Shown one piece after another: positions 1 through 64,000 of a stretch of DNA of 64,000 nt (within the stretch, counting starts at the first letter, position 1; every line of letters starts with the position of its first letter). Both the position numbers and the translations under genes were made by a program. Below the pieces are notes generated by a model. The model was given only the letters and a program-made list of their open reading frames with translations. It made no database searches and was not told the origin of the DNA. The stretch lies in NCBI GenBank assembly GCA_950069165.1, contig CATMIT010000001.1, positions 320-64,319 on the forward strand. The letters run 5' to 3'. This stretch comes from an uncultured Flavobacteriales bacterium. Lineage in GTDB: Bacteria; Bacteroidota; Bacteroidia; Flavobacteriales; BACL11.

Positions 1-53
1 ACAGCCATAAGTGCCATGGAAAGATTTTTTGCTTTTTTATCTATTGTAAACAT
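1..53 (-). CDS. 5' end (17 codons) of a further alternative complex III gene, probably ActF (second NrfD-like membrane subunit); runs off the window
   Basis: ATG at 53 (minus strand), 13 nt after the ActE stop. It reads MFTIDKKAKNLSMALMA and stays open to position 1. The position matches the actABCDEF gene order. Confidence 0.4.
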   Translation of the reverse strand, partial: MFTIDKKAKNLSMALMA

Positions 54-66
54 GCTAACTTTTTTT

Positions 67-648
67 TTATTCTAAACCATAATGTTGTAATTCTTCTTGT
101 ACATAAAGTACAATTTTCCATCTTTCCTCTTCCGTAATTTGGCTTGCATGAGGCCCCATGGCATTCAATCCATAAGTAATGGCATGAAAAATATGTCCTG
201 ATGTAAGTTCACTCATTGGAGTCCCAGACCTTCTTATTGTCTTTTCATCATTATAATGGGGCACTGCTGAATAGATTGCATGTCTCATTGTTCCATCTCC
301 TGTACCTGTTTTTCCATGACAATGCTTGCAAAACATGCCATAAAGCGATTTACCGTCAGCAAGATTTTCGTCCGTATTTTCCATAGGATTGACAGCCATA
401 TTTCCTGCATTTAAGTACCCTTCCAATGTTTTATCATAATTGAATGTTTTCAATTTTCCTCTTGCAACTGTTCCCTTAACAGGAGTTAAAGCATTCATGC
501 CATTTATATTGTTTTCTCCATACGTTTCCATTGATGGAGAGCGATACATGTTGGGCATAAATTCGTAACCAGGATTTGAATCTCCTGAGCATGCAGCAAG
601 GAAAATTACTGCTACAAAAAATCCGATTTTTAAAATTGCTTTAATCAT
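67..648 (-). CDS. actE: Alternative complex III monoheme cytochrome c lipoprotein (ActE-like)
   Basis: Signal peptide with lipobox (FLAAC-SG) and a single CxxCH motif (CKHCH). It is the last small gene of an actABCDE-ordered cluster. Confidence 0.75.
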   Translation of the reverse strand: MIKAILKIGFFVAVIFLAACSGDSNPGYEFMPNMYRSPSMETYGENNINGMNALTPVKGTVARGKLKTFNYDKTLEGYLNAGNMAVNPMENTDENLADGKSLYGMFCKHCHGKTGTGDGTMRHAIYSAVPHYNDEKTIRRSGTPMSELTSGHIFHAITYGLNAMGPHASQITEEERWKIVLYVQEELQHYGLE

Positions 649-651
649 AAT

Positions 652-1173
652 TTAAGCTTCTTTTTCGTTAATTTCAGTAGCGCCTGTTTTGGTCAACATT
701 TCTTTAACAGGAGAGCTGTCGCCATCCACATTTATTACCATCAAAAATTTGTCATCAGTTGTTCTCTCATCAGGGCTGTCAGATGTTCCTCCTGGAAATA
801 ATCCACATCTTATTAAATAAGTAATTGACATAAGGTGAGCCGCAAACAGCACTGTACATTCAAACAAAATAGGGACAAATGCTGGCATATTATGATAGAA
901 GGTAAAGTTAGGTTTTCCACCAATATTTTGTGGCCAATCTACAATCATGATATTATAAATCATGAGTGCTCCTAAACTTAAACCTAAACATCCATAAATG
1001 AAAGCCATTATAGCCATTCTTGTTTCTTTAAGACCCAAGGCTTTGTCTAATCCGTGTATAGCAAAAGGAGAAAATACTTCTTCAATTTCAATATTATTGG
1101 CACGGATTTCTTTTACTGAGGCCAATAAAACCTCTTCATCATCAAAAATTCCGTATAGTGTATTTGTACTCAT
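652..1173 (-). CDS. actD: Alternative complex III membrane subunit ActD (DUF3341-like)
   Basis: 173 aa with two central hydrophobic helices. The start overlaps the ActC stop at 1173, and it lies between the NrfD-like and cytochrome c subunits. Confidence 0.7.
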   Translation of the reverse strand: MSTNTLYGIFDDEEVLLASVKEIRANNIEIEEVFSPFAIHGLDKALGLKETRMAIMAFIYGCLGLSLGALMIYNIMIVDWPQNIGGKPNFTFYHNMPAFVPILFECTVLFAAHLMSITYLIRCGLFPGGTSDSPDERTTDDKFLMVINVDGDSSPVKEMLTKTGATEINEKEA

Positions 1174-2552
1174 TATTTCTTGTTTTTATATTCTGAACCA
1201 GAAGATTTAAGAATTGATTTTAACTCTGCTTGTGCAATTACTGGGAATGTTCTCGAGTATAAAAGGAATAAAGTAAAAAAGAACCCAATCGTTCCTAAGA
1301 AAATACCGATATCAATAAAAGTTGGAGAGAACATTGTCCATGCTGATGGTAAATAGTCTCTGTGCAAAGAAGTTACAATAATCACAAAACGTTCAAACCA
1401 CATACCTATATTAATAAAAATTGAAATAACAAATGTTGCAACAAATGATGTTCTGATACTCTTAATCCAATACAATTGTGGTGTCAAAACATTACAAGTC
1501 ATCATGATGGCATAAGCCCACCAATAAGGTCCTGTTGCTCTGTTTAAAAATGCATATTGTTCAAATTCTACTCCTGAATACCATGACATAAATAACTCAG
1601 TCATATAGGCTGTCCCAACAAGCGACCCGGTAAGTATAATTATAACATTCATATATTCAATGTGCTTGATGGTAATATAGGATTCTAAACTCACCACTTT
1701 TCGCATGATGATAAGCAATGTTTCTACCATGGCAAAACCAGAGAATAATGCCCCCAATACAAAGTAAGGAGGAAAAATAGTAGTGTGCCATCCTGGTACA
1801 ATTGAAGTTGCAAAGTCCATGGATACAATAGAGTGCACTGAAAATACTAGTGGAGTTGCTAATCCTGCTAATACCAATGAAACTTCTTCAAATCTTTGCC
1901 AATGTTTTGCTTTACCGCTCCAACCAAAGGAAAGAAGAGAATATAATTTCTTTTTCATGGGTGAAATTGTTGCACTCATTCTATCTCTTATCATGGCAAA
2001 ATCAGGAATCAAACCGATATACCAAAATACAACTGATACGGAAAAATAAGTAGAAATTGCAAATACATCCCAAATCAATGGAGAGTTAAAGTTCATCCAA
2101 AGGGATCCGAACTGATTCGGTATTGGGAAAACATAATATGCAAGCCATGGTCTCCCCATATGTATAAGTGGGAAAAGTGCAGCTTGTACTACAGCAAAAA
2201 TTGTCATTGCCTCAGCCGAACGGTTAATGGACATTCTCCATTTCTGACGGAAAAGTAGTAGTACAGCCGAGATTAATGTTCCAGCATGCCCTATTCCAAT
2301 CCACCAAACAAAGTTAGTAATATCCCAAGCCCAGCCTACCGTTTTATTCAATCCCCAAGCACCAATTCCTGTACCAATTGTGTAAGCAATACAAAGCACC
2401 CCCCAAATGAATAGTACTAATGATAAAGAAAATAATATCCACCAATATTTGTTGGCCTTACCCTCAACAGGCTTTGCAATATCTTTGGAAATATCATGAT
2501 AAGTTTTATTGCCTAAAATTAATGGATCTCTAATTTCTGCTTCTTTATGCAT
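1173..2552 (-). CDS. actC: Alternative complex III quinol-interacting polytopic membrane subunit ActC (NrfD/PsrC family)
   Basis: 459 aa, about 10 hydrophobic helices, NrfD-like composition. It lies immediately downstream of the Fe-S/molybdopterin-like subunit. Confidence 0.8.
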   Translation of the reverse strand: MHKEAEIRDPLILGNKTYHDISKDIAKPVEGKANKYWWILFSLSLVLFIWGVLCIAYTIGTGIGAWGLNKTVGWAWDITNFVWWIGIGHAGTLISAVLLLFRQKWRMSINRSAEAMTIFAVVQAALFPLIHMGRPWLAYYVFPIPNQFGSLWMNFNSPLIWDVFAISTYFSVSVVFWYIGLIPDFAMIRDRMSATISPMKKKLYSLLSFGWSGKAKHWQRFEEVSLVLAGLATPLVFSVHSIVSMDFATSIVPGWHTTIFPPYFVLGALFSGFAMVETLLIIMRKVVSLESYITIKHIEYMNVIIILTGSLVGTAYMTELFMSWYSGVEFEQYAFLNRATGPYWWAYAIMMTCNVLTPQLYWIKSIRTSFVATFVISIFINIGMWFERFVIIVTSLHRDYLPSAWTMFSPTFIDIGIFLGTIGFFFTLFLLYSRTFPVIAQAELKSILKSSGSEYKNKK

Positions 2553-2558
2553 AATTAT

Positions 2559-5513
2559 TTACGCTTTATTTCTAATTTTTGTTTGATAGAACACAGATGG
2601 ATCAGTATTCAAGTGTTCCAATAATTTATATGCTCTTTCTTCTTTTTTAAGAGCTTGTATTTTATGCGTATCATCATTCACATCACCAAACACAATTGCA
2701 TTAGTAGGGCAAGCTGATGAACAAGCCGTTTGCGCATCTTCATCTCTAACCTTTTTTCCTGCTTTTTTAGCGTCCAATTTTACTTCTTGTATTTTTTGAA
2801 TACACATGGAACATTTTTCCATAACTCCTCTTGAACGCACAACAACATCAGGATTCAATACCATTTTACCATGGTCATCATTCATGTTGAAATCAAACTT
2901 ATCGTTATCAGAATATTGGAACCAGTTGAAACGCCTTACTTTATAAGGACAGTTATTCGCACAATACCTTGTACCCACACATCTGTTATAAGCCATGTGG
3001 TTTTGCCCTTCATTACCATGTGAAGTTGCCGCAACAGGACATACCGTTTCACAAGGGGCATTACTACAATGCTGACACATTACAGGCTGGAAAACTGTTT
3101 CAGGATTTGCTGATGGCTCTTCCATTTCAGCATACATATCAATAGCAGAAACTTTTTCAGCTTCTGATAATTCTTTTGTCATATCAGACGAAAAATAACG
3201 ATCAATACGAATCCAATGCATATCTCTTGATTTTCTTACCTCTTCTTTCCCAACAACAGGAACATTATTTTCAGCATGACAAGAAATTACACAAGCCGAA
3301 CAACCAATACAAGAAGTTAAGTCGATAGACATATTCCAAAAATGCCCTGTTGAATGATCAAATTTATCCCAAAGTGTAACCTTATCTGCTGGTTGCTTCC
3401 CATTATGAGTAGCATAAGTTACTTGATGATTCCCTGAATAAGGATCTTTAATAAAGTCAGCAAGAGTTGTTTCTTTTACAATCTCTCTCCCCATCATAGT
3501 ATGATGCAATTGAGTAGCAGCAAATTCATATTCGCCACCAACAACTTCAATTGTAGCGGTTCCGTTTCCTAATGCAAAAGCATTGAATCCTATTCCATCA
3601 CCACATTTTCCTGCAGCTGTTCTACCATAACCAACAGCCATAGCAATTGTACCAACTGCTTGACCAGGCTGAATCATAACTGGAACATTATTAAGTGTCG
3701 TTCCATTAACTGTAATATTTACCATATTTCCATTTAAGGCGCCATTGGAAACATTCCAATTAGTAATTCCTAAATCACGAGCAGTGGCTGCCGACATAGT
3801 TAAGTAATTATCCCAACAAGCTCTTGAAAGGGGATCTGGCAATTCTTGTAACCAAGGATTGTTTGCTTGAGTACCATCACCCATTGAAATTTTTTCATAC
3901 ATCTCAAACTCAATTCCATCAGCTTTTACTACATCAAAAGAAGGAACAGAAGCTGTAAATGAACTTACAGTTGCAGCAGATTGGTTTTGTGTAAAGTACC
4001 CATCATGTACTGATTTATTCCAGTCAATAGATGAATACGTATTTTGTAAATAAGTATGGTAATCTGATTTCCCCACCCAAACCATTAAGCTTTCTTGGAA
4101 TTGTCTTCCTTTAAACAAAGGAGAAATTGTAGGTTGCATTAAAGTATACACTCCATTAGATGGATTTGCATCCCCCCAACTTTCTAAGTAATGATTATCA
4201 GGACAAGCATACATCATTTTTGCAGCTGACTCATCATTATAAAGTGAAGTCGCAATAGTTAATCCTACTTTTTTAAGTCCTGCATTATACCCATCAGCAT
4301 CCAGTAAAGTGTAACTTGGGTTTACATTATAAGTAATCAAAGCAGCAATTTTTCCCGCATTCATTTCTTCAATAAGTGCAGAAACCTCAGTATCATTTCC
4401 TTGCCTTAAGTATGAAGGGTTCGATAAAGATAATGTGTTTTCGTAATTTCCTAATGTGTTGTTAATCGCATTAACTAAAGTTTGAACCTCAGCATCATTA
4501 CTATTACAAACAACAATAGATTTACCGGCATTATTAGCCAAGTCATTCGCCATTTTAGCAATTCTGCTATCAGCAGTACCACCATTTAAGGCACTATATA
4601 AGTTAGACAATAAACCAGCTTGTTCTGATGGCTTAATTTGTATTCTATCATCTGCATTAGAACCTGTAAGGCTTAAAGCTGATTCTACTTGATAATGCTT
4701 AGCCATTTTCCCACTGTTAGGATTTCTAGCAGTAACATACTGTTTAGCATAATCCGCATTTAGCCAGTTTCCTAAAAAGTCAGCTCCAAAAGAAACGATA
4801 ACCTCCGCTTTATCAAAATGATACGTTGGCAATACTCTCACTCCAAATGAAGCTTCATTAGCATCCAACATTCCACTATAAGAAACTGCATCCATTTGTA
4901 CATGCGTTACATTTCCGTAAGCAGCTGAAAAATCAGCAATTAATTGTGTAGTAGAAGGGCTTATAATTGTAGAAGATAAAATAGCAATCTTTCCGCCACC
5001 ACTTTTTATCTCATTTAATTTTACAATAATTTCAGCATCAGTAGTACTCCAATCCGTATCTACTCCACCTTTCATTGGATTTTTCAATCTTGATGAATCA
5101 TATAAGGAAAGAACAGATGCTTGAATCCTTGCGTTAGTTGCTGATTTGTTAGCATCAATCTTGATAGGACGACCCTCTCTAGTTTTTACTAAAACGGATG
5201 CGTAATCGTGCCCGTCATACATAGTAGTTGCATAATAGTTAGCAACACCAGGAGTGATTTCTTCAGGCTTTATTACGTAAGGAATCGCTTTATTAATAGG
5301 TGTTTCACAAGCTGCTAAAGTTGCAGCAGCAGTACTGAATCCTAAAAACTTCAAGAAATCTCTTCTGGATGTAGAGGTAGTAGATAATTCCTTATCTCCT
5401 AAAAACTCATCAACAGGAATTTCTTCAACAAATTCGTTTTGTCTTAATTTTTCTACAATTGGATCATTGTTTAGTTCTGCTAAACCTTTCCAATATTTTT
5501 TTGCTTTTGTCAT
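2559..5513 (-). CDS. actB: Alternative complex III ActB: Tat-exported molybdopterin-oxidoreductase-like plus 4Fe-4S ferredoxin fusion subunit
   Basis: Twin-arginine signal SRRDFLKFLGFSTAAATLAA and C-terminal Cys clusters (CIGCSACVISC, CQHCSNAPCETVCP, CVGTRYCANNCP, CSMCIQK). The start is moved to ATG 5513 (MTKAKKYW) because the track start at 5576 overlaps actA. Confidence 0.85.
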   Translation of the reverse strand: MTKAKKYWKGLAELNNDPIVEKLRQNEFVEEIPVDEFLGDKELSTTSTSRRDFLKFLGFSTAAATLAACETPINKAIPYVIKPEEITPGVANYYATTMYDGHDYASVLVKTREGRPIKIDANKSATNARIQASVLSLYDSSRLKNPMKGGVDTDWSTTDAEIIVKLNEIKSGGGKIAILSSTIISPSTTQLIADFSAAYGNVTHVQMDAVSYSGMLDANEASFGVRVLPTYHFDKAEVIVSFGADFLGNWLNADYAKQYVTARNPNSGKMAKHYQVESALSLTGSNADDRIQIKPSEQAGLLSNLYSALNGGTADSRIAKMANDLANNAGKSIVVCNSNDAEVQTLVNAINNTLGNYENTLSLSNPSYLRQGNDTEVSALIEEMNAGKIAALITYNVNPSYTLLDADGYNAGLKKVGLTIATSLYNDESAAKMMYACPDNHYLESWGDANPSNGVYTLMQPTISPLFKGRQFQESLMVWVGKSDYHTYLQNTYSSIDWNKSVHDGYFTQNQSAATVSSFTASVPSFDVVKADGIEFEMYEKISMGDGTQANNPWLQELPDPLSRACWDNYLTMSAATARDLGITNWNVSNGALNGNMVNITVNGTTLNNVPVMIQPGQAVGTIAMAVGYGRTAAGKCGDGIGFNAFALGNGTATIEVVGGEYEFAATQLHHTMMGREIVKETTLADFIKDPYSGNHQVTYATHNGKQPADKVTLWDKFDHSTGHFWNMSIDLTSCIGCSACVISCHAENNVPVVGKEEVRKSRDMHWIRIDRYFSSDMTKELSEAEKVSAIDMYAEMEEPSANPETVFQPVMCQHCSNAPCETVCPVAATSHGNEGQNHMAYNRCVGTRYCANNCPYKVRRFNWFQYSDNDKFDFNMNDDHGKMVLNPDVVVRSRGVMEKCSMCIQKIQEVKLDAKKAGKKVRDEDAQTACSSACPTNAIVFGDVNDDTHKIQALKKEERAYKLLEHLNTDPSVFYQTKIRNKA

Positions 5514-5544
5514 TTTATTATAGAAATTAAATCTAACTATTTTT

Positions 5545-6753
5545 TTAATAATGGCACTTACCACATTCCAAGCCACCCATTTTATCTACAGTGATTTTCT
5601 GTCCTGCATATTTTTCCTTCATCTTTTCATGCATGCTTGTGTAATAATCATTCCCTTCCATTTTCACTTCAGTTTCTCTGTGACAATTAATACACCAGCC
5701 CATTGTCATTAATGATTCTTGTTTTACCACATCCATTTCTTGAACAGGACCATGACATTCTTGACATTCCAATTTGCCAACCGTTACGTGTTGTGAATGA
5801 TTGAAATAAGCAAAATCAGGAAGATTGTGAATTCTCACCCATTTAATTGGCTGCTGTTCATAGCCTTCAATATAGGTTCTTGTATCAGGATCATACCCAA
5901 TAGCATCATATATTTTTTGAATTTCAGCGGTTCCTGTATTAGTTCCTGAAGTAATATTAGCATGACAATTCATGCACACATTAGCAGAAGGAATACCAGA
6001 TGTTTTTGAAGAGCGAGCAGACGAATGGCAATAATTACAATCAATCCCATTGTCTCCTGCATGTATTTTATGTGAAAAAGCGATTGGTTGCTCAGGTTGA
6101 TAGTTAGTCGTTACCCCAACGCCCATTAAAGTATCAAAAGTGAATTTCATCACAATAATAAATACAGCAAACCCTACAATCGCTACATTTCTACTTTCCG
6201 CTAAAAATGCTTTCCCTTGATTAATAATAGTTTCTGAAAGCGTTTCTGTTGGTTGGTTTAATTGTGTTTTTAGTTTGTTTTTAATAGAGGTCAAAATATA
6301 AACAAGCAGAAATAAAAATACTGCAATCAGTAATAAAATGGTGGAACTACTCATTCCTTTATCGTTTTCAGCCGTAGTAGTAGCAACTTCTTTTTCCTCA
6401 ATCGGTGGATTTTCCATGTAAGCTAATAAGGCATCCATATCCTCATCCTCAAAATAGAAGGAAGTCATTGCAACTTTATTATATTCTTCAAAAATTGCAA
6501 TTGCATCCGCATCACCACTTGCAATAAAATCAGATGAGCTATTGATCCATTGTTTTAACCAATCCGCATTTCTTTTTGCAGTTACCCCTTCCAAATCCGG
6601 ACCAATCAATCGGCCACCACCAATGGTATGGCAGGATATACAATTTGTTTTAAAAATTTGCTCTCCATCAGTTTGGGCAAATAAGTTTAAGGAAAAGGTG
6701 AAAAAAAACGTCAGAAATAGAAGGCGGCTATTAAGGGAATAAGTTCGAATCAT
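5545..6753 (-). CDS. actA: Alternative complex III multiheme cytochrome c ActA with an extra N-terminal c-type domain (six CxxCH motifs)
   Basis: Signal peptide, then CISCH, a TM helix, then CNYCH, CMNCH, CQECH, CINCH, CGKCH. Confidence 0.85.
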   Translation of the reverse strand: MIRTYSLNSRLLFLTFFFTFSLNLFAQTDGEQIFKTNCISCHTIGGGRLIGPDLEGVTAKRNADWLKQWINSSSDFIASGDADAIAIFEEYNKVAMTSFYFEDEDMDALLAYMENPPIEEKEVATTTAENDKGMSSSTILLLIAVFLFLLVYILTSIKNKLKTQLNQPTETLSETIINQGKAFLAESRNVAIVGFAVFIIVMKFTFDTLMGVGVTTNYQPEQPIAFSHKIHAGDNGIDCNYCHSSARSSKTSGIPSANVCMNCHANITSGTNTGTAEIQKIYDAIGYDPDTRTYIEGYEQQPIKWVRIHNLPDFAYFNHSQHVTVGKLECQECHGPVQEMDVVKQESLMTMGWCINCHRETEVKMEGNDYYTSMHEKMKEKYAGQKITVDKMGGLECGKCHY

Positions 6754-6924
6754 GTTTTTTTAATGTTCAATTTTTCGGCTGTAAATTTAATTTTTTCAAT
6801 GGATAGAAATAGGTAGAAAATCATTAATTAATGTAATTTATAGCCATTCTAAATAATAGATAAAAGCCTCTAATAAAACCGGAAGTAAAGATGTGCTTTA
6901 ATTAGTTTATTACTTTTGCATATT

Positions 6925-7335
6925 ATGATCAAATATCTATTTACAATTTTCTTGTTTTCTTCCTTTTGCGCTATTGGGCAAACAAATTCAAAAACAGATA
7001 GTACAGAATCTGCTATTACAAATATTGAAATGGAAGAAAAGGTAGGTGAATTACTTGATCGGTATATAAAATTAAATAAAAAAAGAAAAGGGATATTAGG
7101 ATGGCGCTTACAAATTCATTCGGATACCGACAGAGAAAAAGCTAAAAAAATTCGAATCTCATTCATGTTAAAATTCCCAGAAATACCTGCCTATCTGGAC
7201 CATAAAGAACCTTATTTTAAAGTAACTGTTGGTGATTTTTATACCAGACTGGAAGCACTTAAAGTGCAAAATGAAATAAGAAGAAGGTATACTTCTTATA
7301 TTGTGCCTTCAAACATTAATATTACTGAAGATTAG
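6925..7335 (+). CDS. SPOR (peptidoglycan-binding) domain protein
   Basis: Signal peptide. The C-terminal roughly 75 aa ([39 protein letters not shown]) has the SPOR beta-alpha-beta-beta pattern. ATG at 6925 is preferred over the TTG at 6916. Confidence 0.6.
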
Positions 7336-9818
7336 GCGAGTTTTCTTTGTATTTCTTTTTCTTCAAATCCCTCTACAATATCTCCAACTTTAATGTCGTT
7401 GAAGTTTTCGATTGACAGCCCACACTCAAAGCCTTTGGCAACTTCTTTTGCATCCTCTTTAAATCGTTTTAAGGAGGAAAGAACTCCTGTATAAGTAACT
7501 ACTCCATCTCTGATAATTCTTACTTTGGAGTTTCGGTTTATTTTCCCTTCCAACACCATACAGCCGGCAATGGTTCCTACTTTCGAGATTTTGAATATTT
7601 CTCTTATTTCAATACTACAAACTATCGCCTCTTCAATATCAGGAGAAAGCATGCCTTCCATTGCTTGAGTTAATTCTTCAATTGCTTTGTATATTACGGA
7701 ATATAGGCGAATATCTATTTGTTCAGTTTCAGCTAATTTTCGTGCTTTTACGGATGGTCGAACTTGGAACCCTATAATTACAGCTTGTGATGCAGCTGCC
7801 AGCATTACATCCGACTCAGAAATCTGTCCAACTGATTTATGAATAATATTTACACTTATTTCCTCAGTAGTAAGTTTTTCTAAGGATTCTGAAAGTGCTT
7901 CAATCGACCCGTCCACATCTCCTTTTACAATGATGTTTATTTCCTTAAAATCTCCAAGTGCAATTCTTCTTCCAATCTCGTCAAGAGTGATGTGTTTTTG
8001 AGTTCTCGCGCCTTGCTCTCTTTTTAGTTGCATTCTTTTGGCAGCAATTTTTTTCGCTTCCTGCTCATCTTGCATTACATTAAAAGTATCCCCTGCTTGT
8101 GGCGCTCCATTTAACCCTAACAATACTGCAGGAGATGCGGGACCTGCTTCATTGATGTTGTGTCCTCTTTCATCTAATAATGCTTTTACTTTTCCGCTAA
8201 ATCCTCCGGACAATACGTAATCCCCTATTTTCAAAGTTCCATTTTGCACCAAAATAGTGGTAAGATATCCTTTCCCTTTATCTAATGATGCTTCAATTAC
8301 TGTCCCTTTTGCATTTCTATTAGGATTTGCTTTTAATTCCAACATTTCAGCTTCCAATATTACTTTTTCTAAAAGTTCAGGAATTCCTATTCCTGTTTTA
8401 GCTGACACATCTTGGCTCTGATATTTACCGCCCCAATCTTCCACTAATAAATTCATTTCGGCTAACTCTCCCTTTATTTTTTCAGCATCTGATGCATCTC
8501 TATCAATTTTGTTTATTGCAAAAAGTAAGGGAACGCCTGCCGCTTGTGCATGGCTAATCGCTTCTTTAGTTTGTGGCATAATTCTATCATCAGCAGCAAT
8601 TACTACTACTACAATGTCGGTAACTTTTGCACCCCTTGCCCGCATAGCGGTAAAAGCCTCATGTCCTGGAGTGTCTAAAAAAGAAATCTGTTTGCCATTT
8701 TCTAACGTTACTTCATAAGCGCCAATATGTTGGGTAATTCCACCAGATTCTCCAGCAATTACATTGGTATCTCTAATGTAATCGAGAAGGGATGTTTTTC
8801 CATGATCGACATGTCCCATAATGGTAACAATTGGTGGGCGTGATTTAAGATCTTCTTCTTTATCTTCCTCATCTTCAATTGCCTCTTGTACTTCTACACC
8901 AACAAATTCTACCGTAAAGCCAAACTCTTCCACAATAATTTGAATGGTATCGGCCTCCAATCTCTGATTCATGGTTACCATGAAACCAAGCACCATTAAA
9001 GCAGAAATAATTTCTGTAACTGGAATATCCATCATGGTTGCCAATTCTTGAGCAGTGGCAAATTCAGTAATCTTTATTACTTTGTCAGAAGCCTGTCTTT
9101 CAACACTTTCTTGCTCGGCTATTTCTCTGTGGGCAATTCTTTTCTCTCTTCTGTTTTTTACAGAGGTTTTCTTACCCCCTCCTTGTAGTTTTGCTAAGGT
9201 TTCTCTTACTCTTTTTTGAGCCTGTTCTGCATCTACTTCAATTACAACTGGTTTTTTCTTTTTTGCTTGTCTCCCTTTAAACCTATCTTGATTTACTTTT
9301 TTGGGAAGTCGTTTTCTTTTTTTCTTTCCAGCAACCCCTCCTTCTGAAGATGTGGCAACAGGTTTTTTCTTCTTAGGAATTAGTTTATCTAAATCCACTT
9401 TTTCGCCAGTTACTTTTGGCTGTGATAATAGCTGAGCTTTTGCCTTTATTACTTCTTCTTTTTTTGGCTCTTCCGTTTTTTTGTCAGTATCTATTGTTTT
9501 TGATTTTGTACCGGATAAATCAATAGTTCCTATTGGCTTAATACTAAATTTTGGAGGTTCCACTTTTATTTTTTCAGCTTCTAATTCCTGACTTTCTTGT
9601 TCCATCTGTAACTTGTTAGCAACAATTTTTGCTGCCAATTTCGTTTGTTTGGACATTTGAAATTCGCTAAGTAAAAGCTGATAAACATCATCAGAGATTT
9701 TAGATGTAGGGTTTAATCCAGTCACACCCTTCCCTTGTAAAAAGGATAGGATTCTATCACTTCCAACATTCAACTCCTTTGTAAGTTTATTTAGCCGTAT
9801 GCTCTTTTTTTCTGACAT
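7332..9818 (-). CDS. infB: Translation initiation factor IF-2
   Basis: GTPase motifs [24 protein letters not shown]. Lys/Glu-rich N-terminal region. It follows nusA. Confidence 0.97.
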
Positions 9819-9832
9819 TTTTTTGTTTTATA

Positions 9833-11083
9833 TTATTCTTCTTCTGTTTCCAATTCGTTTTTAAGAACCGACAATACATTTTCTACAGTTTCAATTTCCA
9901 GGTCTGTTCTCTTTACCAAATCTTCCGCATCTAATTCTAATACACTTCTTGCCGAATCGCAACCAATTGCTTTAAGCTCTTCAATAATCCAGCTTTCAAT
10001 TTCATCTGAAAATTCTTCAATCGCTACATCATCCACCATGTCATCCATATCTCGATAAACATCAATTTCATAACCAGTAAGAAGACCTGCTAATTTGATA
10101 TTAAAACCTCCCTTGCCAATCGCCAAAGAAACTTGGTCGGGTTGCATATACACATCAGCCCTATTGTTATCTTCATTAACCTTTATGGAACTCACTTTTG
10201 CAGGGCTAAGCGAGCGCGTAATGAGTAGTTGGGTATTTTCTGTAAAATTGATAACATCAATATTTTCGTTTCTAAGTTCGCGAACAATACCGTGGATTCT
10301 TGATCCTTTCATTCCAACGCAAGCACCAACAGGATCAATTCTATCATCATAAGATTCTACTGCTACCTTAGCTCTTTCACCTGGAATCCTTACTACTTTT
10401 TTGATGGTTATCAGTCCGTCAAAAACTTCAGGGACTTCCGTTTCAAAAAGCCGTTCAATAAATTCTGGTGCAATACGCGAAAGTATAATAAGGGCTTTGT
10501 TGTTTTTTAGTTCAGCCGAAAGTATTACTGCTTTTACCGTTTCTCCTTTTCTAAAAAAATCTCTTGGAATCTGATTTGCTTTTGGCAAAATTAAATCATT
10601 CCCTTCATCATCTTGCAAAAGGATTTCATTTCTCCAAACCTGATAAACCTCACCACTTACAATTTCTCCAACTCTTTCACTATATTTTTTCAGGATTTCA
10701 TCTCTGTTTAAATCCTGTACTCTTGCTTGTAAGTTTTGTCGGATAGAGAGGATATGCCTTCTCCCAAATTCTGTGCCAAAATCAATTTGTTCAGATACCT
10801 CTTCCCCTACTTCATAATCATCTTCAATCTTTAATGCATCCGAAAGTGAAATTTGAGTGATTGGGTTTTCTACCTTCCCGTCTTTTACAACTTCTCGATT
10901 TCTCCAAATTTCCAAATCCCCTTTATCAACATTTATAATAACATCAAAATTATCAGCTTCATCATATTTTTTGGCTAAAACCGATTTAAAAACATCCTCC
11001 AAGATGTTCATCATTGTTTCTCGGTTAATATTTTTTACTTCCTTAAACTCGGAAAACGATTCAATTAAATTTTCTATATCCAT
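9833..11083 (-). CDS. nusA: Transcription termination/antitermination factor NusA
   Basis: S1 plus two KH domains (GACVGMKGSRI, IGKGGFNIKLA) and conserved rimP-nusA-infB order. Confidence 0.95.
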   Translation of the reverse strand: MDIENLIESFSEFKEVKNINRETMMNILEDVFKSVLAKKYDEADNFDVIINVDKGDLEIWRNREVVKDGKVENPITQISLSDALKIEDDYEVGEEVSEQIDFGTEFGRRHILSIRQNLQARVQDLNRDEILKKYSERVGEIVSGEVYQVWRNEILLQDDEGNDLILPKANQIPRDFFRKGETVKAVILSAELKNNKALIILSRIAPEFIERLFETEVPEVFDGLITIKKVVRIPGERAKVAVESYDDRIDPVGACVGMKGSRIHGIVRELRNENIDVINFTENTQLLITRSLSPAKVSSIKVNEDNNRADVYMQPDQVSLAIGKGGFNIKLAGLLTGYEIDVYRDMDDMVDDVAIEEFSDEIESWIIEELKAIGCDSARSVLELDAEDLVKRTDLEIETVENVLSVLKNELETEEE

Positions 11084-11093
11084 TTTTTACGAT

Positions 11094-11543
11094 TTAAAAT
11101 TTTATAACTAATTTTGTTTCTTTTATTTCTTCTAATAAAATGACTTTCTCCTCTTTTTTTATTTGTTTTTTACCTTTTTCTTTTTTGATTGTTTCCAAAA
11201 CTATATTCCCATCAAAAGCGATTAGCTTCCCTTTTATCTTTTTCCCCTGCCTTAGTTTTACAACAATTTCTTTGCCAATATTTTTCTGATATTGCTGCTC
11301 TACCAAAAAAGCTTTACTCAATCCTGGGGAAGAAACTGACAGTTGAAAATCTTCTATTTCTCTATCTAACTCATTTTCTATATGCCGACTAATTTGCAAA
11401 CATTCTGTTATTAAAATCCCTTCTGCTTTATCCACAAAAACTTGAATTTCATTTTGCATACTCACTTTTGCAGAAACTAAAAACCCTCCTAATTCCAAAA
11501 CCTTTTCTCTGGCAAGCTGCTGTACTCTTTCTTCTGCTATCAT
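11094..11543 (-). CDS. rimP: Ribosome maturation factor RimP
   Basis: 149 aa with the SSPG motif (VSSPGLSKAF), directly upstream of nusA. Confidence 0.85.
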   Translation of the reverse strand: MIAEERVQQLAREKVLELGGFLVSAKVSMQNEIQVFVDKAEGILITECLQISRHIENELDREIEDFQLSVSSPGLSKAFLVEQQYQKNIGKEIVVKLRQGKKIKGKLIAFDGNIVLETIKKEKGKKQIKKEEKVILLEEIKETKLVIKF

Positions 11544-11550
11544 TATCTTG

Positions 11551-11578
11551 TATAAAAGATGGGGCCGTAAGCCCCATC
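11551..11578 (-). promoter_or_regulatory. Terminator-like stem-loop in the rimP leader (8-bp GC-rich stem, 5-nt loop, then UUUUAUA), ending 14 nt before the rimP ATG
   Basis: Minus strand reads GATGGGGC-TTACG-GCCCCATC followed by TTTTATA. The plus strand has no T-tract after the stem. Confidence 0.55.
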
Positions 11579-11941
11579 CTCAATTCTTCTATTTTTCTGT
11601 CGGCAAATATAGAACCTTTTTATATATCTCGCAAACTATTATTGTAGTACTACTCTTTTGCTTACAAAGGAGTCATTTGTTCTTATTTGCACCATATAAA
11701 CTCCTCTTGGATAAGAAGATAAATCAAGATGTTTGCTAAAATTAGAATCTAACACTTTACTTCTAAATTATTTCCTATTGTTTGATTCTTGTACAAGCTA
11801 ATTTCTTAATTATTTATGCTTCTATCTATTATTTATCTAGCTCTCATTCTAATTTACAAGTCATTAAATAATTAATATTTATCTCTATGCGTTAGAGTTT
11901 ACAAATGAAATACTAAAAATTCTCCTCTGTATTTTATTTGT

Positions 11942-12013
11942 TGCCCGACTAGGGCTCGAACCTAGACTCTTCTGCACCAAAAACAGACGTGTTGCCAGTT
12001 ACACCATCGGGCA
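11942..12013 (-). tRNA. tRNA-Gln (anticodon TTG)
   Basis: The reverse complement TGCCCGA-TG-GTGT..ACAC-G-TCTGT-TTTTGGT-GCAGA-..CTAGG-TTCGAGC-CCTAG-TCGGGCA-A folds as a cloverleaf. The anticodon loop is TT-TTG-GT. CCA is not encoded. Confidence 0.85.
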
Positions 12014-12140
12014 CTAAAATTAGTGGGCGCAAAACTAACAATAAACTAAAAGCGCACAAAATATTTTATCAAAATTTCGTTTTAATTTGTAATCATTAAT
12101 TATTTATTAAATTCGCAAATTAAAAATCAGCATAAAAATT

Positions 12141-15100
12141 ATGAATAACTACAATAAACTGAACAACATAGTAGGCTGGGGAGTATTTTTAATTGCTTCT
12201 TTTGTATATCTATCAACTATTGAACCAACCGTAAGTTTTTGGGATTGCGGAGAATATATAGCAACCGCTTACAAATTGGAAGTTGGGCATCCCCCAGGTG
12301 CACCTTTGTTTCAATTGTTTGGGCGAATATTCACTTTATTTGCCGAACCTGGAACATCACAAGTTGCTGTTGCAATAAATATAATGTCTGCTCTTTGTAG
12401 CTCCTTTACCATTTTATTTCTGTTTTGGACCATTACTGCATTTGGAAAAAAATTCTTTACCAAAGATGAAGGGGCTGAAACAGGAAAAATGTATGCGATT
12501 TTAGGAAGTGGTTTGGTTGGCGCTTTGGCTTACACTTTTTCTGATTCTTTCTGGTTTTCAGCAGTGGAAGGAGAAGTTTATGCCATGTCCTCCTTTTTTA
12601 CGGCAATCACTTTTTGGTGCATTATGAAGTGGGAAAGTGAAGCCGACAAGCCCCATGCAAGCAGATGGTTGGTTTTAATTGCTTATTTAATGGGCTTATC
12701 AGTTGGGGTGCATTTACTTTCCTTGCTTACTATCCCCGCAATGGGCATGATTTATTACTACAAAAATTATGAATATTCTAAAATTGGAGCGATTAAAGCT
12801 TTTATTATTTCCATGGTGATTTTGGGTTTAGTACAAGGAGTTATTATTCCTGGTGCTATTAGTTTAATCTCTTCCTTTGAACTGTTTTTTGTAAATACTA
12901 TTGGCTTGCCTTTTAATTCTGGAACAATCCTCTATTTTGTGTTTTTAATTGCTGCAATAATTTTTGGTTTAAAGTATACTAAAAAGAATAACAAAGCCAT
13001 TTGGAATACAGCCATTCTTGGTTTTACCGTACTTTTGATTGGTTATTCTTCATTCGCTATTTTGGTGGTTCGCTCCAATGCAAATCCTCCAATTGATGAA
13101 AACAATCCAGAGGATGCCGTTGGACTTTTATCTTATTTAAAAAGGGAACAATATGGAAGTTGGCCTATTGTTTACGGGCATTATTTTAATGCAAAATTAG
13201 ACAATAAAAAACCTTATTTGGATGGGAATCCTGTATATGAAAAAGATGAAAAAAAGGGTGAATATGTAATTATTGATAAAAGGAAGAATACCATTCCCAA
13301 TTATGCTAAAAGGCACAAAACACTTTTCCCTAGAATGTGGAGCAACACCCAAGCAAAGCATGCAAACGGATACAGATCTTGGGCAGGGCTGAGCAAGAAT
13401 AAAGATAAAACCCCAACTTTTTCACAAAACTTATCCTTCTTTTTTAAGTACCAAATTGGATGGTCTTATCTCAGATATTTTATGTGGAATTTTGCCGGAA
13501 GACAAAACGATTTTATGAATATGAACGGGAATGCCCTTCACGGAAATTGGGAAAGTGGGGTTTCTTTTATTGACAATGCCCGGATAGGGCTACCCTCCAA
13601 AGTAAAGCTTCCAGATTACTTGCAGAATAATAAAGGAAAGAATCATTATTTTTTCTTGCCTCTTATTTTAGGCCTCATTGGGATGTTGTTTCATTTCAAA
13701 AAGAATGAACAAGATGCTGTAGCCGTTTTGCTGTTTTTCCTTTTTACAGGAGTATTAATTATTATTTATTTAAATGTTGTCCCTTTTCAGCCAAGAGAAA
13801 GAGATTACGCTTATGTTGGCTCCTTTTATGCTTTCTCTATTTGGATAGGTTTAAGTGTTTTAGGAATTTACGATTTTTTGAGGAAGAAAATGAATTCCAC
13901 TACAAGTGCAGGACTAGCAACTTCCATTGCATTGTTATTAGCGCCAACTATTATGGCAACTGAAAACTGGGATGACCATGACCGTTCAGGAAGATATACT
14001 GCAAAAGAAGTAGCGGCTAATTATTTGAACTCCTGCGATAAAAACGCAATCCTCTTTACGAATGGTGATAACGACACCTTCCCGCTTTGGTATATGCAAG
14101 AGGTGGAAGGATTAAGAACAGATATTAAAGTAGTAAACCTAAGTTTGTTTAATACCTCTTGGTATATCGACCAAATGAAGCGAGCAACTTATGATGCTGC
14201 TCCTATTCCCTCCTCTTTTGAAAATAAACAATATAGAACCGGAACAAGAGATTACATTCCAATTAGCGATAGAGGACTTGGTTATGTGGATGTAAAAGAA
14301 GTGATTGATTTTATAAGAAGTGATAAAAACCAAACAAAGATTGTTACTAATGCTGGAAAACGAAATTACTGTCCAGCAAAAAAACTCAAATTGAAAGTGG
14401 ATATTGAAAAGGTAAAAGCAAACGGCACAGTGCCCGTAGAAAAATTTGACGATATCCTTCCTGAAATAAAATGGAAAATAAAAGGGAATGGTTTTTATAA
14501 AAATCAATTGATGGTGCTGGATATGCTGGCATACAACAATTGGGAACGACCCATTTATTTTGCCATTACCGTTGGCTCGGATAATTTTATGGGCTTAGAA
14601 AAATACTTTCAGTTGGAAGGACTTTCTTATCGATTAGTTCCTTATGAAGCCGTATCGCCAGATGGACAAACCGGAGAAGTGAATGTGGATAGAATGTATG
14701 ATAATTTAATGAATAAATTTAGTTGGGGTGGACTGAATAATCCGGATGTATATTTGGATGAAACCAACACAAGGATGATTATGAATTTTAGAAATAATTA
14801 TGCTCGTTTGGCAGAATCTCTTTTTGTATTGGATAGAAAAGAAGATGCCATTGCAGTACTTGATAAATGTGTGAGGGAAATGCCAAATACCACTGCACCA
14901 TTTAATGTCTATGCTTTTCCACTTGTAAATACTTATTATCGCTTGGGAGAAAAAGACAAAGGAAATAAAATTTTAGCACAAATGATTGAAACTTTTTTAG
15001 ATGAATTTAATTACATCAATGCGATAAAGGACAAAGGAGGATTGAATAGAAATCTACAAATTGCTGGAAGTGTACTTTCTAATATTTCTCGTCTGATTCA

Positions 15101-15257
15101 AAGTTTCCAATTGGCTAATGTAAGCTATGAATATAGTGAAATAGGTGGCAAATATATTAGAGAAAAAGGTGGTACAGAAGAAGATATAAGCAGGGAAGAT
15201 TATTTAATAAATACTTTTATGGATGAGTTTGTTGCCGCTCAATCGCAAAATAATTAG
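12141..15257 (+). CDS. DUF2723 / TMEM260-like polytopic membrane glycosyltransferase (GT-C-like), 1038 aa
   Basis: N-terminal signature FWDCGEYIATAYKLEVGHPPGAPLF, about 10 or more TM helices in the first roughly 600 aa, and a large soluble C-terminal half. Confidence 0.7.
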   Translation: MNNYNKLNNIVGWGVFLIASFVYLSTIEPTVSFWDCGEYIATAYKLEVGHPPGAPLFQLFGRIFTLFAEPGTSQVAVAINIMSALCSSFTILFLFWTITAFGKKFFTKDEGAETGKMYAILGSGLVGALAYTFSDSFWFSAVEGEVYAMSSFFTAITFWCIMKWESEADKPHASRWLVLIAYLMGLSVGVHLLSLLTIPAMGMIYYYKNYEYSKIGAIKAFIISMVILGLVQGVIIPGAISLISSFELFFVNTIGLPFNSGTILYFVFLIAAIIFGLKYTKKNNKAIWNTAILGFTVLLIGYSSFAILVVRSNANPPIDENNPEDAVGLLSYLKREQYGSWPIVYGHYFNAKLDNKKPYLDGNPVYEKDEKKGEYVIIDKRKNTIPNYAKRHKTLFPRMWSNTQAKHANGYRSWAGLSKNKDKTPTFSQNLSFFFKYQIGWSYLRYFMWNFAGRQNDFMNMNGNALHGNWESGVSFIDNARIGLPSKVKLPDYLQNNKGKNHYFFLPLILGLIGMLFHFKKNEQDAVAVLLFFLFTGVLIIIYLNVVPFQPRERDYAYVGSFYAFSIWIGLSVLGIYDFLRKKMNSTTSAGLATSIALLLAPTIMATENWDDHDRSGRYTAKEVAANYLNSCDKNAILFTNGDNDTFPLWYMQEVEGLRTDIKVVNLSLFNTSWYIDQMKRATYDAAPIPSSFENKQYRTGTRDYIPISDRGLGYVDVKEVIDFIRSDKNQTKIVTNAGKRNYCPAKKLKLKVDIEKVKANGTVPVEKFDDILPEIKWKIKGNGFYKNQLMVLDMLAYNNWERPIYFAITVGSDNFMGLEKYFQLEGLSYRLVPYEAVSPDGQTGEVNVDRMYDNLMNKFSWGGLNNPDVYLDETNTRMIMNFRNNYARLAESLFVLDRKEDAIAVLDKCVREMPNTTAPFNVYAFPLVNTYYRLGEKDKGNKILAQMIETFLDEFNYINAIKDKGGLNRNLQIAGSVLSNISRLIQSFQLANVSYEYSEIGGKYIREKGGTEEDISREDYLINTFMDEFVAAQSQNN

Positions 15258-15259
15258 CC

Positions 15260-15877
15260 ATGTTTTTTGGGGCTAAAACGCCTAAACTTTTTCAAGCTCT
15301 TTTCCCAACATTGGTTTGGAAAAATGCAACTAATGAAAAAAAAGTCTGGCTCACTTTTGATGATGGGCCAACTGCTGAAATCACTCCTTTTGTTTTAGAT
15401 ACCCTTCTGTTTTATAATGTTAAAGCTACTTTCTTTTGTTTGGGAAAGCAAATGGTAAAACATCCTGAAATTTTACAAAGAATAACAGCAGAAGGTCATA
15501 GTATTGGCAATCATTCCTACTCACATCCAAACGGCTTTACTACTTGTACAAAAAAGTATTTGAAAGATATAGAAAAATGGAAACAAATTATTCCGGAAAC
15601 AAAACTTTTCCGCCCTCCATTTGGGAAGATTTTTCCTTGGCAAATTGCCAAACTAAAAAAAGAATATAAAATAATTATGTGGGATGTATTAGCTTGGGAT
15701 TTTAAAAAAAATACTAGCAAGGAAAAGTGCTATTCCAATGTAGTTTCTAATGTAGAAAATGGCTCTATTATTGTTTTGCATGACAATGAGAATGCATACA
15801 AAAACTTGCAATATGCACTACCTAAAATTATTGAAACATTAAAAGAAAGAGGATTTACTTTTAGCGCTACTTGGTAG
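15260..15877 (+). CDS. Polysaccharide deacetylase (NodB homology domain) family protein
   Basis: LTFDDGP, HSIGNHSYSHP and RPPFG motifs. It starts 3 nt after the DUF2723 gene. Confidence 0.8.
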   Translation: MFFGAKTPKLFQALFPTLVWKNATNEKKVWLTFDDGPTAEITPFVLDTLLFYNVKATFFCLGKQMVKHPEILQRITAEGHSIGNHSYSHPNGFTTCTKKYLKDIEKWKQIIPETKLFRPPFGKIFPWQIAKLKKEYKIIMWDVLAWDFKKNTSKEKCYSNVVSNVENGSIIVLHDNENAYKNLQYALPKIIETLKERGFTFSATW

Positions 15878-16643
15878 CAATACAAAAATAATCAAAGCAT
15901 TTATTGGTCATTGGCTTTATGCAGAAATCATCTATTGTTACTACATTCACCAAAGTATCATTATTATGTTGTAGTTTTTGTCTGTTAATCCTATTTAGAA
16001 TATCATAAGGGATTTGCAATAAAAAATTTGGCAATAAATACTGAAGATTAAAAATATCCCAACGCATAATTTTTTCTACTGCCTTTTTATTTATTTCGTA
16101 ATATTCCATGGCTTTCTCCAAGCCAAAAACCCCCTTGATATCAATGTCCTGAAAAGAAGTTTGCAGAATCTCTTGGATCTGATTTGGTGTATATTCCCTA
16201 AAGTGCCATGGATTTCGTGTTAAGGACATTAATTGATTCGGTGTGGTAAGTATCAACTTCCCTCCTGGCTTTAATACCCTATATATTTCAGAAATAAAAA
16301 GTTCATCATTATTGATATGCTCAATTACTTGAAAAGTAACCACAAAATCAATACTGTTATTATCAATTCCTTTAAGTGGAGGTACCTCCATTTGTTTGAA
16401 AATAATATTGTTTTTCTCTTTTAGCTCCTCACTAATTGGAGTGTTGTATTTGTCTATTGCAAAATATTGCTCTGCCTTTGGGGCTAATTCTGTTATGCCA
16501 TAGCCTTCCCCACAACCAATTTCCAATACCGTTCCGCTAATCATTTTTGCCGTTTCCATATAGGCAATCATATGCCTTTGAAAAATAACATTTTCACTAG
16601 GGTCAAGGTGCGAACTTCTCTCTGCAGTTTGTAAAATACCCAT
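15867..16643 (-). CDS. Class I SAM-dependent methyltransferase
   Basis: Motif I VLEIGCGEGYG, later LKPGGKLILTTPN. Confidence 0.8.
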   Translation of the reverse strand: MGILQTAERSSHLDPSENVIFQRHMIAYMETAKMISGTVLEIGCGEGYGITELAPKAEQYFAIDKYNTPISEELKEKNNIIFKQMEVPPLKGIDNNSIDFVVTFQVIEHINNDELFISEIYRVLKPGGKLILTTPNQLMSLTRNPWHFREYTPNQIQEILQTSFQDIDIKGVFGLEKAMEYYEINKKAVEKIMRWDIFNLQYLLPNFLLQIPYDILNRINRQKLQHNNDTLVNVVTIDDFCIKPMTNKCFDYFCIATK

Positions 16644-16905
16644 TGTATTGCTAATTTTTTAGTATGCAAATTTAAGAAAATCCTTCTCATTTAGTGATGA
16701 AAATCCGCTAATTTATTTTTGTAGTTCCTTTTATTTCAGATAAATAAGGGTGATTTTACATATTGTCTTTCTTAACATTTTTGTGTTAGCAAATAGATTT
16801 ACAATGAGTTATAAAAAGATGGTTTTTGGTTTAATATTGCACCTAAGTCGTAATACTTGTTTTGGGTTGTACTATTTCTTTCCTAAACTAAACAGTACAA
16901 CAAAT

Positions 16906-16938
16906 AAAAACCCCTGGGAGCAGGGGTTTTTATTTTTA
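16906..16938. terminator. Rho-independent terminator downstream of the PorP/SprF gene (bidirectional geometry)
   Basis: AAAAACCCCTG-GGAG-CAGGGGTTTTT: an 11-bp stem flanked by A- and T-tracts, 18 nt beyond the stop at 16956. Confidence 0.75.
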
Positions 16939-16955
16939 ATTTATTTAACAAAATA

Positions 16956-17891
16956 TTATCTCATTATCTCTTTTTCAGTTGCAGGAGCAAAACGAATACC
17001 TAGCATAAACTCATGCGATCCAGAAGTGTAATCTCCTAATCCTGAAGTTACCATATCATAAGAATATCCTATTAAGTATCTGTCTCCTATCGAATATCCT
17101 AATAATAAACCAATATCTCCATTGGTTCTGTAATTCGTTCCCATCCACAATTTGTTTTGATAGGTTACCTTCACCCCTATATCAACTTGAGTAGGTGCAG
17201 GCGTAACTGATTTTACTAAAACAGATGGCTCTACCACATAATCATAATTTACTTTCCACTTATAACCAGCCATTGCAAAATAGTGTCGTTCCAAACTTCC
17301 ATCAGGATTAAAATTATAAGTATCTAAATAATGATCTTCAAAAAATCCTAATTTGCTATTTAGTAGTTGAGGAATAGAAGCCCCAACATACCAATCTTTG
17401 GAATATAAATAAAATGCAAAAGTTGCATCAGGGACAGAAGAACTAAGAATACCGCCTTGAGCTTGAGGTTCAAAATCTTTGAAATGAAGATGATTAGGGT
17501 CAATCTTAATTTGGGTAAATCCTCCTGATAATGCCAACGACATTTTCATATTATCTGTTAAAGAAAAATGATACGCATAGGATAATGAAAGCCCTGTTCT
17601 ACTTGTTGGACCAACTTGGTCGCTAAAAACTACACCGCCTAATCCAACATTACTATCTCTATATTTTCCATAAATACTTAGTACTGTAGTTCTAGGAGCA
17701 TCTGTCACTCCTACCCATTGATTTCTGATATTTGTTTTCATTTGATAACTACTTTCTATTCCAGCTATTGCCGGATTAAACACATAATCGTTAATCATAT
17801 ATTGCGTAAACTGAGGCAATTGTTGCGCTTTAGCAACAAATGCAGTAGAAATTATCAAAATAAGAATTGTAATTTTCTTCATAATTTTCAT
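16956..17891 (-). CDS. Type IX secretion system outer-membrane protein, PorP/SprF family
   Basis: Signal peptide plus the N-terminal signature QQLPQFTQYMINDYVFNPAIAG and beta-barrel-like alternating pattern. The start is 2 nt after the stop of the type B cargo gene. Confidence 0.85.
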   Translation of the reverse strand: MKIMKKITILILIISTAFVAKAQQLPQFTQYMINDYVFNPAIAGIESSYQMKTNIRNQWVGVTDAPRTTVLSIYGKYRDSNVGLGGVVFSDQVGPTSRTGLSLSYAYHFSLTDNMKMSLALSGGFTQIKIDPNHLHFKDFEPQAQGGILSSSVPDATFAFYLYSKDWYVGASIPQLLNSKLGFFEDHYLDTYNFNPDGSLERHYFAMAGYKWKVNYDYVVEPSVLVKSVTPAPTQVDIGVKVTYQNKLWMGTNYRTNGDIGLLLGYSIGDRYLIGYSYDMVTSGLGDYTSGSHEFMLGIRFAPATEKEIMR

Positions 17892-17892
17892 T

Positions 17893-20800
17893 TTACCTAA
17901 TAATAGTTATTGCTCCGCTTTGCAGATCCGAATTATTATTCAAGTTAATTATATAGTAATAAGTACCAATTGGTAATGGTGATCCTTCATGTGTTCCATC
18001 CCATTTGTTATCATTATAAGTATCTCCTTTTACACTAAATAATAGAGAACCCCATCTATTGTAAACCTCAATTACAGCATCAGGATAACGGTCAATATCT
18101 TCAATTTCCCAGAAATCATTATAGCCATCTCCATTTGGCGAAATACCATCATAAACCATAACCCCAACTACAACTCTTATAGAGTCATAACCTTGACAAC
18201 CTTGAGCATCTTGAACCATTATATAATATGTAGTGCTAACCTCAGGACTTACATTAATTTCTTTTGTGGTTTCTCCATTGCTCCACAAATAGTAGAGATA
18301 CGAATATGCTGACCCTAACACCACATTATCATTAAGTTTAATGGGAACATCTAATGGATAAGAGTATGTTTCTCCATTTGCTAAACCGTATGGTACAATA
18401 GGTAACTGAGGGGCCCAAATACTTGCTGTTATGGAGAAAGAACAATTCCTAGCAGAATCTACTACTGTTAAAATGTAATCTGTTCTAGGGGCTGTAGGGG
18501 TTACTGTTATAGTAGGTGTAACTTGTCCGGTATTCCAGCTATAAGTGAAGGTAGGATTATCTACTACACTTAAGGTAATATTGTCTCCCAAACAAATGGT
18601 ATCGGTAAAATAATCGATAAAGTCTGGTAAGAAAATAGCATCAACTGCATTTACATAAGTAGAAGCAGATTCTACACATCCATTTGTATCTGTTACCGTA
18701 ACAGAATATAAGTCAGGTGAAAGCCCTGTAACAGTTTGTGTTGTTTGCCCAGTAGGACTCCATAAATAACTAATGTAAGGAGTTGTGCCTCCAAATACAT
18801 TAGCTATGGCAGTTCCATCATCCATAAGGCAAGTTTCATCTGTAGAATCAGCAGTAACAATAAGCGGGCTAGCTGTCTGTGTAATCAGTACATTACTAGA
18901 TGTTACAGTACATCCTTTAGAATCTGTAACCGTTACTTCATAAATTCCAGGCGCAAGTGCTGTAGCAGTTTGTGTTGTTTGCCCTCCAGGACTCCAACTA
19001 TATGTATATGTTCCTGATGGTGATATTGGTGTCCCTCCTGTAGGATTTGCTGTTATAGTTCCATCATCAAATCCGAAACAACTTACATTTGTTGATGTAA
19101 CATCTACACTCAAATCAGTTGGTTCACCCAAATAAATTTCAGTAGTGTCCATACAGCCATTTGCATCAGTTGCAATAACTACATAGCTTCCTGTTCCTAT
19201 ATTAGAAAGAGTTGAAAATACTCCAGTTGTTGTAACCCCTGTATTCCAATCGTAAGTATAGCTAGAACCGGTAGGTGTTCCTCCTGTTGCAACTGCTTTT
19301 AACTTCCCATCATTTTCACTATAGCAAGAAACTCCATCTAGCACACTAGCGGTCACCTCTAGTTCAGAAGGCTGAGTTATAGACTGAGTTATTATATATA
19401 CACAGCCAATTGCATCTGTTATAGTATCCGTATAAACAGTAGAAAGGGTACTATTATTTGCGCATAAACCAATAGAAGTAGATGTAATTTGAGAAAGCGG
19501 ATCATCCCAAATATTGGTATAAATAGGGTTTCCATTAGAATCAAAAAATGGCATTCCACCTGTTATTGCTACTTCAATAAATCCATTACAATAGCCATAA
19601 CAGCTTACATCTTGTTTGTTAGTTACGGTTGCGATTAACCTATCGTTATCATTCACAAAAGTTCCTGCAGTTGATTCGCAATTATTTGCATCAGTCACTG
19701 TGATGGAATAAAATCCAACAAGTAAACTGGTTATCGTATAAGTAGTCTCTCCATTTGGAGCCCAAAGATATGTATAGCCAGGAACGCCGCCAAAAACTGA
19801 GTCGGTAATCCTTCCATTACTCCAGCCATCACATGTTACATGAGTTGTCACTATATTATGCTGAATCGGATCTGGCTGAGTCATTGTAATAAATTGTTGT
19901 TTTACACAACCATTTGCATCAACTATATTTAATGTATAAAGCCCAGCATTTAGAGAGATATTTGAAAAATTGTTTAATGGAAAATAATTGGTTTGTACAG
20001 TATCTCCCTGTGCATTAGTTAAAGTTTTCGTATACGGCACAACCCCTCCACTTACTGACACAGTAATCCAACCAGTGCTATCTCCATTACATCTTATTTC
20101 GTAAGCATTATAATCTGAAGTAGTAATTGTTGTGTTTAGTGGTTGTGGCTGTTCAATAATGATGATATCGGCAACCACACAATTATGATCATCAAAAACT
20201 TCTACTGTATAAGTGCCAGGACCGTAGCCATTAAAATTAGCAAGATGTGAAACTGGTACACTTCCATTAACAGAATACATATAAGGTCCGGTTCCTCCAG
20301 CTGCACCGCCTCCAGTAAAGGGGTAGATGTTTTGAATGTATCCATTATTATATCCATTACAGCTTACATGTTGGAAAATTACTGAATCGATAAGTAGTGA
20401 ATCTGGCTCTGTAATTGTTTGCATCATGGATGCTGTACATCCTTTATTGTCTTTCACCACAATGTTATAAGTGGCAGGAGATAAGCCAATAAAACCTATT
20501 GCTGTTTGGTAAGTATTTCCACCGTCTTTCGAATAAACATAAGATGGTGTACCACCAGTTGCCAGCACTACAATAGAGCCATTGCTTGCATCTTTACAGG
20601 AAATTTGTGCAACAATAAGTGAATCTATAGAAACAGGAGCAGCTGGTTCAAGTACTTCAACAGAGTCTGTATGCACACAATTGTTAAAATCTGTGATTGT
20701 AATGATATGATATCCTGCATCCAAACTATCAGCAAAAGCAGTATTATCTCCATTATCCCAGAGGTAAGTATAAGGAGTTACTCCTCCTGAAACATATACT

Positions 20801-23800
20801 GTAGCGCTCCCATCACTAAATCCAAAACAGAAAACCGAATCCATAACAAAAGAATCCGTAACAAGTGCTGCAGGTTCATTTACTATAATAGTAGCACTTA
20901 CCATACAACCATTAAAATCTGTTACATCAACCGAATAATTTCCTGCTGACATATTTGCAGTTTGAGTCATTGCCCCATTAGACCATAAATAAGAATATTG
21001 TAAAACTCCACCACTAGCATTAACTGTTGCTGTTCCATCATTACCTCCATTACAAAGCACATCAGTGGAAGTAATTGATAGAATATACAAACTATCTGGC
21101 TGAGTCATTGTGACAGATGTTGAAGTATCTACACAACCATTAGTATCGGTTACTATTACTGAAAAAGATCCAATACTTAATCCTGTGGTAGTTTGTGTAG
21201 TTTGTAAGTTTGACCAACTATAAGAATATCCTGGTGTTCCACCAGAATGATTAACTGTAATATCTCCATCAGATCCTCCATAACAGCTTACTTCATTTAT
21301 TGTAAATGAATCAATAACTAAAAGAGCCGGTTCTAAAACAAAAACCGAATCTCTCTCCACACAGCCATTAGAATCTCGAACAGTTACAAAATAAGATGCC
21401 TGTCCAGAAGGACCATATTGCACACCCGCATTTTGCCAAGTGCTTCCACCATTAATACTAAACTGATAAGGGGTTGTCCCTGCTGTTGCGGATGGAGTAA
21501 TCATACCATCACCTGCTCCAAAACAACTTACATTCTGAACTGCAACAGATAAAATTGGCTGAGGGATTTGCTGCACAATAATAGTATCATACGCCATACA
21601 TCCATTATCATCCGTTACAATTACGGTATAAGTTCCGGCAACTAATAGACTCATATTTGCAGTAGTAGCTCCTGTATTCCAAAGATAAGAATAGTTTGGA
21701 GTTCCTCCGCTTGCAACTACCTCAGTAGTTCCGTTTGCTACAGTCCCTCCACACATGGAAGAAGTAGATGAAACAGAAGTTGTTAGCTGTGTTGGCTCTC
21801 CTATTATAACTGTATCAGGAGGATAAATTGTACATCCATTTGCATCTGTAACTGTTAGCCAATAAGTCCCAGCAGACAGACCTCCAATACTATCGGTTGT
21901 TGCTCCTGTACTCCAAGCGTATGAATAGGTAGGCGTTCCACCAGAAATTGTCGCAACTTCAGCAGTTCCTGAACTGCCACCATTACAAAGCACATCAGTA
22001 GAACTAAGTGTAAATATTATCTCGGATGGTTCCGAAATCTGCACTGCCATACTATCTGTACAGCCATTTACATCATTTACAAAAATGATATAATTCCCTG
22101 CAGGTAGTCCATAAAAAGTAGAATCGTTTTGAGGATTTACAGCATCAATATAGAACCAATAAGTCCCAGGACCAGAACCTCCAGTTGCTGAAACAGAAGC
22201 AACCCCAAGTGAATCTCCGAAACAAGGCACCATAAAAAGGGAATTAGCAGAATCTAATTCTAGATTTACAACTGTTGGCTCAGTTACATTTACCGTATCA
22301 CTTGTTAAACATCCGCTTCCATCTGTTATAATTACTACATAAATTCCGGCAGCTAACCCTGTAGCAGTTGCTGTATTTTGGGAATTAGGATCATCCCACT
22401 GATATGTGAGCGGAGAGGCGTAAACTCCAGTGACTACCACTGTTGCTGTCCCATAATTTCCTCCATTACAAGAAACATCTGTGGTAGAAGAGGAAAGGGT
22501 CATGTTTGTACCTAGAACAAAGACATCATCTGCTATGGTACAGCCATTAGTATCGGTAACGATAACTGTATAAGTACCTGTCGATAAATTATTGGCAGTG
22601 CTAGTAGTTTGTCCTCCAGGATTCCATGAGTAAGTATAAGGCATAACTCCTCCTCCAACTATTGCTATTGCTTGTCCGTCTCCTGCACCACAATTCTCCA
22701 TTATAGAATCCATTTGTAAAGTTAGAATTGGAGGTTCAGTAAGTAGAATACTGCCCTGAGAAGTACAACCATTGGCATCTGTTGCGTTCACAGTAAGTAA
22801 ATTATTGGCACATTGTCCATTAAAATTAGAAAATGACTGAGAAGCTCCACCATTTAAAGAATATAAATAAGATGGTACTCCCCCTGTTGATGTTACATGA
22901 ATATTTCCATTACAATCTCCATTACAAGCTAAATCAAATCCATTATAACTTGAAGTGGTAGTTAAGGCAATGGAATAAGGGTTTGGCTCAGAGATAGTAA
23001 TACTTACCGTTTTCGTACATCCATTAGCATCTTGAGCTATAATTGTATATGACCCTCCTGCCAAATTGGGAAAGAAGGTATAAGTTCCGAAAGTTCCTCC
23101 ATTAATAGAATAAGTGTAAAGTGGCGTTCCGCCATTTACAGAATCTACAGAAATTGTTCCATCAGTTGCGCCATTACAACTCACGCCCCAACCGTTATAA
23201 TTGCTCACACTTAGATATAAATTCAATGAATCTGGTTGATTCAAATACAAAGAATCCGTAAATGTGCAATCATTTATATCTTGAACAGTTATGTTATAAT
23301 CAGTATCGCCACAAAGTTGGCTAAAAGTGGCTGAATTTTGATAAGATCCTCCATTCAGTGAATATTGATAGATTGGTGTCCCTGGCGAACTAGGATCTAC
23401 AGTAAAGGTGATTTGCCCATTACAATAACTATTACAAGAAATTGCAGATGAAACGGAAACAGTTCCACTTAAATCTGGTGGATCTTGTAGTATAAGAGTA
23501 TCAGATGTTTCGCAACCATTTATATCTCTGTATGTTATTATGTGCTGACCAGATGATAGACCCTGAAAATAAGGATTAGAGGAAAAAATTCCTCCATTTA
23601 TCGAAAATTGAACAGGAGGGGTTCCTCCTGATATTACCTGTGCTAAAATTGTTCCATTACTACCACCAAAACAGCTAATATCCTGCCCATTATAGTTAGA
23701 GGAAATAATAGAATTTGGCACTAATGCCGGAGGTGAAGTAATTGTCTGGTTTCTGGTTTTTGTACAGCCATTGGCATCCGTTATTATTACTTGATATGCT

Positions 23801-24840
23801 CCTGCTGGAACATTTAAAAAGTCAATAGCATTAGCTACAATTGGTGTACTAGGACCATTATTTAATGTTACAGAATAAGGAAGTACTCCTCCAAAAACAT
23901 TTAAATGCAAATCGGCTACACTATCTCCAAAACACAAAGAAGGACTTGTAGTAGTAAATGTTGGCATAATATTTGGAGGTTGTGTTATATTAATAAAGGC
24001 TTGTGCTGTACATGTGCCAGAGGTATCGGTTACTGTTACTCTATAATTATTTGCCGGTAGCAATGTGAATGTCGCAGTATCATAAGTAGTTTGTGTACTT
24101 AATTGATACCAATTCCCAAAAATATTATACTCTAATAAATAAAGAAATTGGGTATTCCAAAAAGCGCCACCAAGGGTTATTACCTGAATTGTAGCATAAT
24201 CACCAAAACACACTATGGTATCTGTTAAATTAATAGAAGCACTCAAACTGCTACCAGTAATATTAAATGTTTCTGTAGGGCAGTTGGTAGTGCTTGTCCC
24301 GTCATTATAATTAACGGTATAAGTTTGATTTCCTGCACATAAATTAGAGGTAACTGCCGGCAGAGTTTGAGATGCCCCTCCATTTACTGAAACCCCATAA
24401 GTATAGCCAGGAAATTGTTGATTAATATTTATTGTTGAAGTTACATTACAATTTGTAGAATCACACACAAGTGGTGGATTCAAACTATTGTTAACAATTG
24501 GTTCTAAAATTTCGAAAGTATCGGAAACCATAGTAGCTGGGCAAGAACCTGAAAGGGACTGGGTGCCAACAACCACATACAATCCTGCAGCCAAGGTGCT
24601 TACTGATGTTATTGTAGGGCCACTGCCATAATTTTGCCCATTGGTTAAATTATCCCAAGAATAATTAATATATGGTGTTTGTGTTAAATTAGCAAATCCA
24701 TCTGATCCTCCTGGACATGTTACCTGAGTAATATTTGCAGTATCCACAATAATATCACATTGTGCATACGTATTATTTGCACCTAACAATCCAACTAATA
24801 GACCTAAATAAATTATAACACTCCTTCTTTTCATAAGCAT
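17893..24840 (-). CDS. Giant (2315 aa) SprB-repeat cell-surface adhesin with a T9SS type B (gliding-motility-associated) C-terminal sorting domain
   Basis: Signal peptide. There are about 22-24 tandem modules of about 75-80 aa, each ending in a [TD]D-x-[NGK]-G-C motif. The C-terminus ISPNGDGYNDFWEIEDIDRYPDAVIEVYNRWGSLLF..WDG..LPIGTYYYII matches the type B CTD. Confidence 0.9.
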   Translation of the reverse strand: MLMKRRSVIIYLGLLVGLLGANNTYAQCDIIVDTANITQVTCPGGSDGFANLTQTPYINYSWDNLTNGQNYGSGPTITSVSTLAAGLYVVVGTQSLSGSCPATMVSDTFEILEPIVNNSLNPPLVCDSTNCNVTSTININQQFPGYTYGVSVNGGASQTLPAVTSNLCAGNQTYTVNYNDGTSTTNCPTETFNITGSSLSASINLTDTIVCFGDYATIQVITLGGAFWNTQFLYLLEYNIFGNWYQLSTQTTYDTATFTLLPANNYRVTVTDTSGTCTAQAFINITQPPNIMPTFTTTSPSLCFGDSVADLHLNVFGGVLPYSVTLNNGPSTPIVANAIDFLNVPAGAYQVIITDANGCTKTRNQTITSPPALVPNSIISSNYNGQDISCFGGSNGTILAQVISGGTPPVQFSINGGIFSSNPYFQGLSSGQHIITYRDINGCETSDTLILQDPPDLSGTVSVSSAISCNSYCNGQITFTVDPSSPGTPIYQYSLNGGSYQNSATFSQLCGDTDYNITVQDINDCTFTDSLYLNQPDSLNLYLSVSNYNGWGVSCNGATDGTISVDSVNGGTPLYTYSINGGTFGTYTFFPNLAGGSYTIIAQDANGCTKTVSITISEPNPYSIALTTTSSYNGFDLACNGDCNGNIHVTSTGGVPSYLYSLNGGASQSFSNFNGQCANNLLTVNATDANGCTSQGSILLTEPPILTLQMDSIMENCGAGDGQAIAIVGGGVMPYTYSWNPGGQTTSTANNLSTGTYTVIVTDTNGCTIADDVFVLGTNMTLSSSTTDVSCNGGNYGTATVVVTGVYASPLTYQWDDPNSQNTATATGLAAGIYVVIITDGSGCLTSDTVNVTEPTVVNLELDSANSLFMVPCFGDSLGVASVSATGGSGPGTYWFYIDAVNPQNDSTFYGLPAGNYIIFVNDVNGCTDSMAVQISEPSEIIFTLSSTDVLCNGGSSGTAEVATISGGTPTYSYAWSTGATTDSIGGLSAGTYWLTVTDANGCTIYPPDTVIIGEPTQLTTSVSSTSSMCGGTVANGTTEVVASGGTPNYSYLWNTGATTANMSLLVAGTYTVIVTDDNGCMAYDTIIVQQIPQPILSVAVQNVSCFGAGDGMITPSATAGTTPYQFSINGGSTWQNAGVQYGPSGQASYFVTVRDSNGCVERDSVFVLEPALLVIDSFTINEVSCYGGSDGDITVNHSGGTPGYSYSWSNLQTTQTTTGLSIGSFSVIVTDTNGCVDTSTSVTMTQPDSLYILSITSTDVLCNGGNDGTATVNASGGVLQYSYLWSNGAMTQTANMSAGNYSVDVTDFNGCMVSATIIVNEPAALVTDSFVMDSVFCFGFSDGSATVYVSGGVTPYTYLWDNGDNTAFADSLDAGYHIITITDFNNCVHTDSVEVLEPAAPVSIDSLIVAQISCKDASNGSIVVLATGGTPSYVYSKDGGNTYQTAIGFIGLSPATYNIVVKDNKGCTASMMQTITEPDSLLIDSVIFQHVSCNGYNNGYIQNIYPFTGGGAAGGTGPYMYSVNGSVPVSHLANFNGYGPGTYTVEVFDDHNCVVADIIIIEQPQPLNTTITTSDYNAYEIRCNGDSTGWITVSVSGGVVPYTKTLTNAQGDTVQTNYFPLNNFSNISLNAGLYTLNIVDANGCVKQQFITMTQPDPIQHNIVTTHVTCDGWSNGRITDSVFGGVPGYTYLWAPNGETTYTITSLLVGFYSITVTDANNCESTAGTFVNDNDRLIATVTNKQDVSCYGYCNGFIEVAITGGMPFFDSNGNPIYTNIWDDPLSQITSTSIGLCANNSTLSTVYTDTITDAIGCVYIITQSITQPSELEVTASVLDGVSCYSENDGKLKAVATGGTPTGSSYTYDWNTGVTTTGVFSTLSNIGTGSYVVIATDANGCMDTTEIYLGEPTDLSVDVTSTNVSCFGFDDGTITANPTGGTPISPSGTYTYSWSPGGQTTQTATALAPGIYEVTVTDSKGCTVTSSNVLITQTASPLIVTADSTDETCLMDDGTAIANVFGGTTPYISYLWSPTGQTTQTVTGLSPDLYSVTVTDTNGCVESASTYVNAVDAIFLPDFIDYFTDTICLGDNITLSVVDNPTFTYSWNTGQVTPTITVTPTAPRTDYILTVVDSARNCSFSITASIWAPQLPIVPYGLANGETYSYPLDVPIKLNDNVVLGSAYSYLYYLWSNGETTKEINVSPEVSTTYYIMVQDAQGCQGYDSIRVVVGVMVYDGISPNGDGYNDFWEIEDIDRYPDAVIEVYNRWGSLLFSVKGDTYNDNKWDGTHEGSPLPIGTYYYIINLNNNSDLQSGAITIIR

Positions 24841-24978
24841 GATTTATTCCTTTATTAAAGTTTTGCAAGATACAAATAAATTAAATATTTAATAAAATTG
24901 ATTTTAGAATATTTGTTTGCCTTGAAATAAAAAAATATCTTCCGTTTTTTTAGGTATTTTTTCAACTTCTTTTTTTTA

Positions 24979-24986
24979 TATATTTG
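24979..24986 (+). promoter_or_regulatory. Candidate Bacteroidota -7 promoter element (TAnnTTTG) for the glycosyltransferase gene
   Basis: TATATTTG lies 27 nt upstream of the ATG at 25013. No clean -33 TTG was seen. Confidence 0.3.
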
Positions 24987-25012
24987 CGCAAAATTAAATT
25001 GAAAAAATATAA

Positions 25013-26122
25013 ATGAAAATTGCAATTTTAGGCACTAGAGGTATTCCAAATAATTATGGAGGGTTTGAGCAATGTGCAGAATATTTATCGGTTGGTTTGG
25101 TGGGAAAAGGACATGATGTAAGTATTTATAATCCTAATTTTCATCCCTACAAAGAAAGCAGTTTTAAAAAAGTAAAAATCATAAGAAAAGCAAGCCCTCA
25201 ACAGTACTTTGGAAATTCTGTTTCTAATTTTATTTATGATTATTTCTGTTTGAAAGATGCCGTAAAAAGAGATTTTGATATTATACTTGAATTGGGCTTA
25301 ATCACTTCTTCTTTATCAATTATCTTTTGCAGACATAGAGGAAAGATTATTGTCACAAATTTAGATGGATTAGAGTGGAAAAGATCGAAATGGAATAAAA
25401 TTGTGCAAAAAATAACCAAAACTTTGGAAAAATATGGCGTGATGTTTTCAGATTATTTAATTGCAGACAATATTGGTATGCAAAAATATATTTGGGAGGA
25501 ATACAGCAGAGAATCTGAGTTAATTGCTTATGGTACAGAAAATAATAAGGAGCCAAATCCAAATTGCTTAAAAGAATATGGATTAGAGAGAAATACCTAT
25601 TTGCTATCTATTGCTCGATTAGAACCTGAAAATAATTTGGAAATGATGTTTGATGCTTATGTAAAAAGTGAAATAAGCAATCCTTATTTTGTAGTTGGAA
25701 ATCATTTAACTTCTCATGGCGATTTTTTAAAAGACAAGTACCGAGATTCTGGTATCCTTTTTTTAGGAGGAATTTTTAATAAAGACCATTTGGATAATAT
25801 CCGTTTTTATTCCAAATACTATTTGCATGGCCATTCGGTTGGAGGTACTAATCCATCACTATTGGAAGCAATGGCGACAAAAACTTTTATTCTTTCGCAT
25901 GATAATCGTTTTAATAAATCAGTGATTGAAGAAAATGCTTTTTACTTTTCAAATTCTGAGGAATTGGTCAGTTTATTAAAAAATGAAAACTTAACAAATC
26001 AAAAAAAAACTTTTGCATTAAATAATTTAAAGAAAATTGATAGCGTTTATAGATGGGCGATTGTTGTGGCCCAATACGAATCCTATTTTAAAAGAATTCT
26101 AAAAGAATCTAATCGACAATAA
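25013..26122 (+). CDS. Glycosyltransferase family 1 protein with a DUF1972-type N-terminus
   Basis: N-terminus MKIAILGTRGIPNNYGGFEQCAEYL, C-terminal GT-B motif GGTNPSLLEAMA. Confidence 0.75.
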   Translation: MKIAILGTRGIPNNYGGFEQCAEYLSVGLVGKGHDVSIYNPNFHPYKESSFKKVKIIRKASPQQYFGNSVSNFIYDYFCLKDAVKRDFDIILELGLITSSLSIIFCRHRGKIIVTNLDGLEWKRSKWNKIVQKITKTLEKYGVMFSDYLIADNIGMQKYIWEEYSRESELIAYGTENNKEPNPNCLKEYGLERNTYLLSIARLEPENNLEMMFDAYVKSEISNPYFVVGNHLTSHGDFLKDKYRDSGILFLGGIFNKDHLDNIRFYSKYYLHGHSVGGTNPSLLEAMATKTFILSHDNRFNKSVIEENAFYFSNSEELVSLLKNENLTNQKKTFALNNLKKIDSVYRWAIVVAQYESYFKRILKESNRQ

Positions 26123-27233
26123 ACAAATCAGATGCAATCGCATCCGCAAATATCTTCCCTGATTTTGTAAGCGTGTAAGTGTTTTTGCATTTCTTTATAT
26201 TCTTTTTCCTCTCCCATTTTTTTATTTCTTTAAGAAAATGAATTTGCTTGCCAAATCTTTCTTTGATTATTTCTAAATTTGCACCCCAAATGGTTCGTAA
26301 GGATGTGAAAACATATTCATTGTATTGTTGAGAAATGCTGAGTTTCTCTGTTTCAAAATAATCTTCTCCTTTTTTTATTTTCTGTATATATTGTTTGTTG
26401 GAAGATACATTCCAACTTCTACTATTTCCGTTGAAAGAATGTGCAGAAGGCCCTACGCCAAGATAATGTTTATTTTTCCAATAAGAAGTATTGTGTTTGG
26501 AATAAAAACCCGCTTTGCCAAAGTTGGAAATTTCATAATGTACAAATCCCTTTTGCTGAGCAAGTTCCATTAAAATGTTGAACTGTTCGATTACTATTTC
26601 GTCTTTTAAAGGGATTATTTTCTTTTGTTCAACTAAATGCTTTAAAACCGTTTTCTCTTCAATGGTAAGTGCGTAAGAGGAAAAATGTGGAATATCTAAT
26701 GCAAACATTTTATTCAAATTCTTCTTCCAATCCGCTAAAGATTGATTTGGCAAACCATAAATTAAATCAATAGTAATATTGTTAAAGCCTACTTGCTGAG
26801 CCATTTGTATGCAACTTTCGGATTGTGTGGCATTGTGTGAACGATTCATAAATTTCAAATCGGCATCAACAAAGGATTGCACACCAATACTCAACCTATT
26901 TATTCCAACTTCTTTTAATGCTATTAACTTATTTTTAGTCAAATCATCCGGATTGCATTCCAAAGTAATTTCTGCATTTTCTTTTATTTTGTAGATATTG
27001 GAAATAGAATCTAAAATAGATTTTATTTCACTTTTACTTAAAATAGATGGCGTTCCGCCACCAAAATAAATGGTCTCAATTGTTTTATTTTTTAAGTACG
27101 ATTGACGTAATTCTAATTCCATTTTGATGCATTTTAGCATTTCCTTCTTGTCCTTTTGCGAAATTCTGAAATGAAAATTACAATAAGTACAAGCTTGTTT
27201 ACAGTAGGGAATATGTATGTAAATGCCTGCCAA
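26109..27233 (-). CDS. hemW: Radical SAM heme chaperone HemW (HemN-like, oxygen-independent coproporphyrinogen oxidase family)
   Basis: IYIHIPYCKQACTYCNF (CxxxCxxC), GGGTPS, HemN_C-like tail. The apparent start codon is TTG. Confidence 0.85.
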   Translation of the reverse strand: MAGIYIHIPYCKQACTYCNFHFRISQKDKKEMLKCIKMELELRQSYLKNKTIETIYFGGGTPSILSKSEIKSILDSISNIYKIKENAEITLECNPDDLTKNKLIALKEVGINRLSIGVQSFVDADLKFMNRSHNATQSESCIQMAQQVGFNNITIDLIYGLPNQSLADWKKNLNKMFALDIPHFSSYALTIEEKTVLKHLVEQKKIIPLKDEIVIEQFNILMELAQQKGFVHYEISNFGKAGFYSKHNTSYWKNKHYLGVGPSAHSFNGNSRSWNVSSNKQYIQKIKKGEDYFETEKLSISQQYNEYVFTSLRTIWGANLEIIKERFGKQIHFLKEIKKWERKKNIKKCKNTYTLTKSGKIFADAIASDLFIVD

Positions 27234-27313
27234 AGTATTTTTGTAAAAAGTTTTGCTAATATAAAAAAGGAATTACTTTTACCGCAATTAAGATTAAATC
27301 TAAATAAAGAAAA

Positions 27314-28476
27314 ATGAAAAAAATCAGTTTGTCTGTAGCGGTTGTTTTTACAATGATAACTGTAACAAAAGCACAAAACAGTGCAGAAAAAATTATTGCA
27401 GGGAATCAGGGGCTACATATTGGTGGTTATGGTCAAATTGACTTTAATTTACCGACAAGAGATGGTACAATTTACAAAAACGGAACTTTGGATGTGCACC
27501 GCTTTATTACTTTTATAGGGTATAAATTTAACGAGAAGGCTTCTTTTGTGTCCGAAATTGAGTTTGAACATGTTACGGAAGTGTATATTGAACAAGCGTT
27601 TTTGGATTACAAAATTAAAGATAACCTTTCGGTAAGTGCAGGTTTAATGCTTATCCCAATGGGTATTCAAAATTTGTATCATGAGCCCCCAACTTATAAT
27701 GGGGTGGAAAGAACCAATGTGGACAAATACATTGTACCGACAACCTGGAGAGAATTGGGAATTAGTTTGAGCGGAAGAAGTATTGATAACTCTTTAAACT
27801 ATCAATTTATGGTGGTAAATGGCTTTAACGGTTATGATGATGGAGGAAAATTTTCTGGTAAAAGTGGCCTAAGAGGAGGAAGCCAAAAGGAGCAGAATCC
27901 TACATTACTTTTCCTGATTTAGCAGGGCGGATTTCTTACTATGGCCAGCCAGGATTAAACTTAGGGCTCTCCGCTTATGTTGGAGATTCTGAAAGCAAAG
28001 CTTATGATGGATTAGATTTGGCTGATGAAACGGCTGTTGCATCTGCTGATTCAACCATTATTGGTATTCAAATGCTTGGTGTGGATGCGAGATACCAAAA
28101 AGGCGCTTTACAACTAAGGGGACAATATATCATTGCTAATTTATCCAATACTGATCAGTATAATGCTAAATCTTCTACTGACTTGGGAAGTAAAATGACT
28201 GGATATTATGCAGAGCTTGGATACAATATATTAGCAAATTATAATACTACAAATGAGCTAATTTGTTTTGCTCGATATGAAAACTATAACACGCATGCAG
28301 AAGCAGAAAAAGCAACTGTAATAAATGATGCTTACAACAGAACTGACATCACAATAGGATTAGGGTTTAAGCTGGCGCAAGGAGCTATGTTTAAAGCAGA
28401 TTACCAATTATTATCTGATGAGTCTAGTGAAAATAAAAAAGGACAATTTAATTTCGGAACTGCAATTTGGTTCTAA
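27314..28476 (+). pseudogene. Outer-membrane beta-barrel porin-like gene interrupted by a -1 frameshift (two ORFs, 27314-27922 and 27862-28476)
   Basis: The first ORF has a signal peptide and ends ..SGLRGGSQKEQNPTLLFLI*. The other frame is open from 27862 and reads ..KGAESYITFPDLAGRISYYGQPGLNLG.. through to a C-terminal ..GTAIWF. The two frames join at the run CAAAAGG (27884-27890). Confidence 0.7.
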
Positions 28477-28494
28477 ATAAAAGGATTTTGCATA

Positions 28495-29031
28495 ATGCAT
28501 ATTAAAAACAATATAAGTAAGACTGCCACTATTTTAGTGGTTGCTTTGCTTTTTTTCTCATTCAAATTTTCCGATTGGGAATTTGATAAAAAGTATAGAG
28601 CTCTTATTCATAAATCTATTTCTGAAATATTTAATAGTAGCACCTATATTACGGAAGAATTGGAATCTTTTGAGGAGTCCTTTTATACCATAAAAGAAAG
28701 TGAAAAAATTGTAGGATATTTTGTAGTTGCCAAGGCTCCATCCAAATTTCATCAGTTTGATTATTACATTATTTTTAATGCGAAAACGGATATTCTTAAA
28801 ATCGAAATTCTGCAATACAGAGAAAATTATGGGGCAGAAATTTGCAATAAAAGATGGCTTAAAAAATTCAACCATATTTCAACATACAATTATGCAAAAT
28901 ATAATCGTGAAATTGATGGAATTTCAGGAGCAACAATCTCAGTAAATAGTTTGAAAAAAGATGTTTTTCATCTTACAAATGTGTTAAAAGAAAAACTTTT
29001 TAATGATGATAAAAATCATAAAAAATACTAA
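28495..29031 (+). CDS. Membrane-anchored FMN-binding (FMN_bind) domain protein with an ApbE-type flavinylation motif
   Basis: N-terminal hydrophobic anchor and C-terminal IDGISGATISVNSL (Dxx[ST]GA[TS] motif). Confidence 0.7.
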   Translation: MHIKNNISKTATILVVALLFFSFKFSDWEFDKKYRALIHKSISEIFNSSTYITEELESFEESFYTIKESEKIVGYFVVAKAPSKFHQFDYYIIFNAKTDILKIEILQYRENYGAEICNKRWLKKFNHISTYNYAKYNREIDGISGATISVNSLKKDVFHLTNVLKEKLFNDDKNHKKY

Positions 29032-29056
29032 GCGCACATTTGCCTAAATTCTGAAA

Positions 29057-31132
29057 TTGAAAAACACCTTGTTTTTTTTAAGCATTTTATTTGTTTTTAC
29101 TGCATTTGGTCAAACTAAAAGCGATAGTATTTCTATTAAAAAAAAGCATAAAGAAGTAAGCATTTCGGCTACAAAATCAAGCAAATCATTGGATGCTTTG
29201 CCAATTCCAGGAAGTATAATTAGCGAAAAAGAAATTACTGAAACTGCAGCAACTAAGTTAGATGAGGTAATTGAAAAGCAAACGGGAATTATAAGCGTGC
29301 CGACTAAAACAGGAACTAAGGGTGTGCAAATGCAAGGGCTTGATGCTTCCTATATCGCCATTCTTTTAGATGGCTGTCCAATGATTGGTAGATCATTTGG
29401 GGCATTTGATTTAAATAGAATTTCTCTTGCTGACATTGAAAAGATTGAAATTATAAGAGGAGCCTCCTCTTCTTTGTATGGCTCTAATGCATTGGGGGGA
29501 GTAATTAATCTAATCAGTAAAAACCAAGTGGAAGATGGAAAGAATATGTTTTTGAGCATGAAATATGGCACTAACAATAGCTTAAATTCTAGCGCACTTT
29601 ATCAATATAAAAAAGGAGGACTGCAACTTTCTAATTCCATGGATTATTATAAAACGGATGGTTATGATTTGATAGATTCTGATTTGCTTAACACTATCAA
29701 TCCTCTTAGCAATTATTCTTTTCGCATTAAAATAAAGTACGATTTGTCAGAAAAAATAATTTTAAAAGCGAATGGGCGATATTTTAATCAAGAGCAAGAA
29801 AACACAGGGGAGAAATCTAATTTGCTTTTGGAAGGCGAAAGCCAAATCAAGGAATGGAATTTAGGTTCTTCTATTAAATATTTGATGCATTCTAATTTTT
29901 CTACAGAAGCGGAAATTTATACTACAAATTATAGAACAGATGAGTTTTTGCTAAATCAAAATGGCAGCTTATTTGACAAGAATTATTTTGACCACACCCT
30001 ATTGCAATCAGAATTAAGGAATAATTTTAACTTTAAAGCAATAAATGGAATTATTGGATTTGGGATGACAAAGGAGAAATTAGACCGAAAATATTTTTCT
30101 AGTATCGCCCAACAAGATTTAAAGTTTTTATATGGGCAATTGGATTGTCTTGCTTTTGGAGTTGTGGATATTATTGCTGGAAGTAGGTATGATAATTATA
30201 GCAATTATGCTACTGAAATTTCTAATAAATTGGCCTTAGGATTTCCCATTTCAAAGCAACTGAAAATAAATAGCTCGGTAGGAACTGGTTTTAAGATTCC
30301 TGATTTCAGACAAAGGTATTTTGATTTTACCAACTCCACAATTGGCTATACAGTTTTAGGAAGAGAAGTGGCTTTTGATAGATTGACTGCCATGGAAAAT
30401 GACGGAATGTTGCAAGGTATTTTTATCCCTTTTTCAGAAATAAATTCTCCATTAAAATCAGAAACTTCCCTTAATATAAATGTGGGAATTAAATTTAAGG
30501 TTAATGAAAAAACATCTTTTAACATCAATTTTTTCAAGAATGAAGTAGTTAATTTAATTGAGGCACAACTAGTGGCTAACAAAACAAATACTTTGCCTGT
30601 TTTTAGTTATTTCAATCTAAATCAAGTGGAAACAAAGGGGATGGAGTTTAATACACGCTTTCGCCCAAATTCTAAATTAGAAATAAAAGCTGGCTATCAA
30701 TTGCTTTTCGCTTTCGATAGTGATATTAAAACTAGATTTGAAACAGGAGATGTGTATGCAAAAGATGCAGAAACATTGGTAAGTTTCAAGCTGAAGAAAG
30801 ACGACTATTTTGGGCTTTTCAATAGATCTAGACATATGGGAAATCTAAAATTGTTTTATCAGTTTAACGACAAATTAGATTTAAATACCATCATCACTTA
30901 TAGAAGCAAATACGCCCTTTATGATTCTAATGGAAATAATTTATTAGACACTTATGATGAGTTTATAGATGGCTATGCCCTTTGTGATGTTGGGATCACC
31001 CATCATACAAATGCTTCCAAATCTATTCAACTGGGCGTGAAAAACATTTTTGATTTTACCAACCCAGAATATATTAGCAATATTTCAGGAAGATTATATT
31101 ATATTAACCTTAAAATAAATTTTAAAAACTAA
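29057..31132 (+). CDS. TonB-dependent outer-membrane receptor
   Basis: Signal peptide, plug-domain motifs (IEIIRGASSSLYGSNALGGVINLISK), and a roughly 500-aa beta-barrel region. TTG start. Confidence 0.85.
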   Translation: MKNTLFFLSILFVFTAFGQTKSDSISIKKKHKEVSISATKSSKSLDALPIPGSIISEKEITETAATKLDEVIEKQTGIISVPTKTGTKGVQMQGLDASYIAILLDGCPMIGRSFGAFDLNRISLADIEKIEIIRGASSSLYGSNALGGVINLISKNQVEDGKNMFLSMKYGTNNSLNSSALYQYKKGGLQLSNSMDYYKTDGYDLIDSDLLNTINPLSNYSFRIKIKYDLSEKIILKANGRYFNQEQENTGEKSNLLLEGESQIKEWNLGSSIKYLMHSNFSTEAEIYTTNYRTDEFLLNQNGSLFDKNYFDHTLLQSELRNNFNFKAINGIIGFGMTKEKLDRKYFSSIAQQDLKFLYGQLDCLAFGVVDIIAGSRYDNYSNYATEISNKLALGFPISKQLKINSSVGTGFKIPDFRQRYFDFTNSTIGYTVLGREVAFDRLTAMENDGMLQGIFIPFSEINSPLKSETSLNINVGIKFKVNEKTSFNINFFKNEVVNLIEAQLVANKTNTLPVFSYFNLNQVETKGMEFNTRFRPNSKLEIKAGYQLLFAFDSDIKTRFETGDVYAKDAETLVSFKLKKDDYFGLFNRSRHMGNLKLFYQFNDKLDLNTIITYRSKYALYDSNGNNLLDTYDEFIDGYALCDVGITHHTNASKSIQLGVKNIFDFTNPEYISNISGRLYYINLKINFKN

Positions 31133-31162
31133 CCCAAATAACAATAACAAAAAACAAAAACA

Positions 31163-31939
31163 ATGAAAACGAAATTAGTTTTATCTATGCTTACACTAGC
31201 TGTTGTGTTTACAGCATGTAAAAAGGAAAGTCCTGAACCTATTACTGGATGTACAGACCCTACAGCTATTAATTTTAATCCATTAGCTTCTATTGATGAT
31301 AGCTCTTGCGTATATGATATTTATGGATGTACAGACTCTACTGCTATTAATTTTAATCCATTAGCTTCTATTGATGATAGCTCTTGTATTTATGAGACAA
31401 TAGTTGCTGGAACAATTACTGAATTAGACGCTCAGGCAGCAACATTTGCACCTAACCCTCCACCAGAACCCCCAACCATTACTGGAGATTATACAAAATT
31501 CAGTTTTGCAGAAGGAACTGTAGTTGAGGGAGACGATTGGGATGTTGCTTTCAGATCAACTTCTATTATTTTTAATGGGGGCATGGCTTCTGATACATCT
31601 CAACCAAACAGAACAGGAAATGCTGCTGTGTATTTGATAGATGGCACAATGGAAGATATTAGCTTAGTAGATGAGAGTTTATTGCTGCAAGATGAGGCAA
31701 CTTCTACTGCAATAATTGATGATATGGGCATTCAGCAAATGGGCTGGTGTATTTATGATTTCGCTACCAATATGATTTCACCAATTGCGGGAAAAATACT
31801 AGTGGTAAGAACGCACGATAACAAATATGCTAAAATTGAGATTCTTAATTTTTATGATGCTACATGTACAAATGTGTATGGAGGATTTTATACCTTCAAC
31901 TATGTGTATCAATCAGAAGAAAGTAATTTAACTTTTTAA
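31163..31939 (+). CDS. HmuY-like lipoprotein with two N-terminal Cys-bounded repeats
   Basis: Lipobox VFTAC. HmuY-family motifs WDVAFRST..IFNGG and ILVVRTHDNKYAKIEILNFY. It is adjacent to a TonB-dependent receptor. Confidence 0.65.
   Translation: MKTKLVLSMLTLAVVFTACKKESPEPITGCTDPTAINFNPLASIDDSSCVYDIYGCTDSTAINFNPLASIDDSSCIYETIVAGTITELDAQAATFAPNPPPEPPTITGDYTKFSFAEGTVVEGDDWDVAFRSTSIIFNGGMASDTSQPNRTGNAAVYLIDGTMEDISLVDESLLLQDEATSTAIIDDMGIQQMGWCIYDFATNMISPIAGKILVVRTHDNKYAKIEILNFYDATCTNVYGGFYTFNYVYQSEESNLTF
31247..31396 (+). repeat. In-frame tandem duplication (78-bp unit, about 1.9 copies) encoding GCTD[PS]TAINFNPLASIDDSSC[VI]Y
   Basis: Unit 1 is 31247-31324 and unit 2 starts at 31325. The DNA is nearly identical over about 66 nt of each unit. 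Confidence 0.9.
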
Positions 31940-31959
31940 AAAAATAAGGGTTAGCAAAA

Positions 31960-31995
31960 AGAAAAGTCCCCTATTTGGGTACTTTTCTTATTTTT
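31960..31995 (+). terminator. Rho-independent terminator after the HmuY-like gene
   Basis: AGAAAAGT(CCC..GGG)ACTTTTCT stem followed by TATTTTT, 21 nt after the stop. Confidence 0.6.
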
Positions 31996-31996
31996 G
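31989..31996 (+). promoter_or_regulatory. Candidate -7 promoter element (TAnnTTTG) for msrAB
   Basis: TATTTTTG lies 15 nt upstream of the ATG at 32011 and overlaps the preceding terminator tail. Confidence 0.25.
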
Positions 31997-32010
31997 TATA
32001 AAAATAAAAG

Positions 32011-32853
32011 ATGGACAAAGATTATTTTTCTCATCTAAGCCCAGAAGAAAGGGGAATTCTAAAAAACAAAGGAACAGAAGCTGCCTTTTCTGGGGTATAC
32101 AATGACTTTTTTGAAGTTGGAATCTTTGTTTGTAGGGCTTGCGAAAATCCACTTTATGAGTCCAATACCAAATTTAATTCTGACTGTGGTTGGCCATCAT
32201 TTGATGATGAAATTATTGATTCCATTAAAAAATATGAAGATTTAAGTGGCGGAAGTGTTCGTGCAGAAATTTGTTGTGCAAAATGTGATGGTCATTTGGG
32301 GCATGTTTTTGAAGGAGAACAAATAACTACAAAAAATACTCGACATTGTGTAAACTCTTTAAGCATAAAATTTGTATCGCACAGCAATTTGGAAATAGCC
32401 GCTTTTGGGGCAGGCTGTTTTTGGTCGGTGGAGAAAATTTTCAAATCTGTAAAAGGCGTTTATATGGTGCAAGTCGGCTATATGGGAGGGGATACCTTAA
32501 ACCCCACCTACAATGATATTTGTAGAGGTGATACAAATCATGCTGAGGTTTTACAAATCGCTTTTAACCCTGAAATTATTTCCTACTCTGACTTACTGAA
32601 AGTCTTTTGGCAAAATCATAATCCTACCACTTTAAACAGGCAAGGACCGGATATGGGAACGCAATATCGTTCCGTAATTTTTTACTATTCTGAGCTGCAG
32701 AAAAGACAAGCAGAGCAGTCAAAACAAGAAGCTCAAACTAACTTTACTGCTCCCATTGTCACACAAATAGTAGCATCCTCTATCTTCTACCGAGCAGAGG
32801 AATATCATCAAGATTATCTGGAGAAAAATAATTTAGGAAATTGTAGTTTATGA
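32011..32853 (+). CDS. msrAB: Bifunctional methionine sulfoxide reductase (MsrB domain then MsrA domain)
   Basis: MsrB zinc/catalytic motifs CRACENPLY..CAKCDGHLGHVF..RHCVNS. MsrA motif GAGCFWSVE..GYMGG. Confidence 0.92.
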   Translation: MDKDYFSHLSPEERGILKNKGTEAAFSGVYNDFFEVGIFVCRACENPLYESNTKFNSDCGWPSFDDEIIDSIKKYEDLSGGSVRAEICCAKCDGHLGHVFEGEQITTKNTRHCVNSLSIKFVSHSNLEIAAFGAGCFWSVEKIFKSVKGVYMVQVGYMGGDTLNPTYNDICRGDTNHAEVLQIAFNPEIISYSDLLKVFWQNHNPTTLNRQGPDMGTQYRSVIFYYSELQKRQAEQSKQEAQTNFTAPIVTQIVASSIFYRAEEYHQDYLEKNNLGNCSL

Positions 32854-33999
32854 TTGTTTAGGTAAAGAAATACAAAAGGTTGTCCCTTCACCTTGCACTG
32901 AACTTTTTACAAATATTCGCCCTTTATGATAATCTTCAATTATTCTTTTGGCAAGAGAAAGCCCCAAACCCCATCCTCTTTTTTTGGAAGTTACCCCAGG
33001 TTTGAAAATTGAATTAATTAGTCCTGGCTCTATCCCTTTTCCTGAGTCATTGATGTGAATGTTTACCCTAGTTAACTCCTCCTCAATTTTAATTTTTATG
33101 AGCCCCTCTCCTTTCATTGCATCCACCGCATTTTTACAAATATTCTCAATAACCCAGTTTAGAAGAACAGTGCTAACAGGAATAATTATTGTAGATTGTT
33201 CATGTAAAATATTAAATTCTACTTTTTCAGGCAAGCGAGATTTCAAATAATTTGTAGCATCCACCACCAATTCCACAATGTCTTTTTTCTCCAAGGTTGG
33301 TTTTGAACCAATCTTTGAAAAACGGTCGGTAATGGTTTCCAGCCGGGCAATATCCTTTTCCATTTCCATTACCATATCTCTTGTTTCTTTTTTTGATTTT
33401 AGAAGTTCCACCCAAGCCATAAGGGAAGATAGTGGGGTGCCAATTTGATGGGCAGTTTCTTTTGCCATTCCAACCCACACTTGGTTTTGTTCTGCTTTTC
33501 GGGCTGAGCTAAAAGCCAAATAAGCAATAAACATGAATAGAGAAATAAGCCCTAATTGAAACATGGGATAATAACGCAAACGAGTAAGTAAAATAGAATC
33601 TTTATAGTACAAAAGTTGCTTATAATCTTCAAAAACTTGAATCTCAATTGGCGCATTTTGTGCCTTCATTATAATGAGCTGCTTTTGCAAATATTCAGCC
33701 GTTATTTCACTTATAGGATTTAAGTTTCTATAGTTTAAAATACTGTCATTTTCATCTGCTAAAATAATAGGGATATTTTCATTGGATTCCATCACCTTTA
33801 TGGCTAAGGAAAAATTGCCATCATCCGAAATATTAACCATCTGATTGGTAGCATAAGCCCAAATTTCTATTTTCTTTTTTTCTTCATAAGCTAATGATTT
33901 TACTAAGCTATTGGTAACAAAAAGAGAGGATATCCCAATGATAATGGCAAAAATTAAAAGCCAAAATTTCCAAGTTTTTTTTCTGTTATAAATATTCAT
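32848..33999 (-). CDS. Sensor histidine kinase (two TM helices, periplasmic loop, HisKA plus HATPase_c); no response regulator adjacent
   Basis: H-box ETAHQIGTPLSSL. N-box and G-boxes NICKNAVDA, DSGKGI, GWGLGLSL. Confidence 0.85.
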   Translation of the reverse strand: MNIYNRKKTWKFWLLIFAIIIGISSLFVTNSLVKSLAYEEKKKIEIWAYATNQMVNISDDGNFSLAIKVMESNENIPIILADENDSILNYRNLNPISEITAEYLQKQLIIMKAQNAPIEIQVFEDYKQLLYYKDSILLTRLRYYPMFQLGLISLFMFIAYLAFSSARKAEQNQVWVGMAKETAHQIGTPLSSLMAWVELLKSKKETRDMVMEMEKDIARLETITDRFSKIGSKPTLEKKDIVELVVDATNYLKSRLPEKVEFNILHEQSTIIIPVSTVLLNWVIENICKNAVDAMKGEGLIKIKIEEELTRVNIHINDSGKGIEPGLINSIFKPGVTSKKRGWGLGLSLAKRIIEDYHKGRIFVKSSVQGEGTTFCISLPKQS

Positions 34000-34011
34000 C
34001 TTTTTTATTTT

Positions 34012-36501
34012 TTATCCTTCATCTTTCCATTCCAAAATAATGTCTGGGGATTTTTCTTCCGGGAGTTTAGTGCTGTCCGTTTTTTGATTTAAGACATCCT
34101 TCTTTATAATCGTTTTTATTTCTTCCACCTGTTTTTTAAATTCTGTTTTTATCTTTTCTTTTATTTTTATTTTATCAAAATAAATATTCGGATTATCCAT
34201 ATTTCCAGTCATTTTAAGATGCAGTGTGGTATGGCCCAAACCATCATCTTCCACTATTCCGAACTCACTGTTAATGTTTGTATTTTTCTTTCTAAACTTT
34301 TTTGAAATTAGCTCTGAAAGCAAAAGGCGAACTTGATAATCAATTTCGTTATCAAAACTATGCGTGCCCGCAATAGACACGCTTAGTGCTGAAGAGTTTA
34401 TATCCATAGCATCTATTTTTATAATGTTATGTTCAATCCTAATGGTGGTTTCAAGTGTGGAGAATTTTACATTTTTCAATTCTTCAACGCTAACATAAGA
34501 AGATAAACTAAGAAGTGGTGAAAATTCTACTAATTCTCCTTTTTCTATTATTAATTCGGAGCTTAGTTGCAATTTATTTGGGTCGAATTCAAAGCCAGGA
34601 TTCCAGCTCGATTGCAGTTGAACATCAGCAGTTCCTTCCCCTTTTATGTGTTTGTCCTGAATGAATTCTTGTCCAAAATTTTGAAAAGCAGAAAACAAAT
34701 TTCTGATATTTATTTTTTCCAAATGAGCTGATGTAAACAATTTAAGATAATTGTAAGGCCTTTCGTAAAATTTTACTTCCCCTGTAATTTCTCCATTTAA
34801 AGTATTCATTTTTACATCCTTTGCCTTTAAAGTATAATTGCTGTATTCAATCTTGGCATCAATATTTTCAGCAACAAAATACTGATAACTGAGTTGTTGA
34901 ATATTTGTTTTTAAATTTACTTCAATCCAATTTGGCAGGGTAGAAGTTGATTTTCCTTCCGACATTTCTTTAAGTGTCATCAGCTCATCAAATTTTACAT
35001 ATACCGATTGCATATTTCCTTCCACTACTATTTTAGGTACGGCAGCCAAAAGATAAGGAATAAAATTTGTAATTGTTCCGTCAAATTTAATGTCGCTATC
35101 GGATATGGTAATCTCACTATTTTCTATAATTATTTTGTTATCCTTTATTTGACAGCTCATTGCAGGAATACCAAATAGTAATGGAAATTTTTTATACTGA
35201 AATTCTACATCTTTTAATTGTAAATCGCTTTGATGAATTGATGAAAGAAAATTGTCTTTCATTTTTTCTGAAAAAGACAAAAGTCCATTGTATTTTGTTT
35301 TTGCAATAAGTGTACCTTTCATATTAAAAAATGGCGTGCTATTAAACTGATGATTTACCTCTGCCAAATCCAGATTAGAATTGATATCTATGCTAAGATA
35401 ATAGTTGTTTAAATTGCTCACCATAAAAGAAGCTGCTAGTGTTCCGTTTCCTGTTTTGGCACTGCATTTTTCTGCCTTTATTATAGTGCTTTCAAAATTA
35501 TTGCTTTTGCCATTGTCGATATTCCCACTAAGGGAAACTGCTGTAAGTTTAAAAGGATTTTCTTTCAAATTGAAAAGTCCTTTTGTTATAGAAAAATCCA
35601 TATTAAAATGGGGACTTTCCGTTTTGCTTATCACGCCATTTATGAGCCCTTTGCAACTTAAATCCCCTGTAGCTAAAAATGAACTGCACACAGATTTGAA
35701 CTTTTCGGGCATGTGCATAAGCACGCTTTTCAATCTTTGATTATCTGCTGAAATATTCAAATTTACACGCTTTCCTTTTATCTCACCATCCAATTTAAAT
35801 TGCACATCTTCAATAAAAATATTAGAATTTTGGATGAAGAATATGCTGTCTGAAATGGCAAAATTTGCATCAATTTTTGTGTTTTTTTTCTGGATATAGT
35901 CTGTATTACCTATCAATAAATTTTGCATAAACATATCCCCTTTTACCAAAAAATTAGATGGTTTTTCCTGCTCAAATTGCACTAACACTATGCCTGTTTT
36001 TGCCCCAATAGCAACCTTTTTTTTTAGGTGAGAATAGCTAAGACTGGACTCTTTAAAATAAATTTGTTCTATACGTACTTTTTTTTGATTCTCCTCTTGG
36101 GGTTTGAAAATTTTATAATTAGCAAGGCCGTTTATATCATACTTAATATGTAGCTTGCTACCAACTAAAACTATTTTATTGATGTGCTGATTTTCAGAAA
36201 GCAAATTAAAAATATTGAATTGCAAATACCCCTGTTGGGCATACAATAAGGTGTCATTTATATTTGGCTCTTTTTCCATTATTAGCACATCTGTAAGTTT
36301 AACAGAGGCGTAAGGAAAATTTTCAAAAACTGAAAAATTTATCTCTTTTACTTCTATTTCAGTAATCAATTTTTCTTTAATATTTTTTAGCATTAGTTGC
36401 TCAATTTTTTCGCCATACAAAAAAGTAAAGCCAATGCCAAGCAGTATTACAGAGAACACTACCAAGAAAATAATGCTAATTATTTTTTTAATCCATTTCA
36501 T
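34012..36501 (-). CDS. AsmA-like large envelope protein (N-terminal TM anchor, 829 aa)
   Basis: Single N-terminal helix, long beta-rich repetitive body, Lys-rich tail. The size and architecture are typical of the AsmA/TamB-like family. No catalytic motif was found. Confidence 0.5.
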   Translation of the reverse strand: MKWIKKIISIIFLVVFSVILLGIGFTFLYGEKIEQLMLKNIKEKLITEIEVKEINFSVFENFPYASVKLTDVLIMEKEPNINDTLLYAQQGYLQFNIFNLLSENQHINKIVLVGSKLHIKYDINGLANYKIFKPQEENQKKVRIEQIYFKESSLSYSHLKKKVAIGAKTGIVLVQFEQEKPSNFLVKGDMFMQNLLIGNTDYIQKKNTKIDANFAISDSIFFIQNSNIFIEDVQFKLDGEIKGKRVNLNISADNQRLKSVLMHMPEKFKSVCSSFLATGDLSCKGLINGVISKTESPHFNMDFSITKGLFNLKENPFKLTAVSLSGNIDNGKSNNFESTIIKAEKCSAKTGNGTLAASFMVSNLNNYYLSIDINSNLDLAEVNHQFNSTPFFNMKGTLIAKTKYNGLLSFSEKMKDNFLSSIHQSDLQLKDVEFQYKKFPLLFGIPAMSCQIKDNKIIIENSEITISDSDIKFDGTITNFIPYLLAAVPKIVVEGNMQSVYVKFDELMTLKEMSEGKSTSTLPNWIEVNLKTNIQQLSYQYFVAENIDAKIEYSNYTLKAKDVKMNTLNGEITGEVKFYERPYNYLKLFTSAHLEKINIRNLFSAFQNFGQEFIQDKHIKGEGTADVQLQSSWNPGFEFDPNKLQLSSELIIEKGELVEFSPLLSLSSYVSVEELKNVKFSTLETTIRIEHNIIKIDAMDINSSALSVSIAGTHSFDNEIDYQVRLLLSELISKKFRKKNTNINSEFGIVEDDGLGHTTLHLKMTGNMDNPNIYFDKIKIKEKIKTEFKKQVEEIKTIIKKDVLNQKTDSTKLPEEKSPDIILEWKDEG

Positions 36502-36557
36502 TACAAAGGCAAAATATAATAGGAATAACGAATTTTTGGAGCAAAAGAATATACATC

Positions 36558-37328
36558 TTATATTCTTTTTAGGAGATTTATTTCCTCATTGCTTAGGAAT
36601 CTGTGTCGTTTTCTGGGTAAATCTTTTTTGCTTAGTCCAGCAAAAAATACCCTATCAATTCTTTGAACTTTATAGCCAATTTGCTCAAAAATAAGATTTA
36701 CCATTTTTATTCCACCCATAGAAATTTCAAGACCAATTTCATTTTTATCTTTTCCACTTATGTAGGAAACTGAATCGATTGGAGCTTGTTTCCCATGAAT
36801 TGAAACCCCATCTTGCAATTTTTTCAAATCGATTGATTTTAGTTTTTTATCCAATTCCAAATGATAAATTTCTTTGATTCTTTTTTGAGGATTAGATAGT
36901 TTTTTGGCTAGCTGATCATCATTGGTGAAAAGCAGTAATCCAGTTGAGTTTTTGCCCAAACGCCCAATAGGCATAATAATTTCCTTGCACGCCCCTGCTA
37001 TTAATTCTCGAACTGTTCTTTTCTTGGTGCTGTCATCCATTCTTCCACTATAATTCTTTGGTTTGTTTAGCAGCAAATACCTTGTGGTTTCCGATTTTAT
37101 TTTGGCATCATTGAATTTCACCTCATCAACTGTGCTTAATTTGTAGCCCATTTGGGTAATTACTTTTCCGTTTACTTTTACCACTCCTGCTTCTATGAAT
37201 TTGTCTGCTTCCCTACGACTACATATGCCGGCTTTTGCTATATATCTATTAAGCCGCATTAAGCCATCATCTGACTGTTTTTTTTCTCTTTGTCTTTTTC
37301 TGAATGTTGATTTTCCTTTGCTTTCCAT
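36558..37328 (-). CDS. Pseudouridine synthase, RsuA/RluB family, with N-terminal S4 domain
   Basis: MRLNRYIAKAGICSRREADKFIEAGVVKVNGK (S4) and GRLGKNSTGLLLFTND (catalytic Asp motif variant). Confidence 0.85.
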   Translation of the reverse strand: MESKGKSTFRKRQREKKQSDDGLMRLNRYIAKAGICSRREADKFIEAGVVKVNGKVITQMGYKLSTVDEVKFNDAKIKSETTRYLLLNKPKNYSGRMDDSTKKRTVRELIAGACKEIIMPIGRLGKNSTGLLLFTNDDQLAKKLSNPQKRIKEIYHLELDKKLKSIDLKKLQDGVSIHGKQAPIDSVSYISGKDKNEIGLEISMGGIKMVNLIFEQIGYKVQRIDRVFFAGLSKKDLPRKRHRFLSNEEINLLKRI

Positions 37329-37363
37329 TATAAAAATTTTGGCAAAGATAAAAATACTAAGGG

Positions 37364-37723
37364 TTAAAAAGCATCTTTAAAGTGCTCTATTTTAGCTTTT
37401 TCAGGGGAGAGAATTACAGCAATTATATCAAAGCGGATTTCATAATCTAAATCTTTTTGTTCTAAATATCCTTCAGCTGCCGATTGATAAAGCGCTTGTT
37501 TTTTCTCTGAAACAAAGGTTTGTGGCTCTCCAAAAATATCGGTTGAGCGACATTTTACTTCCACAAAAACAAGAAAATTTTCATCCTTTACAATAATATC
37601 TACTTCTGCTTTTTGGAATCGCCAATTTTTTTCCAAAATAATATAGCCCAAATTTGCCAAATAGTTTTGTGCAATTTGCTCGCCCTGCTCTCCTTTTTTA
37701 TTGTGCTGATCCAAGCCCTTCAT
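37364..37723 (-). CDS. yraN: YraN family (UPF0102) endonuclease-like protein
   Basis: 119 aa, with E..DII..VFVEVK..R, a PD-(D/E)xK-like pattern. Confidence 0.8.
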   Translation of the reverse strand: MKGLDQHNKKGEQGEQIAQNYLANLGYIILEKNWRFQKAEVDIIVKDENFLVFVEVKCRSTDIFGEPQTFVSEKKQALYQSAAEGYLEQKDLDYEIRFDIIAVILSPEKAKIEHFKDAF

Positions 37724-37768
37724 TTATTTAGGTGTAAATGTAAAATTATTATCTTTACCAAAAAACAA

Positions 37769-39511
37769 ATGAAGAAAGCCCTTCTTTTTATTTTTACTTT
37801 TTGCTACTTCTTATCGTTTAGCCAAAGCATTTACAATCCTCAATATTTGTATGATGATCCAGGAGGGTTATATGAAAAAGATTCATTAAGGAATCTGCAT
37901 GTCGATTTTTACACGCCTAATTATCACAGTATTTTGGTTGATTCCTTTTTTTTAAATCCTAAATATCGTATTCCTGCCATGATTACGCTAAATGGAATTA
38001 GTTATGATAGTGTCGGAGTAAGGTATAAAGGTAATTCCACTTTCTGTTTGCCTAATGATGCTGGAAATCCAAAATTGCCCTATAATATTGATATGAACTA
38101 TTTTGTATCTGGACAAAAATTGTTGGGATATAAAAAATTGAAACTCCCCAATGCATGGCTGGATGCCACATTTGCTAAAGAGTTTGAAGCTGCAAAAATC
38201 TATCGTAATTATCTTCCAAGTCCAGAAGTGAATTTGATAAAGTTGTATGTGCAGGGAAATTACTTGGGGGTTTATGTAAATACCGAATCCATCAATAAAC
38301 AGTTTCTGAAAAAGCATTTTGATGAAAAATCAGGTGCTTTGTTTAAGTGTGACCCAGTGCAAATGTTTTGTGATAATAGCACTGCATCAGGAGCGCCAGA
38401 TTTGAATTGGCTAGGATACGATAGTACGCTTTACTATGATAGTTATACTCTAAAATCGGAGAAAGGATGGGAAGAATTATTGGATTTAATTAATACATTA
38501 AATAATAATTTTAGTGAAATTGATAGTGTTTTAAATGTGGATAGGGTACTCTGGGCTTTTGCTGTAAATAGTGCCATTTGCAATTTGGATACTTATAATG
38601 GATATTATTTGCACAATTATTATTTATACCAAACAAAGGATGGGTTATTTCAGATGATTCCTTGGGATTTGGACAATAGTTTTTTGGGGGCAATATTAGG
38701 GTTTACCAGCCCTACAACTCTGTACGAGAGAGACCCTTATTATGGGGATGACCCTACTATTGGTCGCCCATTATTAGCGCAACTTTTAAATAATCCATTG
38801 TACCGAAATATCTATACTGCCCATTTAAGAACTGTCATTAACGAATCACTTGATACGGCAGTGATAAGAGGTGGTATTAACCAATTGCAAGCCCTGGCAC
38901 ATAATGCGGTGGATGCCGATCAAAATAAAAATTATAGTCTTTCAGAATATTATGATAATGTTGAAAATCATTTAGGTTTGTGGTGGAGGAATGGGGGTAT
39001 AATGGTAACCATTGACGGAAGAAAAGCATACTTGCAAAACCATCCTGAAATTTCTTTAATCCCTCCAACAATAACTAATGTAACAGTAAATAATAGTTTG
39101 GTAACGGCTGGGGTTTTCAATGGCAATACGGTGGAATTGATGGCAACTGATAGTGAGTACAATTCCAAATTTCAAGCTTTTGCCATGTTGGATGATGGGC
39201 TAAATGGAGATGCAGTGGCGGGGGATGGTATTTTTACTACTGCTTTGCCTTTTCAGGGCTCGGGCAATGATGTAAAATTTTACATAAGAGCAGAAAATAA
39301 TGATGCCTTGATGCTTAATCCGGAAAGGGCGGAATATGAATTTTATGTATATTCTTCTGTAAGTGGCATAACGGATATTAGACCTAATAATAACAGAAAA
39401 CTCATTAAAATTACGGATGTACTTGGTAGAACTACTACTGCCAAAAAAGGAGTTCCTCTGTTTTACATTTATGATAACGGCACAGTGGAAAAACGCCTTA
39501 CCATAGAATAA
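37769..39511 (+). CDS. Secreted CotH kinase family protein with a short T9SS-like C-terminal tail
   Basis: Start reset to ATG 37769 (MKKALLFIFTFCYFLSFSQS signal). CotH-like core (YNIDMNYF, KLKLPNAW.DATFAKE, YYLY.., WDLDNSF). C-terminus KITDVLGR..PLFYIYDNGTVEKRLTIE. Confidence 0.7.
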   Translation: MKKALLFIFTFCYFLSFSQSIYNPQYLYDDPGGLYEKDSLRNLHVDFYTPNYHSILVDSFFLNPKYRIPAMITLNGISYDSVGVRYKGNSTFCLPNDAGNPKLPYNIDMNYFVSGQKLLGYKKLKLPNAWLDATFAKEFEAAKIYRNYLPSPEVNLIKLYVQGNYLGVYVNTESINKQFLKKHFDEKSGALFKCDPVQMFCDNSTASGAPDLNWLGYDSTLYYDSYTLKSEKGWEELLDLINTLNNNFSEIDSVLNVDRVLWAFAVNSAICNLDTYNGYYLHNYYLYQTKDGLFQMIPWDLDNSFLGAILGFTSPTTLYERDPYYGDDPTIGRPLLAQLLNNPLYRNIYTAHLRTVINESLDTAVIRGGINQLQALAHNAVDADQNKNYSLSEYYDNVENHLGLWWRNGGIMVTIDGRKAYLQNHPEISLIPPTITNVTVNNSLVTAGVFNGNTVELMATDSEYNSKFQAFAMLDDGLNGDAVAGDGIFTTALPFQGSGNDVKFYIRAENNDALMLNPERAEYEFYVYSSVSGITDIRPNNNRKLIKITDVLGRTTTAKKGVPLFYIYDNGTVEKRLTIE

Positions 39512-39513
39512 AA

Positions 39514-41037
39514 CTACTGCTTAATAATTTTAGCAGAATAGATTGTTTTATCCTTCTCTCCGTATAAAAGGTAAGTGCCATTTGGCAAATCTTTTAAGGA
39601 AATCCAATCATAAGGATTTACTTGCATTTCTTTTACTATTTTTCCTTCTGTATTCAAAATTTTCAAGCTCAATTCTCCTTTAAAAGGCAATTGGACTTGA
39701 AATTTATCATCCGTAGGGTTAGGGAATATACTAAGCTTATTAAAACTCGGCTTATCTTCTATTCCTACCGAAAGCAAAGAGTCCAAATTCAAGTTTTCAT
39801 CTCCTTGCTGATAGGGCAAATACTGAAAAAATACCAAAAACATTTCATCAGTGGTTGCTACCCCAGGGATCACCATTTGTGGAGGATTGTTCGGATTATT
39901 TGGGTTGGAAGAAGTGTTGTTGTATTTTGCTTTGGCATACATTCTGCTACCTGCCGGAACTTTCAAAATATTTTTGAAATTATAAAATCCTTGCCATTCA
40001 AAATCCCAATTATTAATCCGCTCAAAAGGAATGGTGTCATTGCTTGGCGTAACGGCATAAGAGGTGATTTCTTCTCCTATCAAATGCATATGCGGAAAAA
40101 CAGAAAGGATAGAAAAGTCGGATGTCAAAACGCCATTATTTGGTGGGAATTGGGTAGTAAAAGTGGGGGTTGCATTAGCAGGAATATAAAAAGTCCATAG
40201 GCCTAGTAAAGGGTCGGTATATACCTCTCTAACGCCAGTTGTGCCACTGGGATAGAAGAAAAAATTGATTTTGGTGCTATCCACCATTCCTGCACTTCCC
40301 TTGGGGTAATGCATTTGCACTATAATATCAGCCCCTACTGGAAGCTTTACGCCCATTTTTACATTTGCTCCATTGGGAAAAATAGTAGGCTCTGCCCCAG
40401 GGGTATAACCGGCAAACAAATTCCCTTCTACCCCCATGCAATCTTGTGTAATAGTAGCTCCACCGCTTCCAGTATCAATATAGGCGAGTACATGATGCAC
40501 TATTCCCGGATTCCCAGGAATAATCTCTACAGCTTTTATATATTTAGCTGTAGAAAAATTAGTTGATAATCTGAAACAAACATATTCATCCTCATTTTGT
40601 GCATTAGAGGTATAAGTGGGTAAGCTCAATGTAAAATTAGGATTGGGTAAAATAGCCCCTGGAATATAATTAGGAGTAACAGGTGCTAAATTCATATTTC
40701 CTTGTGGCGTTCCACTATTGTTCCAATCTAAAAGTGTATTGATGTCCGAAAGAGTGAGAATTCTTTCGTGGCTGTAGCGTTGATAATTTGTATCAGGCGG
40801 CCAGGGGGGCATTTCGCCAGCAATAATAGCAATTACCATTTGGGATACCGAATTTGCAGCCTCCTGATAAGTCATTAAAGAAAATGGCGCAATACCTCCA
40901 CTATGATGACAGGAAGTACAGCTATTGAACAGTATGCCCGCAACATCCTCCGCATAATTTGGGTTTTGAGCAGATAGAGAAATGCTAATCAAAAAAGAGA
41001 ATATGAAAATTAATTTTTTCATTTTGTAAAGATACAC
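39514..41037 (-). CDS. PHM/DBH-like type II copper monooxygenase domain protein with an N-terminal CxxCH region and a canonical T9SS type A C-terminal domain
   Basis: Signal peptide, then C40-TS-C43-H44 and MPPWPPD. Ligand pattern H181H182 -61- H243 -73- H316xH318 -81- M399 mirrors the PHM CuH/CuM spacing. The tail is LSIFPNPTDDKFQVQL..GTYLLY..KIIKQ. Confidence 0.65.
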   Translation of the reverse strand: MYLYKMKKLIFIFSFLISISLSAQNPNYAEDVAGILFNSCTSCHHSGGIAPFSLMTYQEAANSVSQMVIAIIAGEMPPWPPDTNYQRYSHERILTLSDINTLLDWNNSGTPQGNMNLAPVTPNYIPGAILPNPNFTLSLPTYTSNAQNEDEYVCFRLSTNFSTAKYIKAVEIIPGNPGIVHHVLAYIDTGSGGATITQDCMGVEGNLFAGYTPGAEPTIFPNGANVKMGVKLPVGADIIVQMHYPKGSAGMVDSTKINFFFYPSGTTGVREVYTDPLLGLWTFYIPANATPTFTTQFPPNNGVLTSDFSILSVFPHMHLIGEEITSYAVTPSNDTIPFERINNWDFEWQGFYNFKNILKVPAGSRMYAKAKYNNTSSNPNNPNNPPQMVIPGVATTDEMFLVFFQYLPYQQGDENLNLDSLLSVGIEDKPSFNKLSIFPNPTDDKFQVQLPFKGELSLKILNTEGKIVKEMQVNPYDWISLKDLPNGTYLLYGEKDKTIYSAKIIKQ

Positions 41038-41043
41038 AAAACC

Positions 41044-41367
41044 CTAAAGCAGTAAATCGCATTTGGATGCGACTATGAAATCATTTTCGTGCAATCCATT
41101 TATTTTATGCGTAAAAAGAATAATTTTAATTTGCTTGTAATTGATATGAATATAAGGATGATGCCCTTCTACTTCTGATAGTTCTGCTACTTTATTGCAA
41201 AAAGCAATCCCTTCCAAATAAGTAGAAAAAGTATAGGTTTTCTCAATTTGCTTGTTCTCTATCAATGTCCAGCCTACACTTATCTCCTTTAAAAAAGGAG
41301 CTATCTCTTTGGTGGTAAGTGGGGGAATCCCTCCTTTACATGGCTCGCATGTTTTTTTATTTAGCAT
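41044..41367 (-). CDS. 4a-hydroxytetrahydrobiopterin (pterin-4a-carbinolamine) dehydratase
   Basis: EGHHPYIHINY..I.L.TH motif. About 107 aa from ATG 41367. Confidence 0.85.
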   Translation of the reverse strand: MLNKKTCEPCKGGIPPLTTKEIAPFLKEISVGWTLIENKQIEKTYTFSTYLEGIAFCNKVAELSEVEGHHPYIHINYKQIKIILFTHKINGLHENDFIVASKCDLLL

Positions 41368-41369
41368 AC

Positions 41370-41819
41370 TCAATTAATTTTTCTAGTCCAAGTGGAGCTT
41401 CTTCCAATGAGTGGAAACCATAGCAAGTGCCCTCTTAAGTCTAATTTATTTTCGCCCCTTAAGGTAATTTTTCCTCCATAGGTTTTTCCTTTTTTAGGAT
41501 CATACACTTCTCCATTTTTCCAAACATTATCTCCTTTATTAATAAATCCATACAAAATTTTCAATCCTAATGTTTTTCGTTTTTGTAATTTTTCATCCGG
41601 ATTTAAATTATCTGTTTTCGGATTTCCTTTTTCATCTATGGACTCTTTCATCCAGCTTATTTTTCCGGCAATTGTTGCTTTCTCATTTGAATTTGCTTTC
41701 TCCTCAAAAATTGTAATTACCGCATCTTTTTCTGCATTGTACCACTCTCCGATAATAAGAGCGTTTTGCCCAAATAGAAGAATTGGTAAGCAAAATAATA
41801 TAAGCATTATTCTTTTCAC
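41370..41819 (-). CDS. DUF2147 domain secreted protein
   Basis: Signal peptide, then GEWYN..KDAVITIFE..GKISW and ..NGEVYDPKKGKTYGGKITL..LDLRG, typical of DUF2147. Confidence 0.7.
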   Translation of the reverse strand: MKRIMLILFCLPILLFGQNALIIGEWYNAEKDAVITIFEEKANSNEKATIAGKISWMKESIDEKGNPKTDNLNPDEKLQKRKTLGLKILYGFINKGDNVWKNGEVYDPKKGKTYGGKITLRGENKLDLRGHLLWFPLIGRSSTWTRKIN

Positions 41820-41979
41820 TCATTATCTTTTTTGTAGAACAAAGTTAGCGGAAAAATTAATAGAAGGAAGAAATATTTTTTGGTGACCACTCCCAAAAAA
41901 GTAATAGCTAGTCCTATTAATATCAATAGCCATAATTTGTTCTTCATAACAAAAAGTTTTGGTAAATATAATAAAAAAG

Positions 41980-42051
41980 TAGCCCCACCAAGAATCGAAC
42001 TTGGATCAAAAGTTTAGGAAACTTCTATTCTATCCATTGAACTATGGGGCC
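41980..42051 (-). tRNA. tRNA-Arg (anticodon CCT)
   Basis: The reverse complement GGCCCCA-TA-GTTC..GAAT-A-GAAGT-TTCCTAA-ACTTT-TGAT-CCAAG-TTCGATT-CTTGG-TGGGGCT-A forms a 72-nt cloverleaf with a G1:U72 wobble. Confidence 0.85.
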
Positions 42052-42056
42052 TCTGA

Positions 42057-43148
42057 TTATTGTACAATTATTTTCTTCTCTACCGTACCATCATCATAGA
42101 TGTAAAACAGTGGGGCGTTATAAATTAGTGAAGCTTTTCTTCCTAAAACATCTACAATACGAATAAGCGTTTTTTCGTTTTTTGGAAATGTAATAATAGA
42201 AGTAGTTTGATTACAGGGTAAAAGATTATATAAAAAGTCACTAGTAAAAGTTATTGCCTGTATAAATTTATTATTAGAATTTCCGCTTGCAGCCCATGAA
42301 TGATCTGTTCCATTAAAGCTCAGATGAACGTTTAAAAGGCCAACACTATCGGCTTTGGGATGCATTTCTCCTGAGCCGCAAAGGGTTAAAATATTAGGGT
42401 TGTTAAGTGCTGGCGCACAGTTATAACTTACCGTATTGTCAGCAGTTCCTTGGCAACTTACCAATGGTTCATCATTGGCGTCAATCCAAGCTAGATTATT
42501 AATCCCCCCAGCAAAAGAAAAAACTGCAGTAACCTCTGATGAGTAACCGTTGTTTCCAGCATCTCCTTCTAATGTGCCACCAATAGTCGGCATTAGTGCC
42601 TGAATAGTTGCGGACAAATCGGATATACTATCAATATATGCAGTATGTAATGCCGCAACTGCCCCAGCCGAATAGCCTCCAACAAAAATAGTGTTTGGAT
42701 CAATGCCATAAGTATCGCCAATTGCAAAATCCTTTCTTAAAAACCTTACTCCTGCCTTTAAATCTGCTACTGATCTTAGCACGGCTTTATATTGCTCGGT
42801 ATTACTCGTTAAAAAAGAAATGATATTTGCAAGGCGATAATTTAATGAAACGGCCACATAGCCCCTTTTTGCAAAGGCCTTGCAAAAATCAATACAATCA
42901 ATCATGGATTTATCACCGCTATAAAATGCCCCACCATGCAAATAAAATATTACCGGGCGATTGCTTACCGTATCGCCGGTTGGGGTGTAAATGTCCATTC
43001 TGTGTTCTAGCCCTGTTAAAGTATCTGAATAATCAACTGTAGCAACATCCGTATTGCTAAATATTTCGGTTTGATAACGACCATTGCATTGTGCTAAAAT
43101 TAGGTTACCTAAACACAATATGTAGATAGAAAGGAGTAGTTTTTTCAT
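42057..43148 (-). CDS. Secreted alpha/beta hydrolase (esterase/lipase-like) with a short T9SS-like C-terminal tail
   Basis: Signal peptide, oxyanion HGGAF (FYLHGGAFYSG), nucleophile elbow GGYSAGA. C-terminus RIVDVLGR..PLFYIYDDGTVEKKIIVQ. Confidence 0.75.
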   Translation of the reverse strand: MKKLLLSIYILCLGNLILAQCNGRYQTEIFSNTDVATVDYSDTLTGLEHRMDIYTPTGDTVSNRPVIFYLHGGAFYSGDKSMIDCIDFCKAFAKRGYVAVSLNYRLANIISFLTSNTEQYKAVLRSVADLKAGVRFLRKDFAIGDTYGIDPNTIFVGGYSAGAVAALHTAYIDSISDLSATIQALMPTIGGTLEGDAGNNGYSSEVTAVFSFAGGINNLAWIDANDEPLVSCQGTADNTVSYNCAPALNNPNILTLCGSGEMHPKADSVGLLNVHLSFNGTDHSWAASGNSNNKFIQAITFTSDFLYNLLPCNQTTSIITFPKNEKTLIRIVDVLGRKASLIYNAPLFYIYDDGTVEKKIIVQ

Positions 43149-43199
43149 AATTTCATTTTCTAAAGTTTGCGCGCAAAGTTAAGAATTTTTATTATAAAT

Positions 43200-44900
43200 T
43201 TATAGCTTGTTTTTCAACTTAGCGATTGCCTGTTCAATCACATCATCTTCAATTTTAGTAAACAGAAGTGTTGCTTTATTTATTTTATGATTGTCAGTAA
43301 TAGTTTTTCCTCCGGCATCCTCCCATCCCACATTGTTTAATGCAAGCATCTCCTTTAATTTTTTGCAAGTAAAAGGCATGAAAGGCTCAGATAAAATAGC
43401 TAAGGAAGCAGCAATTTGCATAGCAATATTCATAATTGTTTCTGTTCTTCTTTCATCTGTTTTTTTCAATTTCCAGGGCTCAGTATCTGCTAAATATTTA
43501 TTTCCTAACCTTGCTAAATTCATGAATTCTGCCAATGCTTCTCTGAATCGGAACTTTTTGATTGAGGCTCCAATTTTCTCTGGGAATTCTTTTAGCTTTT
43601 TTAAAACTTCATTGTCGTAATCTTCCAAAGAATTTTGGGGAGGCACTTTTCCTTCCCAATATTTATTGGTTAATACCACCACACGATTGATAAAGTTTCC
43701 AAAGATGGCAACCAATTCATTGTTGTTTCTGGCTTGGAAATCGTTCCATGTAAAATCTGTATCCTTACTTTCAGGTGCAGTAGCACAAAGTACATATCTA
43801 AGTGCATCTTCTTGTCCATTGAAATCTTCTAAATATTCGTGCAACCAAATGGCCCACTTTCTTGAGGTAGATAATTTTTCACCTTCCAAATTCAAGAATT
43901 CGTTGGCTGGTACATTAGTTGGGAGTATATATTCCCCGTGTGCTTTTAAAATAATTGGAAAAATAATGCAATGGAAAACAATATTGTCCTTACCAATAAA
44001 ATGCACTAATTCTGTATTTTCATCTTTCCAATAATCTTCCCAATTTTTACAATTAACCTTTGCCCATTGTTTTGTTGCTGAAATGTAACCGATAGGAGCA
44101 TCCAGCCATACATAAAGTACTTTTCCATCAGCTCCTTCAATAGGAACTTTTACTCCCCATTCCAAATCACGAGTCATTGCTCTTGCTTTCAGTCCGCCAT
44201 CAATCCATGATTTGCATTGTCCTAAAACTTGACTCCTCCATGCTTTTGCATCATGATGATTTTCTCCTTCTAACATTCCGTCTTCAATCCAAGGTTTTAG
44301 CCAATTTTCATGGTTCTGCATTGGTAAATACCAATGGGTAGTTTCTTTTTTAATAGGCGTATTTCCACTCAATGTTGATTTTGGGTTTATTAATTCATTT
44401 GGGCTTAGGGCCGAACCACATTTTTCACATTGATCGCCATACGCTCCTTCCGCATTACATTTTGGACATTGCCCAGAAATATATCTGTCAGCTAAAAACT
44501 GATTACTCTCCTTATCATAAAATTGCTCGGCTGTTTTTTTAGTAAATACCCCTTTCTGTTCCAAAGTTTTGAAAAATTCCTGTGCAGTTTCATGGTGTAA
44601 TTTGTCGGATGTTCTATGGTAAATACTAAAATCAATTCCAAAATCTGCAAATACTTTTTTGTTAATGTTGTGGTATTTGTCAACTATTTCTTGTGGCAAT
44701 ACCCCCTCTTTTTTTGCTTGTAAAGTAATGGCTGCACCATGCTCATCCGAGCCACAAACAAAGACAACATCATGCCCTTTTCCTCTTAAATACCTTACAT
44801 AAATATCTGCAGGCAAATAGGCGCCCGCAATGTGTCCAATATGTAAAGGTCCGTTGGCGTAAGGCAGTGCTGATGTAACTGTATATCTTTTTGTGCTCAT
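43200..44900 (-). CDS. metG: Methionine--tRNA ligase (short form, no appended C-terminal tRNA-binding domain)
   Basis: HIGH region [13 protein letters not shown], zinc knuckles CPKC..CEKC, KMSKS variant KLSTSRK. Confidence 0.95.
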
Positions 44901-45005
44901 TTCTATCAGAAAAAAATTATTTTCGCAAATATAAGTTTTAGTTATTAGAAAATAGATGTGAGATGTGAGATATTAAACTAAGCAACAAACGAATCAACAT
45001 TATAA

Positions 45006-45911
45006 ATGATTATTCCGAAAAAATTAACAAAAGGAGATAAAATTGGAATTATTTCTACTGCTCGAAAAATTTCTTTGGAAGAGTTAAAACCAGCTATTCA
45101 TATTTTGGAAAGTTGGAGTTTGGAAGTGGTTTTAGGAACCAATTTATTAGAAGCGGACAATCAGTTTTCAGGGACTGTTCATCAAAGAACTGCTGATTTT
45201 CAAAGTATGATTGATGACAAATCAATAAGAGCCATTTTGTGCGCAAGAGGCGGCTATGGAAGTATTCAGATTATTGACAATATTGATTTTTCTTCTTTGA
45301 AAAAAAATCCGAAATGGATTGTGGGTTATAGTGATGTTACGGTTTTACATTCGCATTTAAATACTTTAGGAATTGCAAGTATGCATGCTACTATGCCAAT
45401 AAATTTTTCTACCAACACAGATAAAGCAATTCAAAGTTTGAGAAAATCTCTTTTTGGATTAGAAAATAATATAAAATGCAAAACGCATCCCTTTAATAAA
45501 TTAGGAAGTGTTGAAGCAGAAATAGTTGGAGGGAATTTGTCTATTTTGTATTCTTTGTTGGGCTCAAAATCGGATATTGATACAAATAAAAAAATACTTT
45601 TTATTGAAGATTTGGATGAGTATTTATATCACATTGACAGAATGATAATCAGCCTAAAACGAAATGGGAAGTTTGATAATCTGAAAGGATTAATAATTGG
45701 AGGTATGAGTGAGATGAACGATAATGATATTCCTTTCGGGAAAACATCTGTGCAGATTATTTTAGAACATCTTGAAAGTTTTGAATTCCCTATTTGTTTT
45801 GCTTTCCCAGCTGGGCATATGGATGATAATAATGCCATTGTATTCGGCATAAACTCTCGCCTTATTATTACAGAAAAAAAAGTAATATTAAGTTCCAAAA
45901 TTCAAGCATAA
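45006..45911 (+). CDS. LD-carboxypeptidase (peptidase S66, muramoyltetrapeptide carboxypeptidase-like)
   Basis: ARGGYG and GYSDVT (nucleophile Ser) motifs, 301 aa. Confidence 0.8.
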
Positions 45912-45942
45912 TCTAAAACAAAAAAATGTATTTTCGCCCCTC

Positions 45943-47733
45943 ATGAAAAAGATTAGAAATTTTTGCATCATTGCTCATATCGATCATGGGAAAAGCACCC
46001 TTGCTGATAGGTTATTAGAATTTACTGGTACGGTTTCCAAAAGAGATGCACAAGAGCAATTCTTAGACAATATGGATTTGGAGCGTGAAAGAGGAATTAC
46101 AATAAAGAGCCATGCCATTCAAATGAAATACAAATTTGAAAATGAAGAATACACGCTTAATTTGATTGACACTCCTGGTCATGTCGATTTTTCTTATGAA
46201 GTATCTCGATCTATTGCGGCTTGTGAAGGCGCTTTGCTTATAGTGGATGCTGCACAAGGAATTCAGGCACAAACTATTTCCAATTTGTATTTGGCTTTGG
46301 AAAATGATTTGGAAATTATCCCTGTTATTAATAAAGTGGATTTACCCTCAGCAGAACCGGAAATAGTTGCGGATCAAATTATAGATTTAATTGGCTGTGA
46401 AGAAGATAAAATAATTTCTGCAAGTGCAAAAACAGGAATTGGGATTGAAAATATTTTAAAGGCAATTATTGAAAGAGTTCCTCCGCCAAATGGCGATATA
46501 AACAAACCCCTTCAAGCAATGATTTTTGATTCAGTTTACAATCCTTTTAGAGGGATTGAGGCCTATTTCAAAATACTAAATGGAGAGATAAAGAAAGGGG
46601 GGAAAGTTAAGTTCATTGCCACTGGAAAAGAGTATTTTGCAGATGAAATTGGCGTATTAAAACTAAAACAAGAACCAAAAAAGAAGATGAGTGCCGGGGA
46701 GGTTGGCTATATTATTTCAGGGATTAAAGAGGCAAAGGAAGTAAAAGTTGGGGATACCATTACTACTGTTGAAAACCCTGCTACTGATGCCATACAGGGT
46801 TTTGAGGATGTAAAACCAATGGTTTTTGCAGGTATTTATCCAGTGGATACGGACGACTATGAAGAATTGAGAAATTCCATGGAAAAACTCCAACTAAATG
46901 ATGCATCCCTCACCTACGAGCCCGAATCCTCCACTGCCTTAGGCTTTGGTTTTAGGTGCGGATTTTTGGGGATGTTGCACATGGAAATTATACAGGAAAG
47001 ATTGGAGAGAGAATTTGATATGACTGTAATTACAACTGTGCCAAATGTGTCTTATTTTGCCTATACCACAAAAGGCGAGAAATTGGCTATTCATAATCCT
47101 TCTGATTTACCGGATGGCAGTATTTTGGATTATGTGGAAGAGCCATACATTAGGGCTCAAATTATTACAAAATCTGATTTTGTGGGAACGATAATGACGC
47201 TTTGCATTGAAAGAAGAGGGGAACTAAAAAACCAGGTTTATTTAACAACCGATAGGGTAGAGCTTTCTTTTGAAATGCCGCTTGGCGAAATTGTTTTTGA
47301 TTTTTATGACAAACTCAAAACCGTTTCAAGGGGTTATGCTTCTTTCGATTATCAACCCCTTGATTATAGGCGTTCTAATTTGGCAAAGCTCGATATCCTG
47401 TTAAATGGTGACCAAGTAGATGCGCTATCGGCACTTATACATAGAGACCATGCTTATGATTTCGGGAAAAAGATATGTGTGAAATTACGTGAACTTATCC
47501 CTAGGCAACAATTTGACATTGCTATTCAGTCGGCAATTGGATCAAAAATTATCTCGCGTGAAACGGTAAAAGCCCTACGAAAAGATGTAACGGCAAAATG
47601 TTATGGAGGTGATATTACTCGGAAAAGGAAATTGTTGGAAAAACAAAAGAAGGGGAAAAAACGAATGAGGAAAGTGGGAAATGTTGAAATTCCACAGAAT
47701 GCTTTTATGGCAGTACTAAAATTGGATGGTTAA
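45943..47733 (+). CDS. lepA: Elongation factor 4 (LepA)
   Basis: [28 protein letters not shown], and the conserved LepA C-terminal region. Confidence 0.97.
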
Positions 47734-47759
47734 ATTATTATTTTTGAAAAACTTTAAAT

Positions 47760-48515
47760 ATGTCAGGACATAGTAAGTGGGCAAACATAAAACACAGAAA
47801 AGGGGCACAAGATGCCAAGCGTTCCAAAATTTTTACTCGAATAATTAAAGAATTAACGGTAGCCGTAAAAGCAGGCGGCTCTGAACAAGAAACAAATCCA
47901 AGATTACGTACAGCAATGCAAAATGCCAAAGGGACAAATATGCCAAAAGACACCATTGAAAGAACGATAAAAAAGGCAAGTGGTGTGGATGGAACATCAT
48001 ATGAGGAGGTCACTTTTGAAGGATACGCTTCTAATGGAATAGCGGTTTTTGTAGAATGCACTACCGATAATAACAACAGAACGGTTGCAAATATCAGGGC
48101 AATATTTAGTAAATATGGTGGCCATTTGGGGACTAATGGTTCTTTGGAATTTCTTTTTGTTAGAAAAGGAGTGTTTACCATTGCTTTGGAAAATGTGGGC
48201 TTGGAAATGGAAGAATTTGAAATGGAATTGATTGATGCTGGTTTAGAAGAAATTGAGAAAGAAGATGATATTATTTTGGTTTATACTGACTTTGCTGACT
48301 TTAGTGCCATGCAAAAAAAATTAGAAGAATTGAGAATAGAAGTGCATTCGGCTGAATTGCAAAGAATACCAACTACTAGCAAAACACTTGATGTAGATAA
48401 ATCAAAATCAGTTCTGAAAATGATTGATAAGTTTGAAGATGATGAGGATGTGCAGCATGTATTTCACAATATGGAACTTACAAAAGGCATATTACAAGTA
48501 ATGGAAAAGGAGTAA
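47760..48515 (+). CDS. YebC/PmpR family DNA-binding transcriptional regulator
   Basis: N-terminus MSGHSKWANIKHRKGAQDAKRSKIF. Confidence 0.92.
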   Translation: MSGHSKWANIKHRKGAQDAKRSKIFTRIIKELTVAVKAGGSEQETNPRLRTAMQNAKGTNMPKDTIERTIKKASGVDGTSYEEVTFEGYASNGIAVFVECTTDNNNRTVANIRAIFSKYGGHLGTNGSLEFLFVRKGVFTIALENVGLEMEEFEMELIDAGLEEIEKEDDIILVYTDFADFSAMQKKLEELRIEVHSAELQRIPTTSKTLDVDKSKSVLKMIDKFEDDEDVQHVFHNMELTKGILQVMEKE

Positions 48516-48526
48516 ATTTATATAAA

Positions 48527-49798
48527 ATGAATGTATTAATATTAGGAAGTGGAGCAAGAGAACATGCATTTGCATGGAAAATTGCAAAAAGCAGTATGTG
48601 CAATAAATTATTTATTGCCCCAGGAAATGCTGGGACTAGTGAATTAGGGACTAATGTTGAGGTTGAGGTTAACGATTTTGAAAGGATTAAAAAATTAGCC
48701 ATTGATGAAGAGATTGATATGCTAATTGTTGGTCCGGAAGATCCTCTTGTAAATGGTATTTTTGATTTCTTTAACGAGACGGAAGATTTAAAACACATTA
48801 CTGTTATTGGTCCTTCAAAACAAGGGGCAAGGCTTGAGGGAAGTAAAGAATTTGCCAAAGAGTTTATGCAGAAATATAATATTCCTACTGCAAAATATGA
48901 AGCTTTTACAAAAAATAATTTAGAGGATGGGTTTGCTTTTTTAGATACCCTAAATCCCCCTTATGTTTTAAAAGCAGATGGCTTGGCGGCAGGTAAAGGT
49001 GTGTTAATTTTAGAGGATTTGAAAGAGGCAAAAAATGAGTTGAAAGAAATGGTAGCTGATGGGAAATTTGGGGCTGCATCATCAACTGTAGTGATTGAAG
49101 AGTTTTTAGATGGAATTGAGCTTTCCATATTTGTGCTTACAGATGGGGATTCCTACAAAATTTTACCTTCCGCAAAAGATTATAAAAGAATTGGAGAGGG
49201 AGATGCTGGCCTAAATACAGGAGGAATGGGAGCAATATCTCCAGTGCCTTTTGCCGACAGATTTTTTATTGAAAAAGTAGAAACGGAAATCATAAAACCA
49301 ACCATTCACGGCCTGAAAGAAGAAGGGATTGTGTATCACGGATTCATTTTTATTGGACTGATTGTAAACGGAAATGATGTGAAAGTAATAGAGTATAATG
49401 TGAGAATGGGCGATCCGGAAACAGAGGTGGTTATTCCAAGAATAAAATCTGATTTGCTGCATTTATTTAAAGGAATTGGAGATGGCACTTTTAGTGAAAA
49501 AGATTTACATATTGATGAAGATACTGCCGCTACCATTATGCTTGTTTCTGGTGGTTATCCCGAAAAATATGAAAAAGGGAAAGTGATTAGTGGCTTAGAT
49601 GATATTGATGGAAGTATCGTTTTTCATGCGGGGACTAAACAAGAAGAAGATGCTGTTTTAACAAATGGAGGAAGGGTTTTAGCAATTACTTCTTTTGGTA
49701 TAAATATAGAAGATGCGCTTAGCAAATCGTTCGCTAATGCGGAGAAAATTAACTTTGAGAAAAAGTACTATCGAAAAGATATTGGCTTTGATTTATGA
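48527..49798 (+). CDS. purD: Phosphoribosylamine--glycine ligase
   Basis: MNVLILGSGAREHAFAWK, ATP-grasp core, EYNVRMGDPE. Confidence 0.95.
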   Translation: MNVLILGSGAREHAFAWKIAKSSMCNKLFIAPGNAGTSELGTNVEVEVNDFERIKKLAIDEEIDMLIVGPEDPLVNGIFDFFNETEDLKHITVIGPSKQGARLEGSKEFAKEFMQKYNIPTAKYEAFTKNNLEDGFAFLDTLNPPYVLKADGLAAGKGVLILEDLKEAKNELKEMVADGKFGAASSTVVIEEFLDGIELSIFVLTDGDSYKILPSAKDYKRIGEGDAGLNTGGMGAISPVPFADRFFIEKVETEIIKPTIHGLKEEGIVYHGFIFIGLIVNGNDVKVIEYNVRMGDPETEVVIPRIKSDLLHLFKGIGDGTFSEKDLHIDEDTAATIMLVSGGYPEKYEKGKVISGLDDIDGSIVFHAGTKQEEDAVLTNGGRVLAITSFGINIEDALSKSFANAEKINFEKKYYRKDIGFDL

Positions 49799-49807
49799 TG
49801 AGGCGTG

Positions 49808-49969
49808 CTACTGCCCATCTTTTTTATGTTTTATCATTTTTAAGGTCCATACAACCAAAAAAGTTAAGATTACAACTATATAAAAATAATTTATCTTGTT
49901 CCCTATTGAAGGCATAAAATCAAAAATGTAACCAAAGAAATCACCAATACCATAAAAAAAATTATCCAT
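49808..49969 (-). CDS. Small (53 aa) hydrophobic protein, below the ORF-track size cut-off
   Basis: Hand translation gives MDNFFYGIGDFFGYIFDFMPSIGNKINYFYIVVILTFLVVWTLKMIKHKKDGQ*, with an ATG start, one clear TM helix and a basic tail. It fills an otherwise empty 225-bp gap. Confidence 0.45.
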   Translation of the reverse strand: MDNFFYGIGDFFGYIFDFMPSIGNKINYFYIVVILTFLVVWTLKMIKHKKDGQ

Positions 49970-50023
49970 TATATAAATTTAAAATACTTTGGCAAAAATA
50001 ATTAATTATTAGAACCCACCTAA

Positions 50024-50944
50024 ATGTTCCTAAAAAATATAAAAACGACAAGTCCCTTATCCATTGTTTTTTTTATTGCTTTTGCTCTGCTGTTTTGGTG
50101 TCTGCCAATTTTTACAAATAAGCTTACTGCTGTTTATGCGCACGCCTTTTTTTCGGCAATTACCATTTTTATTTTAGGGCTATTACTGCCTCTTTTACAA
50201 TCCGTTGGACTTAATAACTTGATTTATGAAAAAGATGTTATAAAGAAAAATAGTTTGGTTTTGGCTCCTGTTTTTTTATTGCTTGGCACTCCATTTATCA
50301 TCCAAGCGGACTCATGGATTATTTCCTTTTTCTTACTCTTTTACCTCAATATTTTGTTTTCGGCCTACCAAAAGGATAGGCCATTTTCGCAAGTGTTTAA
50401 TGCTAATTTTTTACTAGCAATAATAGCCCTTTTTTACTCAGATATTTTATTATTATTCCCTTTATTTATAGTTACTTTTCTTACCTTTCAAAATATGAGT
50501 TGGAGGAGCATGCTTATTTCTTTAATTGGACTTGCTCTCCCATTTCTTTTTTATTGGGTATATACTTTTTTATTGGACCAGACATTTATATTTAATACGC
50601 CCACATTTAAGTTGGTTTCCCTCTCCATCCCAACAATTAACACCTTATCTTATGCAGAAATTAGTTGGTTTTCTATTGTAATTGTTATTCTTTTATTATC
50701 ATTTCTAGAATTGGTATTTTGGATGTATAAAAAAAGCATTCGTTCCAGAAAATCCTTTTTCATAATTCTTGCTTACTTTATATTACTACTGTTTATTAAT
50801 ATTGATAATTCTTATTATTTGCTTCTAACACCAATTAGTATAATAGTCGCAAACTTTTTTGTGTATTCAAAACAAAAAAGATTAACCGAAATTTTGTTCT
50901 TTCTTTTTTTATTAGCTTCCGTTTATTATCGAATTTCGATTTAA
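50024..50944 (+). CDS. Polytopic membrane protein of unknown function (about 8 TM helices)
   Basis: 306 aa, almost entirely hydrophobic helices, no catalytic motif recognised. Confidence 0.6.
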   Translation: MFLKNIKTTSPLSIVFFIAFALLFWCLPIFTNKLTAVYAHAFFSAITIFILGLLLPLLQSVGLNNLIYEKDVIKKNSLVLAPVFLLLGTPFIIQADSWIISFFLLFYLNILFSAYQKDRPFSQVFNANFLLAIIALFYSDILLLFPLFIVTFLTFQNMSWRSMLISLIGLALPFLFYWVYTFLLDQTFIFNTPTFKLVSLSIPTINTLSYAEISWFSIVIVILLLSFLELVFWMYKKSIRSRKSFFIILAYFILLLFINIDNSYYLLLTPISIIVANFFVYSKQKRLTEILFFLFLLASVYYRISI

Positions 50945-50981
50945 ATATTTTACTTTTGTACTAAATAAAAAAACAATAAAA

Positions 50982-51671
50982 ATGAGATTTGGAGTAGTAA
51001 TTTTCCCTGGTTCTAATTGCGATATGGATATGATTTATGTGCTTGAAAACATCCTTAAACAAGAGGTTGTAAAACTTTGGCATAAAGACACCAATCTGCA
51101 AGAATGTGACTTTATTATTTTGCCTGGTGGATTTTCATTTGGAGATTATTTGCGTTCGGGAGCTATCGCCAAATTCTCGCCCATAATGAAAGAGATTATT
51201 GGCTTTGCAAATGCCGGAGGATTCGTGATGGGCATTTGTAATGGGTTCCAAATTTTGTGCGAAACAGGGCTTTTGCCTGGGGCACTTTTACACAATACAG
51301 ATCATAAATTTATTTGTAAAAATATTTATCTGAAAACCATATCCGATAATAGTATTCTAACCAATATGATAGGTGATAAATCACTAAAAATACCGATTGC
51401 ACATGGTGAAGGGCGATATTTTGCAGAGGCAAAAACAATAGCAGAATTAGAAACTAACGACCAAATTCTTTTCAAATATTGTAATGAAAAAGGCGAGATA
51501 ACTGAGGATTCAAATCCTAATGGTTCAATAAAAAATATTGCGGGTGTTTGCAATAAAGATCGCAATGTTTTTGGCATGATGCCACATCCCGAACGAGCTG
51601 CTGACATTGAACTTAAAAGCACAAATGGAAGAAAATTGTTTGAAAGTATTTTGTCAAAAACTCTTGCTTAA
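50982..51671 (+). CDS. purQ: Phosphoribosylformylglycinamidine synthase subunit PurQ (glutaminase)
   Basis: MRFGVVIFPGSNCDMD, nucleophile GICNGFQ, HPER. Confidence 0.93.
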   Translation: MRFGVVIFPGSNCDMDMIYVLENILKQEVVKLWHKDTNLQECDFIILPGGFSFGDYLRSGAIAKFSPIMKEIIGFANAGGFVMGICNGFQILCETGLLPGALLHNTDHKFICKNIYLKTISDNSILTNMIGDKSLKIPIAHGEGRYFAEAKTIAELETNDQILFKYCNEKGEITEDSNPNGSIKNIAGVCNKDRNVFGMMPHPERAADIELKSTNGRKLFESILSKTLA

Positions 51672-51904
51672 ATAAATTTATTTTATTACAATCTGATTCT
51701 CTTTTTTTGCCTTCTAAAACCCCTAAAATATTTCTGCTTTTTTTGACCAAAGTGAACTCATTTCAAAATCAACCGAAATTTAGTATGGTTGAAAAAATTG
51801 TTAAAAAACAATTTCACTTGCTATAAATACATCCCTATTCTTTCTTAAAATTGTAACAACTAATTTATAGTACAAATACACACCATTTAATAAGAGAAAG
51901 TAAA

Positions 51905-54493
51905 ATGACAGTTAAAACCAAAGCCACAGAGGAAGTGTTTGCAAAAAATGTAACTACAAAAACATTTACTTATGAAGATGTACTAAAGGCAAGCATTGAA
52001 TATTTTAATGGAGATGAATTAGCTGCTACTACCTGGATGAATAAATATGCAATGACTGATAATGACGGTGAATTTGTAGAGAGCTCTCCAGATGATATGC
52101 ACAACCGAATGGCTAAAGAATTTGCAAGGATTGAAAATGATTACACTTTGCGTTATGATTTAAATGGGGGGACAAAATTCCTGTCGGAATACGGACAACA
52201 AAGAGGACCACTAACAGAGGAAAAAATTTACAATTTATTTAAAAGGTTCGGCTATATTATTCCACAAGGAAGTGTGATGAGTTCGCTTGGGAATCATTAT
52301 AAATTGGCTTCCCTTTCTAATTGTATAGTAGTGCCTGAAATGCACGATTCTTATGGCGGTGTTTTTTATACTGACCAACAATTAGCACAATTATTTAAAA
52401 GAAGATGTGGTGTTGGGGTGGATATTTCAAACCTACGGCCATCAGGGTCTAAAGTTTCTAATGCAGCAGGGAGTACTTCTGGTGCTGTTTCCTTTATGAA
52501 TCGTTTTTCAAACACAACAAGAGAAGTTGCTCAAAATGGGAGAAGAGGAGCATTAATGCTTTCCATGGATATCGCACATCCTGATGTAGAGGATTTTATT
52601 ACCATTAAACAAGATTTGCAAAAAGTAACAGGCGCAAACATTTCTATTCGCCTTTCGGATGAGTTCATGAAAGCGGTAGAGAATAACAAGCAATACACCC
52701 ACCGTTGGCCAATCGATTCTGTCAATCCGAAATTTACAAAAACCATAAAAGCAAAAGAGCTTTGGGATACTATAATTAAGTGCGCTCATAATACAGCTGA
52801 ACCAGGATTAATTTTTTGGGACAGACAACATTGGTATTCAACATCATCCGTTTATCCTGGATATAAAAACACATCTACTAATCCTTGTTCTGAAATTGCA
52901 ATGCAAGGAGGAGATAGTTGCCGGCTTATCGCCATCAATCTTTTTAAGTTTGTAGAAAATCCTTTTACAAAAGAGGCTAAGTTTAATATGGATAATTTCT
53001 ATAGGGCAACTTATGAAGGACAAAGATTAATGGATGATTTAGTTGATTTGGAAACAGAAGCAATTAGCAGGATCTTAAAAAAAGTAGAGGAAGATGATGA
53101 ACCGGAAAACATAAAGGGCGTAGAAAAAGAAACTTGGGAATTACTTTTGAAAACTGGCAAAGAAGGAAGAAGAACTGGTTTAGGATTTACTGCATTGGCT
53201 GATATGGTTGCGGCATTGGGTATGGCAATTGATTCTGATACAGCAATTGCTAAAGTGGAAGAGATAATGAAAGAAAAGTGTAGAGCAGAATTTGATAGTT
53301 CCATAGATATGTCATTGGAAAGAGGAAGTTTTGTTGGCTTTGATGCTAAAATTGAAAAAACATCAGAATTTGTACAAATGCTAGAAAAAGAATTGCCGGA
53401 AGTTTATAATAGAATGATGGAGCACGGTAGAAGAAATATTTCCATTAGCACGGTTGCGCCAACAGGAACTTTGAGTATGCTCGCCCAAACATCATCAGGA
53501 ATTGAGCCCGTATTTATGACACATTACAAAAGAAGAAGAAAACTGAATGAACAGGACAGAAAAGCAAAAGTAGACTTTATTGATGATTCGGGAGATAAGT
53601 GGCAAGAGTTCACAGTTTATCATCATAACCTAAAAACATGGATGGATATAACTGGAGAAACAGATATTACAAAAAGTCCTTATGCTGGTTCAACTGCCCC
53701 TGAAATTGATTGGAATAAAAGAGTTGAAATGCAAGCTGTGGTTCAAAAATATGTTACACACTCCATTAGTTCTACAATCAATTTACCAAATGATGTATCG
53801 CTTGAAAAGGTTAGCGCTATCTATATGGACTCATGGAAACAGGGCTTAAAAGGAATTACAGTTTACCGTGATGGTTCTCGATCTGGAGTTTTAGTAGCTG
53901 TTGATGATAAAAAAGATAGTGTTTTAGAAAACACAGAGTTTAAAGAAACCCGTGCACCATCACGACCAAAAAAATTGGATGCCAAAGTAGTTCGTTTCCA
54001 AAATAATAAAGAAAAATGGATTGCTGTTGTTGGACTAATGAATGGAAGGCCTTACGAAATTTTTACTGGTAAAACGGAAGATGTTTTTGTGGTGCCACAA
54101 GCGGTAGAATACGGCTGGGTAATAAAAACAAAAAAAGAAGACGGTAGAACGCAATACGATTTTCAGTATGAAGATAGGGAAGGGTATAAAATAACAATGG
54201 GTGGTTTGTCCCGTTCATTTGATAAAGAATTCTGGAACTATGCAAAATTAATTTCAGGTGTTTTGCGCCATGGCATGCCTCTACATTATGTTGTTGATTT
54301 GATTGGGAAAATGAATCTTTATGATGACAACATCAACACTTGGAAAAGCGGTGTAGTAAGGGCTCTGAAAACATTTATTCCTAACGGTACAAAAGTATCG
54401 GACAATATCTGTGGAGAATGTGGAGATGAAGGATTAGTGTATGAAGAGGGCTGCTTGAAATGTATGAGTTGCGGATACAGTAAATGCGGATAA
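51905..54493 (+). CDS. nrdJ: Adenosylcobalamin-dependent (class II) ribonucleoside-diphosphate reductase
   Basis: RNR active-site loop STNPCSEI and N-terminal TWMNKYAM. It is a single large polypeptide with no adjacent beta subunit and a C-terminal CGECG..CLKCMSCG tail. Confidence 0.85.
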   Translation: MTVKTKATEEVFAKNVTTKTFTYEDVLKASIEYFNGDELAATTWMNKYAMTDNDGEFVESSPDDMHNRMAKEFARIENDYTLRYDLNGGTKFLSEYGQQRGPLTEEKIYNLFKRFGYIIPQGSVMSSLGNHYKLASLSNCIVVPEMHDSYGGVFYTDQQLAQLFKRRCGVGVDISNLRPSGSKVSNAAGSTSGAVSFMNRFSNTTREVAQNGRRGALMLSMDIAHPDVEDFITIKQDLQKVTGANISIRLSDEFMKAVENNKQYTHRWPIDSVNPKFTKTIKAKELWDTIIKCAHNTAEPGLIFWDRQHWYSTSSVYPGYKNTSTNPCSEIAMQGGDSCRLIAINLFKFVENPFTKEAKFNMDNFYRATYEGQRLMDDLVDLETEAISRILKKVEEDDEPENIKGVEKETWELLLKTGKEGRRTGLGFTALADMVAALGMAIDSDTAIAKVEEIMKEKCRAEFDSSIDMSLERGSFVGFDAKIEKTSEFVQMLEKELPEVYNRMMEHGRRNISISTVAPTGTLSMLAQTSSGIEPVFMTHYKRRRKLNEQDRKAKVDFIDDSGDKWQEFTVYHHNLKTWMDITGETDITKSPYAGSTAPEIDWNKRVEMQAVVQKYVTHSISSTINLPNDVSLEKVSAIYMDSWKQGLKGITVYRDGSRSGVLVAVDDKKDSVLENTEFKETRAPSRPKKLDAKVVRFQNNKEKWIAVVGLMNGRPYEIFTGKTEDVFVVPQAVEYGWVIKTKKEDGRTQYDFQYEDREGYKITMGGLSRSFDKEFWNYAKLISGVLRHGMPLHYVVDLIGKMNLYDDNINTWKSGVVRALKTFIPNGTKVSDNICGECGDEGLVYEEGCLKCMSCGYSKCG

Positions 54494-54515
54494 GCTGATA
54501 TTTATCTCAATAATT

Positions 54516-54541
54516 AAACCCACCAAATTGGTGGGTTTTTT
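54516..54541 (+). terminator. Rho-independent terminator after nrdJ
   Basis: AAACCCACCA-AT-TGGTGGGTTT followed by TTT, 23 nt after the stop. Confidence 0.8.
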
Positions 54542-54569
54542 ATTGACTGTATTTTTTGTATATTGTTTT

Positions 54570-55274
54570 ATGACTCTTTTAGAAAACACCAAAGAGATAG
54601 TGGAGGATTTTGTCTCCCTTTTTTATCCACAGCTATGTTTAATATGTAATGAGAATCTGTTAAAAGAGGAAGAATGTATTTGTTTAGCGTGCCTACATCA
54701 AACACCAAAAACAGATTGTTTTTTACAAAAGGAAAATATGGTAAGCAAGCGTTTTTGGGGGAGAGTGAAACTTGAAAATGCAGCAGCACTTTTTCAGTTT
54801 AACAAAGAGGGAAATGCCCAAAAGTTAATCCATCCATTAAAATATGAAGGAGGAAAAAAAATTGGTATTTTTTTAGGGAAACAATTAGCTTTTTCAATAA
54901 GGGATAGTAAGTTTTTTGAAGGCATTGATCTTATTATGCCCGTACCATTACATCCGAAAAAAGAAAAAATAAGAGGTTATAATCAAAGTAAATATATTGT
55001 AAAAGGTGTAAATGAAGTTTTGCAATTAGAAGAAAATTTCAAATCCTTGATTCGAATTGAAAATACCGATTCGCAAGTAAGAAAAAAACGATTTAGCCGT
55101 TGGGAAAATATGATGAATTCATTTGCCTTAAAAGAATCTCAAAAATTAAAAAACAAACATATTTTATTGGTAGATGATGTAATAACAACTGGCTCTACTT
55201 TGGAGGCTTGTGCGCAGAAACTATTAGAAGTAGAAGATGTTAAAGTTAGTATTGTTACTATTGCGGTAGCCTAA
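54570..55274 (+). CDS. comF: ComF family protein (phosphoribosyltransferase domain with N-terminal Cys4 finger)
   Basis: CLICNE..CLACL finger and PRPP loop ILLVDDVITTGSTLEA. The start is reset to ATG 54570 because the track start lies inside the nrdJ terminator. Confidence 0.8.
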   Translation: MTLLENTKEIVEDFVSLFYPQLCLICNENLLKEEECICLACLHQTPKTDCFLQKENMVSKRFWGRVKLENAAALFQFNKEGNAQKLIHPLKYEGGKKIGIFLGKQLAFSIRDSKFFEGIDLIMPVPLHPKKEKIRGYNQSKYIVKGVNEVLQLEENFKSLIRIENTDSQVRKKRFSRWENMMNSFALKESQKLKNKHILLVDDVITTGSTLEACAQKLLEVEDVKVSIVTIAVA

Positions 55275-55310
55275 TTTTTTTTGGTTAATGTTTATTCGTT
55301 TATTTGTAAT

Positions 55311-56387
55311 ATGAAATTATACCTATCCATTTTTATCGTTTTACTACTAAGCAGTTGTGCAAATATGGTAGCGCCAACTGGTGGTGAAAAGGACATGGAT
55401 GCCCCTGAGATTTTGAATATTATTGAATCTGTTGGAAAAGAAAGCACTCAATTAGAAAAAGTTTATTTTTTATTTGATGAGTACATTGGACTTAATCAGT
55501 GGGAAGAACATTTTTATATTTCTCCGCCAATAAAAAAACGCATAGTAAAAAAGATAGCGGGCAAATCATTGGAGTTGCATATTGAAGATACTTTGATGAG
55601 GAATACTACTTATTTGCTGTCTTTGGATAATTGCATAAAAGATATAAATGAGGGAAATGTTGTTGAAGATCTACAATTGCTCTTTTCTACCTCTGGAAAT
55701 GTGGATTCCTTAAAATTAAGTGGGAAACTACAAGATGCCTATACTTTAGAAGTGGTTGAAAATGCTTGGGTGATGCTTTTTGAAGAAAGCAGAAATGACT
55801 CCATTATTTTTAAAGAGACGCCTAATTATATTGCAAAAACAGATAAAAACGGCAACTTCCATTTTCCGAATTTGAAAGCTACTGATTTCAAAATTGTCGC
55901 TTTGACTGATTTTGATTTTATCTATAATAAGGAAGAATTAATTGCATTTTCTGACAAATTGATAAATGCTGAAAAAGATAGTTTTATTTCACTTATGGCT
56001 TTTGACCCCATTGTTGAAATAGATAGTATTATTGCCGACACTTTAAGCACTTTAACCGACAGCAGTAAAACAGATAGTCTGCTTGTGGAGATCATCACCT
56101 TTGGAAAATTGGAAATTATAACTGCCACTAATTCTCCTTGTGTTTTTCAACTATTACAAAACGAAAAAGTAATTATCGAATTTATTTTTGCAGCAAAACC
56201 TTATGATTTATTAGATATAACTCCTGGGAAATACCAATTAAAATATATTGCAGATAGCAATCAAGATGGGATTTGGAATACTGGAGATTGGGGAAACAAA
56301 ACACAGCCCGAAAAAGTAATTAATTACAAGGCTGAAATTACCATTCGTTCCAATTGGGATTTGGAATTAGAATGGGATTTAGAGTAA
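55311..56387 (+). CDS. Lipoprotein of unknown function (Ig-like/beta-sandwich-rich)
   Basis: MKLYLSIFIVLLLSSC lipobox from ATG 55311. No catalytic motif recognised. Confidence 0.55.
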   Translation: MKLYLSIFIVLLLSSCANMVAPTGGEKDMDAPEILNIIESVGKESTQLEKVYFLFDEYIGLNQWEEHFYISPPIKKRIVKKIAGKSLELHIEDTLMRNTTYLLSLDNCIKDINEGNVVEDLQLLFSTSGNVDSLKLSGKLQDAYTLEVVENAWVMLFEESRNDSIIFKETPNYIAKTDKNGNFHFPNLKATDFKIVALTDFDFIYNKEELIAFSDKLINAEKDSFISLMAFDPIVEIDSIIADTLSTLTDSSKTDSLLVEIITFGKLEIITATNSPCVFQLLQNEKVIIEFIFAAKPYDLLDITPGKYQLKYIADSNQDGIWNTGDWGNKTQPEKVINYKAEITIRSNWDLELEWDLE

Positions 56388-57155
56388 TTTAAAATCATCT
56401 CTATCTTGCAAAAAGTTCATTTGTCTTCTTTTTAGCTTCAAATCATCTAAACTGATTTCAATTTGCAAAACCTCTTCTTTGTTTTCACTTGCAGAAAATA
56501 GCTCTTTTCCAAAAGCATCAAATACTTTTGTGTGTCCGTTAAAAGAAACGCCATTTCCATCTTCCCCTACTCTGTTCACTCCAATGGTATAACACTGATT
56601 TTCTATTGCTCGCGCCTTTAAAAGCGTATCCCAAGCATCAATTCTTTTTACCGGCCAATTGGCTAAATAAATTAAAATATCATAATCTACATTATTACGC
56701 GAAAAAACCGGAAAGCGTAAATCGTAACAAATTAGCGGAAAAATTTTACAACCTTCTTCATCTACAATTAATCTTCCTTCCCCTTTTGCGATAGTTTCTT
56801 CTTCTTTAATTAAAGAGAACAAATGATGTTTATCATAAGTTTTGATAATTCCATTTTTTGAAATCCAAACTAGGCGATTATATACTTTTCCATTTCCCTT
56901 TATCATTAAACTGCCGGCAATAGCACAATTTTTATTCTTGGAAATTTCCTTCATCCAACTAACTGTTTTACCGTCCATAGTTTCTGCTAAATGAATAGAC
57001 TTAGGACAAAAAGATGTGCTGAACATCTCAGGAAGTAAAATGATATCTGTTTCTGAAATATTAGAAATTAACTGCTTAAAATGAGCAAGGTTCTTATTTA
57101 CATCTTCCCAAAAAAGATTGGATTGAATTAAAGTTATGTTCAAAATTTCTTTCAT
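56379..57155 (-). CDS. Carbon-nitrogen hydrolase (nitrilase superfamily, omega-amidase YafV-like)
   Basis: Catalytic triad context LPEMF (Glu), K.HLF (Lys), ICYDLRFP (Cys). ATG 57155 is preferred over the TTG at 57173. Confidence 0.85.
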   Translation of the reverse strand: MKEILNITLIQSNLFWEDVNKNLAHFKQLISNISETDIILLPEMFSTSFCPKSIHLAETMDGKTVSWMKEISKNKNCAIAGSLMIKGNGKVYNRLVWISKNGIIKTYDKHHLFSLIKEEETIAKGEGRLIVDEEGCKIFPLICYDLRFPVFSRNNVDYDILIYLANWPVKRIDAWDTLLKARAIENQCYTIGVNRVGEDGNGVSFNGHTKVFDAFGKELFSASENKEEVLQIEISLDDLKLKRRQMNFLQDRDDFKLL

Positions 57156-57175
57156 TGAAACAAAAGTAGACAAAA

Positions 57176-57206
57176 GTGAGCCTTACGGTCCTAAGTTCGA
57201 ACTTTT
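57176..57206 (+). repeat. Copy A of a 31-bp direct repeat (GTGAGCCTTACGGTCCTAAGTTCGAACTTTT)
   Basis: 27/31 identical to 58032-58062, same orientation. Confidence 0.9.
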
Positions 57207-57234
57207 TTAGAAAATTAATAAGTAAGTTTGCTTT

Positions 57235-57996
57235 ATGAAACAACTATTACTACTATTAGTATTTATCTCTTTGATATTATCTTGTGGAGAAAAAAATGAG
57301 AAGGAAAATATAAAAATATTTGTGTCAGATTCTACTGAAGAATCCGATAAAAGTAGTATTTCTTTAGAATTTGTACTATATGATAGTGTTACTACCAGCC
57401 AAGTTTTAATCATTAGAGATAAATTGGAACATAATGCTGACAGAATATTGGACTTTTTTAAAATTAAACCTGTAGATACATTTAAGATACATGTTTGGGG
57501 TAATTACGAGAACTATTTAATAGCTCAAGAATTATATGCAGGCCAACGATATGAAGGTTCCACAGGTTATGTTATTAGCTCTAATGAATTAGCCATGTTT
57601 TTAACTGATGATATTGAAGAAACAGCTGAACATGAATTTGTTCATGCAGTGTCATTGCGTGTAGATGCTTCTAATCCCAGATGGTTATGGGAATCTGTTG
57701 CAACTTATGTTGCCAATGAATTTATTGATCCTAACGAAATCAATTATCTTAAAAATTCGAATTATCCGACCATTGCTGAGTTAAATGGAGATTTTAATCA
57801 TGGTAATTTTAAAATATATGATGTAGGCTATTTACTTTCTGAATTTATTATTCATAAATGGGGTAAAGAAAAATACTTGGAGTTAATAAAGAGCTCTGGT
57901 GATTTACGAAAAGTATTCAATATTACTGATACTGATTTTGAAACTGAATGGACTAACTTTGTTAATGCTAAATATTTTAAGCACATACCTTCTTAA
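57235..57996 (+). CDS. Lipoprotein with an HExxH zinc-metallopeptidase motif (gluzincin-like)
   Basis: Lipobox LILSC. HEFVH followed 18 residues later by a Glu (WLWESVATY). Confidence 0.6.
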   Translation: MKQLLLLLVFISLILSCGEKNEKENIKIFVSDSTEESDKSSISLEFVLYDSVTTSQVLIIRDKLEHNADRILDFFKIKPVDTFKIHVWGNYENYLIAQELYAGQRYEGSTGYVISSNELAMFLTDDIEETAEHEFVHAVSLRVDASNPRWLWESVATYVANEFIDPNEINYLKNSNYPTIAELNGDFNHGNFKIYDVGYLLSEFIIHKWGKEKYLELIKSSGDLRKVFNITDTDFETEWTNFVNAKYFKHIPS

Positions 57997-58000
57997 ATAC

Positions 58001-58030
58001 AAACCCACTCATTTGATTGGGTTTATTTTT
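58001..58030. terminator. Stem-loop terminator between the HExxH gene and sdhB (convergent genes)
   Basis: AAACCCA-CTCATTTGAT-TGGGTTT followed by ATTTTT. Confidence 0.65.
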
Positions 58031-58031
58031 G

Positions 58032-58062
58032 GTGGGCCTTACGGTGCCAATTTCGAACTTTT
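58032..58062 (+). repeat. Copy B of the 31-bp direct repeat (GTGGGCCTTACGGTGCCAATTTCGAACTTTT)
   Basis: 27/31 identical to 57176-57206. Confidence 0.9.
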
Positions 58063-58071
58063 ATAATTATT

Positions 58072-58818
58072 CTATTTCTTGAAAATCTTTCTAAATAAAA
58101 TCATAAATGGATCATAGTATCTGTCCACTACTCTTTCTTTAAGTGGGATAATACCATCATCTGTTATTTGAATATCTTCAGGACACACTTCCGTGCAACA
58201 TCTTGTAATATTACACATCCCCGATCCATGATCTTCCTTAATTGCAGGTATTCTATCGGCATCATCCATAGGGTGCATTTCTAAACTAGCAAGTCGAATC
58301 ATAAATCTTGGCCCAACAAATTTTTCCTTTGCTTCTTGATCTCTTATCACATGGCAAACATTCTGACACAAATAACATTCAATACATTTTCTGAAATGCT
58401 GTGTTCTTTCTACATCTACTTGTTGCATTACCAATCCCTTTTCTGTATTGTTTTTATTTTGAGCTGGGGAAAATGGCTTGATTTTAAGGTTTTGTTTGTA
58501 ATTCCAACTTACATCTGTTACTGTATCTTTAATAATTGGGAAGGCTTTTAAAGGTGTGATAGTAATAGTTTCATCATCTCCGTATTCATTCATTCTTGTC
58601 ATGCAGGCTAGTTTGGGTCTACCATTAATTTCCACACTGCATGATCCGCACTTCCCTGCTTTACAATTCCATCTGCAAGCCAAATCATTGGCATCATCTG
58701 CTTGAATTCGGTGCATTACATCTAGCACCACCATCCCTTCAGTTACATCACAATTGTAATCAACCAACTCCCCTTTTGTATTGTCTCCTCTGTATATTTT
58801 GAATTTACGATTCCCCAT
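58072..58818 (-). CDS. sdhB: Succinate dehydrogenase/fumarate reductase iron-sulfur subunit
   Basis: 2Fe-2S CRWNCKAGKCGSC..C, 4Fe-4S CIECYLCQNVC, 3Fe-4S CNITRCCTEVCP. Confidence 0.93.
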   Translation of the reverse strand: MGNRKFKIYRGDNTKGELVDYNCDVTEGMVVLDVMHRIQADDANDLACRWNCKAGKCGSCSVEINGRPKLACMTRMNEYGDDETITITPLKAFPIIKDTVTDVSWNYKQNLKIKPFSPAQNKNNTEKGLVMQQVDVERTQHFRKCIECYLCQNVCHVIRDQEAKEKFVGPRFMIRLASLEMHPMDDADRIPAIKEDHGSGMCNITRCCTEVCPEDIQITDDGIIPLKERVVDRYYDPFMILFRKIFKK

Positions 58819-58826
58819 AATTATAT

Positions 58827-60677
58827 TTATGGTTTTCTTTCTGCTGCAACTTCCGCTTCCAAATCTTCCAATTTTGCATTAGCTATTCTAAAAAGTTCCG
58901 CATTGGGTTCTTTTCGTTTCTCTTTAATCACTTGCATATTTCCGTCTTCCCCTTTTTTGGTAATGATATTATATTGATACCACTCCTCACTTTCTGTGGT
59001 GAAATCATCCCTAGTATGAGCCCCTCTACTTTCTTCTCTCATATGTGCTGCCCTAGCCACCGCCTCAGCAGTAATTAATAAATTTCGCATAGCAAGTGCT
59101 TCATGCCATCCAGGATTAAACTGAGAAGAGCCATTCGCCTTTACATTTTTATTTTTTTCTTTTAAGTTTTCAATGTTTTGAATTCCTTTTTGTAATTCTG
59201 TATCCGTTCGGATAATGCCTACATTGTTTTGCATATTTTTTTGCAAGTCCTCATGTAAAAGATATGGGTTTTCCCCTTCTTCTCTATTGAGGATACTTGT
59301 TGCGTTTCTGATAATTTTTTTGGCATCCTCTTTATTAAATTTTGGAACAGCCCCTAATTGTTTGGCGTAATTTGAAGCTCCCGTTCCGGCTAAATTTCCA
59401 AATACCAATAAGTCAGATAAGGAATTTCCTCCCAATCGGTTAGCGCCATGCATTCCTGCGGCACATTCCCCACAAGCAAAAAGCCCCTCAACAGTAGACA
59501 TAGTGGTGTCCGCCTCTACCCGTATTCCACCCATAAAATAATGACATGTTGGGCCAACTTCCATTGGTTCTTTAGTAATATCTAATTCCGCCAATACTTT
59601 AAACTGATGATACATGGAAGGCAGTTTCTTTTTAATATCCTCAGCACTTCTTCTTGTTGCTATATCTAAATAAGCCCCCCCATGCTTAGATCCTCTGCCA
59701 GCTTTTACCTCCGCATTAATCGCTCTTGCAACCACATCTCTTGTAAGTAACTCTGGAGGTCTTCTTGCGTCTTTATCTCCAGCTAACCATCTAGCAGCTT
59801 CTTCTTCTGTATCAGCAGTTTCGTTTTTGAATTTTTCTGGAATATAGTCAAACATAAATCGTTTGCCTTCACTATTTTTCAAAATTCCACCCTCTCCTCT
59901 CACTCCTTCTGTCACTAATATTCCTCTTACAGATGGAGGCCATACCATTCCTGTTGGGTGAAATTGATTGAATTCCAAATCCATTAATTCAGCCCCAGCT
60001 TCATAAGCCATAGCATATCCATCTCCTGTATATTCCCAACTATTGGAAGTAATTTCCCAAGCCTTTCCCCCGCCACCTGTAGCAAGAATTAAAGATTTTG
60101 TTTTGAAAATGATAAATTCCCCGGTATCTCTATACATGCACACAACACCAGCAATTTTTCCACTTTCATCTTTCAAAATATCCAAAGCGGTACATTCCAT
60201 ATGAATGTCAATTCCTTTATGTATCCCATAATCTTGAAGGGTTCTTATCATTTCCAGTCCCGTTCTGTCTCCAACATGAGCAAGTCTTGGATATCTATGT
60301 CCTCCAAAATTTCTTTGGTTGATAAGCCCTTCTTTTGTTCTATCAAAAACAGCTCCCCATTGTTCTAATTCTCTTACTCTATCAGCAGCATGCCTAGCAT
60401 GTAATTCAGCCATACGCCAAACATTCAGCATTTTCCCTCCACGCATAGTATCTCGAAAATGAATTTTCCAATGGTCACGATTATCCACATTCCCAAGTGC
60501 AGCAGCCATGCCTCCTTCCGCCATTACTGTATGGGCTTTCCCCAATAAGGATTTGCAAATTAATCCTACTTTTTCGGATTCTTTAGCGGCAGCAATAGCC
60601 GAACACAAACCGGCTCCTCCTGCTCCAATCACCAGCACATCAAATTCTATCTGTCTTATTTCTGAAATATCTAACAT
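58827..60677 (-). CDS. sdhA: Succinate dehydrogenase/fumarate reductase flavoprotein subunit
   Basis: FAD fold DVLVIGAGGAGL, covalent-FAD His context FNQFHPTG, catalytic RGEGG. Confidence 0.95.
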   Translation of the reverse strand: MLDISEIRQIEFDVLVIGAGGAGLCSAIAAAKESEKVGLICKSLLGKAHTVMAEGGMAAALGNVDNRDHWKIHFRDTMRGGKMLNVWRMAELHARHAADRVRELEQWGAVFDRTKEGLINQRNFGGHRYPRLAHVGDRTGLEMIRTLQDYGIHKGIDIHMECTALDILKDESGKIAGVVCMYRDTGEFIIFKTKSLILATGGGGKAWEITSNSWEYTGDGYAMAYEAGAELMDLEFNQFHPTGMVWPPSVRGILVTEGVRGEGGILKNSEGKRFMFDYIPEKFKNETADTEEEAARWLAGDKDARRPPELLTRDVVARAINAEVKAGRGSKHGGAYLDIATRRSAEDIKKKLPSMYHQFKVLAELDITKEPMEVGPTCHYFMGGIRVEADTTMSTVEGLFACGECAAGMHGANRLGGNSLSDLLVFGNLAGTGASNYAKQLGAVPKFNKEDAKKIIRNATSILNREEGENPYLLHEDLQKNMQNNVGIIRTDTELQKGIQNIENLKEKNKNVKANGSSQFNPGWHEALAMRNLLITAEAVARAAHMREESRGAHTRDDFTTESEEWYQYNIITKKGEDGNMQVIKEKRKEPNAELFRIANAKLEDLEAEVAAERKP

Positions 60678-60686
60678 AATTATATT

Positions 60687-61532
60687 TTAAATTCCCCAAC
60701 TATTCAAATCCGTGATGACTCCCATTGAAACCAATCTGACATAAATATCAGAAAGACCAACCCAAACCAAAGAAAACCATGCAAATATATGATGTCTTCT
60801 ATTCAGGAAAGTCACAATCTTCCATCTACTATGTGCCGATTCTGCGGCATGCGTACAAGAAAAACAATCCATTCTCCCTCCAATTAAATGCCTTAACGAA
60901 TGGCAGCCAAATGTATAGGCCCCTAATAAAATAGGATTTATAAGTAAAATGATACTCCCTACGCCAATACCAAATTTCCCATCTCTAAAAAACGCCATCA
61001 CTGCATCATAAGAAAGTAGAAAAATGAAAATAATCGCAAAATACATAGCATATCGGTGGATATTTTGGAACAATAAAATTCCTGTTTCTCCTTTATAATC
61101 TTTTTGTGGAATACCACCTACCGCACAAGCCGGTGGCGTAAAAGCAAATGCTCTGTAATATGCTTTTCGGTAATAATAACAGGTAAAACGGAACGAAAGT
61201 GGAAATACCAAAATAAGCCAAGCTGGGGAAAATCCAGGAAGCCAATCTAACCATTTTGGCCAAGCGCCCATTAGTGCATGGCTAACAGGAGGTATGCCTT
61301 CCATTCCTTCTTTTATAAAAATAGGGGGGGAATAAAATGGAGAAAGATATCCACCGAAACCTTCAGCATTTATAGCTCCACTCCACCAAAAATATTCGCC
61401 TTGCCATGCGGCCCAAGTGGAATAAATAATAAAACTAAGCAGTCCGAATAAAACTAACATTGGTGAAATCCACCAGTTGTCCTCTCTCAAATTACTAAGC
61501 AGTGCTCGCTCTCTTCCAATAGGGTTTGACAT
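60687..61532 (-). CDS. SDH membrane anchor of the non-canonical (mycobacterial Sdh1 SdhC-like) type, 281 aa
   Basis: It is first in a C-A-B operon, is polytopic, and is larger than b558-type anchors. It contains a Cys/His cluster GCHSLRHLIGGRMDCFSCTH. Confidence 0.6.
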   Translation of the reverse strand: MSNPIGRERALLSNLREDNWWISPMLVLFGLLSFIIYSTWAAWQGEYFWWSGAINAEGFGGYLSPFYSPPIFIKEGMEGIPPVSHALMGAWPKWLDWLPGFSPAWLILVFPLSFRFTCYYYRKAYYRAFAFTPPACAVGGIPQKDYKGETGILLFQNIHRYAMYFAIIFIFLLSYDAVMAFFRDGKFGIGVGSIILLINPILLGAYTFGCHSLRHLIGGRMDCFSCTHAAESAHSRWKIVTFLNRRHHIFAWFSLVWVGLSDIYVRLVSMGVITDLNSWGI

Positions 61533-61660
61533 AGATTAAAAATTTCGAGCAAATGTAATGGGTTTATATGTAATTTTCAATTTTTTCTGGAAATAAAATA
61601 TCTATATTCTCAATCGAACATCAACTTATTTTTATCTTTGAAAAATAATTTTGAACCGAA

Positions 61661-62950
61661 ATGAAATACGAGCAAATAGACAAGCAATTATTTATTGAAA
61701 ACAGAAAGAAATTAGCCCTTTTGCTAGATAAGGGTTCGCTTGCTATTTTTAATGCCAATGACGTAATGCCAACCAATGCAGATGGCACAATGGCCTTTCG
61801 GCAAAATAATGATTTGTTTTGGCTAAGTGGTGTGGACCAGGAAGAAAGCCTTTTGTTACTCTACCCAGAAAACCCAAACGAAAAGGAAAGAGAAATTTTG
61901 TTTTTGAAAGAAACTAGTGAATTGATTGCAATTTGGGAAGGAGCAAAACTCAATAAAGAAGACGCTTTTACAACTTCCGGTATAAAAACAATTTATTGGT
62001 TAGATGAATTGGAAAGCAAACTAAAAAAATTAATTAAACAAGTGGATACTATTTATTTGAACAAAAATATTCACAGCCGTGCCACAACTGAGGTAGAATC
62101 AAGAGATGATAGATTTAGGAAAATGATTGCTGAAAAATTCGCAAGCAAACAGATAAAAGAAGTGGCACCAATCATGCACGACTTACGCTCTGTAAAATCA
62201 AGTATTGAACTCTCTTTAATGCAAAGAGCTTGTGATATTACCGAAAAGGGATTTAGAAGAGTTTTGCCATTTATACGACCTGGAGTGATGGAATATGAAA
62301 TTGAAGCCGAATTGATGCATGAATTTTTAAGAAACAGATCCAATGGATTTGCTTATCAGCCTATTATTGCTTCAGGAGTTAGTTCATGCGTTTTGCATTA
62401 TATTGAAAACAATAAGCCATGCAAAAATGGGGATATTCTGCTGATGGATTTTGGTGCAGAATATGCCAATTATGCATCAGATTTGACTAGAAGTGTTCCT
62501 GCAAATGGAAGATTTTCTGTTAGACAAAAAGCTGTTTATACTGCTGTTTTTCGGGTAATGAAACAGGCAACAAATATGTTGCGTCCTGGAACAATTATGG
62601 CTGACTACCACAAAGAAGTGGGGAAAATAATGGAAAGTGAACTTATTCAATTAGGATTATTGGACAAACATGATGTACAAAAACAAGATACTGAAAATCC
62701 GCTTTATAAAAAATATTTTATGCACGGTACTTCTCACTATTTAGGATTAGATGTACATGATGTGGGTAGTATTGAGACTCCCATGCAAGAAGGAATGGTA
62801 TTTACTTGCGAACCTGGAATTTATATTTTAGAAGAAGCTTTGGGTATTCGCTTGGAAAATGATATTCTAATTACAAAAGATAACCCTTTTGATTTGATGG
62901 GGAACATACCTATTGAATTGGAGGAAATAGAGGATTTAATGAATGCCTAA
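61661..62950 (+). CDS. pepP: Xaa-Pro aminopeptidase (peptidase M24B)
   Basis: N-terminal AMP_N-like domain. Metal ligands appear in DFGAEY..ASDLTR, HGTSHYLGLDVHD, EPGIY, and E in RLEND. Confidence 0.88.
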   Translation: MKYEQIDKQLFIENRKKLALLLDKGSLAIFNANDVMPTNADGTMAFRQNNDLFWLSGVDQEESLLLLYPENPNEKEREILFLKETSELIAIWEGAKLNKEDAFTTSGIKTIYWLDELESKLKKLIKQVDTIYLNKNIHSRATTEVESRDDRFRKMIAEKFASKQIKEVAPIMHDLRSVKSSIELSLMQRACDITEKGFRRVLPFIRPGVMEYEIEAELMHEFLRNRSNGFAYQPIIASGVSSCVLHYIENNKPCKNGDILLMDFGAEYANYASDLTRSVPANGRFSVRQKAVYTAVFRVMKQATNMLRPGTIMADYHKEVGKIMESELIQLGLLDKHDVQKQDTENPLYKKYFMHGTSHYLGLDVHDVGSIETPMQEGMVFTCEPGIYILEEALGIRLENDILITKDNPFDLMGNIPIELEEIEDLMNA

Positions 62951-62986
62951 TTCTTATGTGTTTAACGCTCTTTTTTTTAGCTCTTT

Positions 62987-63694
62987 CTATCGCTTAATAA
63001 TTAATTTTTGAACCTTTTCTCCTTCATTTTTTGTTTGGATTTTCACAAGATAAAGCCCCTGAGGAAGATTAGGTATTGCGATTGACGACTCTGAAAGAAT
63101 AAAAGATCTCACCTTTTTCCCTAAAATATTAAATATTTTCACAGATGTTATTAGTTCAGGAGAGTAGAAGTAAAGTTTATCATTAGCAGGTTGTGGGTAG
63201 AAGTATTGTGCTTTGCCAGTTTTTTCAGAAATAAATGTAACAGAAGAATTGGAAAGCACATGTAAATTACTATATGCATATTGATTAGTTTGGCTAATAG
63301 ATGGTGGAACAGCTGCTTTTGGCCATATAACTACAATATTATCTCCTATCAGGTAATTTTGGGTAGTAACTACTTCAAACAAAAAACCTGGGACAAACTG
63401 AATACTATCATTAGGAAAAATGAAATTTGGCCCTTGTCCGCCAATAGTTCTACTGTTTACCAATCCTAAATTAGCATCATACCTTGCTGCTTTTAACAGA
63501 ATATTTTCAGCTAAAACATCTTCTCCATTATTTACTACCCAACAAGAAAAAGGGATGGTGTCCCCCATTGTTACGGTATCAGGAATACTTATCCCGTCAT
63601 ACCCAAATAATATGTTTATGGAGCTGTTTTGAGAGCTTGCATTAACCGCAATAAGACAAGTAACAAACGATAATATGAGGGCTTTTGTTTTCAC
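62987..63694 (-). CDS. Small secreted protein with a canonical T9SS type A C-terminal sorting domain
   Basis: Signal peptide. C-terminus YFYPQPANDKLYF..VKIFNILGKKV..LPQGLYLVKIQT..KLIIKR. Confidence 0.7.
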   Translation of the reverse strand: MKTKALILSFVTCLIAVNASSQNSSINILFGYDGISIPDTVTMGDTIPFSCWVVNNGEDVLAENILLKAARYDANLGLVNSRTIGGQGPNFIFPNDSIQFVPGFLFEVVTTQNYLIGDNIVVIWPKAAVPPSISQTNQYAYSNLHVLSNSSVTFISEKTGKAQYFYPQPANDKLYFYSPELITSVKIFNILGKKVRSFILSESSIAIPNLPQGLYLVKIQTKNEGEKVQKLIIKR

Positions 63695-63781
63695 AGTACA
63701 ATTTTACGAACAAAATACTCTAAAAAATAGCTTTTAGTAAAATATTTTATAACTATCTTAGCCGTCCAAATTGTGATTTAG

Positions 63782-64000
63782 ATGAATATCCTTCAAAAAA
63801 TTATTGCCACTTTAAACAAAGAAGAAAGTAGATTTTACAAGCTTTTTGCATCTCGAACTAATAGCAATAAAGAACGGAAAGATGTATTACTTTTCGATTA
63901 TATAAAACGACATAATGAAGATTATGACGAACAATATATCTCCAAAAAACTTTATAAAGATAATAAAAATGCATTTTATCAGCTGAAGAATCGGCTATTT
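63782..64000 (+). CDS. 5' part of an uncharacterised protein (open to the window end)
   Basis: ATG at 63782. It reads MNILQKIIATLNKEESRFYKLFASRTNSNKERKDVLLFDYIKRHNEDYDEQYISKKLYKDNKNAFYQLKNRLF with no stop. It is absent from the track because it is truncated. Confidence 0.5.
   Translation, partial: MNILQKIIATLNKEESRFYKLFASRTNSNKERKDVLLFDYIKRHNEDYDEQYISKKLYKDNKNAFYQLKNRLF

Follow-up and report, generated by a model that had tools for sequence, protein, structure and literature searches.

A porin and an RnfG-like flavoprotein next to a TonB-dependent receptor and an HmuY-family lipoprotein: a putative reductive iron-uptake block in an uncultured Flavobacteriales bacterium

Layout of the locus

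We analysed a window of 64,000 nucleotides from an uncultured Flavobacteriales bacterium, in which four co-directional genes (27314-31939) encode an outer-membrane porin, an FMN_bind flavoprotein, a TonB-dependent receptor and an HmuY-family lipoprotein (Table 1). Re-reading the coordinates bore out the intergenic gaps of the initial annotation, exactly 18, 25 and 30 nt; in the closest relatives the gaps are 9-10 nt. The terminator annotated behind the block is present as a hairpin followed by a T-run. Its folding energy (dG -16.9 kcal/mol, z = -3.1) was equalled in 0 of 200 shuffles, and it is not among the matches of a simple terminator scan. Gaps and terminator of the proposed single operon are real, but the four genes do not form a conserved unit and the porin is frameshifted in the window. 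In this lineage the block appears to be two envelope modules fused into a single transcription unit, whose members are probably co-transcribed. The genes msrBA lie downstream of it in the window's lineage, and the MsrBA of the window has no signal peptide as read off the sequence.

Table 1. Features of the block and its flanks (window coordinates)
Feature	Position	Strand	Basis or detail
Candidate Bacteroidota-type promoter	27252-27281	+	TTTG 27252-27255, 18-nt spacer, TACTTTTA 27274-27281
Fur-box-like palindrome ATTAAGATTAAATCTAAAT	27287-27305	.	Consensus match; orthologous position in relatives
Outer-membrane porin gene, frame interrupted	27314-28476	+	387 aa if intact; ORFs, weak Porin_O_P match, AlphaFold, Foldseek
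1-nt deletion site in porin frame (...GGSQK / GAESY...)	27885-27889	+	Frame translations, alignment to L085, comparison with L086
RnfG/NqrC-like FMN_bind protein	28495-29031	+	178 aa; PF04205; AlphaFold; PDB fold matches
Flavinylation motif D141-G-I-S-G-A-T147-I-S149	28915-28941	+	Predicted FMN-attachment Thr147 codon at 28933-28935
TonB-dependent receptor	29057-31132	+	691 aa; Pfam Plug and 22-strand barrel domains
HmuY-family lipoprotein	31163-31939	+	258 aa; PF14064; HmuY domain residues 109-247
78-nt tandem repeat	31246-31395	+	1.9 copies, 93% identical; Tandem Repeats Finder
Terminator-like hairpin and T-run, intrinsic type	31960-31995	+	Ends the co-directional block

A frameshifted porin gene

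The porin gene of the window is split into a frame at 27314-27922 and a continuation to 28476 in another frame, with one base missing in a run AAAAGG. A contig that is 99.1% identical (L086) has GGAAGACAAAAAGG where the window has GGAAGCCAAAAGG and encodes an intact porin of 387 aa; the gene is also intact in L085 and L166. Because the truncated 202-aa product is on record solely from the window's own 82-kb source contig, and two near-identical metagenome contigs carry the intact gene, the frameshift is either an error of assembly or a lesion acquired very recently by this strain. The annotation of a porin as a member of the set holds as to identity, but not as one open frame.

In the porin, a signal peptide is followed by about 16 strands, with a long, highly conserved loop joining strands 5 and 6. 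An AlphaFold model of the 99%-identical intact orthologue (pLDDT 83.5, pTM 0.80) matches the 16-stranded porins OmpM1, PorB, Omp32, DcaP and OprP/OprO in Foldseek (TM 0.55-0.62), with the highest query-normalised TM-scores for OprO (0.62), OprP (0.61) and DcaP (0.61). At the sequence level the Porin_O_P match of this orthologue is borderline (21.9 bits against 20.9), and the family profile finds no convincing match in the PDB, with OmpG alone at E >= 0.1. The protein resembles in size, and shares a 16-stranded barrel with, the phosphate-selective porins OprP and OprO of Pfam family Porin_O_P. OprP is known for its arginine ladder. The invariant residues of the family described here are a Glu-x-Glu-x-Glu-His strand and an HEP...VER...TTWRE loop, apparently in place of such a ladder.

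A putative stand-alone flavin carrier

The initial FMN_bind call passes the Pfam threshold (PF04205, 31.8 bits; cut-off 22). An N-terminal transmembrane helix (3-21) anchors the protein, whose flavin domain lies in the periplasm. The AlphaFold model of the protein (pLDDT 77.6) finds RnfG chains as the best PDB folds (E 1.8e-6, TM 0.56), followed by NqrC. RnfG and NqrC are known substrates of ApbE.

The sequence IDGISGATIS, in which a flavinylation site had been recognised, corresponds to residues 140-149. S144, G145, A146 and T147 are invariant in 28 homologues, and the motif is present in 74 of the 75 cassette orthologues from a scan that was itself seeded on it. The S-G-A-T sequence is kept in every orthologue examined, among them all 16 reached independently through the HmuY gene. 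We infer that FMN is covalently attached to Thr147. As noted initially, the window contains no ApbE homologue, here by tblastn with five ApbE queries.

With RnfG and NqrC, the subunits of the Rnf and Na+-NQR complexes, the window protein shares the N-terminal anchor, the FMN_bind fold, the SGAT threonine flavinylated by ApbE and the overall length. Identity to these two best structural matches in the structural alignments is nevertheless 13-17%, the NCBIfam rnfG model gives 20 bits against a cut-off of 102, and no further Rnf or Nqr subunit gene lies close by. Unlike these complex subunits, the window protein is a stand-alone carrier.

Porin and flavoprotein form the conserved core

A genome scan seeded on FMN_bind motifs yielded 81 loci, and in 69 of them porin and FMN_bind genes are adjacent and co-directional. 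These loci span Bacteroidota, Ignavibacteriales, Calditrichota, Neomarinimicrobiota, Fibrobacteria, Verrucomicrobiota and Alpha-, Beta- and Gammaproteobacteria, the pair reaching from Bacteroidota to Pelagibacterales and Gallionella. Arenibacter troitsensis, Maribacter algicola and Flagellimonas aequoris are among the cultured carriers. The conserved core of the block is accordingly this cassette, which the first reading had treated as peripheral.

A third gene usually follows the pair. It encodes a small four-helix membrane protein with an invariant HxH motif in 28 loci and, in 26 loci, a short PepSY_TM protein (PF03929) with conserved histidines, from a family of periplasmic ferrisiderophore reductases (PMC13038864, PMC8238504). 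In four Verrucomicrobiota and Micavibrio loci ApbE directly follows the cassette, which ties the cassette protein to flavinylation. Neither such a membrane protein nor ApbE is encoded in the window or in the loci of its clade. The 89 genes beside the cassette show no enrichment of ferrous-iron transporters, FTR1, VIT1 or fur.

Among the closest described systems are the PepSY-like flavinylated systems (Méheust et al. 2021, eLife, PMC8238504). They too combine an extracytosolic protein carrying an ApbE-type motif with PepSY_TM, in some cases with ApbE and a TonB-related gene in the vicinity. Both they and the cassette are proposed to reduce iron for assimilation, and both are reported as Fur-repressed in some Proteobacteria. 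The flavin carrier differs, being mainly DUF2271 with DUF4198 in the published systems and an RnfG-like FMN_bind protein here. Here the most constant partner is a dedicated porin, unlike in that account, whose main text does not contain the word 'porin' and mentions 'outer membrane' once, in passing. In Bacteroidota cassettes PepSY_TM is replaced by the unrelated four-helix protein (hhalign probability 2.6%), and the window clade has neither membrane partner in cis.

Predicted Fur boxes upstream of the porin

Bacteroidota promoters follow a known -33/-7 consensus, and a candidate of this type precedes the porin gene. It is conserved in an alignment of the upstream regions of 11 relatives; at the -7 position relatives carry TACTTTTG, fitting TAnnTTTG. 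PMC5609570 also mentions the consensus.

Downstream of the -7 element, 9 nt 5' of the porin ATG, lies a palindrome that agrees with the flavobacterial Fur box ATTTAGAATTATTCTAAAT of R. anatipestifer, established by consensus and Fur EMSA (Guo et al. 2017, PMC5609570), at 15/19 positions on the plus strand and 16/19 on the minus strand. The same box emerged from a k-mer search that made no prior assumptions. In consensus scans, which are not binding data, matches of at least 15/19 were found upstream of 16 of 27 porin/DUF6607 genes compared to 10 of 172 other genes (Fisher p = 2.5e-10), and nearly all of these ten represent the same intergenic region or the FMN gene itself. Exact half-site palindromes occur only four times in the 168 loci scanned, each time just upstream of a porin gene. 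The window copy is among the two best matches in the 64 kb, and relatives have copies of 15-19/19 at the orthologous position. For an imperfect site in an AT-rich genome, it is this positional conservation that gives the window copy its weight. In Proteobacteria and Verrucomicrobiota, classical Fur boxes are likewise enriched just before the porin gene (9/20 against 11/105, p = 7e-4). The predicted boxes give direct sequence support to the iron connection made in the initial annotation.

This enrichment, in two unrelated operator dialects, speaks against the cassette being instead a respiratory or protective redox device, one that would reduce another soluble oxidant entering through the porin or supply copper to oxidases as proposed for the PepSY_TM protein CrpH. 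Many respiratory reductases do use extracytosolic flavinylated proteins (PMC8238504), and the link reported for one PepSY_TM subfamily is to copper and heme-copper oxidases, not to iron (PMC13038864). The regulators beside the cassette in other lineages are of the TetR, Crp/Fnr, AraC and two-component types, which would also fit non-iron signals; Crp/Fnr-type genes follow it in three Bacteroidia loci. HMA and ArsP genes occur twice each among the neighbours, and the msrBA genes 3' of the block also count in favour of such a device. Against it stand the missing signal peptide of MsrBA, the absence of genes for a terminal reductase or catalytic subunit within or beside the cassette, and the repeated adjacency of the cassette to TonB-dependent uptake genes. 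Together with the Fur boxes, this makes a non-iron device very improbable.

The receptor and the HmuY-family lipoprotein

Pfam domains confirm the call of a TonB-dependent receptor. Against all NCBIfam subfamily models (B12, hemin, siderophore) it scores far below the cut-offs. Its sequence matches in the PDB (all E <= 1e-10) are strongest for the plug regions of CirA and BtuB and lower for PhuR and ferric enterobactin receptors.

The lipoprotein passes the PF14064 threshold (33.6 bits against 27), in line with its initial description as HmuY-like. A lipobox with Cys19 followed by acidic residues is consistent with export to the surface. The protein is remotely similar to the solved Bacteroides HmuY homologues 8b6a, 8b61 and 4gbs (E 2e-4 to 8e-4). 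The tandem repeat encodes two Cys-bracketed units of 26 aa (GCTDxTAINFNPLASIDDSSC); in near-identical strains the copy number falls to one or zero (no repeat in L086 and L166), and the members of the 90% cluster measure 258, 232 and 205-208 aa.

One reading of the block, close to the initial annotation, is a dedicated four-gene heme-uptake operon, which would be a rearranged hmuY-hmuR in which the flavoprotein reduces imported heme. As in P. gingivalis hmuY-hmuR and its Bacteroidota homologues, an HmuY-family surface lipoprotein is paired with a TonB-dependent receptor, and the NCBIfam models to which the receptor is most similar, if weakly, include the heme and B12 receptor subfamilies. HmuY homologues with Met-Met ligands preferentially bind reduced heme (PMC12106395), which would give a reductase a role, and hmuR of R. 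anatipestifer carries the same Fur box ATTTAGAATTATTCTAAAT (PMC5609570). However, the likeness to the heme system ends at Pfam family membership. The subfamily alignment has no conserved His/His, His/Met or Met/Met pair, even a profile fails to detect P. gingivalis HmuY (B. fragilis-type homologues only, E ~1e-4), and the receptor reaches 136 bits where the heme subfamily requires 317. The gene order is reversed, hmuSTUV-type genes are absent, and the Cys-rich repeats of some strains are an addition to the HmuY system. The HmuY family includes proteins that do not bind heme or porphyrin (PMC12106395), and HmuY and receptor genes are both missing from most porin-flavoprotein cassettes. The evidence does not support heme as the specific substrate, and with the four-gene order broken or missing in close relatives we consider a dedicated heme operon distinctly unlikely.

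Two modules that repeatedly meet

Conservation of the four-gene order, which the first reading left to be checked, does not hold. In close relatives, flavoprotein and receptor genes are separated by an AraC regulator gene of the opposite strand (L001, L104, L125), and in L006 and L008 porin and FMN_bind are followed directly by msrBA, without a receptor. The cluster is two modules, porin plus FMN_bind and receptor plus HmuY-like lipoprotein, and not a fixed four-gene unit.

Such breaks would be expected if the modules were functionally independent and their adjacency without mechanistic meaning, the receptor-lipoprotein pair having entered between the flavoprotein gene and msrBA in a single lineage of marine Flavobacteriales. 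Of 30 informative HmuY loci, 13 lack the porin-flavoprotein module, and there the pair has other conserved neighbours, namely genes for a response regulator, a histidine kinase, a rhodanese and TauE. Where the receptor has its own promoter region, with the pair alone or behind the AraC gene, no Fur box was found upstream, so the pair may respond to a signal other than Fur. Against independence, the association of the flavoprotein with HmuY/TonB genes recurs outside the window clade with other orders, strands or partners (L110-L113, L024, L029, L034, L021 and, in another phylum, L041 and L048). The flavoprotein gene has an HmuY-domain gene, a receptor gene or both as neighbours in at least four different arrangements, among them all four loci with DUF6607 in place of the porin. 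L024 and L029 each have a single intergenic region with a Fur box, shared by their divergent receptor and flavoprotein operons. Since HmuY-domain genes are rare per genome, repeated chance adjacency would be very unlikely by a rough, uncomputed estimate. The initially suggested link of the flavoprotein to HmuY-like/TonB uptake is therefore borne out by its recurrence, and functional independence is rather unlikely.

A possible route of reductive iron uptake

The reading we favour, at somewhat better than even probability, is that the block encodes an iron-starvation-induced periplasmic flavin reductase serving both porin-mediated and TonB-dependent uptake. Under iron starvation, Fur would leave its predicted operator and the block would be expressed. 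ApbE, encoded elsewhere, would attach FMN to the periplasmic domain of the membrane-anchored RnfG-like protein, the partner of the 16-stranded porin in the first module. Small oxidised iron complexes could then reach the periplasm by diffusion through the porin. In the second module the surface lipoprotein would capture a larger iron chelate, to be imported to the periplasm by the TonB-driven receptor. The flavoprotein would reduce Fe(III) to Fe(II), freeing the metal for inner-membrane transport; in other lineages the four-helix or PepSY_TM protein probably passes electrons over the inner membrane to the flavin.

A flavin carrier and a dedicated pore behind a predicted iron switch, placed before a TonB importer, point to an undescribed form of reductive iron uptake. 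Of the redox step coupled to TonB import in the initial annotation, the flavoprotein-TonB link stands, the iron connection has the predicted Fur boxes in its favour, and heme as the specific substrate lacks support. The proposal resembles FoxB/FpvG-type reduction, in which TonB-dependent import of the ligand is followed by periplasmic reduction of Fe(III) by a membrane-linked reductase that frees the iron. Unlike in those systems, no siderophore biosynthesis or binding-protein genes lie here. FoxB/FpvG-type reductases are di-heme PepSY_TM proteins acting directly on the siderophore, whereas in the window the periplasmic redox centre would be a covalent-flavin carrier.

Organization of the locus

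In the window, a porin gene is followed on the same strand by genes for an RnfG-like FMN_bind flavoprotein, a TonB-dependent receptor and an HmuY-like lipoprotein (Table). The initial annotation took these for one four-gene operon for heme or iron uptake. All four reading frames are present, with the porin gene frameshifted. The spacings of 18, 25 and 30 nt given for the co-directional genes, the last between receptor and HmuY-like gene, are exact, and the proposed terminator coincides with a stable hairpin with T-run, beyond which lies msrBA. In a close relative (L085, one of our numbered comparison loci from genome and metagenome scans) the intergenic gaps are 9-10 nt. A sigma-70-type promoter scan of the window, a type of scan ill-suited to Bacteroidota, gave background level only.

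The fused msrB-msrA gene and a HemN-like radical SAM gene (HemW-type) flank the cluster in all close relatives. The latter is divergent from the porin gene and shares with it an intergenic region that holds a Fur-box-like site.

Table. Features of the window and of comparison loci
Feature	Locus	Position (nt)	Strand	Basis or detail
Alternative Complex III operon	window	67-6753	-	
Fur-box-like palindrome, second	window	6836-6854		15/19
2315-aa and 311-aa genes	window	16956-24840	-	
HemN-like radical SAM gene (HemW-type)	window	26109-27233	-	
Fur-box-like copy before porin	window	27287-27305	-	16/19
Porin gene, first piece	window	27314-27922	+	reading frame
Porin gene, second piece	window	28018-28476	+	reading frame
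FMN_bind flavoprotein	window	28495-29031	+	reading frame, Pfam
Cys117 of flavoprotein	window	28843-28845		motif YRENYGAEIC
TonB-dependent receptor	window	29057-31132	+	reading frame, Pfam
HmuY-like lipoprotein	window	31163-31939	+	reading frame, Pfam
Tandem repeat in HmuY-like gene	window	31246-31395		78 nt
Hairpin with T-run	window	31960-31995		dG -16.9 kcal/mol, z = -3.1
Fused msrB-msrA gene	window	32011-32853	+	
Four-helix protein gene	L009	8534-9034		
DUF6607 gene	L021	1421-2344		
DUF6607 gene	L024	6878-7804		
DUF6607 gene	L029	7082-8005		
DUF6607 gene	L034	6871-7899		

The porin gene is intact in close relatives

The two porin frames of the window meet at ...GLRGGSQK and GAESYITFPD... in the frame translations. 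On the contig of L086, which is 99.1% identical over 6.5 kb, one extra A in the run gives an intact 387-aa porin. The gene is intact in L085 and L166 too, and the truncated product is recorded from one contig only, the window's own 82-kb source. The frameshift in the window thus reflects either a mistake in the assembly or a mutation of very recent origin. Programmed frameshifting was considered and rejected on the plain intact frame found in relatives at 99% identity.

Used as a query, the truncated fragment retrieved partial proteins only; the intact orthologue was used instead and defines a family of at least 4899 proteins at E <= 1e-20. The family search gives the window's first gene, annotated as a porin, only a borderline Porin_O_P signal (19.4 bits for a Pfam cut-off of 20.9), and the intact orthologue scores 21.9 bits. 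Against PDB sequences, the porin profile found OmpG only, at E >= 0.1, and the flavoprotein profile found nothing at E <= 1. With no clear relative from either search, fold comparison was the sole informative route into the PDB. The AlphaFold model of the 99%-identical intact orthologue (pLDDT 83.5, pTM 0.80) is a roughly 16-stranded barrel similar to OmpM1, PorB, Omp32, DcaP and OprP/OprO (TM 0.55-0.62), so that the fold of a 16-stranded trimeric-type porin is found in this orthologue, the window's copy being frameshifted. Conservation peaks in the long loop that joins strands 5 and 6 and in a Glu-x-Glu-x-Glu-His strand.

An RnfG-like flavoprotein with a conserved flavinylation motif

The FMN_bind call holds (PF04205, residues 91-155, 31.8 bits over a gathering threshold of 22). 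The AlphaFold model (pLDDT 77.6) consists of an N-terminal helix, hydrophobic over residues 3-21 and lacking an obvious cleavage site, and an alpha/beta domain. The best PDB fold matches by Foldseek are full-length RnfG chains (8rb9_G, E 1.8e-6, TM 0.56), and NqrC chains rank after them (E 5e-3 to 5e-2). RnfG and NqrC are established ApbE substrates. By analogy with the topology of these two proteins, the flavoprotein is probably extracytosolic and held by an N-terminal membrane anchor. It falls far below the NCBIfam cut-offs for rnfG (20 bits vs 102) and nqrC, and no Rnf or Nqr genes lie near it, its neighbours being the porin and the receptor.

The flavinylation motif Dxx[ST]GA[ST] noticed at first reading is D141-G-I-S-G-A-T147. 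SGAT is invariant in 28 homologues, and the Asp is replaced by Q or S in a few relatives. Since the genome scan for the flavoprotein was seeded with this same motif, the weight falls on the orthologues reached independently through the HmuY gene, all 16 of which keep the motif.

Separately, Cys117 of the flavoprotein is invariant in the window's clade, which is without the third gene described below, and this position is Gly, Ser or Ala in lineages with a four-helix or PepSY_TM partner. Cys117 may serve this clade specifically as a redox or ligand residue.

Two modules in varying arrangements

We scanned one genome per GTDB species, followed by tblastn and clustering. The porin gene lies immediately upstream of the flavoprotein gene in 69 of 81 loci, which cover Bacteroidota, Ignavibacteriales, Calditrichota, Neomarinimicrobiota, Fibrobacteria, Verrucomicrobiota and Alpha-, Beta- and Gammaproteobacteria. 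Carriers of this gene pair, which we call the cassette, include Pelagibacterales, Gallionella and Sideroxydans and, among cultured species, Arenibacter troitsensis, Maribacter algicola, Flagellimonas aequoris and Simiduia litorea.

The four-gene order as a whole is not conserved. In relatives of the L001 type an opposite-strand AraC regulator separates flavoprotein from receptor, and an extra Cys-rich ORF precedes the HmuY gene; in L006 and L008 the flavoprotein is directly followed by msrBA and there is no receptor. Scanning metagenomes in the reverse direction, from HmuY, we found 17 informative loci with the cassette upstream and 13 without it; these 13 share a different conserved context. 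The receptor and HmuY genes are a module separate from the cassette. The neighbours of the receptor-HmuY pair without flavoprotein are of no help toward the identity of its ligand: a nos/copper cluster was considered there and rejected, as Pfam returned a response regulator, a histidine kinase, a rhodanese, TauE and a methyltransferase.

The association of the two modules nonetheless recurs in differing arrangements. For example, the order is porin, flavoprotein, four-helix protein, receptor, an extra ORF and HmuY in L110-L113, and porin, flavoprotein, four-helix protein, TetR and receptor in the Neomarinimicrobiota loci L041 and L048, with a truncated HmuY-type gene in L048 only and no HmuY match in L041. 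In four Bacteroidota loci the porin's place upstream of the flavoprotein is taken by DUF6607 (PF20311, E 1e-109), a secreted protein of about 307 aa. All four have an HmuY-domain neighbour and DUF6607 has a Fur box upstream: L034 reads receptor, HmuY, DUF6607, flavoprotein, four-helix protein; in L024 and L029 HmuY/receptor are divergent from DUF6607-flavoprotein; and in L021 a T9SS-type HmuY protein adjoins DUF6607, flavoprotein and four-helix protein. Neither the cassette nor DUF6607 is described in the literature searched, whose coverage was incomplete.

ApbE and a membrane partner

As noted initially, no ApbE gene is detectable in the 64-kb window. An ApbE gene follows the orthologous cassette in L057, L061, L075 and L080, several of them from Verrucomicrobiota. 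The gene after the flavoprotein is of two types. The first, in 28 loci, encodes a four-helix protein of about 166 aa (for example in L009, from Arenibacter) with no Pfam or NCBIfam match; its invariant residues are H77-x-H79, where helix 2 begins, and E110-P111 within helix 3. The second, in 26 proteobacterial and verrucomicrobial cassettes, encodes a PepSY_TM protein of about 250 aa with conserved histidines. Homology between the two was rejected (hhalign probability 2.6%). The four-helix protein is a candidate for a new partner of flavinylated proteins, in electron transfer or metal handling. This third gene is absent from the window's clade (L001, L005-L008, L085, L086), and no PepSY_TM gene is found in the window or its clade. 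The missing electron donor and ApbE are the weakest point for the window; both would sit elsewhere in the genome.

Predicted Fur boxes upstream of the porin gene

A Pfam census of 89 cassette-flanking genes revealed no enriched family and no iron transporter. As no partner family was enriched, we examined the upstream DNA. In Proteobacteria and Verrucomicrobiota, 9 of 20 loci have a classical Fur-box match of at least 14/19 ahead of the porin, compared to 11 of 105 among the other intergenic upstream regions (p = 7e-4). For Bacteroidota and allies, an assumption-free k-mer search returned TCTAAATAA (12/24 vs 12/175, p = 6e-7), which is half of the palindrome ATTTAGA-N5-TCTAAAT. This palindrome is the Fur box 5'-ATTTAGAATTATTCTAAAT-3' of the flavobacterium Riemerella anatipestifer, whose purified Fur shifted promoter fragments, that of hmuR among them (PMC5609570).

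With this consensus at 15/19 or better, matches lie upstream of 16 of 27 porin or DUF6607 genes, compared to 10 of 172 others (p = 2.5e-10), and nearly all of these 10 belong to the flavoprotein gene or to a divergent neighbour that shares the intergenic region. The copies in L110 and L112 match at 19/19, many loci have two sites, and the only four exact half-site palindromes in 168 loci all lie just upstream of the porin. Receptors with a promoter region of their own have no Fur box upstream; in L024 and L029 the box lies between the divergent receptor and flavoprotein operons.

The window's copy is 9 nt before the porin ATG and downstream of a conserved candidate promoter of the TTTG...TAnnTTTG type, and is among the two best matches in the window. 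Taking a copy of ATTTAGAATTATTCTAAAT no more than about 100 nt from the start codon as the mark of a Fur regulon of the Flavobacteriales type, the porin gene has a predicted operator and would belong to such a regulon.

Weaker sites occur between porin and flavoprotein in some lineages. A third Fur-box-like site, ATTAAAAATGATTCTAAAT, lies some 16 nt before the flavoprotein start in Arenibacter (L009-L012), and a different weak site, ATTAAGATTAATTCCAAAT, is at the matching position in Maribacter (L017). Their placement suggests an internal operator or promoter.

Substrate of the receptor and its lipoprotein

The receptor call is borne out by Pfam (Plug PF07715, E 1e-20; barrel PF00593, E 1.4e-26). 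By NCBIfam models and PDB sequence comparison the receptor fits no substrate subfamily, scoring 136 with a cut-off of 317 for heme (TIGR01785) and 137 with a cut-off of 600 for cobalamin (TIGR01779). Cobalamin uptake was rejected on this distance from the BtuB cut-off and on the lack of a riboswitch: an Rfam scan found no family but tRNA in the window, and the 8 related loci scanned gave none.

The HmuY assignment also holds (PF14064, 33.6 bits over a threshold of 27), with a lipobox (...VFTAC19) and acidic residues after the lipid-anchored Cys. Members of the HmuY family range from tight heme binders to proteins binding neither heme nor porphyrin, and heme-iron ligand pairs are His/His, His/Met or Met/Met (PMC12106395). 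The analogy drawn initially to a heme system is not supported here. In the subfamily alignment (A3) the central region has no invariant His or Met, and the sole invariant His sits in a structural RTHD motif; the profile search leaves Porphyromonas gingivalis HmuY undetected, and solved Bacteroides homologues are remote relatives only. On the unconserved ligand pair and the undetected P. gingivalis HmuY, heme specificity was rejected; the protein might bind a porphyrin ring without iron ligation. The receptor does precede the lipoprotein, the reverse of hmuY-hmuR, as observed at first reading; with hmuY not first and no hmuS/T/U/V downstream, the locus lacks the layout of an hmu operon.

The tandem repeat within the HmuY-like gene encodes two Cys-bracketed 26-aa units (GCTDxTAINFNPLASIDDSSC). 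Its copy number differs among near-identical strains, with protein lengths of 258, 232 or 205-208 aa. Other relatives have this motif in a separate Cys-rich lipoprotein ORF between receptor and HmuY.

A possible reductive route for iron

On the best-supported reading, porin and flavoprotein would form a periplasmic flavin reductase, induced by iron starvation, that has an outer-membrane entry pore of its own. The analysis establishes which genes are present, their folds, how far the motif is conserved, the synteny and the enrichment of operators. The flavoprotein, presumably flavinylated, would be supplied with electrons and would reduce Fe(III) held by a ligand. In the window's lineage, the cassette would be fused to a TonB-dependent import pair, with the four genes co-transcribed from one Fur-controlled promoter.

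To our knowledge, extracytosolic flavinylated proteins have been tied to iron assimilation by gene-neighbourhood surveys only, and most are uncharacterised. The working mode we propose matches that proposed for the flavinylated iron-assimilation systems of Méheust et al. (PMC8238504) and resembles periplasmic ferrisiderophore reduction of the FoxB type. The system differs from both in its flavin carrier, its dedicated porin and its HmuY-type receptor pair and, in Bacteroidota, in a membrane partner that is not PepSY. The cassette is compact, keeps a constant outer-membrane partner and ranges over many phyla, with some of the most abundant marine heterotrophs among its carriers. Its predicted iron-responsive operators fall into two Fur-box dialects.

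More tentatively, and with considerable doubt, the cassette with its four-helix or short PepSY_TM partner could be a widespread, so far undescribed Fur-regulated system of reductive iron uptake. The dedicated porin, or a recruited TonB-dependent receptor, would admit Fe(III) complexes, which the covalently flavinylated carrier would reduce in the periplasm, offering streamlined marine bacteria a siderophore-independent route to organically bound iron. If true, this route would serve Pelagibacterales, Neomarinimicrobiota and uncultured Flavobacteriales in analogy to eukaryotic reductive uptake. Cells with few or no siderophore systems would thereby reach ligand-bound Fe(III), and the cassette would stand beside the heme-based PepSY_TM reductases as their flavin-based counterpart. 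The window itself is more modest, being one lineage-specific arrangement with its lead gene disrupted in the assembly.

Other features of the window

The second Fur-box-like palindrome of the window, ATTTATAGCCATTCTAAAT, lies 83 nt upstream of a minus-strand operon for Alternative Complex III (multiheme ActA, Fe-S ActB, NrfD-type ActC, ActD and cytochrome c). Its position hints that this iron-rich respiratory complex may also be iron-regulated.

Finally, the minus strand encodes a repetitive cell-surface protein of 2315 aa, with a gene of 311 aa after it. Their syntenic counterparts in L001 have SprB/CHU_C and PorP_SprF domains of the gliding-motility adhesin type, and the pair bears no relation to the uptake cluster.
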